Source: Ferroglobus placidus DSM 10642 (GTDB taxonomy: Archaea; Halobacteriota; Archaeoglobi; Archaeoglobales; Archaeoglobaceae). Taken from it: a stretch of DNA of 32,000 bases. The stretch is taken from assembly GCF_000025505.1 (NCBI RefSeq), contig NC_013849.1, positions 1,890,001-1,922,000 of the forward strand. The letters are read 5' to 3'. The position numbers and the translations under genes were made by a program. Positions 1 to 32,000 of the stretch are shown here, piece after piece. Every line of letters starts with the position of its first letter. The first letter of the stretch is position 1. The notes below the pieces were generated by a model. The model saw nothing but the letters and a program-made list of their open reading frames with translations, was not told the DNA's origin and did not search any database.

Positions 1-339
1 GCAAGCGGAGCAGAACACAAATTCAGCCACGCTTTGGATTATCTCGGATACGGGAGCGGAGTGCACGGAGAGCAAGTAGCTTTGGGAACGATAATAATGG
101 AGTACCTCCATCAGAAGTACTACGGAATCGGAGACTGGGAGGCTATAAAGACAATTTTTGAAAAAGCTCAGGTACCGACGACGGCAAAAGAGCTAAATTT
201 AACTAAGGAGCAGATTCTCGAAGCTTTAATTTACGCTAAAAGAATCAGGAAAAAGAGGTACACGATTTTGGAAGACGTGAATCCGAGCAAAGAAGAGCTT
301 GAACTCGTTTTAATCAAGACCGGGATCGTAGAGAGTTAG
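1..339 (+). CDS. egsA: sn-glycerol-1-phosphate dehydrogenase, C-terminal part (5' end outside window)
   Basis: Frame 1 is open from nt 1 (ASGAEHKFSHALDYLGYGSGVHGEQVALGT...) with a stop at 337-339. The EH..SH...HGE..A.G pattern fits the archaeal G1P dehydrogenase / Fe-ADH-like family. Confidence 0.75.
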   Translation, partial: ASGAEHKFSHALDYLGYGSGVHGEQVALGTIIMEYLHQKYYGIGDWEAIKTIFEKAQVPTTAKELNLTKEQILEALIYAKRIRKKRYTILEDVNPSKEELELVLIKTGIVES

Positions 340-798
340 AACGTGCTTTGCCTCTTCAACTCTGTTTATCTTCCTAACCTCAGCTACGTTGTAGTTCTCG
401 ATTCTAACATCTATCAGCTCGCTCCCCAAGCCTTCGTTCATTTTCAGCAGAGAGTACACTCCGTTTACCTCCTCCCAGACCTCTTCCCCGAATACAATTT
501 TTTGAAAGGCTTTATTCAGCTCAATCCAGCTCATCTCAGCTATCTTTTGAACGGGAACGAAAGAAAAGTATTCAACTACTTTTTCCACATTCTCCTTTTC
601 GTGAATCCACGTGCATTCCACGCAGCTCCATACTTTAAAGTTTTTAAGCCTCCCGAAAGCGTTGTACAAGCAGGGATAAAAGGGACAGAAGCAGAGGGAG
701 CAATCCTGACCTTCGAAGTGACACGGGTAATACTCGCATTCTCCCTTTTTCATCCCGAAAATAGCCGAAACTAAATCTTTCAAAGCCTCTTCCCTCAT
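310..798 (-). CDS. cysteine-rich small domain protein (PF04071-like), function unknown
   Basis: 162-aa ORF. N-terminal string CEYYPCHFEGQDCSLCFCPFYPC...WSCVECTWIH matches my recollection of the archaeal cysteine-rich small domain. Its ATG overlaps the stop of the upstream DUF89 gene (ATGA at 795-798). Confidence 0.6.
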   Translation of the reverse strand: MREEALKDLVSAIFGMKKGECEYYPCHFEGQDCSLCFCPFYPCLYNAFGRLKNFKVWSCVECTWIHEKENVEKVVEYFSFVPVQKIAEMSWIELNKAFQKIVFGEEVWEEVNGVYSLLKMNEGLGSELIDVRIENYNVAEVRKINRVEEAKHVLTLYDPGLD

Positions 799-1655
799 TT
801 CAGCATCGCCACCATGCTGCCGACGCTAACCCCTATATCCCTCGCTACAGGTTCGCATTTGGCAGTCAAAAGAAAAGCAACGTTTTCCCACTTCGATTCG
901 GACAAGCATTCGTAGTTAGCCATACCCTTAGCCACGATTACGTCAGCCTCCTCTATCCTACTCTTCGTAACCTCCGGAAGCATTTCTTCGTCTATACCAA
1001 TCTCTCCTCCGTTAGGAAGTATTTCGTCGGCAACTTTATCTATTCCGGCAAGCTTCGCATCTTCGATTGTTGCGTCGCTGAGTATTGGCTTTCCTCTAAC
1101 TACAACGCTAACTTTCTCCGAGATCTTCTTGATTTCCCTTATCAGCAAATAATCGAAGAATATCTCTCCGGCGTTGTCAGTTACGTAAACAACCTTCCCT
1201 CTGCAGAGGTCCTTTATCTCCTCGGTGTCGTCGATAGTTAACCCTTTCGCGAACATTTTGAGGAAGTACATCTTGAAGTTATCTTCCTCAACTTTGTGAT
1301 CCAGAACTCCGTAGTCGAAGGCGTTACCGATTATGCTTGCCACGACTGCTCCGTAAAACTTGTCGGAAAGCTTCGAAATGAAATCTTCGACGAATGGCAG
1401 ATTTTTCATAGCAACAGCATTCGCTCTATCCTTAAGAGGTTTGTAAGGGTCTTCGACTCCGAGAACTTCGTAAACTCTTCTGTGGACTTTCGTGGCTATT
1501 AAAGCGTTAATCCCCCTCTTTTCGTATTCCTCGCTTAAAATTTTGAGAGCCTCTCCAACAGCCCTCTCTATTTTGCTCTGATCATTCGTAGCTATCTTGC
1601 ATTCTAGGTAAACCCTGTTCAGCAAACAAGCCGGACATTTAGCAGCGATCCTCAT
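795..1655 (-). CDS. DUF89 / ARMT1-like damage-control phosphatase family protein
   Basis: 286-aa ORF with an N-terminal CxxC (CPACLLNR), NAFDYG, VTDNAGEIFFD and KGMANYE strings typical of DUF89 proteins. It starts 2 nt after the gyrB stop. Confidence 0.8.
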   Translation of the reverse strand: MRIAAKCPACLLNRVYLECKIATNDQSKIERAVGEALKILSEEYEKRGINALIATKVHRRVYEVLGVEDPYKPLKDRANAVAMKNLPFVEDFISKLSDKFYGAVVASIIGNAFDYGVLDHKVEEDNFKMYFLKMFAKGLTIDDTEEIKDLCRGKVVYVTDNAGEIFFDYLLIREIKKISEKVSVVVRGKPILSDATIEDAKLAGIDKVADEILPNGGEIGIDEEMLPEVTKSRIEEADVIVAKGMANYECLSESKWENVAFLLTAKCEPVARDIGVSVGSMVAMLK

Positions 1656-1657
1656 AG

Positions 1658-3523
1658 CTACGTGTCGAGATTTCTCACTTCTGTGGCGTGCTCCATTATG
1701 AACCTCTTCCTGTCTTCGGTGTTCTCTCCCATGAGAATCGAAACTATCTCTTCGGCCATCGCCGCATCTTCGAGTGTTACCTGAATAAGTATCCTTCTCT
1801 TCGGATCCATCGTCGTCTCCCAGAGCTGTTCAGGGTTCATCTCTCCCAGACCTTTGTACCTCTGAACTTCCGCATCTCCTATTCTTTTAAGCAGGTTTTC
1901 GAGTTCTTTGTCTGAGTAAAGGTAGTAAACTTTCTTCCCCTTCTTAACTCTGTAGAGGGGCGGCTGGGCTATGTAAAGGTATCCGTTCTCTATAAGCGGA
2001 CGCATGTAGCGGTAGAAGAAGGTTAGCAGCAGAGTTCTTATGTGAGCTCCATCTATGTCCGCGTCGGTCATTATGATGATTCGCCTGTACCTCGCCTTTT
2101 TTATGTCGAAATCCTTTCCGAAACCGGCACCTATGGCAGCTATAATCGCTTTTATTTCGTCGTTTTTCAAAACTCTAACCATACCAGCCTTCTCTACGTT
2201 TATAATCTTACCTCTTATCGGCAAAATTGCCTGAAATCTTCTGTCTCTTGCCTGTTTTGCCGAACCTCCGGCAGATTCACCCTCAACTATGAACAGCTCC
2301 CTCTCTTCAGGATTTTTCGACGAGCAATCGGCAAGCTTCCCCGGAAGAGTTGCCACTTCTTCTCTCCTCTTTATAACGTCCCTCGCCCTTTTCGCAGCCT
2401 CTCTCGCTTTAGCAGCTAATATGCACTTCTCTATTATTTTGTTAGCCTGCTCAGGATGCTCTTCAAACCACCTCATCAATTCGCTGTAAACTATGGTCTC
2501 CACAGCCGTCTTAACTTCGCTGTTACTCAGCTTGGTCTTCGTCTGCCCCTCAAACTGTGGTTCCGGAACCTTAACTGAAATTACGGCTGTCAAACCTTCT
2601 CTGACGTCCACCCCGGTTATCGGCTTGAAGTTCTTGACGTTCTTCTTTCCGTATTCGTTTATCGCTCTCGTTAGAGCCGCTCTGAATCCTACAACGTGAG
2701 TGCCTCCCTCAACGTTGTGTATGTTGTTGGCATAAGCGAGAATAGTTTCGAAGTCGGTGTTCGTGTACTGCAGAGCTACTTCGACGCTAATTCCGTTTCT
2801 CTCTCCACTTATGTATATTACATCGGAAATCTTTTCTCTGTTGGCGTTGAGATGCTCCACGAACTCCACAATTCCCCTTTCTGAGTAGAACTCCTCCTTT
2901 TTCCCGCTTCTTTCATCGTACAGCTCAAGCTTCAGTCCCTTGTTCAAGTATGCGAGTTCTCTAAGTCTGTGCGCCACTATGTCGTAGCGGAACTCCGTCG
3001 TTTCGAAAATCTCCTCGTCTGGCTTGAACCTCACGTAAGTTCCCGTCTCGTTTGTCTCTCCGATAATCTCAAGAGGTGTCACCGGAACTCCTCTCTCGTA
3101 TCTCTGCCTGTATATCTTTCCGTTTCTCTTAACAATAACTTCCACCCACTCGGAAAGAGCATTAACGACGGATAAACCAACTCCGTGCAAACCTCCAGAG
3201 ACTTTGTACGCTTTTTTGCTGAACTTTCCTCCCGCGTGAAGCTTCGTCATCACTATTTCCAAAGCTGGCTTTCCGAGGGGGTGCATTTCGGTCGGAATTC
3301 CTCTTCCGTCATCTTCGACGCTCGCACTTCCATCCCTATGTAAAACTACTCTTATTCTGCTGCAGTATCCCGCTAAATGCTCGTCAACGCTGTTGTCGAT
3401 AACTTCCCACAAAAGGTGATGAAGCCCTCTAATTCCAACTCCACCAATGTACATCCCCGGTCTCTTTCTCACAGCTTCCAAATCGCTAAGAACTTCGATT
3501 TGCTCAGCCGTGTACTCTTCCAC
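1658..3523 (-). CDS. gyrB: DNA gyrase subunit B
   Basis: 621 aa with a GTG start. GHKL ATPase motifs LEAVRKRPGMYIGG, LWEVIDNSVDE and GGLHGVG. Toprim motifs ELFIVEGESAGGSAKQARDR and IMTDADIDGAHI. C-terminal QRYKGLGEMNP. Confidence 0.95.
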   Translation of the reverse strand: MEEYTAEQIEVLSDLEAVRKRPGMYIGGVGIRGLHHLLWEVIDNSVDEHLAGYCSRIRVVLHRDGSASVEDDGRGIPTEMHPLGKPALEIVMTKLHAGGKFSKKAYKVSGGLHGVGLSVVNALSEWVEVIVKRNGKIYRQRYERGVPVTPLEIIGETNETGTYVRFKPDEEIFETTEFRYDIVAHRLRELAYLNKGLKLELYDERSGKKEEFYSERGIVEFVEHLNANREKISDVIYISGERNGISVEVALQYTNTDFETILAYANNIHNVEGGTHVVGFRAALTRAINEYGKKNVKNFKPITGVDVREGLTAVISVKVPEPQFEGQTKTKLSNSEVKTAVETIVYSELMRWFEEHPEQANKIIEKCILAAKAREAAKRARDVIKRREEVATLPGKLADCSSKNPEERELFIVEGESAGGSAKQARDRRFQAILPIRGKIINVEKAGMVRVLKNDEIKAIIAAIGAGFGKDFDIKKARYRRIIIMTDADIDGAHIRTLLLTFFYRYMRPLIENGYLYIAQPPLYRVKKGKKVYYLYSDKELENLLKRIGDAEVQRYKGLGEMNPEQLWETTMDPKRRILIQVTLEDAAMAEEIVSILMGENTEDRKRFIMEHATEVRNLDT

Positions 3524-3642
3524 GAAACCAAATTTAATCTCTCGGTTTAAAACTCTTGGGTGTTCAATACGAATTCTACTTTAGCCATCGAAATGTTTTT
3601 CTTTTCTCTTTAGAAGGTAATTGGAATCGTGAAAGAGAAAAA

Positions 3643-3652
3643 TTTATAAATA
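3643..3652 (+). promoter_or_regulatory. TATA-box-like element upstream of small-ORF candidate
   Basis: TTTATAAATA preceded by an A-rich BRE-like stretch, about 35-40 nt upstream of the ATG at 3685. A GAGGGTGG Shine-Dalgarno-like string lies between them (3673-3680). Confidence 0.3.
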
Positions 3653-3684
3653 GTAAAATAAAAAAACCATTTGAGGGTGGTAAT

Positions 3685-3780
3685 ATGTTTAAAAGGATTT
3701 TTGAGAAATTAGTGTATTACTTTGTTATGATTTACGTTGTGATTGCGTTTTTAACTGGTAGGATGAAGATGTTTAAGTAG
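3685..3780 (+). CDS. candidate 31-aa hydrophobic peptide (MFKRIFEKLVYYFVMIYVVIAFLTGRMKMFK)
   Basis: ATG preceded by GAGGGTGG at a 4-nt spacing. One predicted TM segment. The stop is followed by the short inverted repeat AGAGCA(3779-3784)/TGCTCT(3798-3803) and then TTT. Below the ORF-track size cutoff as an ATG ORF (it is the 3' part of track ORF 3556-3780). Confidence 0.3.
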   Translation: MFKRIFEKLVYYFVMIYVVIAFLTGRMKMFK

Positions 3781-3931
3781 AGCAGGATATTTAGCTTTGC
3801 TCTTTGGTAATGATGCCCAGAAATTCAGCATTTTTCAAAAGATACTGGCTGAAACTTGTTTTAACACACCGATATTTAAACTACGTTTTGGTCCACAACG
3901 ATATTTACATCTACCAAGTAGAAACACAAAA

Positions 3932-3940
3932 TTTTATATA
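3932..3940 (+). promoter_or_regulatory. TATA-box-like element for the hsdM operon
   Basis: TTTTATATA centred about 30 nt upstream of the GTG at 3966, which would give a leaderless or near-leaderless transcript. It lies in a 440-nt AT-rich intergenic region shared with divergent gyrB. Confidence 0.3.
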
Positions 3941-3965
3941 CCAAATTGGAAGTACTTTTTTATAG

Positions 3966-5720
3966 GTGATACCCGTGTGGGATCAACTTTCTGACGTTGA
4001 AAATTGGGTGAAACAAAGATATATAGTTCTCGCTAAGGAATTCGGAAACAAGCCCTTTAGATTAGAAGACGCTGAAAAGGTTTTGAAAAAAGCGGGAATA
4101 GAAACCGGGAACGTGAAGGAATTACTTTCGATTCTGAGAAAAAAGGGTTTGCTTGAGGTTGAAAAAGACCCTGAAGATTTTAGAAGAAGCATCTACAGGT
4201 TGCTTTTTGTTGAAAAATCCGTGAGTCCTACGAGAGACAAGCTCTTCAGAAGCCTCAAAGCCGGAGCCGATCTGATAAGAGGAGGTGTTGATTACAAAGT
4301 GCTCTTGCTGTTCCTCTTCTACAAGGCTTTGAGCGATAAGTGGAATGCTCTCGTGGAAAGCTTCGTATCAGAAGGACACACAAAAACACAGGCTTATCTG
4401 CTTGCCAACAGAAAATACTATGTGCTTTACGACGAGAATGAGCAGAAGCTCCTGACTTGGCACGAAGTTACGAAGAAGAGAGAGACGCTCACAGAACTTG
4501 CGAACGCCTTAACGAGAATATCGAGATTGAATGAAAAGCTTTCAGACCTTGAGAAGCTCGTCGAGATTCTAGGATTCAAGGGATTCATAAGCGAAGATAA
4601 TCTTCACACTATCGAGAGCATAATCCAGATTTTCAACACCCTCGATTTCTCGAAGCTGCCCTATGACGTTATAGGAGATGCATATATGTGGATTCTGAAT
4701 TACTTCGCTCCACAGAAGGCGAAGGAAGGAGAAAACTACACTCCGATAGAAATAGTGAAGCTCGTTGTCAACTTGTTGGACATAGAGGTCGATGAAGAGA
4801 GTGGGGTTGTTACCGTTCTCGATCCAGCTTTAGGCTCCGGAAGTATGCTCATAGTTTCGAGAGATTACGTTAGAGAGAAGTACGGGAAGGAAGGGGAAGA
4901 TGTTCTCATGCTTTACGGTCAGGAAAGAAACGAGATAATGGGTGTTATAGCAAAAATGAACCTGATTCTTCACGACATAAAGAATTACGAGATTTTTATT
5001 GGAGACAGTTTAGCCAATCCGAGATTTCCGCAGTGCGATTACGTCGTCGCTAATCCGCCCTGGAACCAGGATTACAACGTGAACGGGCTTATAGAAGATC
5101 CAAAGGTTAAGAAAATTTACACGCAGTTCACGAGCACTTTGCCACCCAAAAACTCGATGGACTGGGGCTGGATACAGCTCATGCTTTACTTTGCAAGGAA
5201 AAAAGTTGGTATAATTCTCGACAACGGAGCTTTGTTCAGAGGAGGGAGTGAAAAGAGGATTAGAGAGGCTATTGTTAGGAGAGATTTGATCGAAGCCGTT
5301 GTTCTGCTTCCGGAGAAGCTCTTCTACAACACGGGAGCACCGGGATGCGTTATTATTTTCAACAAGAACAAGCCTGAAGAGAGGAAAGGTAAAATCCTGT
5401 TCATCAACGCAAGCAACGAGTACGAGAAGCATCCAGAAGTTAGAAGGTTGAACAGACTCGGAGAGAAAAATATCGAGAAGATCGTGGATGCTTACCGAGA
5501 ATTTAAGGATATCAAGGGTTTTGCGAGAGTTGTCAGCATTGAAGAGATTGCGAAGAACGATTACAATCTAAACGTTACGCTCTACGTAACTCCAATCGTA
5601 GAAGAAGAGGAGATCGACGTTGTCGAAGAGTGGCGAGAACTCGAGAAGATAGAAGCTGAGAGAGATGAGATAAAAGCCAAGCTCAGCGAATACGTTTCCG
5701 AAATAATGAGGGTTTGGTGA
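3966..5720 (+). CDS. hsdM: type I restriction-modification system, N6-adenine DNA methyltransferase subunit M, with N-terminal wHTH-like extension
   Basis: 584 aa. SAM-binding motif [13 protein letters not shown] and catalytic motif [11 protein letters not shown]. HsdM N-domain-like [24 protein letters not shown]. The GTG start at 3966 is uncertain (alternative GTG at 3975). Confidence 0.9.
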
Positions 5721-5905
5721 TGAGTATGGGAAAGGTTGTGGAAGCTATTTACGAGAAGGGGGTGCTGAAACCTCTCGAAAAGTTAGACTTAAAGGAGGGT
5801 GAGAGGGTCAAGATAGAAATCAGAAGGAGCGTTTTCGGAATCTTGAAGGACTGGAAAGTAGACTCTCAGAAGCTTAAGGATAAGTTTAGACAAACTGGAG
5901 GATGA
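5720..5905 (+). CDS. DUF104 (AF2212-like) putative antitoxin family protein
   Basis: [34 protein letters not shown] is the hallmark N-terminus of the archaeal DUF104 family. The ATG at 5720 overlaps the hsdM TGA by 1 nt (TGATG); alternative starts are 5714, 5717 and 5726. Its last codons GGAGGATGA supply the SD for the next gene. Confidence 0.7.
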
Positions 5906-5909
5906 TATC

Positions 5910-8258
5910 ATGATGTTGAACATATTTGAGGTAGATAAAAATCGAGTAGAGGTGCCACAGGACGTATACCTCTACAAGGTTCATCTAAAAACGCTGGAGC
6001 AGAGAAAAAGAGACATGTGTATAGCTGTCTTAAGAAATAGTTTTGGGTATCTTGACGTAAACAGTTTTGTTATATACTCGTACAAAGAGATTAGGGATCT
6101 GCCACGAAGAATTAAAAAATACTGCGACTTAGAACCTACAGGAAAGGTAAAAATGAATGAAGTTGACGAAAACGTTAGGAATGCATTGGTTAAAACTTTT
6201 CTTAGATCGAAGATAAGAAAGGATATTAAAAAACTCTTAAAAAAATTTAAAAAATTTCAACAAAGTGTTGGGCGATGGACAGTCGCATTGGACTTAGAGA
6301 GAATAGAGTTAGTGGAGCATAATGGAGAAATCCTCGTTTCTTTTAATGTCAAATTAAATATTAGTTCAATGATAAATTTATGGGATATAATTGAAAGAGA
6401 TGTTAACAGGCTAAAAGGACTCTGCTGGAGTCCAGAAAACCTAAACGACAATAGAATTTGGTTTAGGTACATTCCTCATTTGATTATAGAAGAAGTTGAG
6501 GATTTCGAGGAGAGTGCAAAATCTTTCATTCTTAGCGATGTTCATACTGGAGAAGAGTTTGGAGGTTGGACTACTGAAGATCTAAAGAAATATCCAGAAA
6601 ATGAGTATGGCTTATCAGAGGATGCCATTAAGAAAATTGGGAATTATACGCAATTCGATAGCACCCAACCGATTATTAAAGGTGTAACTTGGAGTGGTAA
6701 GGAGTATCCCTTTTTACCTCAGCATTGCATCCCAGCTTACAATCCAATGTTAGCAACAGCTGAGGAGAAAAAAAGAATAGAAGAAATTAAAATCAATTTA
6801 AAAAATAAAAAAGATGAAATTATTAGAAAAATAATTGAACAGCTACCGTACCTAAAACAACCTGATAACATTGAGATTAAAAAAGTGCAAGAGACAGCCA
6901 GATTAAGAGCAAAATTTGTTAAAGTTGAGGTAACTAAAGGTAAAATTACTAAAACTCTTTCTCAGCCGTACGAAAAACCAGTGTCGAGTACTTTGGATTT
7001 GTTTGGCTGGATTTCAAGAATTATAGATGGAGGAGATGGAATTATAGAGATTTGCATTCCAGATTACATACCAGAAAATCTTTCAAGAATTAAAGAGATC
7101 GAAGCATTCTTGCTAATTGAAAATGATTTGAACGAAAATGAAAGAAAAGTAGGCGACAAATTATTAAATGACGCAATATATGTTTATAACTTCGTTAGAA
7201 GCGTTTGCCTCAGGTGTGGTATAAATATACCTTACTTAAATTATAAAGGTAACCGATTCTACTTTGAAAATAGCAAAGAGGGTATCAGAGATATATACAA
7301 AAGGATAACCACCTCCCTTAGCGGTGAGATAGGTTTTGCTCTTATATTTGGAAAGAGAGATAATTATGAAGACGAAGAGGGCGAAGATTCTTTTGACTAC
7401 TACAATCCCCTAAAATCTGCTTTATTTAGAAACAACATATTAAGTCAAAATTTTGATGTCACGAATTATGTAAGAGGCGACGGCAAAATTAATAAGAACA
7501 CGATTAAATATGCTGTATCAAATATAATTTATAATATTTTTGGGAAGTTGGGAGTAAAATTCTTCGTTCTTGAAGAGGATGTTCCATACGACTACATACT
7601 TGGTATTGATGTAGGGTATGGCGAAGCTTACACAGGTAAAGTAGCTGGATGCACAACAGTGCACGACTCGGAGGGCAGACTAAGAAACTTAATTCCTATA
7701 GAAAAACAGAACTATCCCTCCAAGGAGACTGCAAGAATTAAAGCCTTACTAGAAGAAATTGAACAGAAAAAGAAAATTTACAACATAGATTTTGAGAACA
7801 AAAGTATACTAATCTTGAGAGACGGTCGCATTAATAAAGAAGAAATAAACCAACTGATGGAGTTTTCTGAAGAAAGAAATTGCAGGATAACGTATATCGA
7901 AATCAGGAAAAACATTGTGCATCAATTCTTAGTGAATAGCTCACAAGCGTGTTATGTCAAGATTGGCGATTATTACATCTTGAAAGCTCATAATCCTAGA
8001 ATAGGATTTCCCAGAGCAATAAAGATTGCAAGAAAGATCGTAATTGAGGGCGATGCGTGGAGAGAGTCATCACTAACGGAGGACGACATCTTACTGATTT
8101 ACAAACTTACAGCCCTGAATTATTCTACAATCGGCAGAGATAGCAATCTTAGAATACCGGCTCCAATTTACTACGCTGATAAACTTGTAAAAGCCCTTAA
8201 AAAAGGGTGGAAATTCGATGAGAGGTTCTTGAGGTATGGAATTCTATACTTCTTGTAG
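5910..8258 (+). CDS. long prokaryotic Argonaute (PIWI-domain protein), D-E-D-D catalytic residues apparently intact
   Basis: 782 aa. MID pocket Y498-x3-K502...Q513...K546 (DYYNPLK, LSQNF, FGKLGVKFFVL). PIWI motifs YILGIDVGY (D567), PSKET (E606), ILILRDGR (D638) and RIPAPIYYADKLV (D757, aligned with H807 of the human AGO2 string PAPAYYAH). PAZ/L2-like string YPFLPQHCIPAY. A GGAGGA SD lies 7 nt upstream of the ATG. Confidence 0.85.
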   Translation: MMLNIFEVDKNRVEVPQDVYLYKVHLKTLEQRKRDMCIAVLRNSFGYLDVNSFVIYSYKEIRDLPRRIKKYCDLEPTGKVKMNEVDENVRNALVKTFLRSKIRKDIKKLLKKFKKFQQSVGRWTVALDLERIELVEHNGEILVSFNVKLNISSMINLWDIIERDVNRLKGLCWSPENLNDNRIWFRYIPHLIIEEVEDFEESAKSFILSDVHTGEEFGGWTTEDLKKYPENEYGLSEDAIKKIGNYTQFDSTQPIIKGVTWSGKEYPFLPQHCIPAYNPMLATAEEKKRIEEIKINLKNKKDEIIRKIIEQLPYLKQPDNIEIKKVQETARLRAKFVKVEVTKGKITKTLSQPYEKPVSSTLDLFGWISRIIDGGDGIIEICIPDYIPENLSRIKEIEAFLLIENDLNENERKVGDKLLNDAIYVYNFVRSVCLRCGINIPYLNYKGNRFYFENSKEGIRDIYKRITTSLSGEIGFALIFGKRDNYEDEEGEDSFDYYNPLKSALFRNNILSQNFDVTNYVRGDGKINKNTIKYAVSNIIYNIFGKLGVKFFVLEEDVPYDYILGIDVGYGEAYTGKVAGCTTVHDSEGRLRNLIPIEKQNYPSKETARIKALLEEIEQKKKIYNIDFENKSILILRDGRINKEEINQLMEFSEERNCRITYIEIRKNIVHQFLVNSSQACYVKIGDYYILKAHNPRIGFPRAIKIARKIVIEGDAWRESSLTEDDILLIYKLTALNYSTIGRDSNLRIPAPIYYADKLVKALKKGWKFDERFLRYGILYFL

Positions 8259-8267
8259 TTGAGGCTC

Positions 8268-8585
8268 ATGAAGGTCGAAAAGATCGTTGAGGAATTCGCT
8301 CGGGAACTGAGGAAGAAACACGAAGACAAAGTAGAGGCTATAATCTTCTTCGGTTCTCATGCGAGGAGTGAAGGAAGGGAGGAGAGCGACATCGACGTTT
8401 TAATCATTGGAGACTTAAAGCTCGACGAAGCTGTAGATGTCGCTTATCCGATTTTTCTGAAGTACGGAGTTTACATTTCCCCGATCGTGATGAATAGAGA
8501 GCACTTCGAGACGTTAAAAGCTGAAAGGACCGGATTCATCGAGAACGTTTTGAAGGAAGGGGTATTTTTGTATGGCGGAGTATGA
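8268..8585 (+). CDS. minimal nucleotidyltransferase (MNT), antitoxin-type partner of HEPN
   Basis: FFGSHARSEGREESDIDVLII is the GSxxR...DxD Pol-beta-type NTase signature. The protein is small (105 aa from the ATG at 8268; alternative TTG at 8259, immediately after the Ago stop). The 3' end overlaps the HEPN gene by 14 nt. Confidence 0.85.
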   Translation: MKVEKIVEEFARELRKKHEDKVEAIIFFGSHARSEGREESDIDVLIIGDLKLDEAVDVAYPIFLKYGVYISPIVMNREHFETLKAERTGFIENVLKEGVFLYGGV

Positions 8586-8973
8586 GAAATACCTCGAAAG
8601 GGCTTACGAAGCCCTCGAATCCGCTAAGATTTTGTTTGAGAACGAGAAGTACAACGCTTCGATAAGTCAAGCTTATTACGCAATGTTTTACGCATCGAAA
8701 GCCCTTCTGAGCCTTAAGAGAATATATCCAAGAACTCACAGGGGAGTAGTTTCCGAATTGGGTTTGAGATTTGTGAATGAGGGCTATATCGAAGAGCTTT
8801 ACGGCAAAATCTTGGCTAAGGGCTTGCAGTTGAGGGAGAGGGTGGATTACGACGTTTATTACAGAGCATCAAAGGAGGAGGCTGAGGAGATGATAAACGA
8901 GGCTGAGATGTTCGTAGAGAGGATAAGGAGGGCGATAGAGGAGATTTTGAAGAGAGGTGAGGGGAATGATTGA
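8572..8973 (+). CDS. HEPN domain protein (PF05168-type), toxin-type partner of MNT
   Basis: 133 aa. Helix pair AYEALESAKILFENEKYNASISQAYYAMFYASKALL, then RIYPRTHRGV and LRERVDYDVYY. Classic MNT-then-HEPN gene order with overlapping reading frames. Confidence 0.85.
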   Translation: MAEYEKYLERAYEALESAKILFENEKYNASISQAYYAMFYASKALLSLKRIYPRTHRGVVSELGLRFVNEGYIEELYGKILAKGLQLRERVDYDVYYRASKEEAEEMINEAEMFVERIRRAIEEILKRGEGND

Positions 8974-9298
8974 CGTGATGTTTGTTCCGATCTTTCTTTT
9001 TCAGTTCGTCTTTTGGTTGTTTCTGAACCTAACGAGAATCGGACAAGCAATCTTAGCAATTTGGGGTAGTTTGACTTTGATGGGGTTCATTGTAAACGTA
9101 TTTTATCCCGCATATCTTCAAACGATTCATCTTGGAACGTCTGGGAATTTCTTGATGGCGACCGATTTAATTGTTGAATTCGTGAAAGATTCGGTTTTGT
9201 TTTTGGTTAATTTAGTCATTCCACCTTGGTTGGGGTTGCTCGTTGGATTATTTTCGACTCATGCACAGAGAGGTGAGAAATATGATCTCGTCTGCTAA
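8966..9298 (+). CDS. small integral membrane protein (about 3 TM segments), unknown function
   Basis: It fills the otherwise 300-nt gap between HEPN and hsdS. The ATG at 8966 overlaps the HEPN stop (ATGATTGA) and is preceded by GAGGTGAGGGG. Hydrophobic stretches: VMFVPIFLFQFVFWLFLNL, GQAILAIWGSLTLMGFIVNVF and VLFLVNLVIPPWLGLLVGLF. The 3' end overlaps the hsdS start by 17 nt. Confidence 0.55.
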   Translation: MIDVMFVPIFLFQFVFWLFLNLTRIGQAILAIWGSLTLMGFIVNVFYPAYLQTIHLGTSGNFLMATDLIVEFVKDSVLFLVNLVIPPWLGLLVGLFSTHAQRGEKYDLVC

Positions 9299-10547
9299 GC
9301 TTCAATTCTACAAGGAGGAGAGGCTTGTATTTAACAAAGAACTCGGTTGCGAGATTCCTGAGGATTGGGGAGTTGTTAAGCTTGGAAAGGTTGTTGAAGT
9401 CTGGGATAAGTATAGAATTCCAGTTAAAGAGCAAGATAGAAAGCCAGGACCATATCCTTACTGCGGAGCTAATGGTATAATTGATTACGTTGATGGTTAT
9501 ACACATGACGGAGAATTTGTTCTCCTTGCCGAGGATGGAGGTTATTTTGGACCTTTTGAAAAGAGTGCATACATAATGCGAGGAAAATTCTGGGCAAATA
9601 ACCACGTGCACATTTTGAAAGCTATAGCAAATAAAATGACGAGCGAATTCTTGATGTTTTACTTAAACTTCATGGATTTAAGGCCTTTCTTGACTGGCTC
9701 CACTCGACCCAAATTGACACAAACTGATATGTTGAGAATTCCTTTACCAAAACCTTCACTTCCAGAACAAAAAGCAATCGCAGAAATCCTCTCAACAGTC
9801 GATAGAGCCATCGAAAAAACCGATGAAATCATCGCCAAAGTTGAACGCTTAAAGAAGGGCTTGATGCAGGAGCTTCTCGCTGGCAGGGTTAGAGTTAAAG
9901 TTGAGAACGGGAAGATCAGATTTTACAGAGAGACGAGATTTAAGGATAGCGAGATCGGGAAAGTGCCAGAGGATTGGGAGGTTGTTAAGCTTGGGAAAGT
10001 TGCCGAGCAAAGGAAAGAAATTGTTGACCCTACCGAAGTTGATCCCGTAACCCCATATGTTGGCCTAGAACACGTAAACTCGGGAGAAACGAAATTAAGT
10101 AACTTCGGAAAAGCAGAGGAAGTCGTTAGTTCAAAATATAGGTTTTACATTAGAGATATCCTTTACGGAAAATTAAGACCATATCTCGACAAAGCTGTAA
10201 TTTCTAATATTAACGGAGTCTGTTCTACTGATTTTATCGTCATGAGAACTAAAAGAGACTACACAATACCTGATTTCTTGATTTATGTGCTACATACAAA
10301 GAGATTCATCGATTATTCTACTGCTGGTATGACTGGAACAAATCATCCTCGAACATCTTGGAATTGGATAGCTAAGTTTGAATTTCCGCTCCCACCACTC
10401 CAAGAACAAAAAGCAATAGCAGAAATCCTTTCAACTCTCGACAAAAAACTCGAACTTGAAAAGAAAGAGAAGGAAAGACTTGAGAGAATAAAGAAGGGGC
10501 TAATGAATGTTTTGCTGACTGGAAGAGTGAGGGTGAAAGTTGGATGA
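9282..10547 (+). CDS. hsdS: type I restriction-modification system, specificity subunit S (two target-recognition domains)
   Basis: Duplicated architecture: IPEDWGVVKLGKVVEV / VPEDWEVVKLGKVAEQ at the start of each half. Duplicated conserved helices LPEQKAIAEILSTVDRAIEK...LKKGLMQELLAGRVRVKV / LQEQKAIAEILSTLDKKLEL...IKKGLMNVLLTGRVRVKV. The ATG at 9282 is preceded by GAGGTGA (the track ORF starts at a TTG at 9243). Confidence 0.9.
   Translation: MISSAKLQFYKEERLVFNKELGCEIPEDWGVVKLGKVVEVWDKYRIPVKEQDRKPGPYPYCGANGIIDYVDGYTHDGEFVLLAEDGGYFGPFEKSAYIMRGKFWANNHVHILKAIANKMTSEFLMFYLNFMDLRPFLTGSTRPKLTQTDMLRIPLPKPSLPEQKAIAEILSTVDRAIEKTDEIIAKVERLKKGLMQELLAGRVRVKVENGKIRFYRETRFKDSEIGKVPEDWEVVKLGKVAEQRKEIVDPTEVDPVTPYVGLEHVNSGETKLSNFGKAEEVVSSKYRFYIRDILYGKLRPYLDKAVISNINGVCSTDFIVMRTKRDYTIPDFLIYVLHTKRFIDYSTAGMTGTNHPRTSWNWIAKFEFPLPPLQEQKAIAEILSTLDKKLELEKKEKERLERIKKGLMNVLLTGRVRVKVG
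9762..9796 (+). repeat. hsdS internal direct repeat, copy 1 (central conserved region)
   Basis: ccagaacaaaaagcaatcgcagaaatcctctcaac matches 10401-10435 at 32 of 35 positions by hand alignment. Confidence 0.85.
10401..10435 (+). repeat. hsdS internal direct repeat, copy 2 (distal conserved region)
   Basis: caagaacaaaaagcaatagcagaaatcctttcaac; see copy 1. A second repeat pair lies at 9357-9393 and 9966-10002 (32 of 37 identical). Confidence 0.85.
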
Positions 10548-11467
10548 ATTTAGACAACATAGAACAAATTTTAGAATCTCCTGAAAAGTTAGACTCTTTA
10601 TTAAAATTACTTATGTCTTTGGAGCGAATTTTAGAATCTCAAGATGAACAGAGATATTTAGAAGCTAAAAGGTTTGTTGAGTCGGCAAATGAAGATTTAA
10701 AGGCTTCACAAATCCTTTACAATGCAGGTTTATACTCATCAGCGGTCTTTCACATGCAACAAGCTACTGAAAAATACTTTAAAGCAATAGCAATTTACTA
10801 TTTTGGACTTTCAAAGAAAAACATTAGGAAATACGTGAAACACGATACACCTAAGATTGCAATTTTATTTTTAAGAAAGTATCAAAATATAGTTAAAGAT
10901 TTAACTATGTTTTTCAAAGATATTGTCCCCGAGAAATACTTAGCAGATACTTCGAGAGAATACATCCTCAATCTTGAAAGATTGATAAATACAAATAAAC
11001 GAGACATTGCCCAATTGAATAAAGAAGAAATATATAAGCTAATTAAGTTAACTAGATCGCTTGTCGAAAGCTTAGAGAGTGATGACACTAAGAATAAAAT
11101 TCTTAATACTCTTCAGGATTTAAATAACAATAAAAGTAAGATAGTTAATAAAATTCTAGAGGTATTAAACCTCTCCCAAATTAGTGAATCTAAGCTTGAC
11201 CAAATTAAGAAACAAATCATAAAGGCACTCGATGTTTCCTTTACTGAAGCTCCTCACAATGTAGAAATTGCTCTAAAACTTGCATCTTCGATATGTATGT
11301 TATTCTTTCTGGGAATAATAACGTACCCGCATGCTACTTTTACGCGATACAGACAAAAATCAGCCCCTCAATATGATATAGGGCTTGGAATAGTGGATTC
11401 TTTCAGAGACTTACTTGAATTGCTACAGTTGGCATCTGATAATATAAATAACCTGTTTAATATATAA
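10544..11467 (+). CDS. HEPN-like domain protein with a large helical insertion, embedded between hsdS and hsdR
   Basis: 307 aa. ANEDLKASQILYNAGLYSSAVFHMQQATEKYFKAI is a textbook HEPN alpha1-alpha2 hairpin, followed by RKYVKHD (R95-x4-H100, nt 10826-10843). The C-terminal YPHATFTRYRQ...YD resembles the closing ..RY.. helix. About 140 K/N/L/I-rich residues lie in between. The ATG overlaps the hsdS TGA (ATGA). Confidence 0.6.
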   Translation: MNLDNIEQILESPEKLDSLLKLLMSLERILESQDEQRYLEAKRFVESANEDLKASQILYNAGLYSSAVFHMQQATEKYFKAIAIYYFGLSKKNIRKYVKHDTPKIAILFLRKYQNIVKDLTMFFKDIVPEKYLADTSREYILNLERLINTNKRDIAQLNKEEIYKLIKLTRSLVESLESDDTKNKILNTLQDLNNNKSKIVNKILEVLNLSQISESKLDQIKKQIIKALDVSFTEAPHNVEIALKLASSICMLFFLGIITYPHATFTRYRQKSAPQYDIGLGIVDSFRDLLELLQLASDNINNLFNI

Positions 11468-11487
11468 GATCGTAGAGGTGTAGCATT

Positions 11488-14400
11488 ATGCCCCTCCAAT
11501 CGGAGGATGTCGTTCACGAAGAAATCAAGAGAAATCTCATCGAAATCGGCTGGAAAGATGGAAATACCGAGCTGAAAATACCTGAACACGCGCTGATCGA
11601 AAGTTATTACCTGCCAGACGTTCTTGAAAAGAAAATCCTCGAAATTAACGAGGAGGAGTTTTCGAGGGTTGAAGAAGACGAGGAAAGAGAGGTGTTTGCA
11701 AAAATCTTTGAAGAGCTGAACGCGAGGGAAGAAAGAATTCTCGACTATCTTAAATACGGGGTCAAAGTTAAAGTTGGAAAAGAAATCAAAATTTTTCGCC
11801 TGATAGATCACGAGAAGCCTAAGAGGAATTACTTTTTCTTCCTTCACGAAGCCAAGTTTAAAGGCTCTCCAGACAACAGCAAGCCAGATTTCACGCTCTT
11901 CATAAACGGAATACCCGTGGTTATAATCGAGGCTAAGTCGGAGTCAATTCCTTACTCACACAAAACAGCTTTGGAAGACATAAGAAGCTACGAAATGCGA
12001 TCTCCCGATCTCTTCCGATTCGTTCAGTTTGCAATCGCTTACGGAGATGAGAAACGCTACACTCCAACGCTCCCAAACTGGGAGAGAAAACAAACTCAAA
12101 GCTTCTCGTTTAACTGGAAAGACGATATTTTCGATCTCCTGAATCCGGAAAGGCTCGTGGAATTCATTCGATACTTCGTTTTCTTCTGGAGTCCCGAAGA
12201 AGGTGTCAAAAAGAAGCTCGTTGCGAGATACAATCAGTACAGAGCGACGAAAAAAGCTATGAGAAGAATCGAAGAGCACATGAACGATGAAAAGAACCGC
12301 GGACTGATATGGCACTGGCAGGGGAGTGGCAAAACCTTCACGATGTTCTTCATAGCCAACTACTTTCTCGACAAATACTATTCGCAAAATCCCGTTGTGT
12401 TCTTTGTAGTTGACAGGCAAGACTTAGAGAGGCAGCACGACGAAGTTCTAAAGTCCGTTCACGAAGAAAAATTCAGGAGTCTTTACAAGAAAATTGAAAG
12501 CATCCCCGAGCTTTGCAAAATAATCGAAACTCTGAAGGAGAGCGAGTTCTCGAAAAACATAATTCCTCGCGGTGTATACTTAACCACGATTCAGAAATTC
12601 CAGAGAGGTCAAACGGACGTCGAAGGCTTGAGCGAGAAAGAAGATCGGGAAGCTTCGCAGAGAATATACTCGCTATTGCTCAAGCTCGCAGAAAGGTATC
12701 TGAAGCACCTTGAAAAAACTAATCCGGAGGAATACAGAAAAGTTATGAACAAACTCTCTTCTCTTAAAGGAAAGGATAGGGTGAAATACCTCCTCGAACT
12801 TGGTGGCGTAAAAAGTAAATCTGTGCTCTTCCTGATAGACGAAGCTCACAGAAGTCATTACAGCACTCTCGGAGCGATGAGGAAAGCAAGCTTTCCGAAC
12901 TGCGTGACTTTAGGCTTTACAGGAACGCCTATTTTCAAATACGAGAGAAACACCTTCGTCGAGTTTTCTTATCCAGACGAGAAGGAGTATTACCTTGACG
13001 TTTACTTCATCGAAGAGTCAATAAAGGACGGATTCACTCTTCCGCTCGCCTACGAGGTTGTTAAAGAAGGTGACGTGAAAGCTGAAGGAATTCAGATAAG
13101 GTTAACCGAGAAGGAGATAGCGGACTTCATAAAAGAATACATGAAAAAGCGCGGAAAGATAGAGGAGCTCCTTGAGGCGAAAATAACCAAGAAGGAAATT
13201 CGCGATAACATAACGAAGGCTAAGGTCATCTTGCTCAATCCTGAAAGGATAGACAAACTCGCCAAGTACATCGTTGATAGAATCGAAGAAGACACGGAGA
13301 ATTTCAAGTTCAAAGCGATGGTCGTAGCCGTTAACAGGCTCGGATGCGTGAGATACAAGAGAGCTCTGGACAAATATCTCGTGGAAAAATTTGGAGAGGA
13401 GGCAAGAAGCTGGAGCGAAATAGTGATGACCTACAACTACAAAGAGACTGAAAGGGAAATCCTCGAATACATGGAAGAGCTCAGAGAAAGAAGAGGAAAC
13501 AAGGACTACAACGAAATAAACAAAGAAATACAGGACGAGTTCAAAAACAAAGAAGATCCGAGAATTTTAATAGTTACGGACATGCTACTAACAGGTTTCG
13601 ATGCTCCCAGACTTAGAGTCATGTATCTGGACAAACCGCTTTACGAACACAGACTTCTACAGGCTATAGCCAGGGTTAACAGACCTTACGAGGACAAGGA
13701 ATACGGGTTGATCGTTGATTCTGTAGGACTCATGGAACACCTCACCAAAACCATGGCAATTTACAACCTCCTAGCTGATGAAAATAGCGAGATCAAGCGA
13801 GATCTTGAGCTTAATCTAATGAAGTCGATAGAGCAGAAGTTCTCCGAATTCGAATTGAAGTTTAACAGTTTGAAAGAAGAGCTGAAAACGCTTAAAGTGG
13901 CTGGCGAAGATGTCGGAATTGACATCGATGCCGTAAAGAAAGCTTTGAAAACCGGTGAAGGCAAGGAAGAAGTACTGAGCAAGATAAAAATGTTTGCGAT
14001 GCTTTATACGGAAAGCGAAGAGTTCTCAACCAAGCTCGTTAGGATTGTAAACGAAATGAGAGGAATTTTGAGGTTATACAAAGCTCTGGGAGCTTACACT
14101 CAAAAAATAGTTTACGTTGAAGATGTTCAAGCTCTTGCGTACATCTACTACAGACTCAGATCTATAATATCCCCGAAGACCGCAAGACTCGGAAAAGAAT
14201 TCTGGGATGAGCTGAGATCGTACATTTACGAAAGAACTGTGGTTGAGGAGTTTAGGGAAGTAGGAAGGACAAAACTCGAACCAGAAAAAATAGATAAACT
14301 GGTTTCGGAGTTTGCCGAAAAATTTGGTGAAGACGAGCTAAGGAGGAAAATCGTCAATCAGCTTGCCGATTATTTCTTCTACATCAGAAACTTTGTAAAA

Positions 14401-14526
14401 GACAAAGTTCACGATCCCGTCTACAGACAAATAGCTGAAAAAATCGAAAGGTTGAGGATAGAATGGATATTAAGAGCTGTTAATACAAAGACGTTTCTCG
14501 CTAAACTCAAGGCAATCGAAGACTAA
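11488..14526 (+). CDS. hsdR: type I restriction enzyme, R subunit (nuclease + SF2 helicase), ends at an in-frame TAA
   Basis: 1012 aa. PD-(D/E)xK-like KPDFTLFINGIPVVIIEAKSE. Helicase motif I WHWQGSGKTF, motif II FLIDEAHRSHY, motif III GFTGTPI and motif VI QAIARVNRPY. A GAGGTG SD lies in the 20-nt gap after the preceding gene. Confidence 0.9.
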   Translation: MPLQSEDVVHEEIKRNLIEIGWKDGNTELKIPEHALIESYYLPDVLEKKILEINEEEFSRVEEDEEREVFAKIFEELNAREERILDYLKYGVKVKVGKEIKIFRLIDHEKPKRNYFFFLHEAKFKGSPDNSKPDFTLFINGIPVVIIEAKSESIPYSHKTALEDIRSYEMRSPDLFRFVQFAIAYGDEKRYTPTLPNWERKQTQSFSFNWKDDIFDLLNPERLVEFIRYFVFFWSPEEGVKKKLVARYNQYRATKKAMRRIEEHMNDEKNRGLIWHWQGSGKTFTMFFIANYFLDKYYSQNPVVFFVVDRQDLERQHDEVLKSVHEEKFRSLYKKIESIPELCKIIETLKESEFSKNIIPRGVYLTTIQKFQRGQTDVEGLSEKEDREASQRIYSLLLKLAERYLKHLEKTNPEEYRKVMNKLSSLKGKDRVKYLLELGGVKSKSVLFLIDEAHRSHYSTLGAMRKASFPNCVTLGFTGTPIFKYERNTFVEFSYPDEKEYYLDVYFIEESIKDGFTLPLAYEVVKEGDVKAEGIQIRLTEKEIADFIKEYMKKRGKIEELLEAKITKKEIRDNITKAKVILLNPERIDKLAKYIVDRIEEDTENFKFKAMVVAVNRLGCVRYKRALDKYLVEKFGEEARSWSEIVMTYNYKETEREILEYMEELRERRGNKDYNEINKEIQDEFKNKEDPRILIVTDMLLTGFDAPRLRVMYLDKPLYEHRLLQAIARVNRPYEDKEYGLIVDSVGLMEHLTKTMAIYNLLADENSEIKRDLELNLMKSIEQKFSEFELKFNSLKEELKTLKVAGEDVGIDIDAVKKALKTGEGKEEVLSKIKMFAMLYTESEEFSTKLVRIVNEMRGILRLYKALGAYTQKIVYVEDVQALAYIYYRLRSIISPKTARLGKEFWDELRSYIYERTVVEEFREVGRTKLEPEKIDKLVSEFAEKFGEDELRRKIVNQLADYFFYIRNFVKDKVHDPVYRQIAEKIERLRIEWILRAVNTKTFLAKLKAIED

Positions 14527-14586
14527 ATAGAGGAGTATAAAAATAAGACCGAAGGAAAACCGCTCGAAGAAAGGCTAAAAGAGAGT

Positions 14587-14832
14587 ATGAGTTACTACGT
14601 GAAACAAAAAGCTGGTAAGGAAGCTGACTTTTCGAATACAAAGAAATATCTCAAAAACCTCGTTTCGAGGAAAACGAAAATACTTCCGAAACAGGAGAGC
14701 GAACTCAAAACCAGAATTCTGGAAGATTTGTTCCTGGCGGGGGTGGAGGAAAAGGAAGCTGTAAAGCTAACAGACGAACTCGCGGAGTACATCAAAGAGG
14801 AGATGGATAGATTATGGAGCGAAAGGAGGTAA
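14587..14832 (+). CDS. 81-aa ORF in the same frame as hsdR; probable detached C-terminal tail of HsdR
   Basis: Frame 1, the same as hsdR. Only the TAA at 14524-14526 separates them, and codons 14527-14586 contain no further stop. The string QESELKTRILEDLFLAGVEEKEAVKLTDELAEYI resembles the extreme C-terminus of full-length HsdR proteins as I recall it. Confidence 0.4.
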   Translation: MSYYVKQKAGKEADFSNTKKYLKNLVSRKTKILPKQESELKTRILEDLFLAGVEEKEAVKLTDELAEYIKEEMDRLWSERR

Positions 14833-15107
14833 TAAAGCTCTTCAAAGAGATAGTTAAAGAACTAGGCTTGGAAGGAATTAGAATCAGGATCGTTCCTATG
14901 AAAAGGAAGATCGCGTCTTTCTCTTTCAAAACAAAAACCCTTAGAGTGAACCGAAGAGTTACCGAGCTTTTAGATTATGAACTCGTAAGATATATAATTC
15001 TTCATGAGCTCGTACATTTTAAAATAAACGATGCGAATCACGGAAAAAGATTTTTGAAGAATTTGGGAAATATTACACCGAAAAAGATGCGAAAAAAATC
15101 GAAATAA
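14814..15107 (+). CDS. minimal HExxH metallopeptidase-like protein (DUF45/YgjP-like core)
   Basis: 97 aa. TLRVNRRVTELLDYELVRYIILHELVHFKINDANHGKRFLKNL matches the ..l.fn.rL......i.yVv.HEL.H....nHs..Fw core of DUF45 proteins. These proteins are recurrently encoded next to type I hsdR genes. Confidence 0.6.
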   Translation: MERKEVIKLFKEIVKELGLEGIRIRIVPMKRKIASFSFKTKTLRVNRRVTELLDYELVRYIILHELVHFKINDANHGKRFLKNLGNITPKKMRKKSK

Positions 15108-15327
15108 AACTAATTCAGAAATTGATTTCTGCCCAGATTCTTGAAATTATTTCGGTTCCTCAATCCCCTGACGAAGGTGATTGTAATACAACCTGAACAA
15201 CTTACAAAACAAATTCCAGTTTCTAACGGGATTTTTAGCTGTTATCGAACAGAAAAACAGTTTAATTCTCTGCCTGAAAGAAGAAAACACAGATTCAATT
15301 AATCGTCCTCGTTAACTAACCAAAAAG

Positions 15328-15337
15328 TTTTTATAAG
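15328..15337 (+). promoter_or_regulatory. TATA-box-like element upstream of the ylbF-like gene
   Basis: TTTTTATAAG preceded by AAAAAG, about 45 nt upstream of the ATG at 15378. An AAGGTGGGG SD lies at 15364-15372. Confidence 0.35.
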
Positions 15338-15377
15338 CTTGAAACGACGCTTTGGAATCTGCAAAGGTGGGGTGTAT

Positions 15378-15734
15378 ATGGTGTCTGAAGAGATTAGGAC
15401 GAAAGCTTTGGAGCTTGCAAGGGCTATAGTTGGAAGTGAGGAGTACCAGAATTTTATCGAGAAGGAGGAAGTTTTGAAGAACGATGAAGAAGCTCAGAAC
15501 TTGCTTGTAGAGTTTCAGGATCTTCAGCAGCAGTTCATCTCTTACCAGCTCTCTGGAGAGATGAACGAGGACGTGTTGAACAGGCTAACAGAGATTCAGA
15601 AGGCTTTAAATGAGAGGGAAAGCGTAAAGAACTTCATGGAAGCTTACAACAGGTTGCTCGATCTTCTCCAGGAGGTTAGCGACATCCTAAGCGAAGAAAT
15701 GGAGTTCGATCTGGGAGAAGTGTATAGAAGGTAG
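15378..15734 (+). CDS. YlbF/YmcA-like (UPF0342) family protein
   Basis: The pattern KALELARAIVGSEEYQNFIEKEEVLKNDEEAQNLLVEFQ...VKNFMEAYNRLLDLLQEVSDIL fits the YlbF family. The ATG at 15378 has an SD; the track ORF starts at an upstream TTG (15339) that would overlap the promoter. Confidence 0.6.
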   Translation: MVSEEIRTKALELARAIVGSEEYQNFIEKEEVLKNDEEAQNLLVEFQDLQQQFISYQLSGEMNEDVLNRLTEIQKALNERESVKNFMEAYNRLLDLLQEVSDILSEEMEFDLGEVYRR

Positions 15735-17036
15735 TCACTGTACCTTCTCCCACTTGTAAAGCTCGACTATTTCAGCAAGAGTTCTTCCTTTTTCTTCTAT
15801 TTCACCTCTAATTCTGTCCTCGTGTTTTTTGACTTCTAAGGCTCTTCTCGCTATTTCGTATGCTCTCTCCTTGGGAATAACCATAACTCCGTTATCGTCG
15901 GCAATAATCCAATCCCCTGGATTTACTTCAACACCTCCGCATACTATTTTCACGTTTATCTCCCCGAAACCTTTAGGTTCTCCAGCGTTAGGAACTTCTC
16001 TTGCGGCAAAAACCGGAAAGCCTAATGCTCTTATGTCGTCCACGTCTCTGACGGCTCCGTCAATTATGACTCCAGCTATCTTCTTGTTTATGCAGCTCCT
16101 CGTAGCCAACTCACCCCAAACAGCCGCTTCGTAACCGGAGACTTTAATGACTATGACATCTCCTTCCCCAGCAACGTCTATAGCTTCGACAGGCTTAGCC
16201 CAGTCTCCGTCCATGGTGCTCACGGTTACCGCTTTTCCAACTACCTTCTTTCCCCTCACGAGCGGATATATTCCTTTCATCGCCTTAGCTCTGTGCATGG
16301 CATCGCTCACGTTCGGCGTGGAAACTTTCATTAAAATCTCCCTGATTTCGTCCTCAAGCTTCTTCCTCCTTATCTCAAACTTCTTCCCTTCTTTCCAAGC
16401 TCTGTCTATGGCTTCCCTAACCCTTCTCGCAGATTCGATTACGTTCCTCGACTTCACGATGTTACTCCCGACTATCACTATTTTCGCCCCTAACGCAACG
16501 CAGTTGGCTGCTTTTTCGGCATCCAAGCCGCCGGCAGCGGCAACTGGAATTGAAACACTTTCGACAACTCTGCCGAGAACTTCGAGCGGGTCCATTCCTT
16601 TCATCTGCTGATCTATTCCGACGTGAACGTTTATGTAGTTCACTCCGAGCTCTTCAAGCTCCTTCGCTCTTTTTACCGGATCCGGAACGTTAATCAAATC
16701 AGCCATTATCTCCGCTCCGTATTTTTTAGCAGCCCTTATCGCTTCCGCAACTGTGGAGTCGTCGCTTAAACCGAGGATAATCACGATGTCTGCTCCGCTC
16801 TTTGCAGCCATCTCAACTTCTACCGCTCCGGTGTCGATGGTTTTCATGTCCGCAACGATCTTTCTATCCTTGAAGTTCCTTTTAAGCTCCCTAATCGCGT
16901 TCATCCCCTCGCTTTTAATCAGAGGAGTCCCCACTTCCAGCCAGTCCACTCCACCCTCTATCGCTTCCGAAGCTATTTCGACAGCTCTTTTCAACTCCAG
17001 CAAATCGAGAGCGACCTGAAGTATTGGCTTCTCCAT
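15735..17036 (-). CDS. bifunctional 3-hexulose-6-phosphate synthase / RraA-like protein
   Basis: The N-terminal half (ILQVALDLL...[10 protein letters not shown]...ADMKTIDTG...GLD) is OMP-decarboxylase-fold HPS. The C-terminal half ([38 protein letters not shown]) is RraA/aldolase-like. The ATG at 17036 ([11 protein letters not shown]) is preferred over the GTG at 17066. Confidence 0.85.
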
Positions 17037-17109
17037 ATTTCGACTATCTTCAGGAGGATATAACACTTTTTAGGTCAACTTTTTTAACAGAAGGGGATTC
17101 TTTGAGTGC

Positions 17110-17502
17110 ATGGAAAGCGTCGTCTATCACGGTCCTATAATGCTCGATGAGCCGGAGGAATTTCCTCTTGAGGAGTTCGTTAGGCAGGCAATAGCTCTCG
17201 AAGCTGAAAGAGTCTTCTACAGTGAAGGAATGTTATTTCTCGTCGACTACGATACTATTCACGGAATTGTCGAGGATAGAATCGTCATAGTCGAAATGAT
17301 CACTTACTCATCCTTCGCGAGAGTGGATGAATATAAGAGGTGGATTCTCTACCACGGAAACGACGATGTCGTCGAGTACACGGATAAAATAGTTAACCTA
17401 AGGGGAGACACCACGATTTTGCCAGTGATAAGGACTGGAGACAGATTCGTTAGGAAAATTTTGGAGTACATTAAAAGAGGAAACTACAGAAAATTCATAT
17501 GA
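17110..17502 (+). CDS. hypothetical protein
   Basis: 130-aa ORF with an ATG start and ordinary composition. No motif recognised. It converges on sixA with an 8-nt overlap. Confidence 0.5.
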   Translation: MESVVYHGPIMLDEPEEFPLEEFVRQAIALEAERVFYSEGMLFLVDYDTIHGIVEDRIVIVEMITYSSFARVDEYKRWILYHGNDDVVEYTDKIVNLRGDTTILPVIRTGDRFVRKILEYIKRGNYRKFI

Positions 17503-17935
17503 TGTCCGGAGTTACGTACCACAAAATTTTGTAAGTCTCTTCTTCCCTTTCGAGGCACAGAACTCCTGAATATCTAAATTTGACCGCTTCACACCCCACA
17601 AGCTCTTTAAGAAGCTTGCTCAAATGCGGAAGATGCCCGAGGATCATAACATCTCTCGTCTCCTCTCTTATTCTTTCAGCCCAGATTTTCGGATCTGCTG
17701 AAGGCTCCAAGTTATCTTTCTCTTCAACTTTCGCAGCAAGATGTTCTGAAAAGATTTGAGCTGTTTGCTTAGCCCTCGTTTTGGTGCTGTGGAAGATTAC
17801 GTCAACTTTGACACCAGCTTTTTTCAAAAACTCCGCAACCTTTTCGGTTTCAGCTTTTCCTTTCTCCGTTATTCTCCTTTCCGGGTCTTCCTCCTCGCTT
17901 TTCGCTTCAGCGTGCTGAACTAAATAAACCCTCAT
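17495..17935 (-). CDS. sixA: phosphohistidine phosphatase SixA-like (histidine phosphatase superfamily)
   Basis: 146 aa. MRVYLVQHAEA...ERRITEKG...HSTKTRAKQTA...ILGHLPHL matches the short SixA branch (the R-H-x catalytic start is replaced by Q-H-A; downstream R/H residues are conserved). Confidence 0.7.
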   Translation of the reverse strand: MRVYLVQHAEAKSEEEDPERRITEKGKAETEKVAEFLKKAGVKVDVIFHSTKTRAKQTAQIFSEHLAAKVEEKDNLEPSADPKIWAERIREETRDVMILGHLPHLSKLLKELVGCEAVKFRYSGVLCLEREEETYKILWYVTPDII

Positions 17936-18134
17936 GCATAATTGTTGAGTAACTCGGCTAATAAATTCTATACTTTCGTTTCGCAGTTAAGCAAACTCAA
18001 ATATTTCCAAAAACATTTTTTATCTCTTCCCACAAAGCGTATTTTCTCGGATAATTGTGCTTCAATTCATCCATTAGCTCTTTCCACACATTCTCATTTA
18101 AATTTTTAAATTTTTCAAAATGTCCACAGCTATT

Positions 18135-18467
18135 CTATAGTTCCTCTCTCCCACCTTTTTCAATCAATTCCCTAACAAATTTAACAGCGTATGGCAAGAG
18201 TTCTTGATTTTTTGCTGTTTTTAGAATCTCAACCTTGCCTTCGTAATCCAACTCACAGACCTTCTTCATAATTTCAACGTCGTCATAGAAAGCTAAATCT
18301 TCGCCTATCAAATTTCTGGATTCGACGATTCTTTTCAATCTTGCCACATCCTCTTTATTCAAGCCTTTTTCTGCAAGCAGATCGACAATCGTTTCTATCA
18401 GAAGTTCGTGAAAATGGTAATCGTGATGCTCGTTGTAAAATTCATCTTCTTCGAGACCTTCAAGCAA
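18135..18467 (-). CDS. hypothetical protein; probably the C-terminal fragment of a disrupted SWIM-domain gene
   Basis: 110-aa ORF with only a TTG start. Its frame joins the upstream SWIM ORF if one base is added or removed in the homopolymer run at 18475-18479. Its TAG stop is followed by 45 more in-frame sense codons. Confidence 0.45.
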   Translation of the reverse strand: MLEGLEEDEFYNEHHDYHFHELLIETIVDLLAEKGLNKEDVARLKRIVESRNLIGEDLAFYDDVEIMKKVCELDYEGKVEILKTAKNQELLPYAVKFVRELIEKGGREEL

Positions 18468-18472
18468 CTTTA

Positions 18473-18733
18473 TTAAAAATCCTTGTCGATTTCCTTCCCT
18501 CTAAGTCTGAGAAGTCTAACTACCTCCAAAACATCGCTTTCGCTTGGAAATTTTAAAATTTTCATTATAACGCTTTCCACGTCACTTGCGGCAGCTATTG
18601 GATAAGCTTTAGCAAGTTCCGTATTGTTTTTCACGAATTTACCGTTTAGATAGCTCAGTACGAGTGCAATAGCATGTTTGCAGTTGTATCTATCTTGACA
18701 GGAGCAGATAGCGCTGAGATCTCTTAAATCCAC
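18473..18733 (-). CDS. SWIM zinc-finger domain protein fragment
   Basis: CSCQDRYNCKHAIALVL is the C-x-C-x(n)-C-x-H SWIM signature. It has only a GTG start. The expected upstream strand (GEVRGNRRYYVEV) is in frame but is cut off by a TGA at 18788-18790. Confidence 0.5.
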   Translation of the reverse strand: MDLRDLSAICSCQDRYNCKHAIALVLSYLNGKFVKNNTELAKAYPIAAASDVESVIMKILKFPSESDVLEVVRLLRLRGKEIDKDF

Positions 18734-18927
18734 TTCAACGTAGTATCTCCTATTCCCCCTAACCTCTCCAAGTAACTTCTTACCTCTTCACAGCATAGAT
18801 TACTTTACCTTTTATAGTAGTATTTTTCACCCCTTTCAACTCTCTTTTTATCGTACAATCTTAGAAGTTCGAAAACCACAGTAAGTAGTTTTTCAACGCT
18901 CTTTTAAACTTTTATCTCCCTACATAC

Positions 18928-19225
18928 TTTCAGTGGGATGCGATTGAGGAAGAAGCGGACGGTAATTCTAAGAGATGGCGGAGATAGCGTTATATAGAGG
19001 GAGCCGAGGGAATCTACGGATACAAAAAAAGGAGAAACAATCGGAAAGAGTCTGGATTTGATTATTCCTGAAGAAATGAGGGAAAACACTGGGAAGGATA
19101 CAGAGGATTCATTAAAACTGGAAAAGGTGTTTAAAAAAGAGGAAACAAGGTATATGTTGAAATGAGTTTAGGAGTTCTTAAAAGGGAGAACAGAACAATT
19201 GGTGCCATAGCAATTTGTCAAAAGA
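18928..19225 (+). pseudogene. PAS-domain gene remnant with several frameshifts and in-frame stops
   Basis: PAS-like strings are spread over frames 1 and 2: FQWDAIEEEADG | VILRDGGDSVI | EGAEGIYGYKK | ETIGKSLDLIIPEEMRE | KHWEGYRGFIKTGKGV* | KRGNKVYVEMSLGVLKRENRTIGAIAI. Frame switches coincide with the A-runs at 19024-19030 and 19083-19086. Boundaries are approximate. Confidence 0.5.
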
Positions 19226-19676
19226 GAATAGGTCCGACATCCTCATACCCCTGCCTCTGTCCAGTTCCAGCCAGTTTTTGGAGCTTTTTAGGATTTAGAA
19301 GCAAGTCTACAGCATTCCTAACGTGCTCCCTAACTCTATTTTCAGCTATTCTGTATAGCTCTTTCTCATCTTCAGCCTCGTCTTCGTGAATCGTCACGTC
19401 TATAACGTGCTTTCCGGTAAGAACTTCCACCAAAATCTTCCCGACGGACATCGCCACGTAGCTAAGCTTGTCGGTATCAGTTTTCCCTACCCAGCCGAGG
19501 GTGATGACTATGTCGCATCCTTTGTCGAAGAGAATTTTAGCAGCCGCCGGCAAATCCTTTATTCCCGGAACCGTGTATCGAATGTATTTGAGGGGAGAAT
19601 ACTTCCTAAGCTCGTCTATAGCTATTTTTCCCATGTCGATTCTCGAAAAAGTCGTGTCGGCAATCCCCACTATCAT
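19218..19676 (-). CDS. ribC: riboflavin synthase, archaeal type
   Basis: 152 aa. MIVGIADTTFSRIDMG...VPGIKDLP...ITLGWVG is the archaeal lumazine-synthase-fold riboflavin synthase pattern. Confidence 0.85.
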   Translation of the reverse strand: MIVGIADTTFSRIDMGKIAIDELRKYSPLKYIRYTVPGIKDLPAAAKILFDKGCDIVITLGWVGKTDTDKLSYVAMSVGKILVEVLTGKHVIDVTIHEDEAEDEKELYRIAENRVREHVRNAVDLLLNPKKLQKLAGTGQRQGYEDVGPILF

Positions 19677-20803
19677 CCGAGCACCTCGTAAACTTTGTTT
19701 AAAGCGGGTTTAATTTCCACTCCCTTCCGAAGCATGACGCTTTCGATGGCTGCGAGGGTGGCTACTATTTCTCTTTTGCTAACGTTTCCCATGTTCCCGA
19801 TTCTGAAAATCTTACCTTTCAAATGTTCCTGCCCTCCGGAAATCGTTATGCCGAACTCATTTCTTAGCGTTCCTCTAAGCTCGGAATCCGTTATCCCTTT
19901 CGGCATTTTTATCGCTGTGACTGTGTTGGAGTAGCTTGAATACTCGTTGAGTCGTGGAAAAAGCTCTAAGCCAGCTTCGATCGCCCACTCCCTCACAGCT
20001 TTAGCAAGTCTTCTGTGCCTCTCGATTCTGTTTTCCAAGCCCTCTTCCTCTATTATTTTCAGAGCTTCTTTTAAAGCCAAGAAGAGAGGAACTGCCGGAG
20101 TGTAAGGTGTTTGGTTTTTCTCGGCTTTTTTAACGTAAGCCTTCAAATCTAAGTAGTAGGGAACTCTTTCGTTGTAAAACTCCCAGGCTTTTTCGTTTAT
20201 AGCGACGGCTGCCAAACCCGGAGGAGCACCGAGGCACTTTTGAGATCCTACTATGCAGACGTCAACTCCCCACTCGTCCATCCTAACTTCGTCTCCTCCT
20301 ACGCTCGTAATTCCGTCCATGACGACGAGAGCGTCGTATTCTTTAGCTATCTTGCATATCTCTCTTGCAGGGTTGAGAATTCCGGTTGAAGTTTCGTTGT
20401 GAACGAACGTAACCATCTCGCTCCCGTTCTCCAGAGACTCTCTAACCTTATCGAGGTCTATCGAATCTCCCCATTCGAATTTAACGTGATCAACTTCAGC
20501 GTACCTCCAAGCTATTTCAGCAAACCTCTCTCCAAATTTACCGTTACTCACGCAAGTTATCTTCCTAACCTTAGAAAAGCTCGCAACAGCAGCCTCCATC
20601 CCCGCTGTACCGCTACCGCTGATTATCACGACGTCACCTTTCGTGCCGAAAAGGGGTTTCAAAGCCTCTCTGCAGTACTCGTAAACTTCTTCGAAATCCT
20701 TGCTTCTGTGCGAGATCATCTGACTGCCGAGAGCTTTGATTATTCTCTCGTGTAGCTGAACAGGACCGGGGATCATCAGAAGGTTTTCGGGTTTCATAAG
20801 CAA
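19673..20803 (-). CDS. class V pyridoxal-phosphate aminotransferase (serine-glyoxylate / aspartate / phosphoserine type)
   Basis: 376 aa. LMIPGPV start, SGSGTAGMEA, and VGSQKCLGAPPGLA with the PLP lysine in SQK. A 4-nt overlap links it to ribC downstream. Confidence 0.85.
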   Translation of the reverse strand: MLMKPENLLMIPGPVQLHERIIKALGSQMISHRSKDFEEVYEYCREALKPLFGTKGDVVIISGSGTAGMEAAVASFSKVRKITCVSNGKFGERFAEIAWRYAEVDHVKFEWGDSIDLDKVRESLENGSEMVTFVHNETSTGILNPAREICKIAKEYDALVVMDGITSVGGDEVRMDEWGVDVCIVGSQKCLGAPPGLAAVAINEKAWEFYNERVPYYLDLKAYVKKAEKNQTPYTPAVPLFLALKEALKIIEEEGLENRIERHRRLAKAVREWAIEAGLELFPRLNEYSSYSNTVTAIKMPKGITDSELRGTLRNEFGITISGGQEHLKGKIFRIGNMGNVSKREIVATLAAIESVMLRKGVEIKPALNKVYEVLG

Positions 20804-20923
20804 ATGCCTCGTGAGTTGTTTATAACTATTGCCTCAGAAACGGGTGGACTCATCACCACTCAGTTCGCCCTCGTGTCTTCATCGGCACTAAAAATTAAAA
20901 TTCGAAGCTCTTAAAACTTTTCT

Positions 20924-21640
20924 TTAGTGAACGAAAACTATCCCGAATGTTTTAGCACATGGAAACTCCTCCGGCGGTATTGGGCGTGCTCTTACCGGGT
21001 AAACTTCCCAGCCGAGTTTTAAAGCGAGATGCATAACGTCTATCCCAACAGCCTCCATAGCCGGGCGAGCTTTCAAAACGAACCTGCAACGCTTCCCCCT
21101 AAGCACGTTACACTCCTGCATCATGCACAAAGCATGCTGGCATGAGCCGCCGGCGAAGCCCATCGCGAAATAGTATCCGTCGCTGAAGGCTTGAGCTTCG
21201 AGCAAGCCGACGATTTCCATGTTTTTTCTGTAGTGCCTCGCTATGTCTATATCCTCTTTGGGATCGACAAACTCCTCCTTCGGCTCAACGTTCCTTTTAA
21301 TCACTATGGCGTATCTGTACATCGGTATGATTTTCTTCATCTCCTCAACCGTCGGCGAGTGGGGAGGACAGTTTGCGCAGTTGTTGTAGTGGTGGCACAT
21401 CGAAATTCTGCACTTCAACCTCAACCTTTCATCAACTCTAACCATGGTAGCCGGAATTATCTTCGCATCCTCGCACCCGAGCTTTAAAGCAAAATCAACA
21501 TATCTGTTCAAATCCTCTAAAAGTTCCTCTTCGCTAACATCTACTTTAGGTAACTTTGGTTTCTGAAACATCCCTATAGATCTGAGAAATTCCGGGGAAA
21601 ACCTCGGGAAGAAGTCTTTTTTATTTTTGCTCTGCTGCAT
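20924..21640 (-). CDS. DUF2284 predicted metal-binding protein
   Basis: 238 aa. The cysteine pattern CRISMCHHYNNCANCPP...GGSCQHALC...ECNVLRGKRCRF matches my recollection of DUF2284. Confidence 0.65.
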   Translation of the reverse strand: MQQSKNKKDFFPRFSPEFLRSIGMFQKPKLPKVDVSEEELLEDLNRYVDFALKLGCEDAKIIPATMVRVDERLRLKCRISMCHHYNNCANCPPHSPTVEEMKKIIPMYRYAIVIKRNVEPKEEFVDPKEDIDIARHYRKNMEIVGLLEAQAFSDGYYFAMGFAGGSCQHALCMMQECNVLRGKRCRFVLKARPAMEAVGIDVMHLALKLGWEVYPVRARPIPPEEFPCAKTFGIVFVH

Positions 21641-21687
21641 ACCTCAATTTTGCTAAAATAATTGTTAAGGTTTTTGGTGCTTCGTAA

Positions 21688-22009
21688 ATTGTTGGACACT
21701 CCCCGAAGGAAGAAGGAGTTTTGAAGCTTGCATTTTTCTCCAGAGAGGTTCTGAAGTACTGTGAAAAATAAACCAGAAGTAGTTGTAGATAGAGATTTCT
21801 GGTATCTCTAGGCTTTGAAAAGGCTTGGTTTGAAGTGTCAACATGAAACGATTGGGAAGATAAATAGCATTGAAAGCCTGTTTTCCCAGCTTAAAGACAG
21901 GACGAAGAGGTTTAACAACAGGTTTCCTTACAGGAGTTCTTTTGAGTCGGTTCAGAGCTGGTTGGAGAGTTTTGCTGCTTTCTATAATTATTGGAGGTGG
22001 TTATCTTGA
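21688..22009 (+). mobile_element. 5'-truncated, frameshifted DDE transposase remnant (IS6-like by eye; family uncertain)
   Basis: Frame 1 reads ...KEEGVLKLAFFSREVLKYCEK*. Frame 2 continues KPEVVVDRDFWYL*ALKRLGLKCQHETIGKINSIESLFSQLKDRTKRFNNRF...FAAFYNYWR. This is the ..vvtD....Y..al..lg......N..iE..f..lK.R.k.f C-terminal region of DDE transposases. No N-terminal part and no terminal inverted repeats were seen. Confidence 0.55.
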
Positions 22010-22048
22010 CAGTTCCCACAAATGCGTTTTTAACATTCGCTTTTCTCG

Positions 22049-22062
22049 AAAAAAATAAAAAA
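22049..22062 (-). terminator. oligo-T tract after the lipoprotein gene
   Basis: The minus strand reads ATTTTTTATTTTTTT immediately after the TAA stop at 22065-22067. Archaeal termination is typically at oligo-T. Confidence 0.45.
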
Positions 22063-22064
22063 TG

Positions 22065-22298
22065 TTAAATTTCTTCAAAAGTTATGTTTTCCAGATTTGC
22101 AAGCTCTTTTTCGAGTGATGCTATTTCGTTCAAAGTCCCTTCAACATCGCTCACGTTTATTTCCACTTCCGTAACCTTCTCTTCAGTGGGAGTTGGTTTC
22201 GGAGTTGGAGCTGCTTTCTCTTCACTTTTCTCGGCGCATCCGGCAGTTAACACTACGAACGCCGCTAAAATAAGTAGAATTAAAGCTTTCCTCATCAC
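22065..22298 (-). CDS. small secreted lipoprotein
   Basis: 77 aa. Signal peptide MMRKALILLILAAFVVLTAGC with a lipobox-like LTAGC, then a P/T/E/K linker. The ATG overlaps the upstream stop (ATGA). Confidence 0.6.
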   Translation of the reverse strand: MMRKALILLILAAFVVLTAGCAEKSEEKAAPTPKPTPTEEKVTEVEINVSDVEGTLNEIASLEKELANLENITFEEI

Positions 22299-23266
22299 TC
22301 CTCCCCTCCTCTAACAGTCTTTATGTACTCTCTGAAAGTCTCCTTAAGCTCTTTAATAGCTTCTTTGATCTCCTTCATCGCCTCTCTCAGCGTTTCCTTG
22401 CTCTCCTGCATTTTTTCTATAGCCTCCTTCCTCTCCTCAGCGAATATTGCTTCTTCGAGGTACTGCTTTGCCATCTGCACTTTTTCTTCAGCTCTGTTTA
22501 GAGCTTCCAGATACTCCTCATACGCCTCTTCAAGCTTTGTTGTGTCGTAACCAGACTCGTTCAGCTTTTCAATCTTAGCTCTTATTACCTCAGCCTTCTC
22601 TTTAGCCTTCTCTATAGCGTTCGACATCTTCTCCGCTGCGATAGCCCAGGCGATTAGGTACGTGGAAGTCTTAACTTTTCTCCAATCCTCTCTGAACTCC
22701 TTCATTTTTTCTCTTAATTCTGTCAAGTTCGTCGTTTTATTAATCTCCTCTTTCCAAGCTTCGAGCAGAGCTTTTTCCTCTTCTATCTTCGTGAGGAGAG
22801 CCTCGGTGAGATTTGCGGAAAGGTTAAGCTCCTGCACTCTGATTTCCAACCTCTCCAAATGAGCGATCGCCACGTCAATTCCGTTCGTTACGTGGAGCTT
22901 GGCCATCTCCAAAGCCAATGTTTCGTTGATCATTCCTTTTCTCTTCAATTCCCTCAATTTTTCCCTGTATTCGTGATACTTCTTGTAGGCGTTTTCCTCC
23001 TTCTCTCTAAGCTCCTTCATTCTCTCTTTCCACTCTTTCATCTTCTCTTTTCTCTCTTCCATCATCTCCTTGATTCTCTCTCTCATTTCCTCTCTAACTT
23101 CTTTTCTGTGCTCTTTCATGTACTTCATTTCATCGCTATCGTTCATTCCCATACCCATATGTTCTGGAGAACCCATGTGTCTCTCTTCCTCTTCATATGC
23201 CACCGCTGCTGCTGGCATCAGCAACAGCAACACCAAAGCCAGACTCAACCACCTCATAGCCATCAC
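22295..23266 (-). CDS. secreted K/E-rich coiled-coil protein with an N-terminal His/Met-rich segment
   Basis: 323 aa. Signal peptide MMAMRWLSLALVLLLLMPAAAVA, then EEEERHMGSPEHMGMGMNDSDEMKYMKEH, then long heptad-like E/K/R/M repeats. Confidence 0.6.
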   Translation of the reverse strand: MMAMRWLSLALVLLLLMPAAAVAYEEEERHMGSPEHMGMGMNDSDEMKYMKEHRKEVREEMRERIKEMMEERKEKMKEWKERMKELREKEENAYKKYHEYREKLRELKRKGMINETLALEMAKLHVTNGIDVAIAHLERLEIRVQELNLSANLTEALLTKIEEEKALLEAWKEEINKTTNLTELREKMKEFREDWRKVKTSTYLIAWAIAAEKMSNAIEKAKEKAEVIRAKIEKLNESGYDTTKLEEAYEEYLEALNRAEEKVQMAKQYLEEAIFAEERKEAIEKMQESKETLREAMKEIKEAIKELKETFREYIKTVRGGEE

Positions 23267-23404
23267 CGATTGAAAGGTCGACTTTGAATTTTATAACGAT
23301 ACTTTTAACTTAATTGCTCTAAATTGTTCCTAACACTTTATTTTACTTTACGAAGCTTTATAAATGTTTTTAACTCTTTACCCTAATTTCTCAACTGAGT
23401 TTGC

Positions 23405-23434
23405 AAAGAAAAAAGAATTCTTAGAAATTCTTTA
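23405..23434 (-). terminator. hairpin plus oligo-T after the tusA-like gene (end of operon B)
   Basis: The minus strand after the TAA (23439-23441) reads AAAGAAT-ttctaaga-ATTCTTT followed by TTTCTTT. The plus strand contains the 10-bp palindrome AAGAATTCTT (23413-23422). Confidence 0.4.
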
Positions 23435-23438
23435 CAAC

Positions 23439-23660
23439 TTACCTCTTCCTAATTACTATTCTCCATTCCTTATCGCCTATCTTTTCGACGCTCAAAACTT
23501 CGTGTCCTTCGGCTTCAACGCTTCTCGGCACGTCCCTCACAGCCGGCTCGTGGTCGAGAATTACCTCCAACAGCTCCCCCGGTTTGAGCTCTTCGAGCTT
23601 TACCTTCGTCTTTACGAAAGTGAAGGGGCAGACTTCTCCTCTCAAATCGAGCGTGATCAT
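23439..23660 (-). CDS. TusA/SirA-like sulfur carrier protein (copy 1)
   Basis: 73 aa. LDLRGEVCPFTFVKTKVKLEEL carries the conserved Cys-Pro of TusA. A 4-nt overlap links it to the upstream E1-like gene. Confidence 0.8.
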   Translation of the reverse strand: MITLDLRGEVCPFTFVKTKVKLEELKPGELLEVILDHEPAVRDVPRSVEAEGHEVLSVEKIGDKEWRIVIRKR

Positions 23661-24448
23661 AGCTGACAGCTCTCAACATACTTTTCCGGTATTATGTCCT
23701 TAACCCTCCCGCTGCAAACCGGGCATTCTGGATCCTTTCTCAGCTTCAACTCCGTGAAGTCCATTGTAAGAAGATCGACGTGAAGCATTCTGTTCACGAG
23801 AGTTTCCCCTATTCCGAGGAGGAGCTTTATCGCTTCTACAGCCTGTAGAGTTCCGAGCACTCCCACAGTAGCTCCCACAACTCCAGCCTCTTGGCAACTC
23901 GGAACAGTTCCCGGAGGAGGGGCGTGCTTGAAAACGCACCTGTAGCAAGCGCTCTCTTTTGGGACAACGGTCATTATCTCTCCTTCAAACCTCAGCACTG
24001 CTGCGTGAACGAAAGGAACTTCCTCTATAACGCAGGCGTCGTTTATTAAAAATCGAGCCACGAAGTTGTCCGTGCAGTCGAGAACGACGTCGTACTTCTT
24101 TATAATTTCCCTCGCATTTTCCGGGGTTAGATTGAATGGATAAACGTCAACCTTAACGTCTGGATTCAGCTTTTCGACGAAAATTTTTGCCGACTCAGCT
24201 TTGTTCATTCCGAGATTGCCGGCGTGAATCGTTTGCCTCTGCAAGTTGGAAATGTCAACAACGTCTCCGTCCACAATTCCTATTCTTCCCACTCCCGCTC
24301 CGGCTAAGTATTGAATGGCTGGACTTCCCAATCCTCCCGCTCCCACAACCAAGACGCTCGAGTCGAGTAGCTTTAGCTGTCCCTTTACTCCGATCTCAGG
24401 CATTATTATTTGCCTTGCGTACCTCTTTATCTGCTCGTCCGTAAGCAT
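23657..24448 (-). CDS. ThiF/MoeB/UbaA-family E1-like adenylyltransferase
   Basis: RYARQIIMPEIGVKGQLKL, the nucleotide-binding VLVVGAGGLGSPAIQYLAGAGVGRIGIVDGDVVDISNLQRQ, and zinc cysteines CYRC...CPVC. The ATG at 24448 lies 1 nt after the carrier-protein stop (alternative GTG at 24457). Confidence 0.9.
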   Translation of the reverse strand: MLTDEQIKRYARQIIMPEIGVKGQLKLLDSSVLVVGAGGLGSPAIQYLAGAGVGRIGIVDGDVVDISNLQRQTIHAGNLGMNKAESAKIFVEKLNPDVKVDVYPFNLTPENAREIIKKYDVVLDCTDNFVARFLINDACVIEEVPFVHAAVLRFEGEIMTVVPKESACYRCVFKHAPPPGTVPSCQEAGVVGATVGVLGTLQAVEAIKLLLGIGETLVNRMLHVDLLTMDFTELKLRKDPECPVCSGRVKDIIPEKYVESCQL

Positions 24449-24449
24449 T

Positions 24450-24719
24450 TCAACCACCGGAAATTGCCGGGATAAATGTCACTTCATCTCCATCCTTGAG
24501 TTCGGTATCCAGCCCTTTCAAATGCCTTATGTCTTCTCCGTTTACGAATATGTTTATAAAGGGAGTTACCTCTCCATCCTTAATTAACCTTTCCTTCAGC
24601 TGAGGATACCTCTCGAAGAGTTTGTCGAGAAGTTCTTTTACAGTCTTAACGTTTTCAACCTCTACTTTCCTTTCCTTCGTTATCTGAGTAAATACCGACG
24701 GGAACTTTACCTTTATCAA
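24450..24719 (-). CDS. ThiS/MoaD-family ubiquitin-like sulfur carrier ending in Gly-Gly
   Basis: 89 aa with a beta-grasp-like pattern. The C-terminus is ...DGDEVTFIPAISGG followed directly by the stop, so no processing protease is needed. Confidence 0.85.
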   Translation of the reverse strand: MIKVKFPSVFTQITKERKVEVENVKTVKELLDKLFERYPQLKERLIKDGEVTPFINIFVNGEDIRHLKGLDTELKDGDEVTFIPAISGG

Positions 24720-25930
24720 GCCACCACCTCCTCAAATTCTTCGAGTCTCGGCTTTATTCTCACCGTCGTTTCGAGGTAATCCACCAAAGCTTCGGATGTC
24801 TTCAACCCATTCCCCGTCAAGTATATAACGACGACATCACTTTTATCAATTCTCCCCTCTTCGACCAACCTTTTCAATCCAGCAACGGTTACTCCTCCGG
24901 CAAGTTCGGTGAATATTCCTTCGGTCTTCGCAAGTAGCTTAACCGCTTCAATTACCTCTAAATCGCTGGGATCTTCAGCGTAACCACCGCTCTTTTCTAT
25001 TATCTCCTTAGCGAAGATTCCATCTGCCGGATTGCCTATTGCCAAGCTGTGGACGATTGTTTTAATCTCTCTTATAGGCGTTACCGGCTTCCCTTCCTTC
25101 ACAGCCCTAACTATCGGAAATCCCTCAGGCTGACATCCGTTGAATACGACATCTTTCTCATCTACGAGTCCGACCCTTATCAAGTCTTTGAAACCTCTGT
25201 GTATTGCGCAAAGCAAAGCTCCTGAAGCCATCGGCACAACCACTTGATCCGGAAGCTCCCACCCCAATCTTTCGGCAGTTTCGTAAGCCAACGTCTTACT
25301 CCCCTCGGCATAGTAGGGGCGGAGGTTTATGTTCACGAATCCCCAGTCCGGATGCTCCTCAGCAACTTCCGTTGCCAATCTGTTAGCGTCGTCGTAGGTG
25401 CCTTCCACTTCGATAACCTTAGCCCCGTGAACCAAAGCCTGTATTATCTTGTTCTTCTCAATTCCAGCAGGTACGAAGATGTATGCTGGCAATTTTGCCT
25501 TCGCAGCGTGAGCAGCCAAGCTTCCAGCCAGGTTGCCAGTAGAGGCGCAGCCGAGGGCTTTCATTCCAAACTCCTTAGCCTTCGTCACGGCAACGCTCAC
25601 AACTCTGTCTTTGAACGAGTAAGTTGGGTTCGTTGAGTCGTCTAACAGGTAGAGGTTTTTCAAGCCGAGGACTTCTCCGAGGTTTTCAGCTTTTATGAAC
25701 CTCGTGTATCCAGCCCCGAGATCCACAGGCTCAGCTTCAACGGGGAGAAAGTCCTTGTACCTCCAGAGAGTTTTCGGACCTTTTTCTATCTTTTCCTTGC
25801 TAACGTTTTCCTTAATCCACTCCCAGTCGTACACGACTTCTAAAGGACCAAAACAGTTATCGCAAGTGTACAAAGCTTCAGCCGGAAACTCCTTGCCGCA
25901 AATTCTGCACTTAAGCCCCACCACTTTCAT
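24716..25930 (-). CDS. threonine synthase family PLP enzyme (ThrC-like) with N-terminal zinc ribbon
   Basis: 404 aa. LKCRICGKEF...YTCDNCFGPLEVVYD ribbon, PLP-lysine motif NPTYSFKDRVVS, and ASTGNLAGSLAAHA. Its 3' end overlaps the downstream carrier gene by 4 nt. Confidence 0.85.
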   Translation of the reverse strand: MKVVGLKCRICGKEFPAEALYTCDNCFGPLEVVYDWEWIKENVSKEKIEKGPKTLWRYKDFLPVEAEPVDLGAGYTRFIKAENLGEVLGLKNLYLLDDSTNPTYSFKDRVVSVAVTKAKEFGMKALGCASTGNLAGSLAAHAAKAKLPAYIFVPAGIEKNKIIQALVHGAKVIEVEGTYDDANRLATEVAEEHPDWGFVNINLRPYYAEGSKTLAYETAERLGWELPDQVVVPMASGALLCAIHRGFKDLIRVGLVDEKDVVFNGCQPEGFPIVRAVKEGKPVTPIREIKTIVHSLAIGNPADGIFAKEIIEKSGGYAEDPSDLEVIEAVKLLAKTEGIFTELAGGVTVAGLKRLVEEGRIDKSDVVVIYLTGNGLKTSEALVDYLETTVRIKPRLEEFEEVVA

Positions 25931-25936
25931 GTAACA

Positions 25937-25946
25937 GCGTTAACGG
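25937..25946. promoter_or_regulatory. GCGTTAACGG palindromic element between the TATA box and the start codon of operon B
   Basis: The CGTTAACG palindrome lies 8-15 nt upstream of the thrC-like ATG (25930) and downstream of the TATA-like AAAATTATATATAC (minus-strand reading of 25953-25966). Confidence 0.3.
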
Positions 25947-25993
25947 TAATATGTATATATAATTTTCTGTCAGTGTTAAATTACAAATAGTAA

Positions 25994-26374
25994 TTAAACG
26001 AAGATTACCTTTTCCGCCTCCATAAGCTGCTCAGCCAGTCCGCCAACTCTGTCGACCCAATCTGGAAGTTCCTCTTCCTTTATTCCGAGAACCTCCATGC
26101 TTCCGCTGCAAATTATAATTTCGAGGTTACCGAACTCCTTTCCGAGCTTAATCATCTCATCAAGAGTTTTAATTTTCCCCTCCTCCATACCCTTCCTTAT
26201 TTTTTCGTTCTTCTCCTCACTTCCGCAGTCGAATTTCCCTCTTACTATGGTTTCTATCGCCCAGTAGGTTAGAAAGACCTTCACCTTTTTGTCCAAAGCT
26301 GAATAAGTTGAGGCTATGCTGAAAGCGTGGTATATTCTGTCCCACTCACCGCTGTGAATTATTATGGAAATCAT
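25994..26374 (-). CDS. DsrE/DsrF-like (COG2210-type) sulfur-relay family protein
   Basis: 126 aa. MISIIIHSGEWDRIYHAFSIAS...VKVFLTYWAI...LEIIICSGSMEVLGI has the alpha/beta DsrE-like pattern with the conserved Cys in IICSGS. Confidence 0.65.
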   Translation of the reverse strand: MISIIIHSGEWDRIYHAFSIASTYSALDKKVKVFLTYWAIETIVRGKFDCGSEEKNEKIRKGMEEGKIKTLDEMIKLGKEFGNLEIIICSGSMEVLGIKEEELPDWVDRVGGLAEQLMEAEKVIFV

Positions 26375-26378
26375 GCTC

Positions 26379-26594
26379 TCACCTCTTAAGGATCAGTACG
26401 TATTTGTTTCCGTCGACGTAGGCTTTGACCAAATTCTTTCTGAACTCAGCTGCAACGCTTTCCGCTGACTTTTTTGAGGTGAATACAACTTTTAGAGTCT
26501 CACCTTCCCTAAGCTTGTTGAATTCCGCTCTCGTCTTTATCGCCGTTACTGGGCAAACTTCTCCGCTTAAATCCAAGATTTTGTCAGCTTCCAT
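26379..26594 (-). CDS. TusA/SirA-like sulfur carrier protein (copy 2)
   Basis: MEADKILDLSGEVCPVTAIKTRAEFNKL. The ATG at 26594 has an AGGTGA SD 5 nt upstream (alternative starts at 26600 and 26603). It overlaps the sat 3' end. Confidence 0.75.
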   Translation of the reverse strand: MEADKILDLSGEVCPVTAIKTRAEFNKLREGETLKVVFTSKKSAESVAAEFRKNLVKAYVDGNKYVLILKR

Positions 26595-27711
26595 TCCCAT
26601 CACCTACGAAGGGGTCTTCGAAAGAGGAAATTACCTCAAGGACCTCTTCTCTCATAAACTCGCACTTCATACCGCATATTAAACAGTTTCTGACGTAAGT
26701 TCCGCTGAATTCTTTTCCTTCGTGAGGACAAACGCTTTTGCTTATAACTCCGCATTTGTCGCAGCAGTGAAACTCTTTGAAAAACAGCGGCTTTATCTCC
26801 AAATCGTCATGCTCTTTCAACATTTCGTGAGCTTCGTAAGGTTTGTAATAGCTTCCAACTCCGGCGTGGTCTCTGCCGACTATGAAGTGCGTGCATCCAA
26901 AATTCTGTCTAACTATAGCGTGCAAAACAGCCTCTCTTGGACCAGCGTAACGCATTTCCGTCTTCCATATTCCGAGGAACACCCTATCCTTCGGATAGTA
27001 ATTTTCTATTAAGGCTTCGTAAGCCTTTATTATTACCTCGTCTTTGAAATCCCCCTTCTTCTTCCTTCCTATCACTGGATTTATAAATAGACCAGCGTTT
27101 CCTCCGGTAAAGGCTTCTACAGCCATCAGAGCTATTTTTTGAACGTATTCATGTCCCAAATGCGGAGCGTTTCTTGTTTGAAAGGCAACTACGTAATCCC
27201 ATCTTTTGAAAATTTCTCTCGTTTGCTCTGGCTTGAAATCGTAGCTTCTGAATCTGTTATCGATGCTTTCAATAAACCAGACTTTTCCTCCGAGGAGGGT
27301 GTCTTTCATCTCGTAAACTCTTCTAACTCCCGGATGCTCTATATCCGTTGTTTTAAAAACGCATCTTGCGTACTCTTTCTTATCGTAGCTGTAAACGTCT
27401 TCAACTTCGATAACGCCGACGATTTTTCCATCGCAAACTAAGGCGTAGCTTTCTCCTTCCTCTCCTTCCGCGTCGAGAACTATTGGAATCGTCCAGCTTA
27501 AGCCGTTGGAAAGCCTCCTCTCCCATAAAACGCTCTCGAAGTCTTCGCTGCACATGAAACCCTCCAAGGGGCTGTACACTCCAAAGCCTATGTTTTCAAC
27601 GTCCAAAGCAACCTCTCTCCTAACCTCTATTTTTTCGAGCTCCTTAGCCTCTTCTCTCAGTTTTTCGGTAGCTAACCTCTTTACGAGTTTTCCTCCGTGG
27701 GGCTTAATCAT
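26584..27711 (-). CDS. sat: sulfate adenylyltransferase (ATP sulfurylase)
   Basis: 375 aa. FQTRNAPHLGHEY (QxRNxxHxxH) and HFIVGRDHAGVG (GRDHAG) motifs. C-terminal Cys/His cluster CCDKCGVISKSVCPH. Confidence 0.92.
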   Translation of the reverse strand: MIKPHGGKLVKRLATEKLREEAKELEKIEVRREVALDVENIGFGVYSPLEGFMCSEDFESVLWERRLSNGLSWTIPIVLDAEGEEGESYALVCDGKIVGVIEVEDVYSYDKKEYARCVFKTTDIEHPGVRRVYEMKDTLLGGKVWFIESIDNRFRSYDFKPEQTREIFKRWDYVVAFQTRNAPHLGHEYVQKIALMAVEAFTGGNAGLFINPVIGRKKKGDFKDEVIIKAYEALIENYYPKDRVFLGIWKTEMRYAGPREAVLHAIVRQNFGCTHFIVGRDHAGVGSYYKPYEAHEMLKEHDDLEIKPLFFKEFHCCDKCGVISKSVCPHEGKEFSGTYVRNCLICGMKCEFMREEVLEVISSFEDPFVGDGNGS

Positions 27712-28001
27712 CTTCTCACCACTATTCTTTTCTCTTCAACGACCTCTCCTTCGAAGAGGATTTGAAACACCATTTCTCTTCCATCCTTCCAAACTAAAAG
27801 CTCGTACCTCTGATCCCCCACGTGAGGAGGGAGGAGGAGCGTTATTGCTTTTGCCGGACATTCCTTTACGCACGCTGCGCAGTGCCAGCACTTGTCTGGA
27901 TAAGCAAGCTGAGGAAACTCGTTCATTTTTATAGCTGAAGACGGGCATATTTTCTCGCATTTTCCGCAAGAAATGCACTTTTCTCTGTAAATTTTTATCA
28001 C
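27708..28001 (-). CDS. 2x[4Fe-4S] ferredoxin-domain protein, AprB-like partner of the adjacent flavoprotein
   Basis: 97 aa. CISCGKCEKICP and CWHCAACVKECP cluster motifs plus a 45-aa tail. The GTG start overlaps the aprA-like stop (GTGA), and the 3' end overlaps the sat start by 4 nt. Confidence 0.8.
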   Translation of the reverse strand: MIKIYREKCISCGKCEKICPSSAIKMNEFPQLAYPDKCWHCAACVKECPAKAITLLLPPHVGDQRYELLVWKDGREMVFQILFEGEVVEEKRIVVRR

Positions 28002-29545
28002 ACGTACTCCCTCCTGAAAGTCACCTTTTCCCCAAACTTCGAAACGAGCATGTAGTTCGAGTTGCTGAGCTCCGGATAATCGCTTCTCATCTGGAAGGGG
28101 GGCATTCTCGTTTCTTTTCTCTCTATCATGTGGTGAAGCATGGCTCTCGCAACAACGAGCCTGTCTCTCGTTTCAAAAACTCTGATCGGCTCCCCTCCAA
28201 GTTTCAAGCTTAAAAGCTTTTCTACCTCTTTTAAAGCGTAGCTTGCCGAAGCTTCGTTGTAAACGTAAAACCTCGGCAGTCCTCCGGCGTAGTGATCGAG
28301 AACGAACTTCATTCTCTCCTCAGCGTTCTTCCAATGATAACCGTCGAATTCGAACTGTAACTCCTTGGGAGTGTAATCGTTCGTCCTCTTTACTCTCGCA
28401 GCTTCTTTAGCGGCGATAATTCCTTCAGCTAAGGCTCCACCAACGTGTTTTAAGGGAACCCCTCCAGCAGCGTCTCCAGCAGCGAAGAGATACTTCACGC
28501 TCGTCATCCTCTTATCATCAACCCATATTCCAGCTATCGTATGAGAAGCTGTCAAATAAGGCTCGGAAGGCTGAACTTCGAGAAGCTTCTCCTTTAAATC
28601 AATCCCCCTCGCTTTTACGAAAAGGTAGAAGAGCGGCCAGGCGTTTAGATAGAGTTTTATCAGCTCATCGAACTTTTCCTCTTCAACACCCCTCGTATCG
28701 AGGTATATCGGAAAATTTCCTTCGAGAATTTCCTTGGTCGGAGCGTAAGCTCTTATCGCTATCGGAGCAGTCTCTCCACCGAACTCAGCGTACTTCTTTT
28801 TCATGAACTCTTCCCCCTTCGAATTTATCAGCGGAGCTTTCAAGCCAACGGCAGTAACACCTATAGGACTGTTCACGTCCTTTATTCTCGGAGGAATGAA
28901 CCTTATTTCCAAACTCGTCATCTCAGCTCCAGCTCTTATAGCCAAAGAGAAACCGCTTCCAGCGTTGCCGGGAGGATACCAAGGAACAGTGTAGTTGCTG
29001 TATAATCCGCTCGCCCCACCAGTGGCTATCAAAACGGCTTTTGCTTTAACGAAAACGAGGTCTTCGTTTTTTAAATCGAAGGCGTAAACTCCACAAACTC
29101 CGTCTTTCACTCCGAGCTCTACTGAGTAGTGGTATTCGAGTACGTTCTCTGTCGAATCTCTTGCTATGTCTGCGAGAATGGGCTTTATGTGCTCCCCGTA
29201 AATTTTTAACCCAAACCTCCCCTGCCTTTCCCACAGAATCGGCAGTCCGTATTTTTCCAAAATTTTTACAGCATTTCTAACTTCTTTTATCTGCGTCAAA
29301 GCGAGGTCTTTTCTTGCAAGACCCATCCCCTGAAATTTTACGAATTCGTAGTAATCCTCCGGTTTGTCTCCTTCGTGAAGGTAGGAATAAATAGCGTTAA
29401 CCCCCGGAGCCAGGCATCCGCTCCTTCTTATATTTGCTTTGTCTATTATTACGGACTCGATTCCTTCCTTACTTGCTTGGTAAGCTGCCAAACATCCGGC
29501 TGTGCCTCCACCTACTATGGCTAAGTCGGTGTTTATTACTTCCAT
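27998..29545 (-). CDS. adenylylsulfate (APS/PAPS) reductase alpha-subunit-like FAD flavoprotein, short form
   Basis: 515 aa. FAD fold DLAIVGGGTAGCLAA, RRSGCLAPGVNAI, and WYPPGNAGSGFSLAIRAGAEMTSLEIRFIPPRIKD, which parallels the AprA string W.P..N.G.G...A..AGA.....E.RF.P.R.KD. C-terminal AAGDAAGG. Confidence 0.8.
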   Translation of the reverse strand: MEVINTDLAIVGGGTAGCLAAYQASKEGIESVIIDKANIRRSGCLAPGVNAIYSYLHEGDKPEDYYEFVKFQGMGLARKDLALTQIKEVRNAVKILEKYGLPILWERQGRFGLKIYGEHIKPILADIARDSTENVLEYHYSVELGVKDGVCGVYAFDLKNEDLVFVKAKAVLIATGGASGLYSNYTVPWYPPGNAGSGFSLAIRAGAEMTSLEIRFIPPRIKDVNSPIGVTAVGLKAPLINSKGEEFMKKKYAEFGGETAPIAIRAYAPTKEILEGNFPIYLDTRGVEEEKFDELIKLYLNAWPLFYLFVKARGIDLKEKLLEVQPSEPYLTASHTIAGIWVDDKRMTSVKYLFAAGDAAGGVPLKHVGGALAEGIIAAKEAARVKRTNDYTPKELQFEFDGYHWKNAEERMKFVLDHYAGGLPRFYVYNEASASYALKEVEKLLSLKLGGEPIRVFETRDRLVVARAMLHHMIERKETRMPPFQMRSDYPELSNSNYMLVSKFGEKVTFRREYV

Positions 29546-29778
29546 ATCCTTATCCTCCAGTAACCGTCTTCTTTCTTACTTTCAACTTTGTATCCTTTCT
29601 TTTCGAAAACTATCGGTAGATCTCTCGCCGATGGAGGATTGTCTGTTATTACCTCAAGCTTCGCACTACCTATCTTTTTCAAAGCGAGCTCTGTGAATAT
29701 CTGAGGGAAGGGGCACGTGTTTCCCCTAACGTCAAGCTCGTAAACGTCCTTTCCAATTTTTTTAAGCTTTAACTCCAT
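29536..29778 (-). CDS. TusA/SirA-like sulfur carrier protein (copy 3)
   Basis: 80 aa. YELDVRGNTCPFPQIFTELALKKI carries the Cys-Pro motif. It overlaps the aprA-like start by 10 nt and begins 4 nt after the sulfite-reductase stop. Confidence 0.75.
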   Translation of the reverse strand: MELKLKKIGKDVYELDVRGNTCPFPQIFTELALKKIGSAKLEVITDNPPSARDLPIVFEKKGYKVESKKEDGYWRIRIWK

Positions 29779-29782
29779 ACGA

Positions 29783-31162
29783 TCACCTCGATATTAGCTT
29801 TTCGAACTCCTCAATAACCTCTTCAGCTGTCAAGCCAGTCTTATAAGGCTTCGACATTTTCAGCTTCGCAAAATCTCCGCCGATGTAGATGTCGTAACCT
29901 TGAACGACTTTTCCGTTCTTTCTTACCATTCTCGCAATAAATCCGAATTCGGCAACGTTAACGCAGCCGCAGTCGTTGTGGCAGCCGGAGACGTTTATTC
30001 TGATATCCTTCACTCCCTTCCTTTCGCAAACTTCTATCAATTTTCTCAAAAGATCCTTGGCGTGAACATCCCTCGTTTTCCCGCAGAAGTTCGAGGCACA
30101 GGCTATGGAGTTGTAGTATACTTGTCCTTCTCTTATCTCGAACGTCTTCTCAAGATCCCTCCTCAACTTTTCGACATCCTTAACATCCACAAACGTAACG
30201 TTCTGCTGAGGAGTTAGCCTTACCTCTCCTTCTCCGTGCTTGTCAGCCATGTCGGCTATGAATTCAAGCTTTTCAGCGTTGAGAACTCCGCCTATAATAG
30301 GCAGAGTGTAATAGTACAAGCCGTTAACCTGCTCGCCGCTTCCGTTGTGATCAGCATGTCTCAACTCAATTCCCTCAACTCTTTCAAGCTTCCCAATTTT
30401 TTCCTCTATCACGCTTCTAAGCTTCTCGATCCCCCAAGAATTTACGAGATTTTTGAATCTCGCTTTCGCTTTGCTCTCTCTGCTCGAATGGTCTCTGTGA
30501 ATTTCCACAACAGCCTTAACGAACTCGAAAACTTTCTCTTCCGGAACGAAAACACCGAGATTTTTAGCGAGAGTGGGTCCGGGATGGCTTGCCCCTATGC
30601 TTCCTCCTACGAAGGGAACGAAACCTCTTCTCCCGTCGAGCTCGACTCCGTACATTCCGAGATCGTTTATTCCGAGCCTTACGCAATCTCCTCCGCATCC
30701 GGTGAAAGCGATCTTGAACTTCCTCGGAAGATCTATGAACTCTGGATTTCCCGAGAAGAATTCCGTAAGCTCTTTTGCGTGCTTTGCAACGTCGAAATCG
30801 GAAATTTTTCCGCTTAGAGGGCAAGAAACTATATTTCTTACGTCACCATAGCAAGCTCCGCTGAATCCCTGCCCGCAGAGATCGGTCGTGTAGCCGAGAC
30901 TGTACAGCTCTTCAAAAATTTCCAAAGCTTTTTCGCTGTCTATCCAGTGGAGCTGAATATCCTGCCTGTCGGTTATTTCAGCGTAGCCTCTTCCGTACTT
31001 TCTCGAAAGCTTCGCTATCTCTCTAAGTTTGTCGCTCGTAATTTGCCCAGCCGGAATTTTTATCCTGAGAAAGTGCAATGATCCATTTCCGTTGTCTCTG
31101 CCCAAGGAGTACTTACCTATAAATTTCCCAATTTCGCCAAGCTCAATTTTGATCTCCATCAT
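29783..31162 (-). CDS. nitrite/sulfite reductase family hemoprotein (small assimilatory-type sulfite reductase-like)
   Basis: 459 aa with a two-repeat NIR/SIR architecture. The second half has the siroheme-[4Fe-4S] cysteines ACASNFCGK ... VSGCHNDCGC. The first half has FTGCGGDCVRLGINDLG. Confidence 0.8.
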   Translation of the reverse strand: MMEIKIELGEIGKFIGKYSLGRDNGNGSLHFLRIKIPAGQITSDKLREIAKLSRKYGRGYAEITDRQDIQLHWIDSEKALEIFEELYSLGYTTDLCGQGFSGACYGDVRNIVSCPLSGKISDFDVAKHAKELTEFFSGNPEFIDLPRKFKIAFTGCGGDCVRLGINDLGMYGVELDGRRGFVPFVGGSIGASHPGPTLAKNLGVFVPEEKVFEFVKAVVEIHRDHSSRESKAKARFKNLVNSWGIEKLRSVIEEKIGKLERVEGIELRHADHNGSGEQVNGLYYYTLPIIGGVLNAEKLEFIADMADKHGEGEVRLTPQQNVTFVDVKDVEKLRRDLEKTFEIREGQVYYNSIACASNFCGKTRDVHAKDLLRKLIEVCERKGVKDIRINVSGCHNDCGCVNVAEFGFIARMVRKNGKVVQGYDIYIGGDFAKLKMSKPYKTGLTAEEVIEEFEKLISR

Positions 31163-31183
31163 TTGAAAGTTTTTTCAAATTAC

Positions 31184-31194
31184 GATATATAAAG
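31184..31194 (-). promoter_or_regulatory. TATA-box-like element for operon A (sulfite reductase first gene)
   Basis: The minus strand reads CTTTATATATC, centred about 27 nt upstream of the ATG at 31162, consistent with a leaderless transcript. Confidence 0.35.
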
Positions 31195-31209
31195 TTAACG
31201 GCGTTAACT
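31193..31209. promoter_or_regulatory. inverted repeat AGTTAAC-GGC-GTTAACT in the divergent sir / tauE intergenic region
   Basis: Perfect 7-bp arms with a 3-nt spacer, abutting the operon A TATA element. It shares the GCGTTAAC / GTTAACGG core with the element at 25937-25946. Confidence 0.3.
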
Positions 31210-31258
31210 ATTAATATCATAACGTATGAAGAAAATTAAAAGTAAACAGTGTTAAGTG

Positions 31259-32000
31259 ATGGGGATGGAGTTCGCTCTAATCGGCTTCGTCGTCGGTTTG
31301 CTTGTGGGATTAACAGGAATAGGCGGAGGAGCGCTGATGACGCCGGTGCTTCTTTTTCTCGGAATACCGATAGAGAAAGCGATAGGCACGGATTTGCTAT
31401 ACTCCTTCTCAGTTAAATCTTTCTCGTCCGCTTTGTATAAAAAAGGAAGGAGCGTTGATGGGACGTTGATAAAGTTAACATCCCCTTCCGGAATACTTGG
31501 AGTCTTCTTCGGCTATTTGCTGCTGAAAGCTGGTGTCGTTGATAGAAAAGTTCTCACCACGATTCTCGGAGCAACGCTCTTCTCAGTAGCTTTGCTAATG
31601 ATACTTTCAAGTGCGAGAAGGAGGTTCAAGACCGAATGTTTGATATGCGAAAGGTACTGCGAAAGATTTGAAGAAGGAAATGGGAAAAAGGCGATTATAG
31701 CAGTTATAGCCTTTTTAGTTGGGATTCTCGTCGAACTAACTTCCATTGGAAGCGGAACGCTGCTAACGTTTGCGATAATTTCTGTGACTAACCTAAAGCC
31801 GAACAAGATAGTGGGCTCGGATTTGATTACCTCCCTCTTCCTCACCGGAGTAGCTTCAGCTCTCCACGCAGACCTCGGAAATATAGATTTTGTTTTAGCG
31901 AGCCATTTAATTCCCTCCGGAATCCTCGGAGCCGCTATCGGCTATCAGCTGTCTAAGAAGTGCTCTCCGGAAATGTTGAAGTCTGCTATTTCAGCTTGCG
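31259..32000 (+). CDS. TauE/SafE (TSUP) family anion permease, 3' end outside window
   Basis: Frame 2 was checked codon by codon and is open from the ATG at 31259 to the window end; it is absent from the ORF track because no stop lies in the window. MGMEFALIGFVVGLLVGLTGIGGGALMTPVLLFLGIP...GTDL and the second-half repeat LTSIGSGTLLTFAI...GSDL are TSUP signatures. The track ORF at 31513-31845 (-) is its antisense shadow. Confidence 0.75.
   Translation, partial: MGMEFALIGFVVGLLVGLTGIGGGALMTPVLLFLGIPIEKAIGTDLLYSFSVKSFSSALYKKGRSVDGTLIKLTSPSGILGVFFGYLLLKAGVVDRKVLTTILGATLFSVALLMILSSARRRFKTECLICERYCERFEEGNGKKAIIAVIAFLVGILVELTSIGSGTLLTFAIISVTNLKPNKIVGSDLITSLFLTGVASALHADLGNIDFVLASHLIPSGILGAAIGYQLSKKCSPEMLKSAISAC

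Follow-up and report, generated by a model that had tools for sequence, protein, structure and literature searches.

An Argonaute nuclease in the hsdM-hsdS interval of a Type I restriction-modification operon family in thermophiles: positional evidence that points to a partnership of two defences

How catalytic long prokaryotic Argonautes (pAgos) discriminate foreign DNA from self, and where their guides originate, is still a question, above all in the archaea. The window analysed here, a stretch of 32,000 nucleotides from Ferroglobus placidus DSM 10642 (NC_013849.1, positions 1,890,001 to 1,922,000), poses it in a particular form: what is such an Argonaute doing inside a Type I restriction-modification (R-M) operon, with hsdM on one side and hsdS on the other? 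An initial annotation, made from the sequence, had described eleven co-directional ORFs at 3966-15107. That layout is reproduced exactly on the + strand, junctions included, and profile searches (Pfam, PADLOC, NCBIfam) uphold all of the gene identities and domain calls. The features are as follows (L numbers, here and below, denote related loci).

3933..3940, + strand: consensus archaeal TATA box, TTTATATA, ~25 nt 5' of the hsdM start; candidate single promoter of the operon.
3966 (or 3975)..5720, + strand: hsdM, Type I methyltransferase subunit (Pfam N6_Mtase, 9e-99; TIGR00497, 4e-55); 1-nt overlap (TGATG) with the next gene.
5720..5905, + strand: AF2212-like (DUF104) small protein, antitoxin-type (Pfam PF01954, 1.6e-19); 4-nt gap.
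5910..8258, + strand: FpAgo, long-A prokaryotic Argonaute (PADLOC pAgo, 2e-144; Pfam Piwi, 1.3e-20); gap of 0 nt if the next gene starts at TTG 8259, of 9 nt if at ATG 8268.
8268..8585, + strand: MNT, minimal nucleotidyltransferase of the MntA-like antitoxin type (NTP_transf_2, 2e-10; PADLOC PDC-S09, 7e-21); 14-nt overlap.
8572..8973, + strand: HEPN domain protein, 133 aa (Pfam HEPN, 1.1e-19); 8-nt overlap.
8966..9298, + strand: small membrane protein, 113 aa, with three hydrophobic segments by hydropathy (the 3-TM gene); 17-nt overlap.
9282..10547, + strand: hsdS, specificity subunit (Methylase_S, 8e-51, in two stretches); ATGA overlap.
10544..11467, + strand: HEPN2, 307 aa, cargo of slot 2 as defined below (Pfam HEPN, 3.4e-10, residues 42-176); 20-nt gap with AGAGGTG.
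11488..14526, + strand: hsdR, restriction/translocase subunit (TIGR00348, 8e-165; HSDR_N, SWI2_SNF2, T1R_D3); from its TAA, 60 stop-free nt lead to the tail-ORF ATG at 14587.
14527..14832, + strand: severed hsdR C-terminus, ~101 codons (20 stop-free codons plus the 81-aa tail ORF), colinear with the HsdR C-termini of L020, L021, L022 and L004; 19-nt overlap with the next ORF.
14814..15107, + strand: short YgjP-like (DUF45/SprT-like) HExxH metallopeptidase-domain protein (Pfam YgjP-like, 2e-11).

The tight, operon-like arrangement that had been claimed for these genes finds support in their signals. A strict scan of 3400-15500 for TATA boxes returns three sites only (3643, 3933 and 11119, the last of them inside HEPN2), and the one at 3933 is the sole consensus TATA adjoining a gene start; nucleotide homology to related operons starts at ~3886. 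An SD-like motif precedes every gene except the tail ORF. Runs of six or more T are absent from the sense (+) strand of the operon, with 2.2 +/- 1.4 expected, a difference that is not significant. Taken together, these promoter and terminator motifs suggest that the eleven genes form one polycistronic transcript. (A sigma-70 promoter scan was set aside as not applicable to an archaeon.) A search for tRNA genes, Rfam families and flanking att-like repeats that would mark an island found none. A 20-nt direct repeat (D8) flanks the 3-TM gene. As the footprint of an insertion it was rejected, since it consists of the SD (GAGGTGA) common to both copies and a start codon, and in 12 kb chance alone should produce one exact 11-mer match.

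The Argonaute is already known. The product of its ORF matches the F. placidus Piwi protein with 100% identity; FpAgo (WP_012966655) is entered as a long-A pAgo, with PAZ at 153-282, MID at 387-551 and PIWI at 552-767, in the survey of Ryazansky et al. (PMC6299218), and has been purified and characterised as a 5'-phosphate-DNA-guided DNase with a DEDD catalytic tetrad (PMC8248672). The tetrad residues, D567, E606, D638 and D757, have been mutated experimentally, which bears out the initial annotation's surmise that the protein is catalytic, and, given guides, FpAgo alone is constitutively active in vitro (PMC8248672). In our comparison of Argonautes (A1) the same four residues are invariant. 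FpAgo thus combines the N-PAZ-MID-PIWI organization, intact DEDX tetrad and guided cleavage of a long-A catalytic pAgo; its closest solved structures are MjAgo and PfAgo, and its availability in purified form makes the system discussed here directly testable. (No literature source was found for "PprPIWI", the name of the PADLOC model.) The ago gene has a GC content of 0.346 vs ~0.43 for the hsd genes, and the GC of all of its clade is low (0.30-0.35), regardless of the R-M frame in which these genes are found.

The nesting of this Argonaute between hsdM and hsdS, first taken for a one-off, is instead the rule for its clade. The R-M-nested FpAgo group proposed here takes in Agos at least ~42% identical to FpAgo that are encoded between hsdM and hsdS of the Type I family with a winged helix-turn-helix (wHTH) HsdM. 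The Ago adjoins hsd genes in seven of eight lineages (F. placidus and six more), in a sample that is small, includes several short contigs and was ascertained through the Ago itself. In all seven, hsdM or hsdS lies beside the Ago on every sequenced side, and both sides are seen in four. In L004-6, L007-10 and L014+L016, Ago relatives that are 42-74% identical have hsdM and hsdS as their immediate neighbours, at distances of -4 to +15 nt; L002 has additional small genes. Two loci reach a contig end: L012 has hsdM upstream of the Ago at a 15-nt gap, and L013 has HepT and MNT genes between an upstream hsdM and the Ago. The exception, L011, in which the Ago is paired with a PLD-HerA fusion, falls inside the clade in a neighbour-joining tree. 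Downstream of the more distant outgroup Agos (34% identical) lie DEAD/ResIII (SF2) helicases, and one such Ago, in T. calderae, is preceded by a DNA methyltransferase as well.

The clade is rare: 70 Ago matches were found in 1.84 billion representative proteins vs at least 3540 HsdM relatives. A profile search with a five-Ago alignment added no further relatives, a scan of metagenome contigs yielded two loci only, and a scan of viral contigs yielded none. The nesting spans archaea and a bacterial MAG, and the Argonautes and their R-M frames have separate histories: the Ago and HsdM trees disagree. Ago identity is 68% between F. placidus and L002 and 74% between L004 and L007; HsdM identity is 86% between F. 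placidus and L004 and ~50% for every other pair. The orthogroups of pAgo operons in the published survey already include HsdS (og_11), a SAM methyltransferase (og_13) and type III restriction helicases (og_21/34) (PMC6299218). That record names HsdS as one gene among those of pAgo operons and gives no description of the nested architecture, its conservation across the clade, the cargo slots or the incongruent histories.

In its HsdM and HsdS the frame has the hallmarks of a Type I system. HsdM, whose sequence is that of the F. placidus N-6 DNA methylase (100% identity) and whose start is likely to be GTG 3975 (after AGGTGAT), carries an N-terminal wHTH-like extension of ~90 aa, and its NPPW and DPALGSGS (SAM-binding) motifs are those of a gamma-class N6-adenine methyltransferase. 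HsdS has the two target recognition domains (TRDs) of a Type I specificity subunit along with a pair of conserved repeats (D1 and D2, internal and direct); outside the TRDs, which are unique, the conserved regions match those of its relatives at 75-84% identity. (A link between Ago type and TRD1 was tested and rejected, the TRDs differing in every operon.) The operon family, which is common in (hyper)thermophilic archaea, follows the plan hsdM-[slot 1]-hsdS-[slot 2]-hsdR-ygjP. The F. placidus operon carries the AF2212-like gene, FpAgo and the MNT-HEPN pair together with the 3-TM gene in slot 1, and HEPN2 in slot 2. Operons with 85-90% identical HsdM carry other cargo and no Ago. Among the closest HsdMs (85-88% identical), slot 1 contains a 162-aa HEPN protein or a 122-aa membrane protein and slot 2 a second methyltransferase; across near-identical frames slot 2 holds either a second methyltransferase or an M48 peptidase; and in Methanocaldococcus both slots are empty. 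DUF3800 and M78/DUF4411 genes complete the cargo types recorded across the slots. Nucleotide homology ends with hsdM, returns only in the conserved regions of hsdS and restarts exactly at the hsdR start.

What had been described as the interruption of the operon by an Argonaute/HEPN cassette stands as to the extra genes inside an R-M operon but not as to a single cassette: the insert is a mosaic of parts with differing histories. The AF2212-like, Ago and MNT genes travel together, being found also in L002, and HEPN2 occupies an independent second slot. The 3-TM protein is without a match in Pfam and PADLOC and is 48% identical (E 2e-29) to the product of the sole slot-1 gene of an Ago-less operon, L024. 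On that homology the 3-TM gene is a resident accessory of the R-M frame; the AF2212-like, FpAgo, MNT-HEPN and HEPN2 genes are, on our reading, imported cargo. The Type I operons of thermophiles have well-delimited cargo slots whose contents change quickly, and a search of these slots could bring new defence genes to light.

The smaller cargo genes conform only partly to known pairs. The AF2212-like protein has a 64% identical homologue in the same position in L002. A VapBC-like pair would place a PIN toxin gene beside such an antitoxin; the F. placidus locus is without a PIN gene, and in L002 the PIN gene lies beyond the Ago. MNT, which gives a weak NCBIfam match to MntA (29.8 bits vs a cut-off of 60), also has a 64% identical homologue in L002, upstream of the Ago. 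Type VII toxin-antitoxin systems are recognized by overlapping MNT and HEPN genes, GSx(n)DxD in MNT and Rx4-6H in the helix 4 region of HEPN. Here the gene order and 14-nt overlap are present, the MNT motif is GSHARSEGREESDIDV, and the sole R-x(4-6)-H string of the 133-aa HEPN lies at residues 50-56, away from the expected position; the two would make a type VII-like pair. HEPN2, whose gene has the lowest GC of the operon (0.308), has an R-x4-H string at 95-100 and one C-terminal hydrophobic segment (240-262). It has no match in a PDB sequence search, and its single-sequence AlphaFold model (pLDDT 48) is too poor for a fold search. Neither HEPN protein contains an ATPase domain detectable with Pfam, NCBIfam or PADLOC; only the embedded position is shared with PrrC/RloC.

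The three canonical hsd genes had been reported complete, and for hsdR this is wrong, because a nonsense codon cuts it relative to its orthologues. The TAA at 14524-14526 (GAA to TAA, codon 1013) aligns with a conserved Glu of orthologues of 1101-1115 aa and removes ~101 residues. The remaining product of 1012 aa retains its nuclease and helicase motifs (PD..EAK, GSGKT and DEAH are all visible), and no known domain matches the 101 residues that are lost. In L004 the counterpart of the tail ORF is fused in frame to hsdR, and, judged by this alignment, the tail ORF is the lost C-terminus of an ancestral HsdR; its ATG at 14587 has no SD. In L004-6 hsdR is broken into three ORFs, with hsdM, Ago and hsdS intact; in L002 and L007 hsdR is intact. 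The ygjP gene is the conserved last gene of the R-M family, following hsdR in L002, L004, L020-22, L025 and L026; L007 has a weak homologue (34% identical).

What, then, is the Argonaute doing there? The explanation that we think probable, with confidence well short of certainty, is that of a co-transcribed layered defence in one Type I R-M operon, in which the FpAgo clade is a specialized slot-1 cargo that depends on a motor-nuclease partner. All layers would be expressed from one promoter. M2S would methylate self DNA, and HsdR, if the truncated protein still assembles, would translocate on and cut unmethylated invader DNA; FpAgo would load 5'-phosphorylated small DNAs from the degraded invader and cut complementary DNA, with the HEPN modules as toxin or abortive back-ups. 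The clade would need an ATP-driven motor/nuclease, a part played here by HsdR and the R-M complex, either to reach DNA or to be supplied with guides, and the addictive R-M module would also give the Ago co-expression and stabilization. Functional coupling, guide supply by R-M and the role of the HEPN proteins are what we infer. The clade has stayed between hsdM and hsdS down to ~45% identity while hopping R-M frames, and we read this as dependence on a motor/nuclease partner. The shared location of nearly all known relatives likewise points to a partnership of two defences, and some dependence of the Ago on R-M is plausible. The clade inside R-M operons and its nearest relatives with helicases or PLD-HerA amount to natural experiments that, taken together, suggest that such a motor/nuclease partner is obligatory. 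A specific protein-protein adaptation between Ago and R-M does not seem to be involved: R-M proteins are 85-90% identical in Ago-bearing and Ago-less operons and so give no sign of co-adaptation. The damage to hsdR in F. placidus and L004-6, with hsdM, Ago and hsdS intact, also argues against strict dependence on HsdR. In bacteria the helicase-nuclease RecBCD drives guide biogenesis (PMC10250240). R-M might license the Ago, HsdR translocation and cleavage, or M2S recognition of unmethylated sites, supplying invader-derived 5'-phosphate DNA guides; we regard this as doubtful. Were it true, methylation status would be the self/non-self filter for Argonaute immunity in organisms without RecBCD, and the operon would be a hard-wired innate-to-guided relay, like restriction-stimulated CRISPR adaptation.

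Slot 1 could, on the other hand, be no more than a recombination-permissive site between conserved hsdM and hsdS, through which an Ago that acts alone spreads by homologous recombination among related R-M operons, the addictive R-M module retaining what it has captured. Such hitch-hiking fits the fast turnover of the slots in 85-90% identical frames, their sharing by unrelated cargo, R-M proteins that lack Ago-specific changes, the autonomy of FpAgo in vitro and an ago GC that is low in any host frame. It does not predict that Agos outside Type I operons (L011 and the outgroups) should still be paired with an ATPase or helicase, with or without a nuclease, and it sits poorly with a residence kept down to ~45% Ago identity, in HsdM frames ~50% identical, across archaea and a bacterial MAG. 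We think it rather unlikely as the whole explanation. A further possibility, unlikely but to be taken seriously, is that the restriction arm is decaying: having lost the HsdR C-terminus, the F. placidus operon would now be r- m+, a methyltransferase plus an Ago that has replaced restriction as the DNA-cutting layer. The nonsense codon at a conserved Glu, the tail ATG without SD and the independent fragmentation of hsdR in L004-6 beside an intact hsdM-Ago-hsdS all favour it, as does the need of EcoR124I HsdR for its C-terminal domain in complex assembly. Yet the 1012-aa product keeps its nuclease and helicase motifs, the missing residues correspond to no known domain, hsdR is undamaged in L002 and L007, and the downstream ygjP is intact.

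There is, finally, the proposal that the R-M complex is a guardian that holds the Ago, the HEPN proteins or both latent until viral inhibition of restriction unleashes them. PrrC inside EcoprrI is its precedent (PMC12707154; PMC3710099), HEPN proteins recur in slot 1 or 2 of this R-M family, and HEPN2 has its R-x4-H string. However, the ABC-ATPase domain by which PrrC/RloC are defined is absent from both HEPN2 and the 133-aa HEPN, the latter HEPN has an MNT partner of its own, just like the toxin of a standard type VII toxin-antitoxin pair, FpAgo needs only guides to be constitutively active in vitro, and contact of Ago or HEPN with HsdM or HsdS is purely hypothetical. This proposal strikes us as very improbable.

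The favoured reading, layered defence with a partner-dependent Ago, has a close relative in the E. coli prr locus. The initial annotation was right to see a precedent in HEPN genes embedded in R-M operons (Anantharaman 2013, PMC3710099). There, too, a second-line effector (PrrC in the EcoprrI Type IC hsd operon, or another HEPN/Abi gene) lies within the hsd locus, interspersed with hsdM, hsdS and hsdR, and shares their expression; HEPN proteins are found at comparable sites, and the accessory depends on an R-M locus, most R-M loci being without one. In contrast with prr, the effector nested here is a guide-directed long-A Argonaute nuclease rather than an ABC-ATPase-HEPN RNase, its host is an archaeal hyperthermophile, and it has no known latency or anti-restriction trigger. 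FpAgo shares N-PAZ-MID-PIWI, the DEDD tetrad and 5'-phosphate-DNA-guided DNA cleavage with PfAgo and MjAgo, which are stand-alone proteins of hyperthermophilic archaea, and with the bacterial CbAgo and TtAgo. Unlike stand-alone pAgos, its clade forms part of a Type I R-M operon, where hsdM and hsdS enclose it, and whereas CbAgo and TtAgo take guides from DNA ends processed by RecBCD/AddAB, the presumed partner of FpAgo is HsdR and not a host repair enzyme. R-M components and helicases are already on record among the orthogroups that Ryazansky et al. 2018 (PMC6299218) found enriched beside pAgos; hsdM-Ago-hsdS nesting, clade-wide conservation, cargo slots and incongruent Ago/R-M histories go beyond what that listing gives. 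Variable defence cargo in the hsdS/hsdR or hsdM/hsdS interval has counterparts in the Type I system of Vibrio VPI-2, with its embedded Type IV system (PMC11411939), and in L015, with GmrSD and AAA_15; unlike either, the operons described here show a particular cargo family, that of the FpAgo clade, which hardly occurs outside a single slot of a single R-M family.

The operon at 3966-15107 (+ strand) is best described as housing a conserved, restriction-modification-nested Argonaute clade in a family of Type I restriction-modification (R-M) operons with cargo slots, its hsdR being truncated in this strain of F. placidus. The eleven + strand ORFs of the initial annotation and every junction listed there are exact to the nucleotide, and its domain calls are all borne out by profile searches (Pfam, PADLOC, NCBIfam); its interpretation as a whole, built on a real observation and correct annotations, is only partly right. 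In order, all on the + strand, the genes are:

hsdM, from 3966: methyltransferase, N6_Mtase (9e-99)
AF2212-like gene: profile match 1.6e-19
Argonaute (Ago), 5910-8258: Piwi (1.3e-20), PADLOC pAgo (2e-144)
MNT, 8268-8973 together with its HEPN partner: profile match 2e-10
HEPN, the partner of MNT: profile match 1e-19
3-TM protein: 113-aa ORF with three hydrophobic segments
hsdS: specificity subunit, profile match 8e-51
HEPN2, 10544-11467: 307-aa protein, HEPN (3e-10), containing an R-x4-H string
hsdR: TIGR00348 (8e-165)
tail ORF, from ATG 14587: 81 aa
HExxH ORF: YgjP-like (2e-11)

The 782-aa Piwi protein and HsdM are each 100% identical to F. placidus NCBI proteins, and all eleven operon proteins are unchanged in an independent Logan assembly (L001). 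The hsdM and hsdS pair is complete, MNT and HEPN form a type VII toxin-antitoxin-like pair, and the AF2212-like gene is an orphan in this operon. GC content is 0.346 in Ago and 0.308 in HEPN2, the lowest value of the operon, against 0.40-0.45 for the remaining genes, the short YgjP-like ORF (0.344) excepted. The N-terminus of HsdM (3966-4260) carries an extra winged-helix-like domain of ~90 aa, with weak Mnd1 HTH and HTH_27 matches, that is common to all HsdMs of the R-M family, Ago-bearing and Ago-less alike.

Since their junctions overlap or nearly abut and carry SD motifs, we infer that the genes would lie on one polycistronic mRNA. Near the gene starts only one consensus archaeal TATA box occurs, TTTATATA at 3933-3940, ~25 nt upstream of hsdM; another consensus site is within HEPN2, 369 nt ahead of hsdR. 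Runs of six or more T are absent from the sense strand of the 11.1 kb (2.2 +/- 1.4 expected), which is weak evidence. Within the gyrB-hsdM spacer, 3643-3780 takes in a TATA-like TTTATAAA (at 3643) and a hydrophobic ORF of 31 aa (3685-3780; SD GAGGGTGG), which the Logan assembly annotates as a gene and which matches no family.

An operon interrupted by an Ago/HEPN cassette, as first proposed, is not what operon comparisons and blastn reveal. Instead, the frame hsdM-hsdS-hsdR-ygjP has two cargo slots, slot 1 between hsdM and hsdS and slot 2 between hsdS and hsdR, and slot 1 is a mosaic. HsdM homologues are abundant (3540 matches at E < 1e-50) and the closest (85-88% identity) belong to operons without any Ago. 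Among these Ago-less operons, L019/L020 and L022/L023 read hsdM, 162-aa HEPN protein, hsdS, second N6_Mtase (~500 aa), hsdR, YgjP; in L021 slot 1 holds a 122-aa multi-TM protein. The frame is bare in Methanocaldococcus (61% identical), and in an Archaeoglobaceae MAG slot 2 is filled with 4.3 kb of unrelated genes. The slot-2 N6_Mtase of Ago-less relatives (L020 4840-6351, L021 13372-14895, L022 7384-8886) is an hsdM paralogue lacking the N-terminal ~90-aa extension, giving two methyltransferase genes per Type I operon. Breakpoints, set by blastn of F. placidus against related Ago-less operons, leave two blocks of homology, one over the promoter region and hsdM (~3886-5700) and one over hsdR, tail and ygjP (11485-15107), between which homology is limited to two conserved hsdS regions (9757-9997 and 10386-10541); none is found in 5729-9756 or 10544-11484. 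The only gene in slot 1 of L024, an operon without Ago, encodes a homologue 48% identical (E 2e-29) to the 3-TM protein, which therefore belongs to the frame. Ago-flanking genes of L002 match the AF2212-like protein and MNT at 64% identity.

The Argonaute itself is already known as FpAgo (WP_012966655), a long-A protein (PAZ 153-282, MID 387-551, PIWI 552-767; Ryazansky et al.) whose nearest solved structures are MjAgo and PfAgo. This DNA endonuclease works in vitro at 75-99 deg C with strictly 5'-phosphate DNA guides, preferably of 15-20 nt; activity is lost in D567A and D638A and severely impaired in E606A and D757A, and plasmids are nicked even when no guide is supplied (PMC8248672). The word "operon" is absent from that paper, and "restriction" and "neighbor" occur there unrelated to gene context.

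The Agos at least ~42% identical to FpAgo constitute a rare clade: searching 5.8 billion proteins by word index finds five clusters, and exhaustive phmmer against 1.84 billion representatives gives 70 matches, with only two other 50% clusters at least 45% identical. Their contexts (Ago identity to FpAgo in brackets) are:

L002/L003 (68%): hsdM, AF2212-like, MNT, Ago, 66 aa, PIN, hsdS, hsdR, YgjP
L004-6 (48%): hsdM, Ago, hsdS, M48 peptidase, fragmented hsdR, YgjP
L007-10 (49%): hsdM, Ago, hsdS, 88 aa, 220 aa, hsdR, 94-aa ORF with weak YgjP similarity
L012 (47%): hsdM, Ago, AF2212-like
L013 (42%), a bacterial Aquificota-type MAG (sigma-54, LpxA, GlmU present): hsdM, HepT, MNT, Ago
L014 and L016 (one MAG): hsdM, Ago; and Ago, hsdS
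L011 (51%): PLD-nuclease/HerA-ATPase fusion, Ago

Nesting within hsd genes is thus the rule for this clade and not the one-off that it had seemed, L011 being the sole exception. In that locus (867-5184, Archaeoglobaceae MAG) the 642-aa fusion of PLD nuclease and HerA-like ATPase overlaps the start side of Ago and replaces hsdM. A neighbour-joining tree (no bootstrap) makes the clade monophyletic, with L011 nested within. Ago and HsdM have discordant histories: Ago pairs F. placidus with L002 (68%) and L004 with L007 (74%), whereas HsdM pairs F. placidus with L004 (86%), all other pairs being ~50%. Ago cassettes have therefore moved between R-M frames, always landing in slot 1. Each operon has its own HsdS TRDs, which show no relation to the type of Ago. 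Clade Agos (window, L002-L013) have a GC content of 0.30-0.35 regardless of that of the adjacent hsdM (0.32-0.435). MNT lies next to Ago, with or without HEPN/HepT, in three lineages (L013 6580-7321, L002 9662-9970, window 8268-8973), each time in a different position; by sequence, the pair of L013 has no relationship to the MNTs of F. placidus and L002.

Agos ~34% identical to FpAgo have neighbours of other but related kinds. Thermogladius calderae TCELL_0628 (34%; L027 6629-13341, CP003531) has an N6_N4 DNA methyltransferase on one side and a 943-aa DEAD/ResIII helicase (Lhr-like) on the other, in a Type III-like arrangement; behind the outgroup Ago P0203 comes a 730-aa ResIII helicase, the order seen in L028/L029. 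The split Ago of L015 (33%) is convergent to a separate Type I operon (11175-21133) that reads hsdM, hsdS, GmrSD (DUF262), AAA_15 ATPase, hsdR, YgjP (full-length, 229 aa), GmrSD and AAA_15 being slot-2 defence cargo. The Ago of L018 (31%) has no R-M or helicase-type neighbour like those of the other outgroups.

hsdR, previously taken as complete, is not. In-frame translation of 11488-14832 was aligned with the HsdRs of L020, L021, L022 and the Ago-bearing L004 (1101-1115 aa; nucleotide identity 71-76%). The F. placidus TAA (14524-14526), a nonsense change from GAA, falls on a Glu conserved in all four (AIED*IEEYKN against AIESELEEYRE and the like). The 20 stop-free codons and the tail ORF are colinear with the C-termini of the orthologues; the 101 codons downstream of the TAA, up to 14832, are ~68% identical to L004, in which hsdR and the tail form a single in-frame fusion, and every start in the cluster except the tail ATG has a GAGGTG-like SD. 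The tail ORF is therefore the severed C-terminus of HsdR. The 1012-aa product keeps its nuclease (PD...EAK) and helicase (GSGKT, DEAH) motifs, and the lost segment of ~100 residues has no Pfam domain match. In L004-6, the lineage with the R-M frame closest to that of F. placidus but a different Ago, hsdR is in three ORFs (L004 7047-10388, L005 6976-10164, L006 6894-10235; an additional ~45-aa deletion in L005), with hsdM, Ago and hsdS intact.

The operon genes would be co-expressed and act as layers of defence. The long residence of the clade in the R-M family, the outgroup helicases and the PLD-HerA fusion of the one exception suggest that these Agos may require a DNA motor/nuclease partner, for which there is precedent in bacterial pAgos that take guides from RecBCD-processed ends (PMC10250240). 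Three observations argue against tight, specific coupling of Ago to R-M: R-M proteins are essentially the same whether or not the operon has an Ago, F. placidus and L004-6 have a damaged hsdR alongside an intact hsdM-Ago-hsdS, and FpAgo needs no partner in vitro. A serious rival to partner dependence is pure hitch-hiking, with Ago carried in a recombination-permissive slot of an addictive R-M module.

R-M-embedded defence and pAgos with motor/nuclease partners are already known kinds. That R-M operons can embed defence genes such as HEPN and Abi is well known (PMC3710099), PrrC being one example (PMC12707154); pAgo genes were statistically linked to R-M, Abi and TA genes in 2009 (PMC2743648), and a 2026 preprint notes a single Poribacteria operon combining SLFN-pAgo with an R-M system. 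HsdS (og_11) and SAM methyltransferase (og_13), with type III restriction helicases, are already listed among pAgo-operon orthogroups (Ryazansky et al.). We found no published description of the hsdM-Ago-hsdS arrangement, its clade-wide conservation or the slot structure; with most subscription journals outside the coverage, absence is not proof. The R-M-nested clade makes the questions of guide origin and self/non-self discrimination in archaeal pAgos open to concrete tests.

Stand-alone EVE-domain genes lie beside several of the R-M operons (L002 19858-20301, L019 9428-9871, L020 738-1181, L022 12775-12996). Upstream, L019, L021 and L022 carry integrase genes, which suggests that these operons ride on integrated elements.

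Follow-up and report, generated by a model that had tools for sequence, protein, structure and literature searches.

The question raised by this locus is whether an Argonaute encoded within a type I restriction-modification (R-M) operon is a working part of that system or a passenger in it. The window, which is the whole stretch of DNA that we analysed, comprises 32,000 nucleotides of the genome of Ferroglobus placidus DSM 10642. An open reading frame on the forward strand, at 5910..8258 including the stop codon, starts with ATG-ATG and encodes a long-A prokaryotic Argonaute (pAgo) of 782 amino acids and 91.5 kDa that ends in ..LYFL. An exact-sequence look-up showed identity at 782/782 residues to WP_012966655.1 (ADC66317.1) of the same organism, which is the accession in the data-availability statement of the paper describing FpAgo (Guo et al., 2021; PMC8248672). 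The frame is thus almost certainly fpAgo, encoding a long (N-PAZ-MID-PIWI), catalytically active Argonaute. Because it is the published FpAgo, the original prediction of a full-length, guide-dependent nuclease was correct, yet the finding is not new: the enzyme was purified and characterised in 2021, and the protein itself brings no novelty. The only under-described aspect of FpAgo is the position of its gene inside a type I R-M operon.

The annotation of the database entry is generic ('stem cell self-renewal protein Piwi domain protein'). Profile and sequence searches were more specific, with matches to Pfam Piwi (E = 1.3e-20, residues 496-768) and PADLOC pAgo (E = 2.3e-144), and to the solved structures of MjAgo (2.8e-60), PfAgo (7e-52) and TtdAgo (entry 8jsi, 1.2e-48) when phmmer was run against the PDB. 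At the level of sequence, these matches rule out chance as the source of the resemblance to Argonautes.

Domain limits were transferred from PfAgo of Pyrococcus furiosus (PDB 1U04/8JPX), residues 7-770 of which align to FpAgo residues 3-782, and are approximate; those of PfAgo were reportedly defined by Song and colleagues in 2004. The N-terminal domain with the stalk/L1 would cover about residues 1-151 (5910..6362), and was modelled by AF2 with a pLDDT of about 90. It would be followed by the PAZ domain (about residues 152-280; 6363..6749), which ends at the FLPQHCIPAY motif and carries an extra loop, and by L2, the interdomain connector (about residues 281-375; 6750..7034). The MID domain is predicted at about residues 376-553 (7035..7568) and the RNase H-like PIWI domain at about residues 554-782 (7569..8255), all on the forward strand. 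Residues 263-277 read GKEYPFLPQHCIPAY, and Q253 and P254 of the PAZ domain are invariant in the alignment of FpAgo relatives.

An AF2 model built with only the five closest sequences was unusable (pLDDT 52, pTM 0.33), and we used a repeat with 20 sequences (pLDDT 85.5, pTM 0.84). Foldseek returned TtdAgo, PfAgo and MjAgo as the top PDB matches of this model (E 1e-50 to 1e-54, TM 0.66-0.79, about 800 columns), in agreement with the N-PAZ-MID-PIWI fold that had been predicted. Model confidence was lower in residues 170-210 of the PAZ domain (pLDDT 64-77) and fell below 50 in residues 570-579 and 600-606, which include the loop with the glutamate finger E606. The alignment to PfAgo and the modelled fold together indicate a full-length N-L1-PAZ-L2-MID-PIWI architecture.

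All strings, residue numbers and codon positions quoted in the original prediction agreed with the sequence. The proposed D-E-D-D tetrad of the PIWI domain, D567 (GAT, 7608-7610), E606 (GAG, 7725-7727), D638 (GAC, 7821-7823) and D757 (GAT, 8178-8180), aligns with D504/E541/D570/D688 of MjAgo. Likewise, the proposed 5'-end pocket of the MID domain, Y498 (7401-7403), K502, Q513 and K546, aligns with MjAgo Y442/K446/Q457/K483, the equivalences being counted by hand along the phmmer alignment; a literature search for these four MjAgo pocket residues found no paper. Across 20 relatives, down to 23% identity, D567, E606, D638, Q513 and K546 are invariant, and Y498, K502 and D757 are at least 90% conserved. 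The ..GILYFL C-terminus corresponds to ..GFLYFI/V in the aligned homologues. By these alignments, FpAgo appears to hold both an RNase H-type tetrad, which published alanine mutants also support, and a Y-K-Q-K 5'-phosphate pocket completed by the C-terminal carboxylate. The 5'-phosphate of the guide would be held in this pocket and its 3' end in the PAZ domain, and the tetrad would work through an RNase H-type active site.

The nearest solved structure by sequence is that of MjAgo from Methanocaldococcus jannaschii (PDB 5G5S/5G5T), which shares with FpAgo the DEDD tetrad, the Y-K-Q-K pocket, a C-terminal ..LYF[IL] and DNA-guided DNA endonuclease activity, and has a similar fold (Foldseek TM 0.66-0.76). 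FpAgo is about 70 residues longer, mostly in the N-terminal, PAZ and L2 regions where the phmmer alignment is weak, and differs from MjAgo in its preference for guides of 15-16 nt with a 5'-dG. The best fold matches were to PfAgo and to TtdAgo of Thermococcus thioreducens (PDB 8WD8/8JSI), with TMt up to 0.79. All three are hyperthermophilic 5'-phosphate DNA-guided DNases, but identity of FpAgo to the other two is low (about 22-29%), and PfAgo has a DEDH tetrad (H745, in PAPVHYAH) and a phenylalanine at the position of Y498. AfAgo (AfPiwi), the short pAgo of Archaeoglobus fulgidus, also comes from the Archaeoglobaceae and, like FpAgo, has a core of MID and PIWI domains and a 5'-end pocket of the Y-K-Q-K type. 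However, AfAgo has neither the N and PAZ domains nor a catalytic tetrad, whereas FpAgo is full length and active, and AfAgo was absent from the phmmer PDB matches of FpAgo at E <= 1. As the original prediction had held, FpAgo does not belong to the short, inactive class, judging from its alignable N and PAZ regions and its intact tetrad.

The experiments that the prediction had called for, namely cleavage at high temperature with 5'-phosphate and 5'-OH guides of DNA and RNA and the mutants D567A and D638A, were already published. At 75-99 C, FpAgo acts as a DNA endonuclease guided by 5'-phosphorylated ssDNA; it cleaves the target strand of complementary DNA between positions 10 and 11, works best with guides of 15-16 nt, favours a 5'-dG and requires a divalent metal (Mn2+ > Mg2+ > Co2+ > Ni2+) (Guo et al., 2021). 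Its requirement for a 5'-phosphate is strict; 5'-OH guides and RNA guides are not used, and RNA targets are not cut. Cleavage is abolished in D567A and D638A and severely reduced in E606A and D757A (Guo et al., 2021), so that E606, the least certain of the four assignments, proved correct. In the absence of a guide the enzyme nicks plasmid at 75-85 C, while a pair of guides leads to linearisation; supplied with synthetic guides, the purified protein works in vitro without partners, and its modelled PAZ domain is discussed as having an extra loop relative to PfAgo and TtdAgo (Guo et al., 2021). None of our observations conflicts with this enzymology. FpAgo is in use as a thermostable programmable DNase.

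That the frame might instead encode an inactive or RNA-directed Argonaute, either a short or long-B scaffold or a eukaryotic-like RNA-guided RNA slicer, had nothing in its favour except the database entry's generic Piwi-domain label. This is vanishingly improbable. The published assays refute it, since alanine mutants of the tetrad lose activity and neither RNA guides nor RNA targets are used (Guo et al., 2021). The intact, conserved tetrad and the full-length fold also argue against it. In the cell, FpAgo may defend against invading DNA by DNA interference, by analogy with PfAgo, TtAgo and CbAgo and from its gene context; a literature search found no F. placidus genetics, in vivo guide sequencing or infection assay.

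The genes surrounding fpAgo lie on one strand in the order hsdM, antitoxin-like, pAgo, MNT, HEPN, hsdS, HEPN and hsdR. The first gene, hsdM (3966..5720), encodes the type I R-M methyltransferase (Pfam N6_Mtase 9e-99; PADLOC MTase_I 1.4e-78). Its stop codon is overlapped by the gene for a small AF2212-like, antitoxin-type protein of 63 amino acids (5714..5905; PF01954, 1.8e-19), which is separated by 4 nt from the pAgo ATG, and a GGAGG is present 7 nt upstream of that ATG. At the base directly after the pAgo stop begins the gene for a minimal nucleotidyltransferase (MNT; 8259..8585; Pfam NTP_transf_2 2.4e-10; PADLOC PDC-S09 6.8e-21), which is overlapped by a HEPN gene (8572..8973; Pfam HEPN 1.1e-19), the two forming a toxin-antitoxin-type pair. 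The specificity subunit gene hsdS (9243..10547; Pfam Methylase_S 7.7e-51; PADLOC Specificity_I 1.5e-63) probably starts at an ATG at about 9282. Between hsdS and hsdR lies the gene for a 307-residue HEPN-domain protein (10544..11467; Pfam HEPN 3.4e-10; a weak AbiV-type HEPN match; GC 0.31). The restriction subunit, an SF2 translocase and nuclease, is encoded by hsdR at 11488..14526 (Pfam HSDR_N, SWI2_SNF2, ResIII and T1R_D3; PADLOC REase_I 2e-77), starting 3230 nt downstream of the pAgo stop.

The pAgo gene therefore has hsdM on one side and hsdS and hsdR on the other, all in the same direction and spaced as in an operon (gene overlaps or gaps of 0-4 nt); it is embedded in the manner of PrrC, and is probably co-transcribed with the R-M genes. 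A TATA-like box at about 3933-3940 may be the origin of one transcript that reaches through hsdR. The FpAgo paper reports no helicase within 5 kb of the gene and does not describe the genomic context (Guo et al., 2021); contrary to that report, the SF2-type translocase HsdR is encoded in the same operon, 3.2 kb downstream. A scan of the operon for bacterial promoters and terminators gave no terminators above shuffled sequences, and is not meaningful in an archaeal host. Scanning the 32,000 nt for tRNAs and Rfam families gave no matches, and a tandem-repeat scan showed one weak 21-nt repeat (23012-23068) and nothing relevant. The GC content of the pAgo gene (0.35) is lower than that of hsdM and hsdR (0.43-0.44). 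We set this aside as a mark of recent horizontal transfer: the pAgo genes of two related loci, L001 and L006, also fall below their R-M neighbours, with a smaller dip in a third (L003), and the dip may thus be a property of the gene family.

We compared the arrangement among relatives of FpAgo. Of 10 distinct lineages in the FpAgo subclade (pAgo 42-76% identical), 9 showed same-strand nesting of the form hsdM-pAgo-hsdS(-hsdR); among more distant relatives, none of about 12 informative lineages did. The difference gives Fisher p = 2e-5 without correction for phylogeny, and the counts are drawn from few, phylogenetically related lineages, mostly on short metagenomic contigs. The same gene order was seen in L001-8, L010-12, L029 and L032, while L009 is a subclade member outside any R-M operon. 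No R-M genes lay within 10 kb in a Methanocaldococcus locus (L013), unlike at that of FpAgo. Where the locus is simplest, neighbouring genes touch or overlap, as with the 4 nt shared by hsdM and pAgo in L003. Compared with the window, L006-8 have closely similar R-M genes (hsdM 86%, hsdR 82-85% identical) but a pAgo only 47% identical, whereas L001 shows the opposite (pAgo 68%, hsdM 49%, hsdR 38%). DNA homology between the window and L006 stops at 5681 and restarts at 11477, and the cargo set around pAgo differs from lineage to lineage. In L032 and L033, pAgo and R-M genes have decayed together.

These patterns could be taken to indicate that the pAgo is functionally integrated into the type I R-M system and is more than its neighbour. 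By cutting, HsdR would flag DNA as non-self and yield ends or fragments that become 5'-phosphate guides for FpAgo, or else the HsdR translocase would open double-stranded DNA for it; by either route, DNA recognised as foreign by the R-M system would face a second, sequence-specific round of interference. In favour of such coupling are the restriction of nesting to one subclade, the tight junctions of hsdM and pAgo, the retention of the pAgo position despite shuffled partners and across the break in homology with L006, and the joint decay. CbAgo preferentially takes its guides from the ends of double-strand breaks after RecBCD processing, and cleavage by restriction enzymes promotes the acquisition of CRISPR spacers; we count both on the same side. 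PrrC is a HEPN RNase restrained by the R-M complex; we know of no such dependence for FpAgo. Against coupling, purified FpAgo is sufficient in vitro with synthetic guides, the same slots are also occupied by varying toxin-antitoxin-type genes, L009 lies outside an R-M operon, and the lineages are few and related. Further, type I R-M operons are known to take in unrelated defence genes quite generally, and 96.7% of such genes are co-oriented with the operon (Payne et al., 2024), so that nesting alone is no proof of coupling. Overall, we regard functional integration as unlikely.

The nesting is probably passive, with the variable stretch between hsdM and hsdR acting as a recombination hotspot that gathers defence cargo such as pAgo, toxin-antitoxin pairs, HEPN proteins and an M48 peptidase. 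The pAgo would then work independently of the R-M system and gain only co-regulation and co-transfer. Consistent with this, the cargo flanking pAgo is different in every lineage, the middle block has been exchanged between otherwise orthologous R-M backbones, and the MNT gene matches the PADLOC candidates PDC-S09 and PDC-M05A. Type I R-M systems often carry embedded genes, and PrrC in the EcoprrI type Ic operon, the classic case, and other 'guilt-by-embedding' genes are nested co-directionally as fpAgo is (Payne et al., 2024). A general association of pAgos with R-M systems was already recognised by Makarova et al. (2009), and HsdS and a SAM-methyltransferase are already catalogued among pAgo-neighbour orthogroups (Ryazansky et al., 2018); a literature search for pAgos explicitly nested in type I R-M operons found catalogue-level mentions only. 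However, a pure hotspot poorly explains the near-exclusive presence of one pAgo subclade at this position, or why the two blocks of cargo that were exchanged each include a pAgo from that subclade.

How foreign DNA gets chosen as the source of guides is a standing question for DNA-guided pAgos. It seems doubtful to us that the FpAgo subclade, made up of Argonautes from archaea and thermophiles, serves type I R-M systems as a dedicated partner, with HsdR action giving rise to 5'-phosphate guides or unwound targets. If it did, guide acquisition would be tied to restriction through the conserved hsdM-pAgo-hsdS-hsdR operon, and the Argonaute would gain a means of self/non-self discrimination. The R-M-nested subclade would be a natural system for asking whether restriction feeds Argonaute.

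The prokaryotic Argonaute (pAgo) in the window is encoded by a single ORF (5910..8258, plus strand), and the listed translation of 782 residues begins with MMLNIFEV and ends with LYFL. A GGAGG motif is found 7 nt 5' of the ATG, and the preceding gene ends 4 nt before it. The sequence strings, residue numbers and codon coordinates given in the original prediction were checked by script and were all correct, both for the MID 5'-phosphate pocket (Y498, K502, Q513 and K546) and for the catalytic tetrad, D567 (GAT, 7608-7610), E606 (GAG, 7725-7727), D638 (GAC, 7821-7823) and D757 (GAT, 8178-8180). One database cluster, annotated as 'stem cell self-renewal protein Piwi domain protein', matched the translation at 100% identity over 782 residues (ADC66317.1 / WP_012966655.1 / UniRef100_D3S0S6, Ferroglobus placidus DSM 10642, contig of 2.196 Mb). 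WP_012966655.1 is the accession in the data-availability statement for FpAgo (Guo et al., 2021, Front Microbiol 12:654345; PMC8248672), and the predicted mass of the ORF product, 91.5 kDa, is consistent with the tagged recombinant protein of 94 kDa reported there. The ORF product is the same protein as the published FpAgo, and is already known.

FpAgo uses only 5'-phosphorylated DNA guides, and not 5'-OH or RNA guides, and cleaves only DNA targets, between target positions 10 and 11 as numbered from the guide 5' end (PMC8248672). The enzyme is active at 75-99 °C with metals in the order Mn2+ > Mg2+ > Co2+ > Ni2+, prefers guides of 15-16 nt with a 5'-dG, and tolerates mismatches in the seed but not at guide positions 11-15 (PMC8248672). 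Without a guide it nicks plasmid at 75-85 °C, and with a guide pair it linearises pUC19 (PMC8248672). Activity was abolished in the D567A and D638A mutants and severely curtailed in E606A and D757A (PMC8248672), so that all four tetrad assignments were right, including E606, which had been flagged as the least certain. Since guides, targets, temperature and mutants are all covered by these data, every experiment proposed with the original prediction is already in print, and its reading of the ORF as a guide-dependent nuclease of the full-length class is supported.

Pfam Piwi matched FpAgo residues 496-768 (E 1.3e-20), and the PADLOC pAgo model matched at E 2.3e-144. A phmmer search of PDB chains returned MjAgo (5G5S/5G5T, E 2.8e-60), PfAgo (1U04/8JPX, E 7e-52, aligned over FpAgo residues 3 to 782) and 8JSI (E 1.2e-48), whose sister entry 8WD8 is TtdAgo in the Foldseek listing; TtAgo and KmAgo matched weakly and only in PIWI. 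By counting along the printed phmmer alignment, the FpAgo tetrad residues D567, E606, D638 and D757 were paired with D504, E541, D570 and D688 of MjAgo, and the pocket residues Y498, K502, Q513 and K546 with Y442, K446, Q457 and K483. In PfAgo, by contrast, the fourth catalytic residue is H, and F takes the place of Y498. HMMER searches of 1.84 billion cluster representatives yielded only 70 relatives at E <= 1e-3 (31 at E <= 1e-30), and the clade is therefore small. When 20 full-length relatives (identity 23-68%) were aligned, D567, E606, D638, Q513 and K546 were invariant, and Y498, K502 and D757 were at least 90% conserved. Conservation also extended to the region of the FLPQxCxP motif (Q253, P254) and, at the C-terminus, to G777, Y780 and F781.

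AlphaFold2 gave a pLDDT of 52 from a five-sequence alignment, and a pLDDT of 85.5 with a pTM of 0.84 from the 20-sequence alignment. The top Foldseek matches of the model in the PDB were TtdAgo, PfAgo and MjAgo (E 1e-50 to 1e-54, TM 0.66-0.79), followed by CpAgo, AaAgo, CbAgo, KmAgo, TtAgo, and PIWI-clade and human Agos. Confidence was low in the loop carrying E606; low model confidence is expected for a mobile 'glutamate finger' loop. Taken together, the PfAgo and MjAgo alignments and the predicted fold confirm, at the level of sequence and model, the N-PAZ-MID-PIWI architecture that had been anticipated, with approximate domain limits carried over from PfAgo via the phmmer alignment.

On one side of the island of ~10.6 kb that contains pAgo (3966-14526) is gyrB (1658-3523, minus strand), and on the other are housekeeping genes, which begin at 15339. 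Within the island, every gene is on the plus strand and either overlaps its neighbour or lies a few bases from it: hsdM (3966-5720), an orphan AF2212-like antitoxin-type gene (5714-5905), pAgo, MNT (8259-8585, matching the PADLOC candidates PDC-S09 and PDC-M05A) and HEPN (8572-8973), which overlap as an MNT-HEPN pair, hsdS (9243-10547, true start probably the ATG at about 9282), a 307-aa HEPN protein (10544-11467) and hsdR (11488-14526; SWI2/SNF2, ResIII and Helicase_C domains). A putative TATA-like element, TTTATATA, was read by eye about 26-33 nt 5' of the hsdM start. This closely packed, same-strand order from hsdM to hsdR places pAgo inside a type I restriction-modification (R-M) operon. 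The fpAgo gene was described as having no putative DNA helicase within 5 kb (PMC8248672), but hsdR, a helicase-domain gene, begins 3230 nt 3' of the pAgo stop.

Toxin-antitoxin-type small genes flank pAgo on both sides (5714-5905 and 8259-8973), and relatives fill these slots with other combinations of AF2212, MNT and PIN. The 307-aa HEPN protein (GC 0.31) showed a weak AbiV-type match and no PADLOC match; like PrrC, the HEPN anticodon nuclease of EcoprrI, it is located inside a type I R-M operon. A strongly hydrophobic 113-aa ORF (8957-9298) fills the ~300 nt that separate the HEPN gene from the probable hsdS start and, matching nothing in Pfam or PADLOC, may be either a small membrane protein or spurious. 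Beyond hsdR, a 97-aa HExxH ORF (ILHELVHF, 14814-15107) looks truncated; in L006 and L001, two loci of pAgo relatives, its positional homologue downstream of hsdR is a YgjP-like/SprT-like gene. The GC content of pAgo (0.35, window 6001-8000) is lower than that of hsdM and hsdR on either side of it (0.42-0.44). As pAgo also falls below its R-M neighbours in L001 and L006, low GC may be a property of the family and not evidence of recent transfer. A minus-strand ORF contains a weak tandem repeat of 21 nt (23012-23068, 2.7 copies, 80% matches) that is unrelated to pAgo.

Loci of relatives were collected from contigs of the closest relatives and from family-alignment scans of genome and metagenome collections, and neighbourhoods were scored by tblastn with the window's proteins and by ORF reading. 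The FpAgo subclade comprised ten distinct lineages (pAgo 42-76% identical), and the order hsdM-pAgo-hsdS(-hsdR) was seen in nine of them, with most lineages on short metagenomic contigs. Writing M, S and R for the hsd genes, the window reads M-AF2212-Ago-MNT-HEPN-S-HEPN-R, L001/L002 M-AF2212-MNT-Ago-66aa-PIN-S-R, L003/L004/L005/L020 M-Ago-S-88aa-220aa-R (hsdM and pAgo overlapping by 4 nt) and L006/L007/L008 M-Ago-S-M48 peptidase-69aa-R. The contig ends after M-Ago-AF2212 in L010 and after M-153aa-101aa-Ago in L011; L012 shows Ago-S, L029 Ago-PIN-S, and L032/L033 M-Ago-AF2212-PIN-S-R with all genes decayed. The decayed cassette was present on two metagenome contigs (L032 1650-3252, Ga0190369; L033 168-1098, Ga0190303), where pAgo has lost a large internal segment and, in both samples, carries an identical frameshift just after the catalytic GVDV motif, and hsdM, hsdS and hsdR are likewise fragmentary. 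The exception, L009 (an Archaeoglobaceae MAG), has no R-M genes; its pAgo follows a 642-aa protein (867-2795) in which a PLD-type HKD motif and a P-loop (GTTGSGKS) were read by eye. On the opposite strand 3' of this pAgo is a Cys-rich 158-aa ORF (5809-6285) that, read by eye, might be a Cas4/RecB-type nuclease.

Nesting was found in none of ~12 distinct informative lineages of distant relatives (<=38% identity, MjAgo-like and others); one of these, L017/L039, has a type I R-M system on the opposite strand. The difference between subclade and distant lineages gave p = 2e-5 by Fisher's exact test, the lineages not being phylogenetically independent.

Comparison of loci by tblastn indicated that pAgo and the R-M backbone have changed partners. 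Between L006-L008 and the window, hsdM is 86% and hsdR 82-85% identical at the protein level, but pAgo only 47% and hsdS 40%; L001 shares 68% identity in pAgo, but 49% in hsdM and 38% in hsdR. At the DNA level, identity between the window and L006 is 80% for 3887-5681 and 76% for 11477-15123, and the block between 5681 and 11477 has been exchanged. Both versions of this block hold a pAgo of the FpAgo subclade.

Genes for pAgos are statistically associated with R-M, Abi and TA genes (Makarova et al., 2009), and their neighbour orthogroups include HsdS (og_11) and a SAM-methyltransferase (og_13) (Ryazansky et al., 2018). Embedded defence genes are common in type I R-M, BREX, DISARM and Hma operons, 96.7% of them co-oriented, and PrrC is embedded almost exclusively in type I R-M (Payne et al., 2024). 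Our literature search found neither pAgo named as an R-M-embedded gene nor the subclade-specific arrangement, and the nesting therefore adds a new case to a phenomenon that is already known. It could reflect functional coupling, with guides supplied from restricted DNA or unwinding performed by HsdR, which we regard as rather improbable; passive collection of cargo by the operon is the candidate alternative. While the protein itself was already known, the conserved nesting within type I R-M and the overlooked hsdR are side observations of experimental interest.

Follow-up and report, generated by a model that had tools for sequence, protein, structure and literature searches.

Ferroglobus placidus carries, between hsdS and hsdR of a type I restriction-modification (R-M) operon, a gene for a HEPN protein (ORF307) whose four-helix core is intact but split, as judged from profile comparison and the predicted structure. 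Core helices 1 and 2 and His100 come first in this model, followed by a helical domain, and the core is completed by helix 3, a loop and helix 4. The protein falls in a subfamily, unnamed and found mostly in archaea, of the PF05168 (HEPN-T)/AbiV-like branch of HEPN proteins. We put at about one half the probability that ORF307 is a HEPN-T/AbiV-like, metal-independent RNase, predicted to provide a second layer of defence beside DNA restriction in the manner of PrrC without its ATPase. This functional reading rests on the analogy of ORF307 to AbiV, PrrC and further HEPN toxins.

The window, by which we mean the whole 32-kb stretch of DNA that was analysed, contains a same-strand cluster of genes that opens with hsdM (Table 1). 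ORF307 is a tightly packed, integral member of this type I R-M operon, which has the order hsdM ... hsdS-ORF307-hsdR. The ATG of ORF307 (10544-10546) and the TGA of hsdS (10545-10547) share the letters ATGA, as an earlier note on this DNA had pointed out, and the two genes thus overlap by 4 nt. Downstream, a gap of 20 nt separates ORF307 from the start of hsdR. The longest open reading frame for hsdS begins at 9243, and the gene call of a public assembly, on the same DNA, gives a protein of 421 residues. The GC content of ORF307 is 0.308 against 0.428 for the window, and its GC3 is 0.279, compared with about 0.51 for both hsdM and hsdR. The 1-kb interval 10501-11500 has the lowest GC content of the whole 32 kb. 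The gene had been described as among the most AT-rich in the window; it is the most AT-rich of all. The same operon holds an Argonaute (pAgo) gene at 5910-8258 with a GC content of 0.346. Also in the window is an MNT gene (8259-8585), which is paired with a 133-residue HEPN of its own.

Table 1. Predicted features of ORF307 and the R-M genes around it, in positions of the window.
Feature	Positions	Strand	Basis
hsdM, first gene of the same-strand cluster	3966..5720	+	Pfam N6_Mtase, E=9e-99
hsdS, two target-recognition domains	9282..10547	+	Pfam Methylase_S, two stretches, E=7.7e-51
ORF307, insertion-bearing HEPN-T/AbiV-like protein, 307 aa	10544..11467	+	ORF list, Pfam HEPN, AF2
N-terminal extension, residues 1-34, two helices	10544..10645	+	AF2 helices 3-11 and 13-31, pLDDT 69-79
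HEPN core helices 1 and 2, residues 35-87	10646..10804	+	PF05168 profile 2-52; PDB 1o3u, 1wol
R95-K-Y-V-K-H100, between core helices 2 and 3	10826..10843	+	AbiV-like position
All-helical insertion, residues ~103-232, separating core helices 2 and 3	10850..11239	+	AF2
HEPN core helix 3, residues 233-260	11240..11323	+	AF2; hhalign match of the core, insertion deleted, to canonical HEPN-T
HEPN-T 'RYP' loop, P262-H263-x4-R268-Y269 ... Y277 ... L-G-I-V	11324..11401	+	Alignments with PDB and short HEPNs
HEPN core helix 4, residues 287-306	11402..11461	+	AF2, pLDDT 94-98
hsdR	11488..14526	+	Pfam HSDR_N, SWI2_SNF2, ResIII, T1R_D3-like

The Pfam HEPN profile PF05168 matches ORF307 with E=3.4e-10 (40.5 bits against a cut-off of 22). 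The whole of this score derives from core helices 1 and 2, where the earlier note had recognised a HEPN helix pair. The AF2 model of ORF307 has a pLDDT of 90.4 and a pTM of 0.88. It places long helices at residues 35-60 and 64-87, eight shorter helices between 103 and 229, and two further helices at 233-260 and 287-306 that are joined by a loop. At the level of these four longer helices, the model conforms to the up-down HEPN core. When the insertion was deleted from the family profile, hhalign aligned it end to end with ordinary HEPNs of ~130 residues over 110 columns (probability 99.5%, E=1.9e-22). This alignment sets H100 on the invariant histidine and R268-Y269 on the invariant Arg-Tyr pair of the short proteins. 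For helices 1 and 2 against the short HEPNs, the hhalign probability is 98.8%, and when aligned to the family HMM the short HEPNs span the insertion as a gap. The matches of the ORF307 family to the PDB HEPNs 1o3u and 1wol are colinear and include the TRYPD segment. The C-terminal stretch ITYPHATFTRY.., which had been thought to resemble a closing HEPN helix, is matched in the insertion-deleted alignment with the last part of HEPN helix 3 and with the 'RYP' loop. Pfam, AF2 and the insertion-deleted hhalign comparison thus agree on a HEPN domain divided by a large helical insertion. The earlier note had proposed this architecture and suggested profile searches and structure prediction as a check; for ORF307 alone, both found the HEPN fold. 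The N-terminal extension is weakly kept in the family alignment, with a mean column conservation of 0.19.

A contiguous HEPN domain spanning the Pfam match at residues 42-176, with a separate C-terminal domain, was considered and rejected. The score does not change when residues 105-230 are removed, the Pfam match in relatives ends at profile position ~50, and the C-terminal motifs of ORF307 find their counterparts in HEPN helix 3 and the loop after it. Pfam-type annotation scores the first half of the domain only and does not resolve the split architecture. Foldseek with the full ORF307 model gave no significant match in the PDB or BFVD, since the small HEPN core is outweighed by the insertion; the sole high-probability match was the HEPN 1wol (probability 0.80, rank 50). 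Against the single sequence of the neighbouring 133-residue HEPN, hhalign aligned helix 1 alone.

The insertion of ORF307 measures ~125 residues and is predicted by AF2 to contain 7-8 helices of 4-18 residues each. The earlier note had described residues ~110-235 as a probably coiled insertion. The insertion itself and its all-helical character are borne out by the model, but it is predicted to be a bundle of short helices and not one long coiled coil. Among 50 representatives from any genomic context, its length is 117 ± 9 residues and its column conservation 0.26; length is kept and sequence is not. The insertion alone has no Pfam match, and AF2 modelled it alone from a single sequence with a pLDDT of 48.7, too low for the model to be of use.

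Relatives were counted as representatives of clusters at 50% identity, of which 399 were found at E<=1e-3 and 84 at E<=1e-10. Most are 250-320 residues long and match over their full length. PF05168 matches were obtained in 50 of 50 relatives, and a weak match to Pfam AbiV in 11 of these. Alignments were needed as queries: the insertion-deleted single sequence found no homologue and the core alignment did, and a scan of genome contigs with the single protein detected no relative, while an alignment-based scan did. One family member, a single case, carries an in-frame AlaRS fusion. The earlier note did not recognise the architecture as a described family. This holds in that the databases name the relatives merely 'HEPN domain-containing protein' and no PADLOC or NCBIfam model fits ORF307; it has to be qualified in that a study of 2013, which also described the PrrC model, had already noted that PF05168 HEPNs cluster with R-M operons (PMC3710099). 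Since that year, HEPNs encoded within R-M operons have been predicted, in general terms, to act as second-line defences that target RNA.

In core helices 1 and 2, the family alignment shows D51, L58, Q73, E76, K77 and K80 to be invariant and Q72 nearly so. Over the entire protein, the invariant or near-invariant set comprises D51, Q72, Q73, E76, K77, K80, H100, H263, R268 and Y269, all of which are intact in ORF307. Conservation among 50 representatives is 96% for H263, 98% for both R268 and Y269, and 96% for Y277. The conserved arginine at the canonical catalytic position is R268. The canonical Rx4-6H motif was looked for at this position, and no histidine occurs 4-6 residues after R268 (TRYRQKSAPQY in ORF307; family consensus TRYPD..P.DY). 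ORF307 itself departs from the consensus here, with TRYRQ in place of TRYPD. Many PF05168-type HEPNs have no histidine after the arginine, and an alternative conserved histidine comes from the insert between helices 2 and 3 (PMC3710099). In this family, that histidine is H100. It is found in all 50 representatives, and in alignments it pairs with the invariant 'TH' of canonical HEPN-T proteins and with H60 of 1wol. H100 and R268 probably lie close in space.

The RKYVKHD motif singled out in the earlier note is present, with an invariant histidine, but it is not the canonical Rx4-6H, which lies at the end of core helix 3. Its arginine is merely semi-conserved: position 95 is lysine in 20 of 50 representatives (40%), arginine in 18 (36%) and another residue in 12 (24%), and is thus basic in 76%. 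In AbiV, R91-x5-H97, validated by mutation, occupies the same inter-helix segment (bioRxiv 10.1101/2024.05.05.592566), which makes R95-x4-H100 a reasonable AbiV-like candidate motif.

The closest resemblance in the core is to the HEPN-T proteins (PF05168; 1o3u, 1wol, 2hsb/AF0298 and the short HEPNs of minimal nucleotidyltransferases). They share with the ORF307 family the pattern D...YHLQQAxEKxxKA in helices 1 and 2, an invariant histidine after helix 2 and the R-Y-P loop after helix 3. The ORF307 family differs in the ~125-residue helical domain between the histidine segment and helix 3 and in its length of ~250-320 residues compared with ~130; ORF307 also has an N-terminal extension of ~35 residues. 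AbiV, an abortive-infection HEPN protein of Lactococcus (PF18728), is a metal-independent RNase with R91 and H97 in the insert between helices 2 and 3 (bioRxiv 10.1101/2024.05.05.592566). Like ORF307, it has additional helices in the segment that links core helices 2 and 3, and in both proteins this segment carries a basic residue followed, after 4-5 positions, by histidine (R91..H97 in AbiV, R95..H100 in ORF307). However, ORF307 scores 22.2 bits against PF18728, below the cut-off of 27.1, and matches neither NCBIfam TIGR04498 nor PADLOC. Its insertion is much larger, its setting is a type I R-M operon, its family is mostly archaeal, and Rfam and tandem-repeat searches gave no sign of an upstream RNA antitoxin.

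With PrrC and RloC, ORF307 has in common the place of a HEPN-superfamily gene between hsdS and hsdR in a type I operon, and the logic of a second-line, RNA-targeting defence is plausible here too (PMC3710099). It differs in that no ABC-ATPase domain is found in its 307 residues by Pfam or NCBIfam, and in belonging to another HEPN clade that is devoid of the canonical Rx4-6H. Other R-M-embedded HEPNs (ApeA, AbiU2, AbiJ, Ymh and others; 16 clades, PMC3710099) likewise lie beside, or are fused to, HsdR, HNH/EndoVII or REase proteins. None of their Pfam models matches ORF307, for which only PF05168 and, weakly, AbiV give a match, and the insertion architecture is specific to the ORF307 subfamily. 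Unlike the type VII-like MNT-HEPN pairs, ORF307 has no adjacent cognate MNT gene.

The position of ORF307 between hsdS and hsdR, compared in the earlier note with that of prrC, recurs in unrelated archaea and some bacteria. A survey of 41 loci in representative genomes found a type I R-M locus around 13 family members. The gene at -1 is hsdS in eight loci and the gene at +1 is hsdR in nine; these are the sole recurrent neighbours. The usual order in the type I loci is hsdS-gene-hsdR, with junctions that mostly overlap or are shorter than 12 nt. The gene of the closest homologue (P0002) directly follows hsdS, and another relative is encoded just upstream of hsdMSR. The R-M-linked members are scattered across the family tree. 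Where the context of a relative is known, hsd genes are not adjacent in about two-thirds of cases, which makes a strict dependence on Hsd unlikely for the family as a whole. The members outside type I loci are solitary or are found beside HNH, EndoVII or BFN nucleases, Mrr, type III or type ISP genes, or integrases.

No conserved small neighbour that could serve as a protein antitoxin emerged from an all-against-all BLAST of the neighbours in the related loci. Near ORF307, there is no Rfam match and there are no tandem repeats that would point to an RNA antitoxin. Since the start of the gene overlaps hsdS, there is no intergenic space for such an element upstream; one inside the coding sequence is possible. 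Partnership with an MNT antitoxin was also considered and rejected: among the 41 loci, an MNT gene is close to a family member in one only (L001), that of a second (L052) is ~7 kb away, and an adjacent MNT gene is absent in 39-40.

We propose that ORF307 would dimerize through its HEPN core. A metal-independent, RNA-cleaving site may then be built from H100 and R268, to which H263 or the basic residue 95 might contribute. Once DNA restriction had failed or been overrun, the enzyme would cut RNA (rRNA, tRNA or mRNA). Until then, it could be silenced by the Hsd complex, as PrrC is, or by its own insertion domain.

How far ORF307 depends on its R-M neighbours separates this proposal from two other explanations. 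The gene could be an autonomous, selfish toxin or abortive-infection gene that is lodged in R-M operons and defence islands and has its own control, independent of Hsd. Two-thirds of the family are solitary in mixed surroundings, some members adjoin integrases, and the GC3 of ORF307 is foreign to that of hsdM and hsdR. Control by its own insertion domain or by an unrecognized RNA is conceivable, as in AbiV, which is a self-contained type III toxin-antitoxin pair. We nevertheless regard autonomy as rather unlikely: the overlapping hsdS-gene-hsdR order recurs in distant lineages across the tree, which exceeds loose co-location in islands, no RNA element or repeat occurs near ORF307, and the overlap upstream and the short gap downstream leave no space between the genes for a promoter or antitoxin. 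A close dependence was suggested by the earlier note, in which the insertion docks ORF307 on the coiled-coil scaffold of HsdS/HsdM and the RNase fires when anti-restriction factors inactivate the complex. Such a protein would be a PrrC-type guard without an ATPase. The shared slot with prrC and the apparent translational coupling to hsdS through ATGA, with similarly tight junctions in relatives, would suit such a guard. The proposed dock itself found no support. The insertion is predicted as short helices, and profile comparison of the family, insertion included, found no similarity to HsdS or HsdR. Relatives unlinked to R-M genes retain the insertion at a similar length, and most relatives with known context have no hsd neighbours. 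We therefore consider docking through the insertion improbable.

ORF307 could also be a HEPN without catalytic activity that binds a nucleotide or other ligand and, in a regulatory or accessory role, modulates the R-M enzyme; it would then not be a toxin. Some PF05168-type HEPNs, such as those of sacsin and the C-terminal domains of nucleotidyltransferases, bind nucleotides and do not cut RNA. The canonical Rx4-6H is absent from ORF307, and the lack of an antitoxin candidate would fit a harmless protein. On the other hand, the conserved D51, Q72/Q73, E76, K77, K80, H100, H263, R268 and Y269 are common to MNT-paired HEPN-T toxins, and AbiV, the nearest characterized relative, is an RNase that uses residues of the same segment. 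Members also exist that have no R-M partner to regulate, and a purely accessory role appears very unlikely to us. There is a precedent for a HEPN RNase that supplies a pAgo (PMC11162769), and ORF307 might in the same way make guide RNAs for the pAgo of its operon, the two genes being AT-rich insertions in one operon. Agap, however, directly precedes and overlaps its pAgo, whereas 2.3 kb and four genes intervene here. No pAgo homologue is present in 80 related loci, and on this ground we rejected the partnership, which we find scarcely credible. The RNase reading of ORF307, as a second layer beside DNA restriction, is thus the one that we prefer.

A more specific and, in our view, doubtful version for the subfamily is that it is an ATPase-less analogue of PrrC, in which the insertion would sense or latch a partner DNA-targeting nuclease and the H100/R268 RNase would be freed when restriction is blocked. 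The partner would be HsdR/HsdS in type I operons and a small HNH/EndoVII nuclease elsewhere. The AlaRS fusion might then hint at a tRNA target. If this version is true, the subfamily would supply restriction enzymes with a 'guard' module that is widespread in archaea.

To our knowledge, almost none of the R-M-embedded HEPNs besides PrrC has been tested experimentally, and none in archaea. The insertion illustrates to what extent the stretch that joins HEPN helices 2 and 3, which is known to vary, can be expanded into a separate domain. The subfamily is compact (~300 residues) and well modelled, and the invariant residues of interest are few (H100, R268 and H263). Because some of its members are found in type I operons and others alone, it is well suited to studying whether a restriction complex controls a neighbouring RNase.

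ORF307, the HEPN gene lying between hsdS and hsdR, belongs to a cluster of same-strand genes (see the table). Its ATG overlaps the hsdS TGA in a shared ATGA, as the earlier note had read it, and the gene ends 20 nt before the hsdR ATG. We noted that the GC content of ORF307 is 0.308 and its GC3 0.279, against a GC content of 0.428 for the window and a GC3 of approximately 0.51 for hsdM and hsdR. It had been described as among the most AT-rich genes of the window, and it is in fact the most AT-rich of all. Independent public assemblies carry an identical gene and operon. An exhaustive HMMER search over 1.8 billion cluster representatives found 399 relatives at E≤1e-3 and 84 at E≤1e-10, most of them 250–320 aa long and aligned over nearly their full length. 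ORF307 is thus a real gene of a real family. Database names for its relatives do not go beyond "HEPN domain-containing protein" or "hypothetical protein", and for ORF307 there was no match in PADLOC and no meaningful match in NCBIfam or PHROG.

Genes of the operon around ORF307, and small nuclease-domain genes upstream of family members at related loci (L numbers, in locus coordinates)
Feature	Position	Strand	Remark
hsdM	3966-5720	+	same-strand cluster around ORF307
AF2212-like small ORF, 63 aa	5714-5905	+	directly before Argonaute gene
Argonaute, 782 aa	5910-8258	+	between hsdM and hsdS; Pfam Piwi 1e-20; PADLOC pAgo 2e-144
Minimal nucleotidyltransferase (MNT)	8259-8585	+	
Canonical HEPN, 133 aa	8572-8973	+	PF05168, E=1e-19
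Hydrophobic ORF, 113 aa	8957-9298	+	between HEPN gene and hsdS; 110-aa gene in a public assembly
hsdS	~9282-10547	+	longest ORF from 9243
ORF307, 307 codons	10544-11467	+	
hsdR	11488-14526	+	
81-aa ORF	14587-14832	+	no family
YgjP-like short ORF, 97 aa	14814-15107	+	overlaps 81-aa ORF
EndoVII/HNH/bifunctional nuclease, L016	7377-7757	+	upstream of family member
EndoVII/HNH/bifunctional nuclease, L029	7323-7658	+	upstream of family member
EndoVII/HNH/bifunctional nuclease, L040	7289-7615	+	upstream of family member
EndoVII/HNH/bifunctional nuclease, L047	7553-7975	+	upstream of family member

Several other genes of the operon deserve description. The GC3 of hsdS (0.377, longest ORF) is also below that of hsdM and hsdR, and hsdS and ORF307 may have been exchanged together as a cassette. 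The Argonaute gene (GC 0.346, GC3 0.337) is well under the flanking hsd genes and therefore looks like a separate insertion. The MNT and 133-aa HEPN genes overlap as a toxin–antitoxin-like pair, and the operon thus holds two HEPN genes of one Pfam family. A similar pair is found immediately upstream of the family member in a Methanoperedens locus (L001). The hydrophobic ORF has no family match and may encode a small membrane protein. For the YgjP-like ORF, the Pfam match is confined to the C-terminal half of the profile (positions 114–200 of 207); this ORF and the 81-aa ORF may together be a copy, split or frameshifted, of the metallopeptidase-like gene often found after hsdR.

The Pfam HEPN profile (PF05168) matches ORF307 with E=3.4e-10. 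The reported span, residues 42–176, is misleading as the true extent of the domain, as the match in relatives ends at profile position ~50. Deletion of residues 105–230 left the score unchanged (41.3 vs 40.5 bits). AlphaFold2, run with an alignment of 50 sequences, gave a confident all-helical model (pLDDT 90.4, pTM 0.88). The model begins with two helices, followed by long helices at 35–60 and 64–87 and a short helix at 91–98. Residues 103–229 form eight helices of 4–18 residues each, and the chain closes with a long helix (233–260), a loop (261–286) and a helix (287–306). Conservation is concentrated at both ends of the family alignment: D51, L58, Q73, E76, K77, K80 and H100 are invariant, and Q72, P262, H263, R268, Y269 and Y277 are kept in at least 90% of members. 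The middle keeps its length (117±9 aa) and not its sequence.

Three independent comparisons identify the second half of the HEPN core in the C-terminal part. With the middle removed, the family profile matches the HEPN structures 1o3u and 1wol colinearly, with the family "tRYPd" on their "TRYPD/SRYPD" and H100 on H60 of 1wol. Ordinary HEPN ORFs of ~130 aa from the fetched loci align in one stretch to the full family HMM from ~38 to ~263, skipping the insertion. Finally, hhalign of the insertion-deleted alignment against 38 short HEPNs gave a probability of 99.5% (E=1.9e-22, 110 columns), placing H100 on an invariant His and R268–Y269 on an invariant R–Y; with the insertion retained, only helices 1 and 2 align. 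The earlier picture of a HEPN split by an insertion at ~110–235, for which sensitive profile searches had been proposed, is therefore correct. The insertion had been thought probably coiled and is instead predicted to be a short-helix bundle. It is located between helices 2 and 3, a junction known to tolerate inserts (PMC3710099), and is unusually large.

R268 occupies the canonical Rx4-6H position where helix 3 ends, and it is 98% conserved in the family. No histidine follows it in ORF307, as is often the case in its branch of the superfamily, HEPN-T. In a known PF05168 variant, an alternative conserved His is supplied by the helix 2–3 insert (PMC3710099), and the invariant H100 is this His in the ORF307 family. 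The R95-x4-H100 motif proposed previously is present in the segment between helices 2 and 3, and its histidine is invariant, but only 38/50 relatives have K or R at position 95. In the RNase AbiV, the experimentally validated motif (R91-x5-H97) is found in the corresponding flexible segment; the activity of AbiV is metal-independent, and R91A abolishes rRNA cleavage (bioRxiv 10.1101/2024.05.05.592566). Given the conserved residues, the alternative His and the AbiV motif, H100 and R268 likely form the candidate active site, perhaps joined by H263 and the basic residue at position 95. AbiV is the closest resemblance in design, although ORF307 is not a member of that family by curated thresholds; the AbiV model gives sub-threshold matches for ORF307 and 11 of the 50 relatives.

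An alignment-seeded scan with one genome per species gave 80 loci, 41 with a full-length family member. The context statistics cover these 41 representative genomes plus nine metagenomic look-ups, with gene starts taken as longest ORFs; several contigs are too short to show both flanks. Most loci are archaeal (Methanoperedens, Geoglobus, Thermococcus, Nitrososphaeria, Thermoplasmatota, DPANN lineages and one Asgard genome), and a few are bacterial (Dehalococcoidia, Caldisericaceae, Bacteroidota). When searched iteratively with profiles of the window's Hsd proteins, 13 of the 41 loci proved to have hsd genes on the same strand. In an all-against-all comparison of four genes on each side, hsdS, hsdR and hsdM were the sole neighbor families recurring across unrelated loci. 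The slot between hsdS and hsdR, called PrrC-like in the earlier note, which had suggested a survey of type I operons, is indeed recurrent: hsdS is at −1 in eight loci and hsdR at +1 in nine. Junctions with hsd genes mostly overlap or measure <12 nt. The closest homologue (P0002, 42% identity) likewise begins at the last base of hsdS, and another member lies just upstream of hsdM-hsdS-hsdR. The family tree is star-like, with the R-M-linked members scattered across it.

Members away from hsd genes have heterogeneous neighbors, and several contexts are defense-like, with Mrr-type, type III and type ISP restriction genes, helicases and integrases nearby. Of the ten non-hsd loci examined, four have a small gene for an HNH, EndoVII or bifunctional nuclease immediately upstream on the same strand, pointing to a DNase as a second recurrent partner. 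In a metagenomic protein of 770 aa (P0023), the family member is fused to the C-terminus of a DUF2779/RNase H-like domain protein, another nuclease association. In a Cytophagales MAG (L036, 5400-8747, +), a complete alanyl-tRNA synthetase (tRNA-synt_2c, tRNA_SAD, DHHA1) continues in frame, with no intervening stop, into an entire family member, whose HEPN starts at residue ~874 and which has both the insertion and an SRY loop. This single case is either a real fusion or a stop codon lost in assembly.

How ORF307 might be controlled was considered from its neighbors. Across the 41 loci there is no conserved MNT partner, and the all-against-all comparison gave no conserved small neighbor. No Rfam element or tandem repeat was found near ORF307, and the hsdS overlap leaves no intergenic space upstream for a silencing element. 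ORF307 has no ATPase and is thus not a PrrC or RloC protein, sharing only the genomic slot of PrrC. Its apparent translational coupling to hsdS makes PrrC-like silencing by the Hsd complex attractive. Docking on HsdS/HsdM through the insertion, as proposed earlier, is not supported: insertion length is similar in representatives drawn regardless of context, most relatives of known context have no hsd neighbor, no long coiled coil is seen in the modeled insertion, and profile comparisons of the family with HsdS and HsdR showed no similarity. A link to Argonaute was also considered, both genes being AT-rich and Agap-HEPN being a HEPN RNase known to feed a pAgo (PMC11162769). It was rejected because none of the 80 related loci has a pAgo.

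That HEPN-T genes cluster with R-M operons was published in 2013, as was the hypothesis of a two-layer defense (PMC3710099). The novelty here lies in a coherent, mostly archaeal subfamily of ~400 clusters that lacks a model of its own, carries a domain-sized insertion and recurrently takes the hsdS-X-hsdR position. Having shown the fold, conserved residues and operon membership of ORF307, we propose, drawing on the analogy of AbiV, PrrC and the HEPN literature in general, that it would act as a dimeric, metal-independent RNase, forming a second layer beside the DNA-targeting restriction module.
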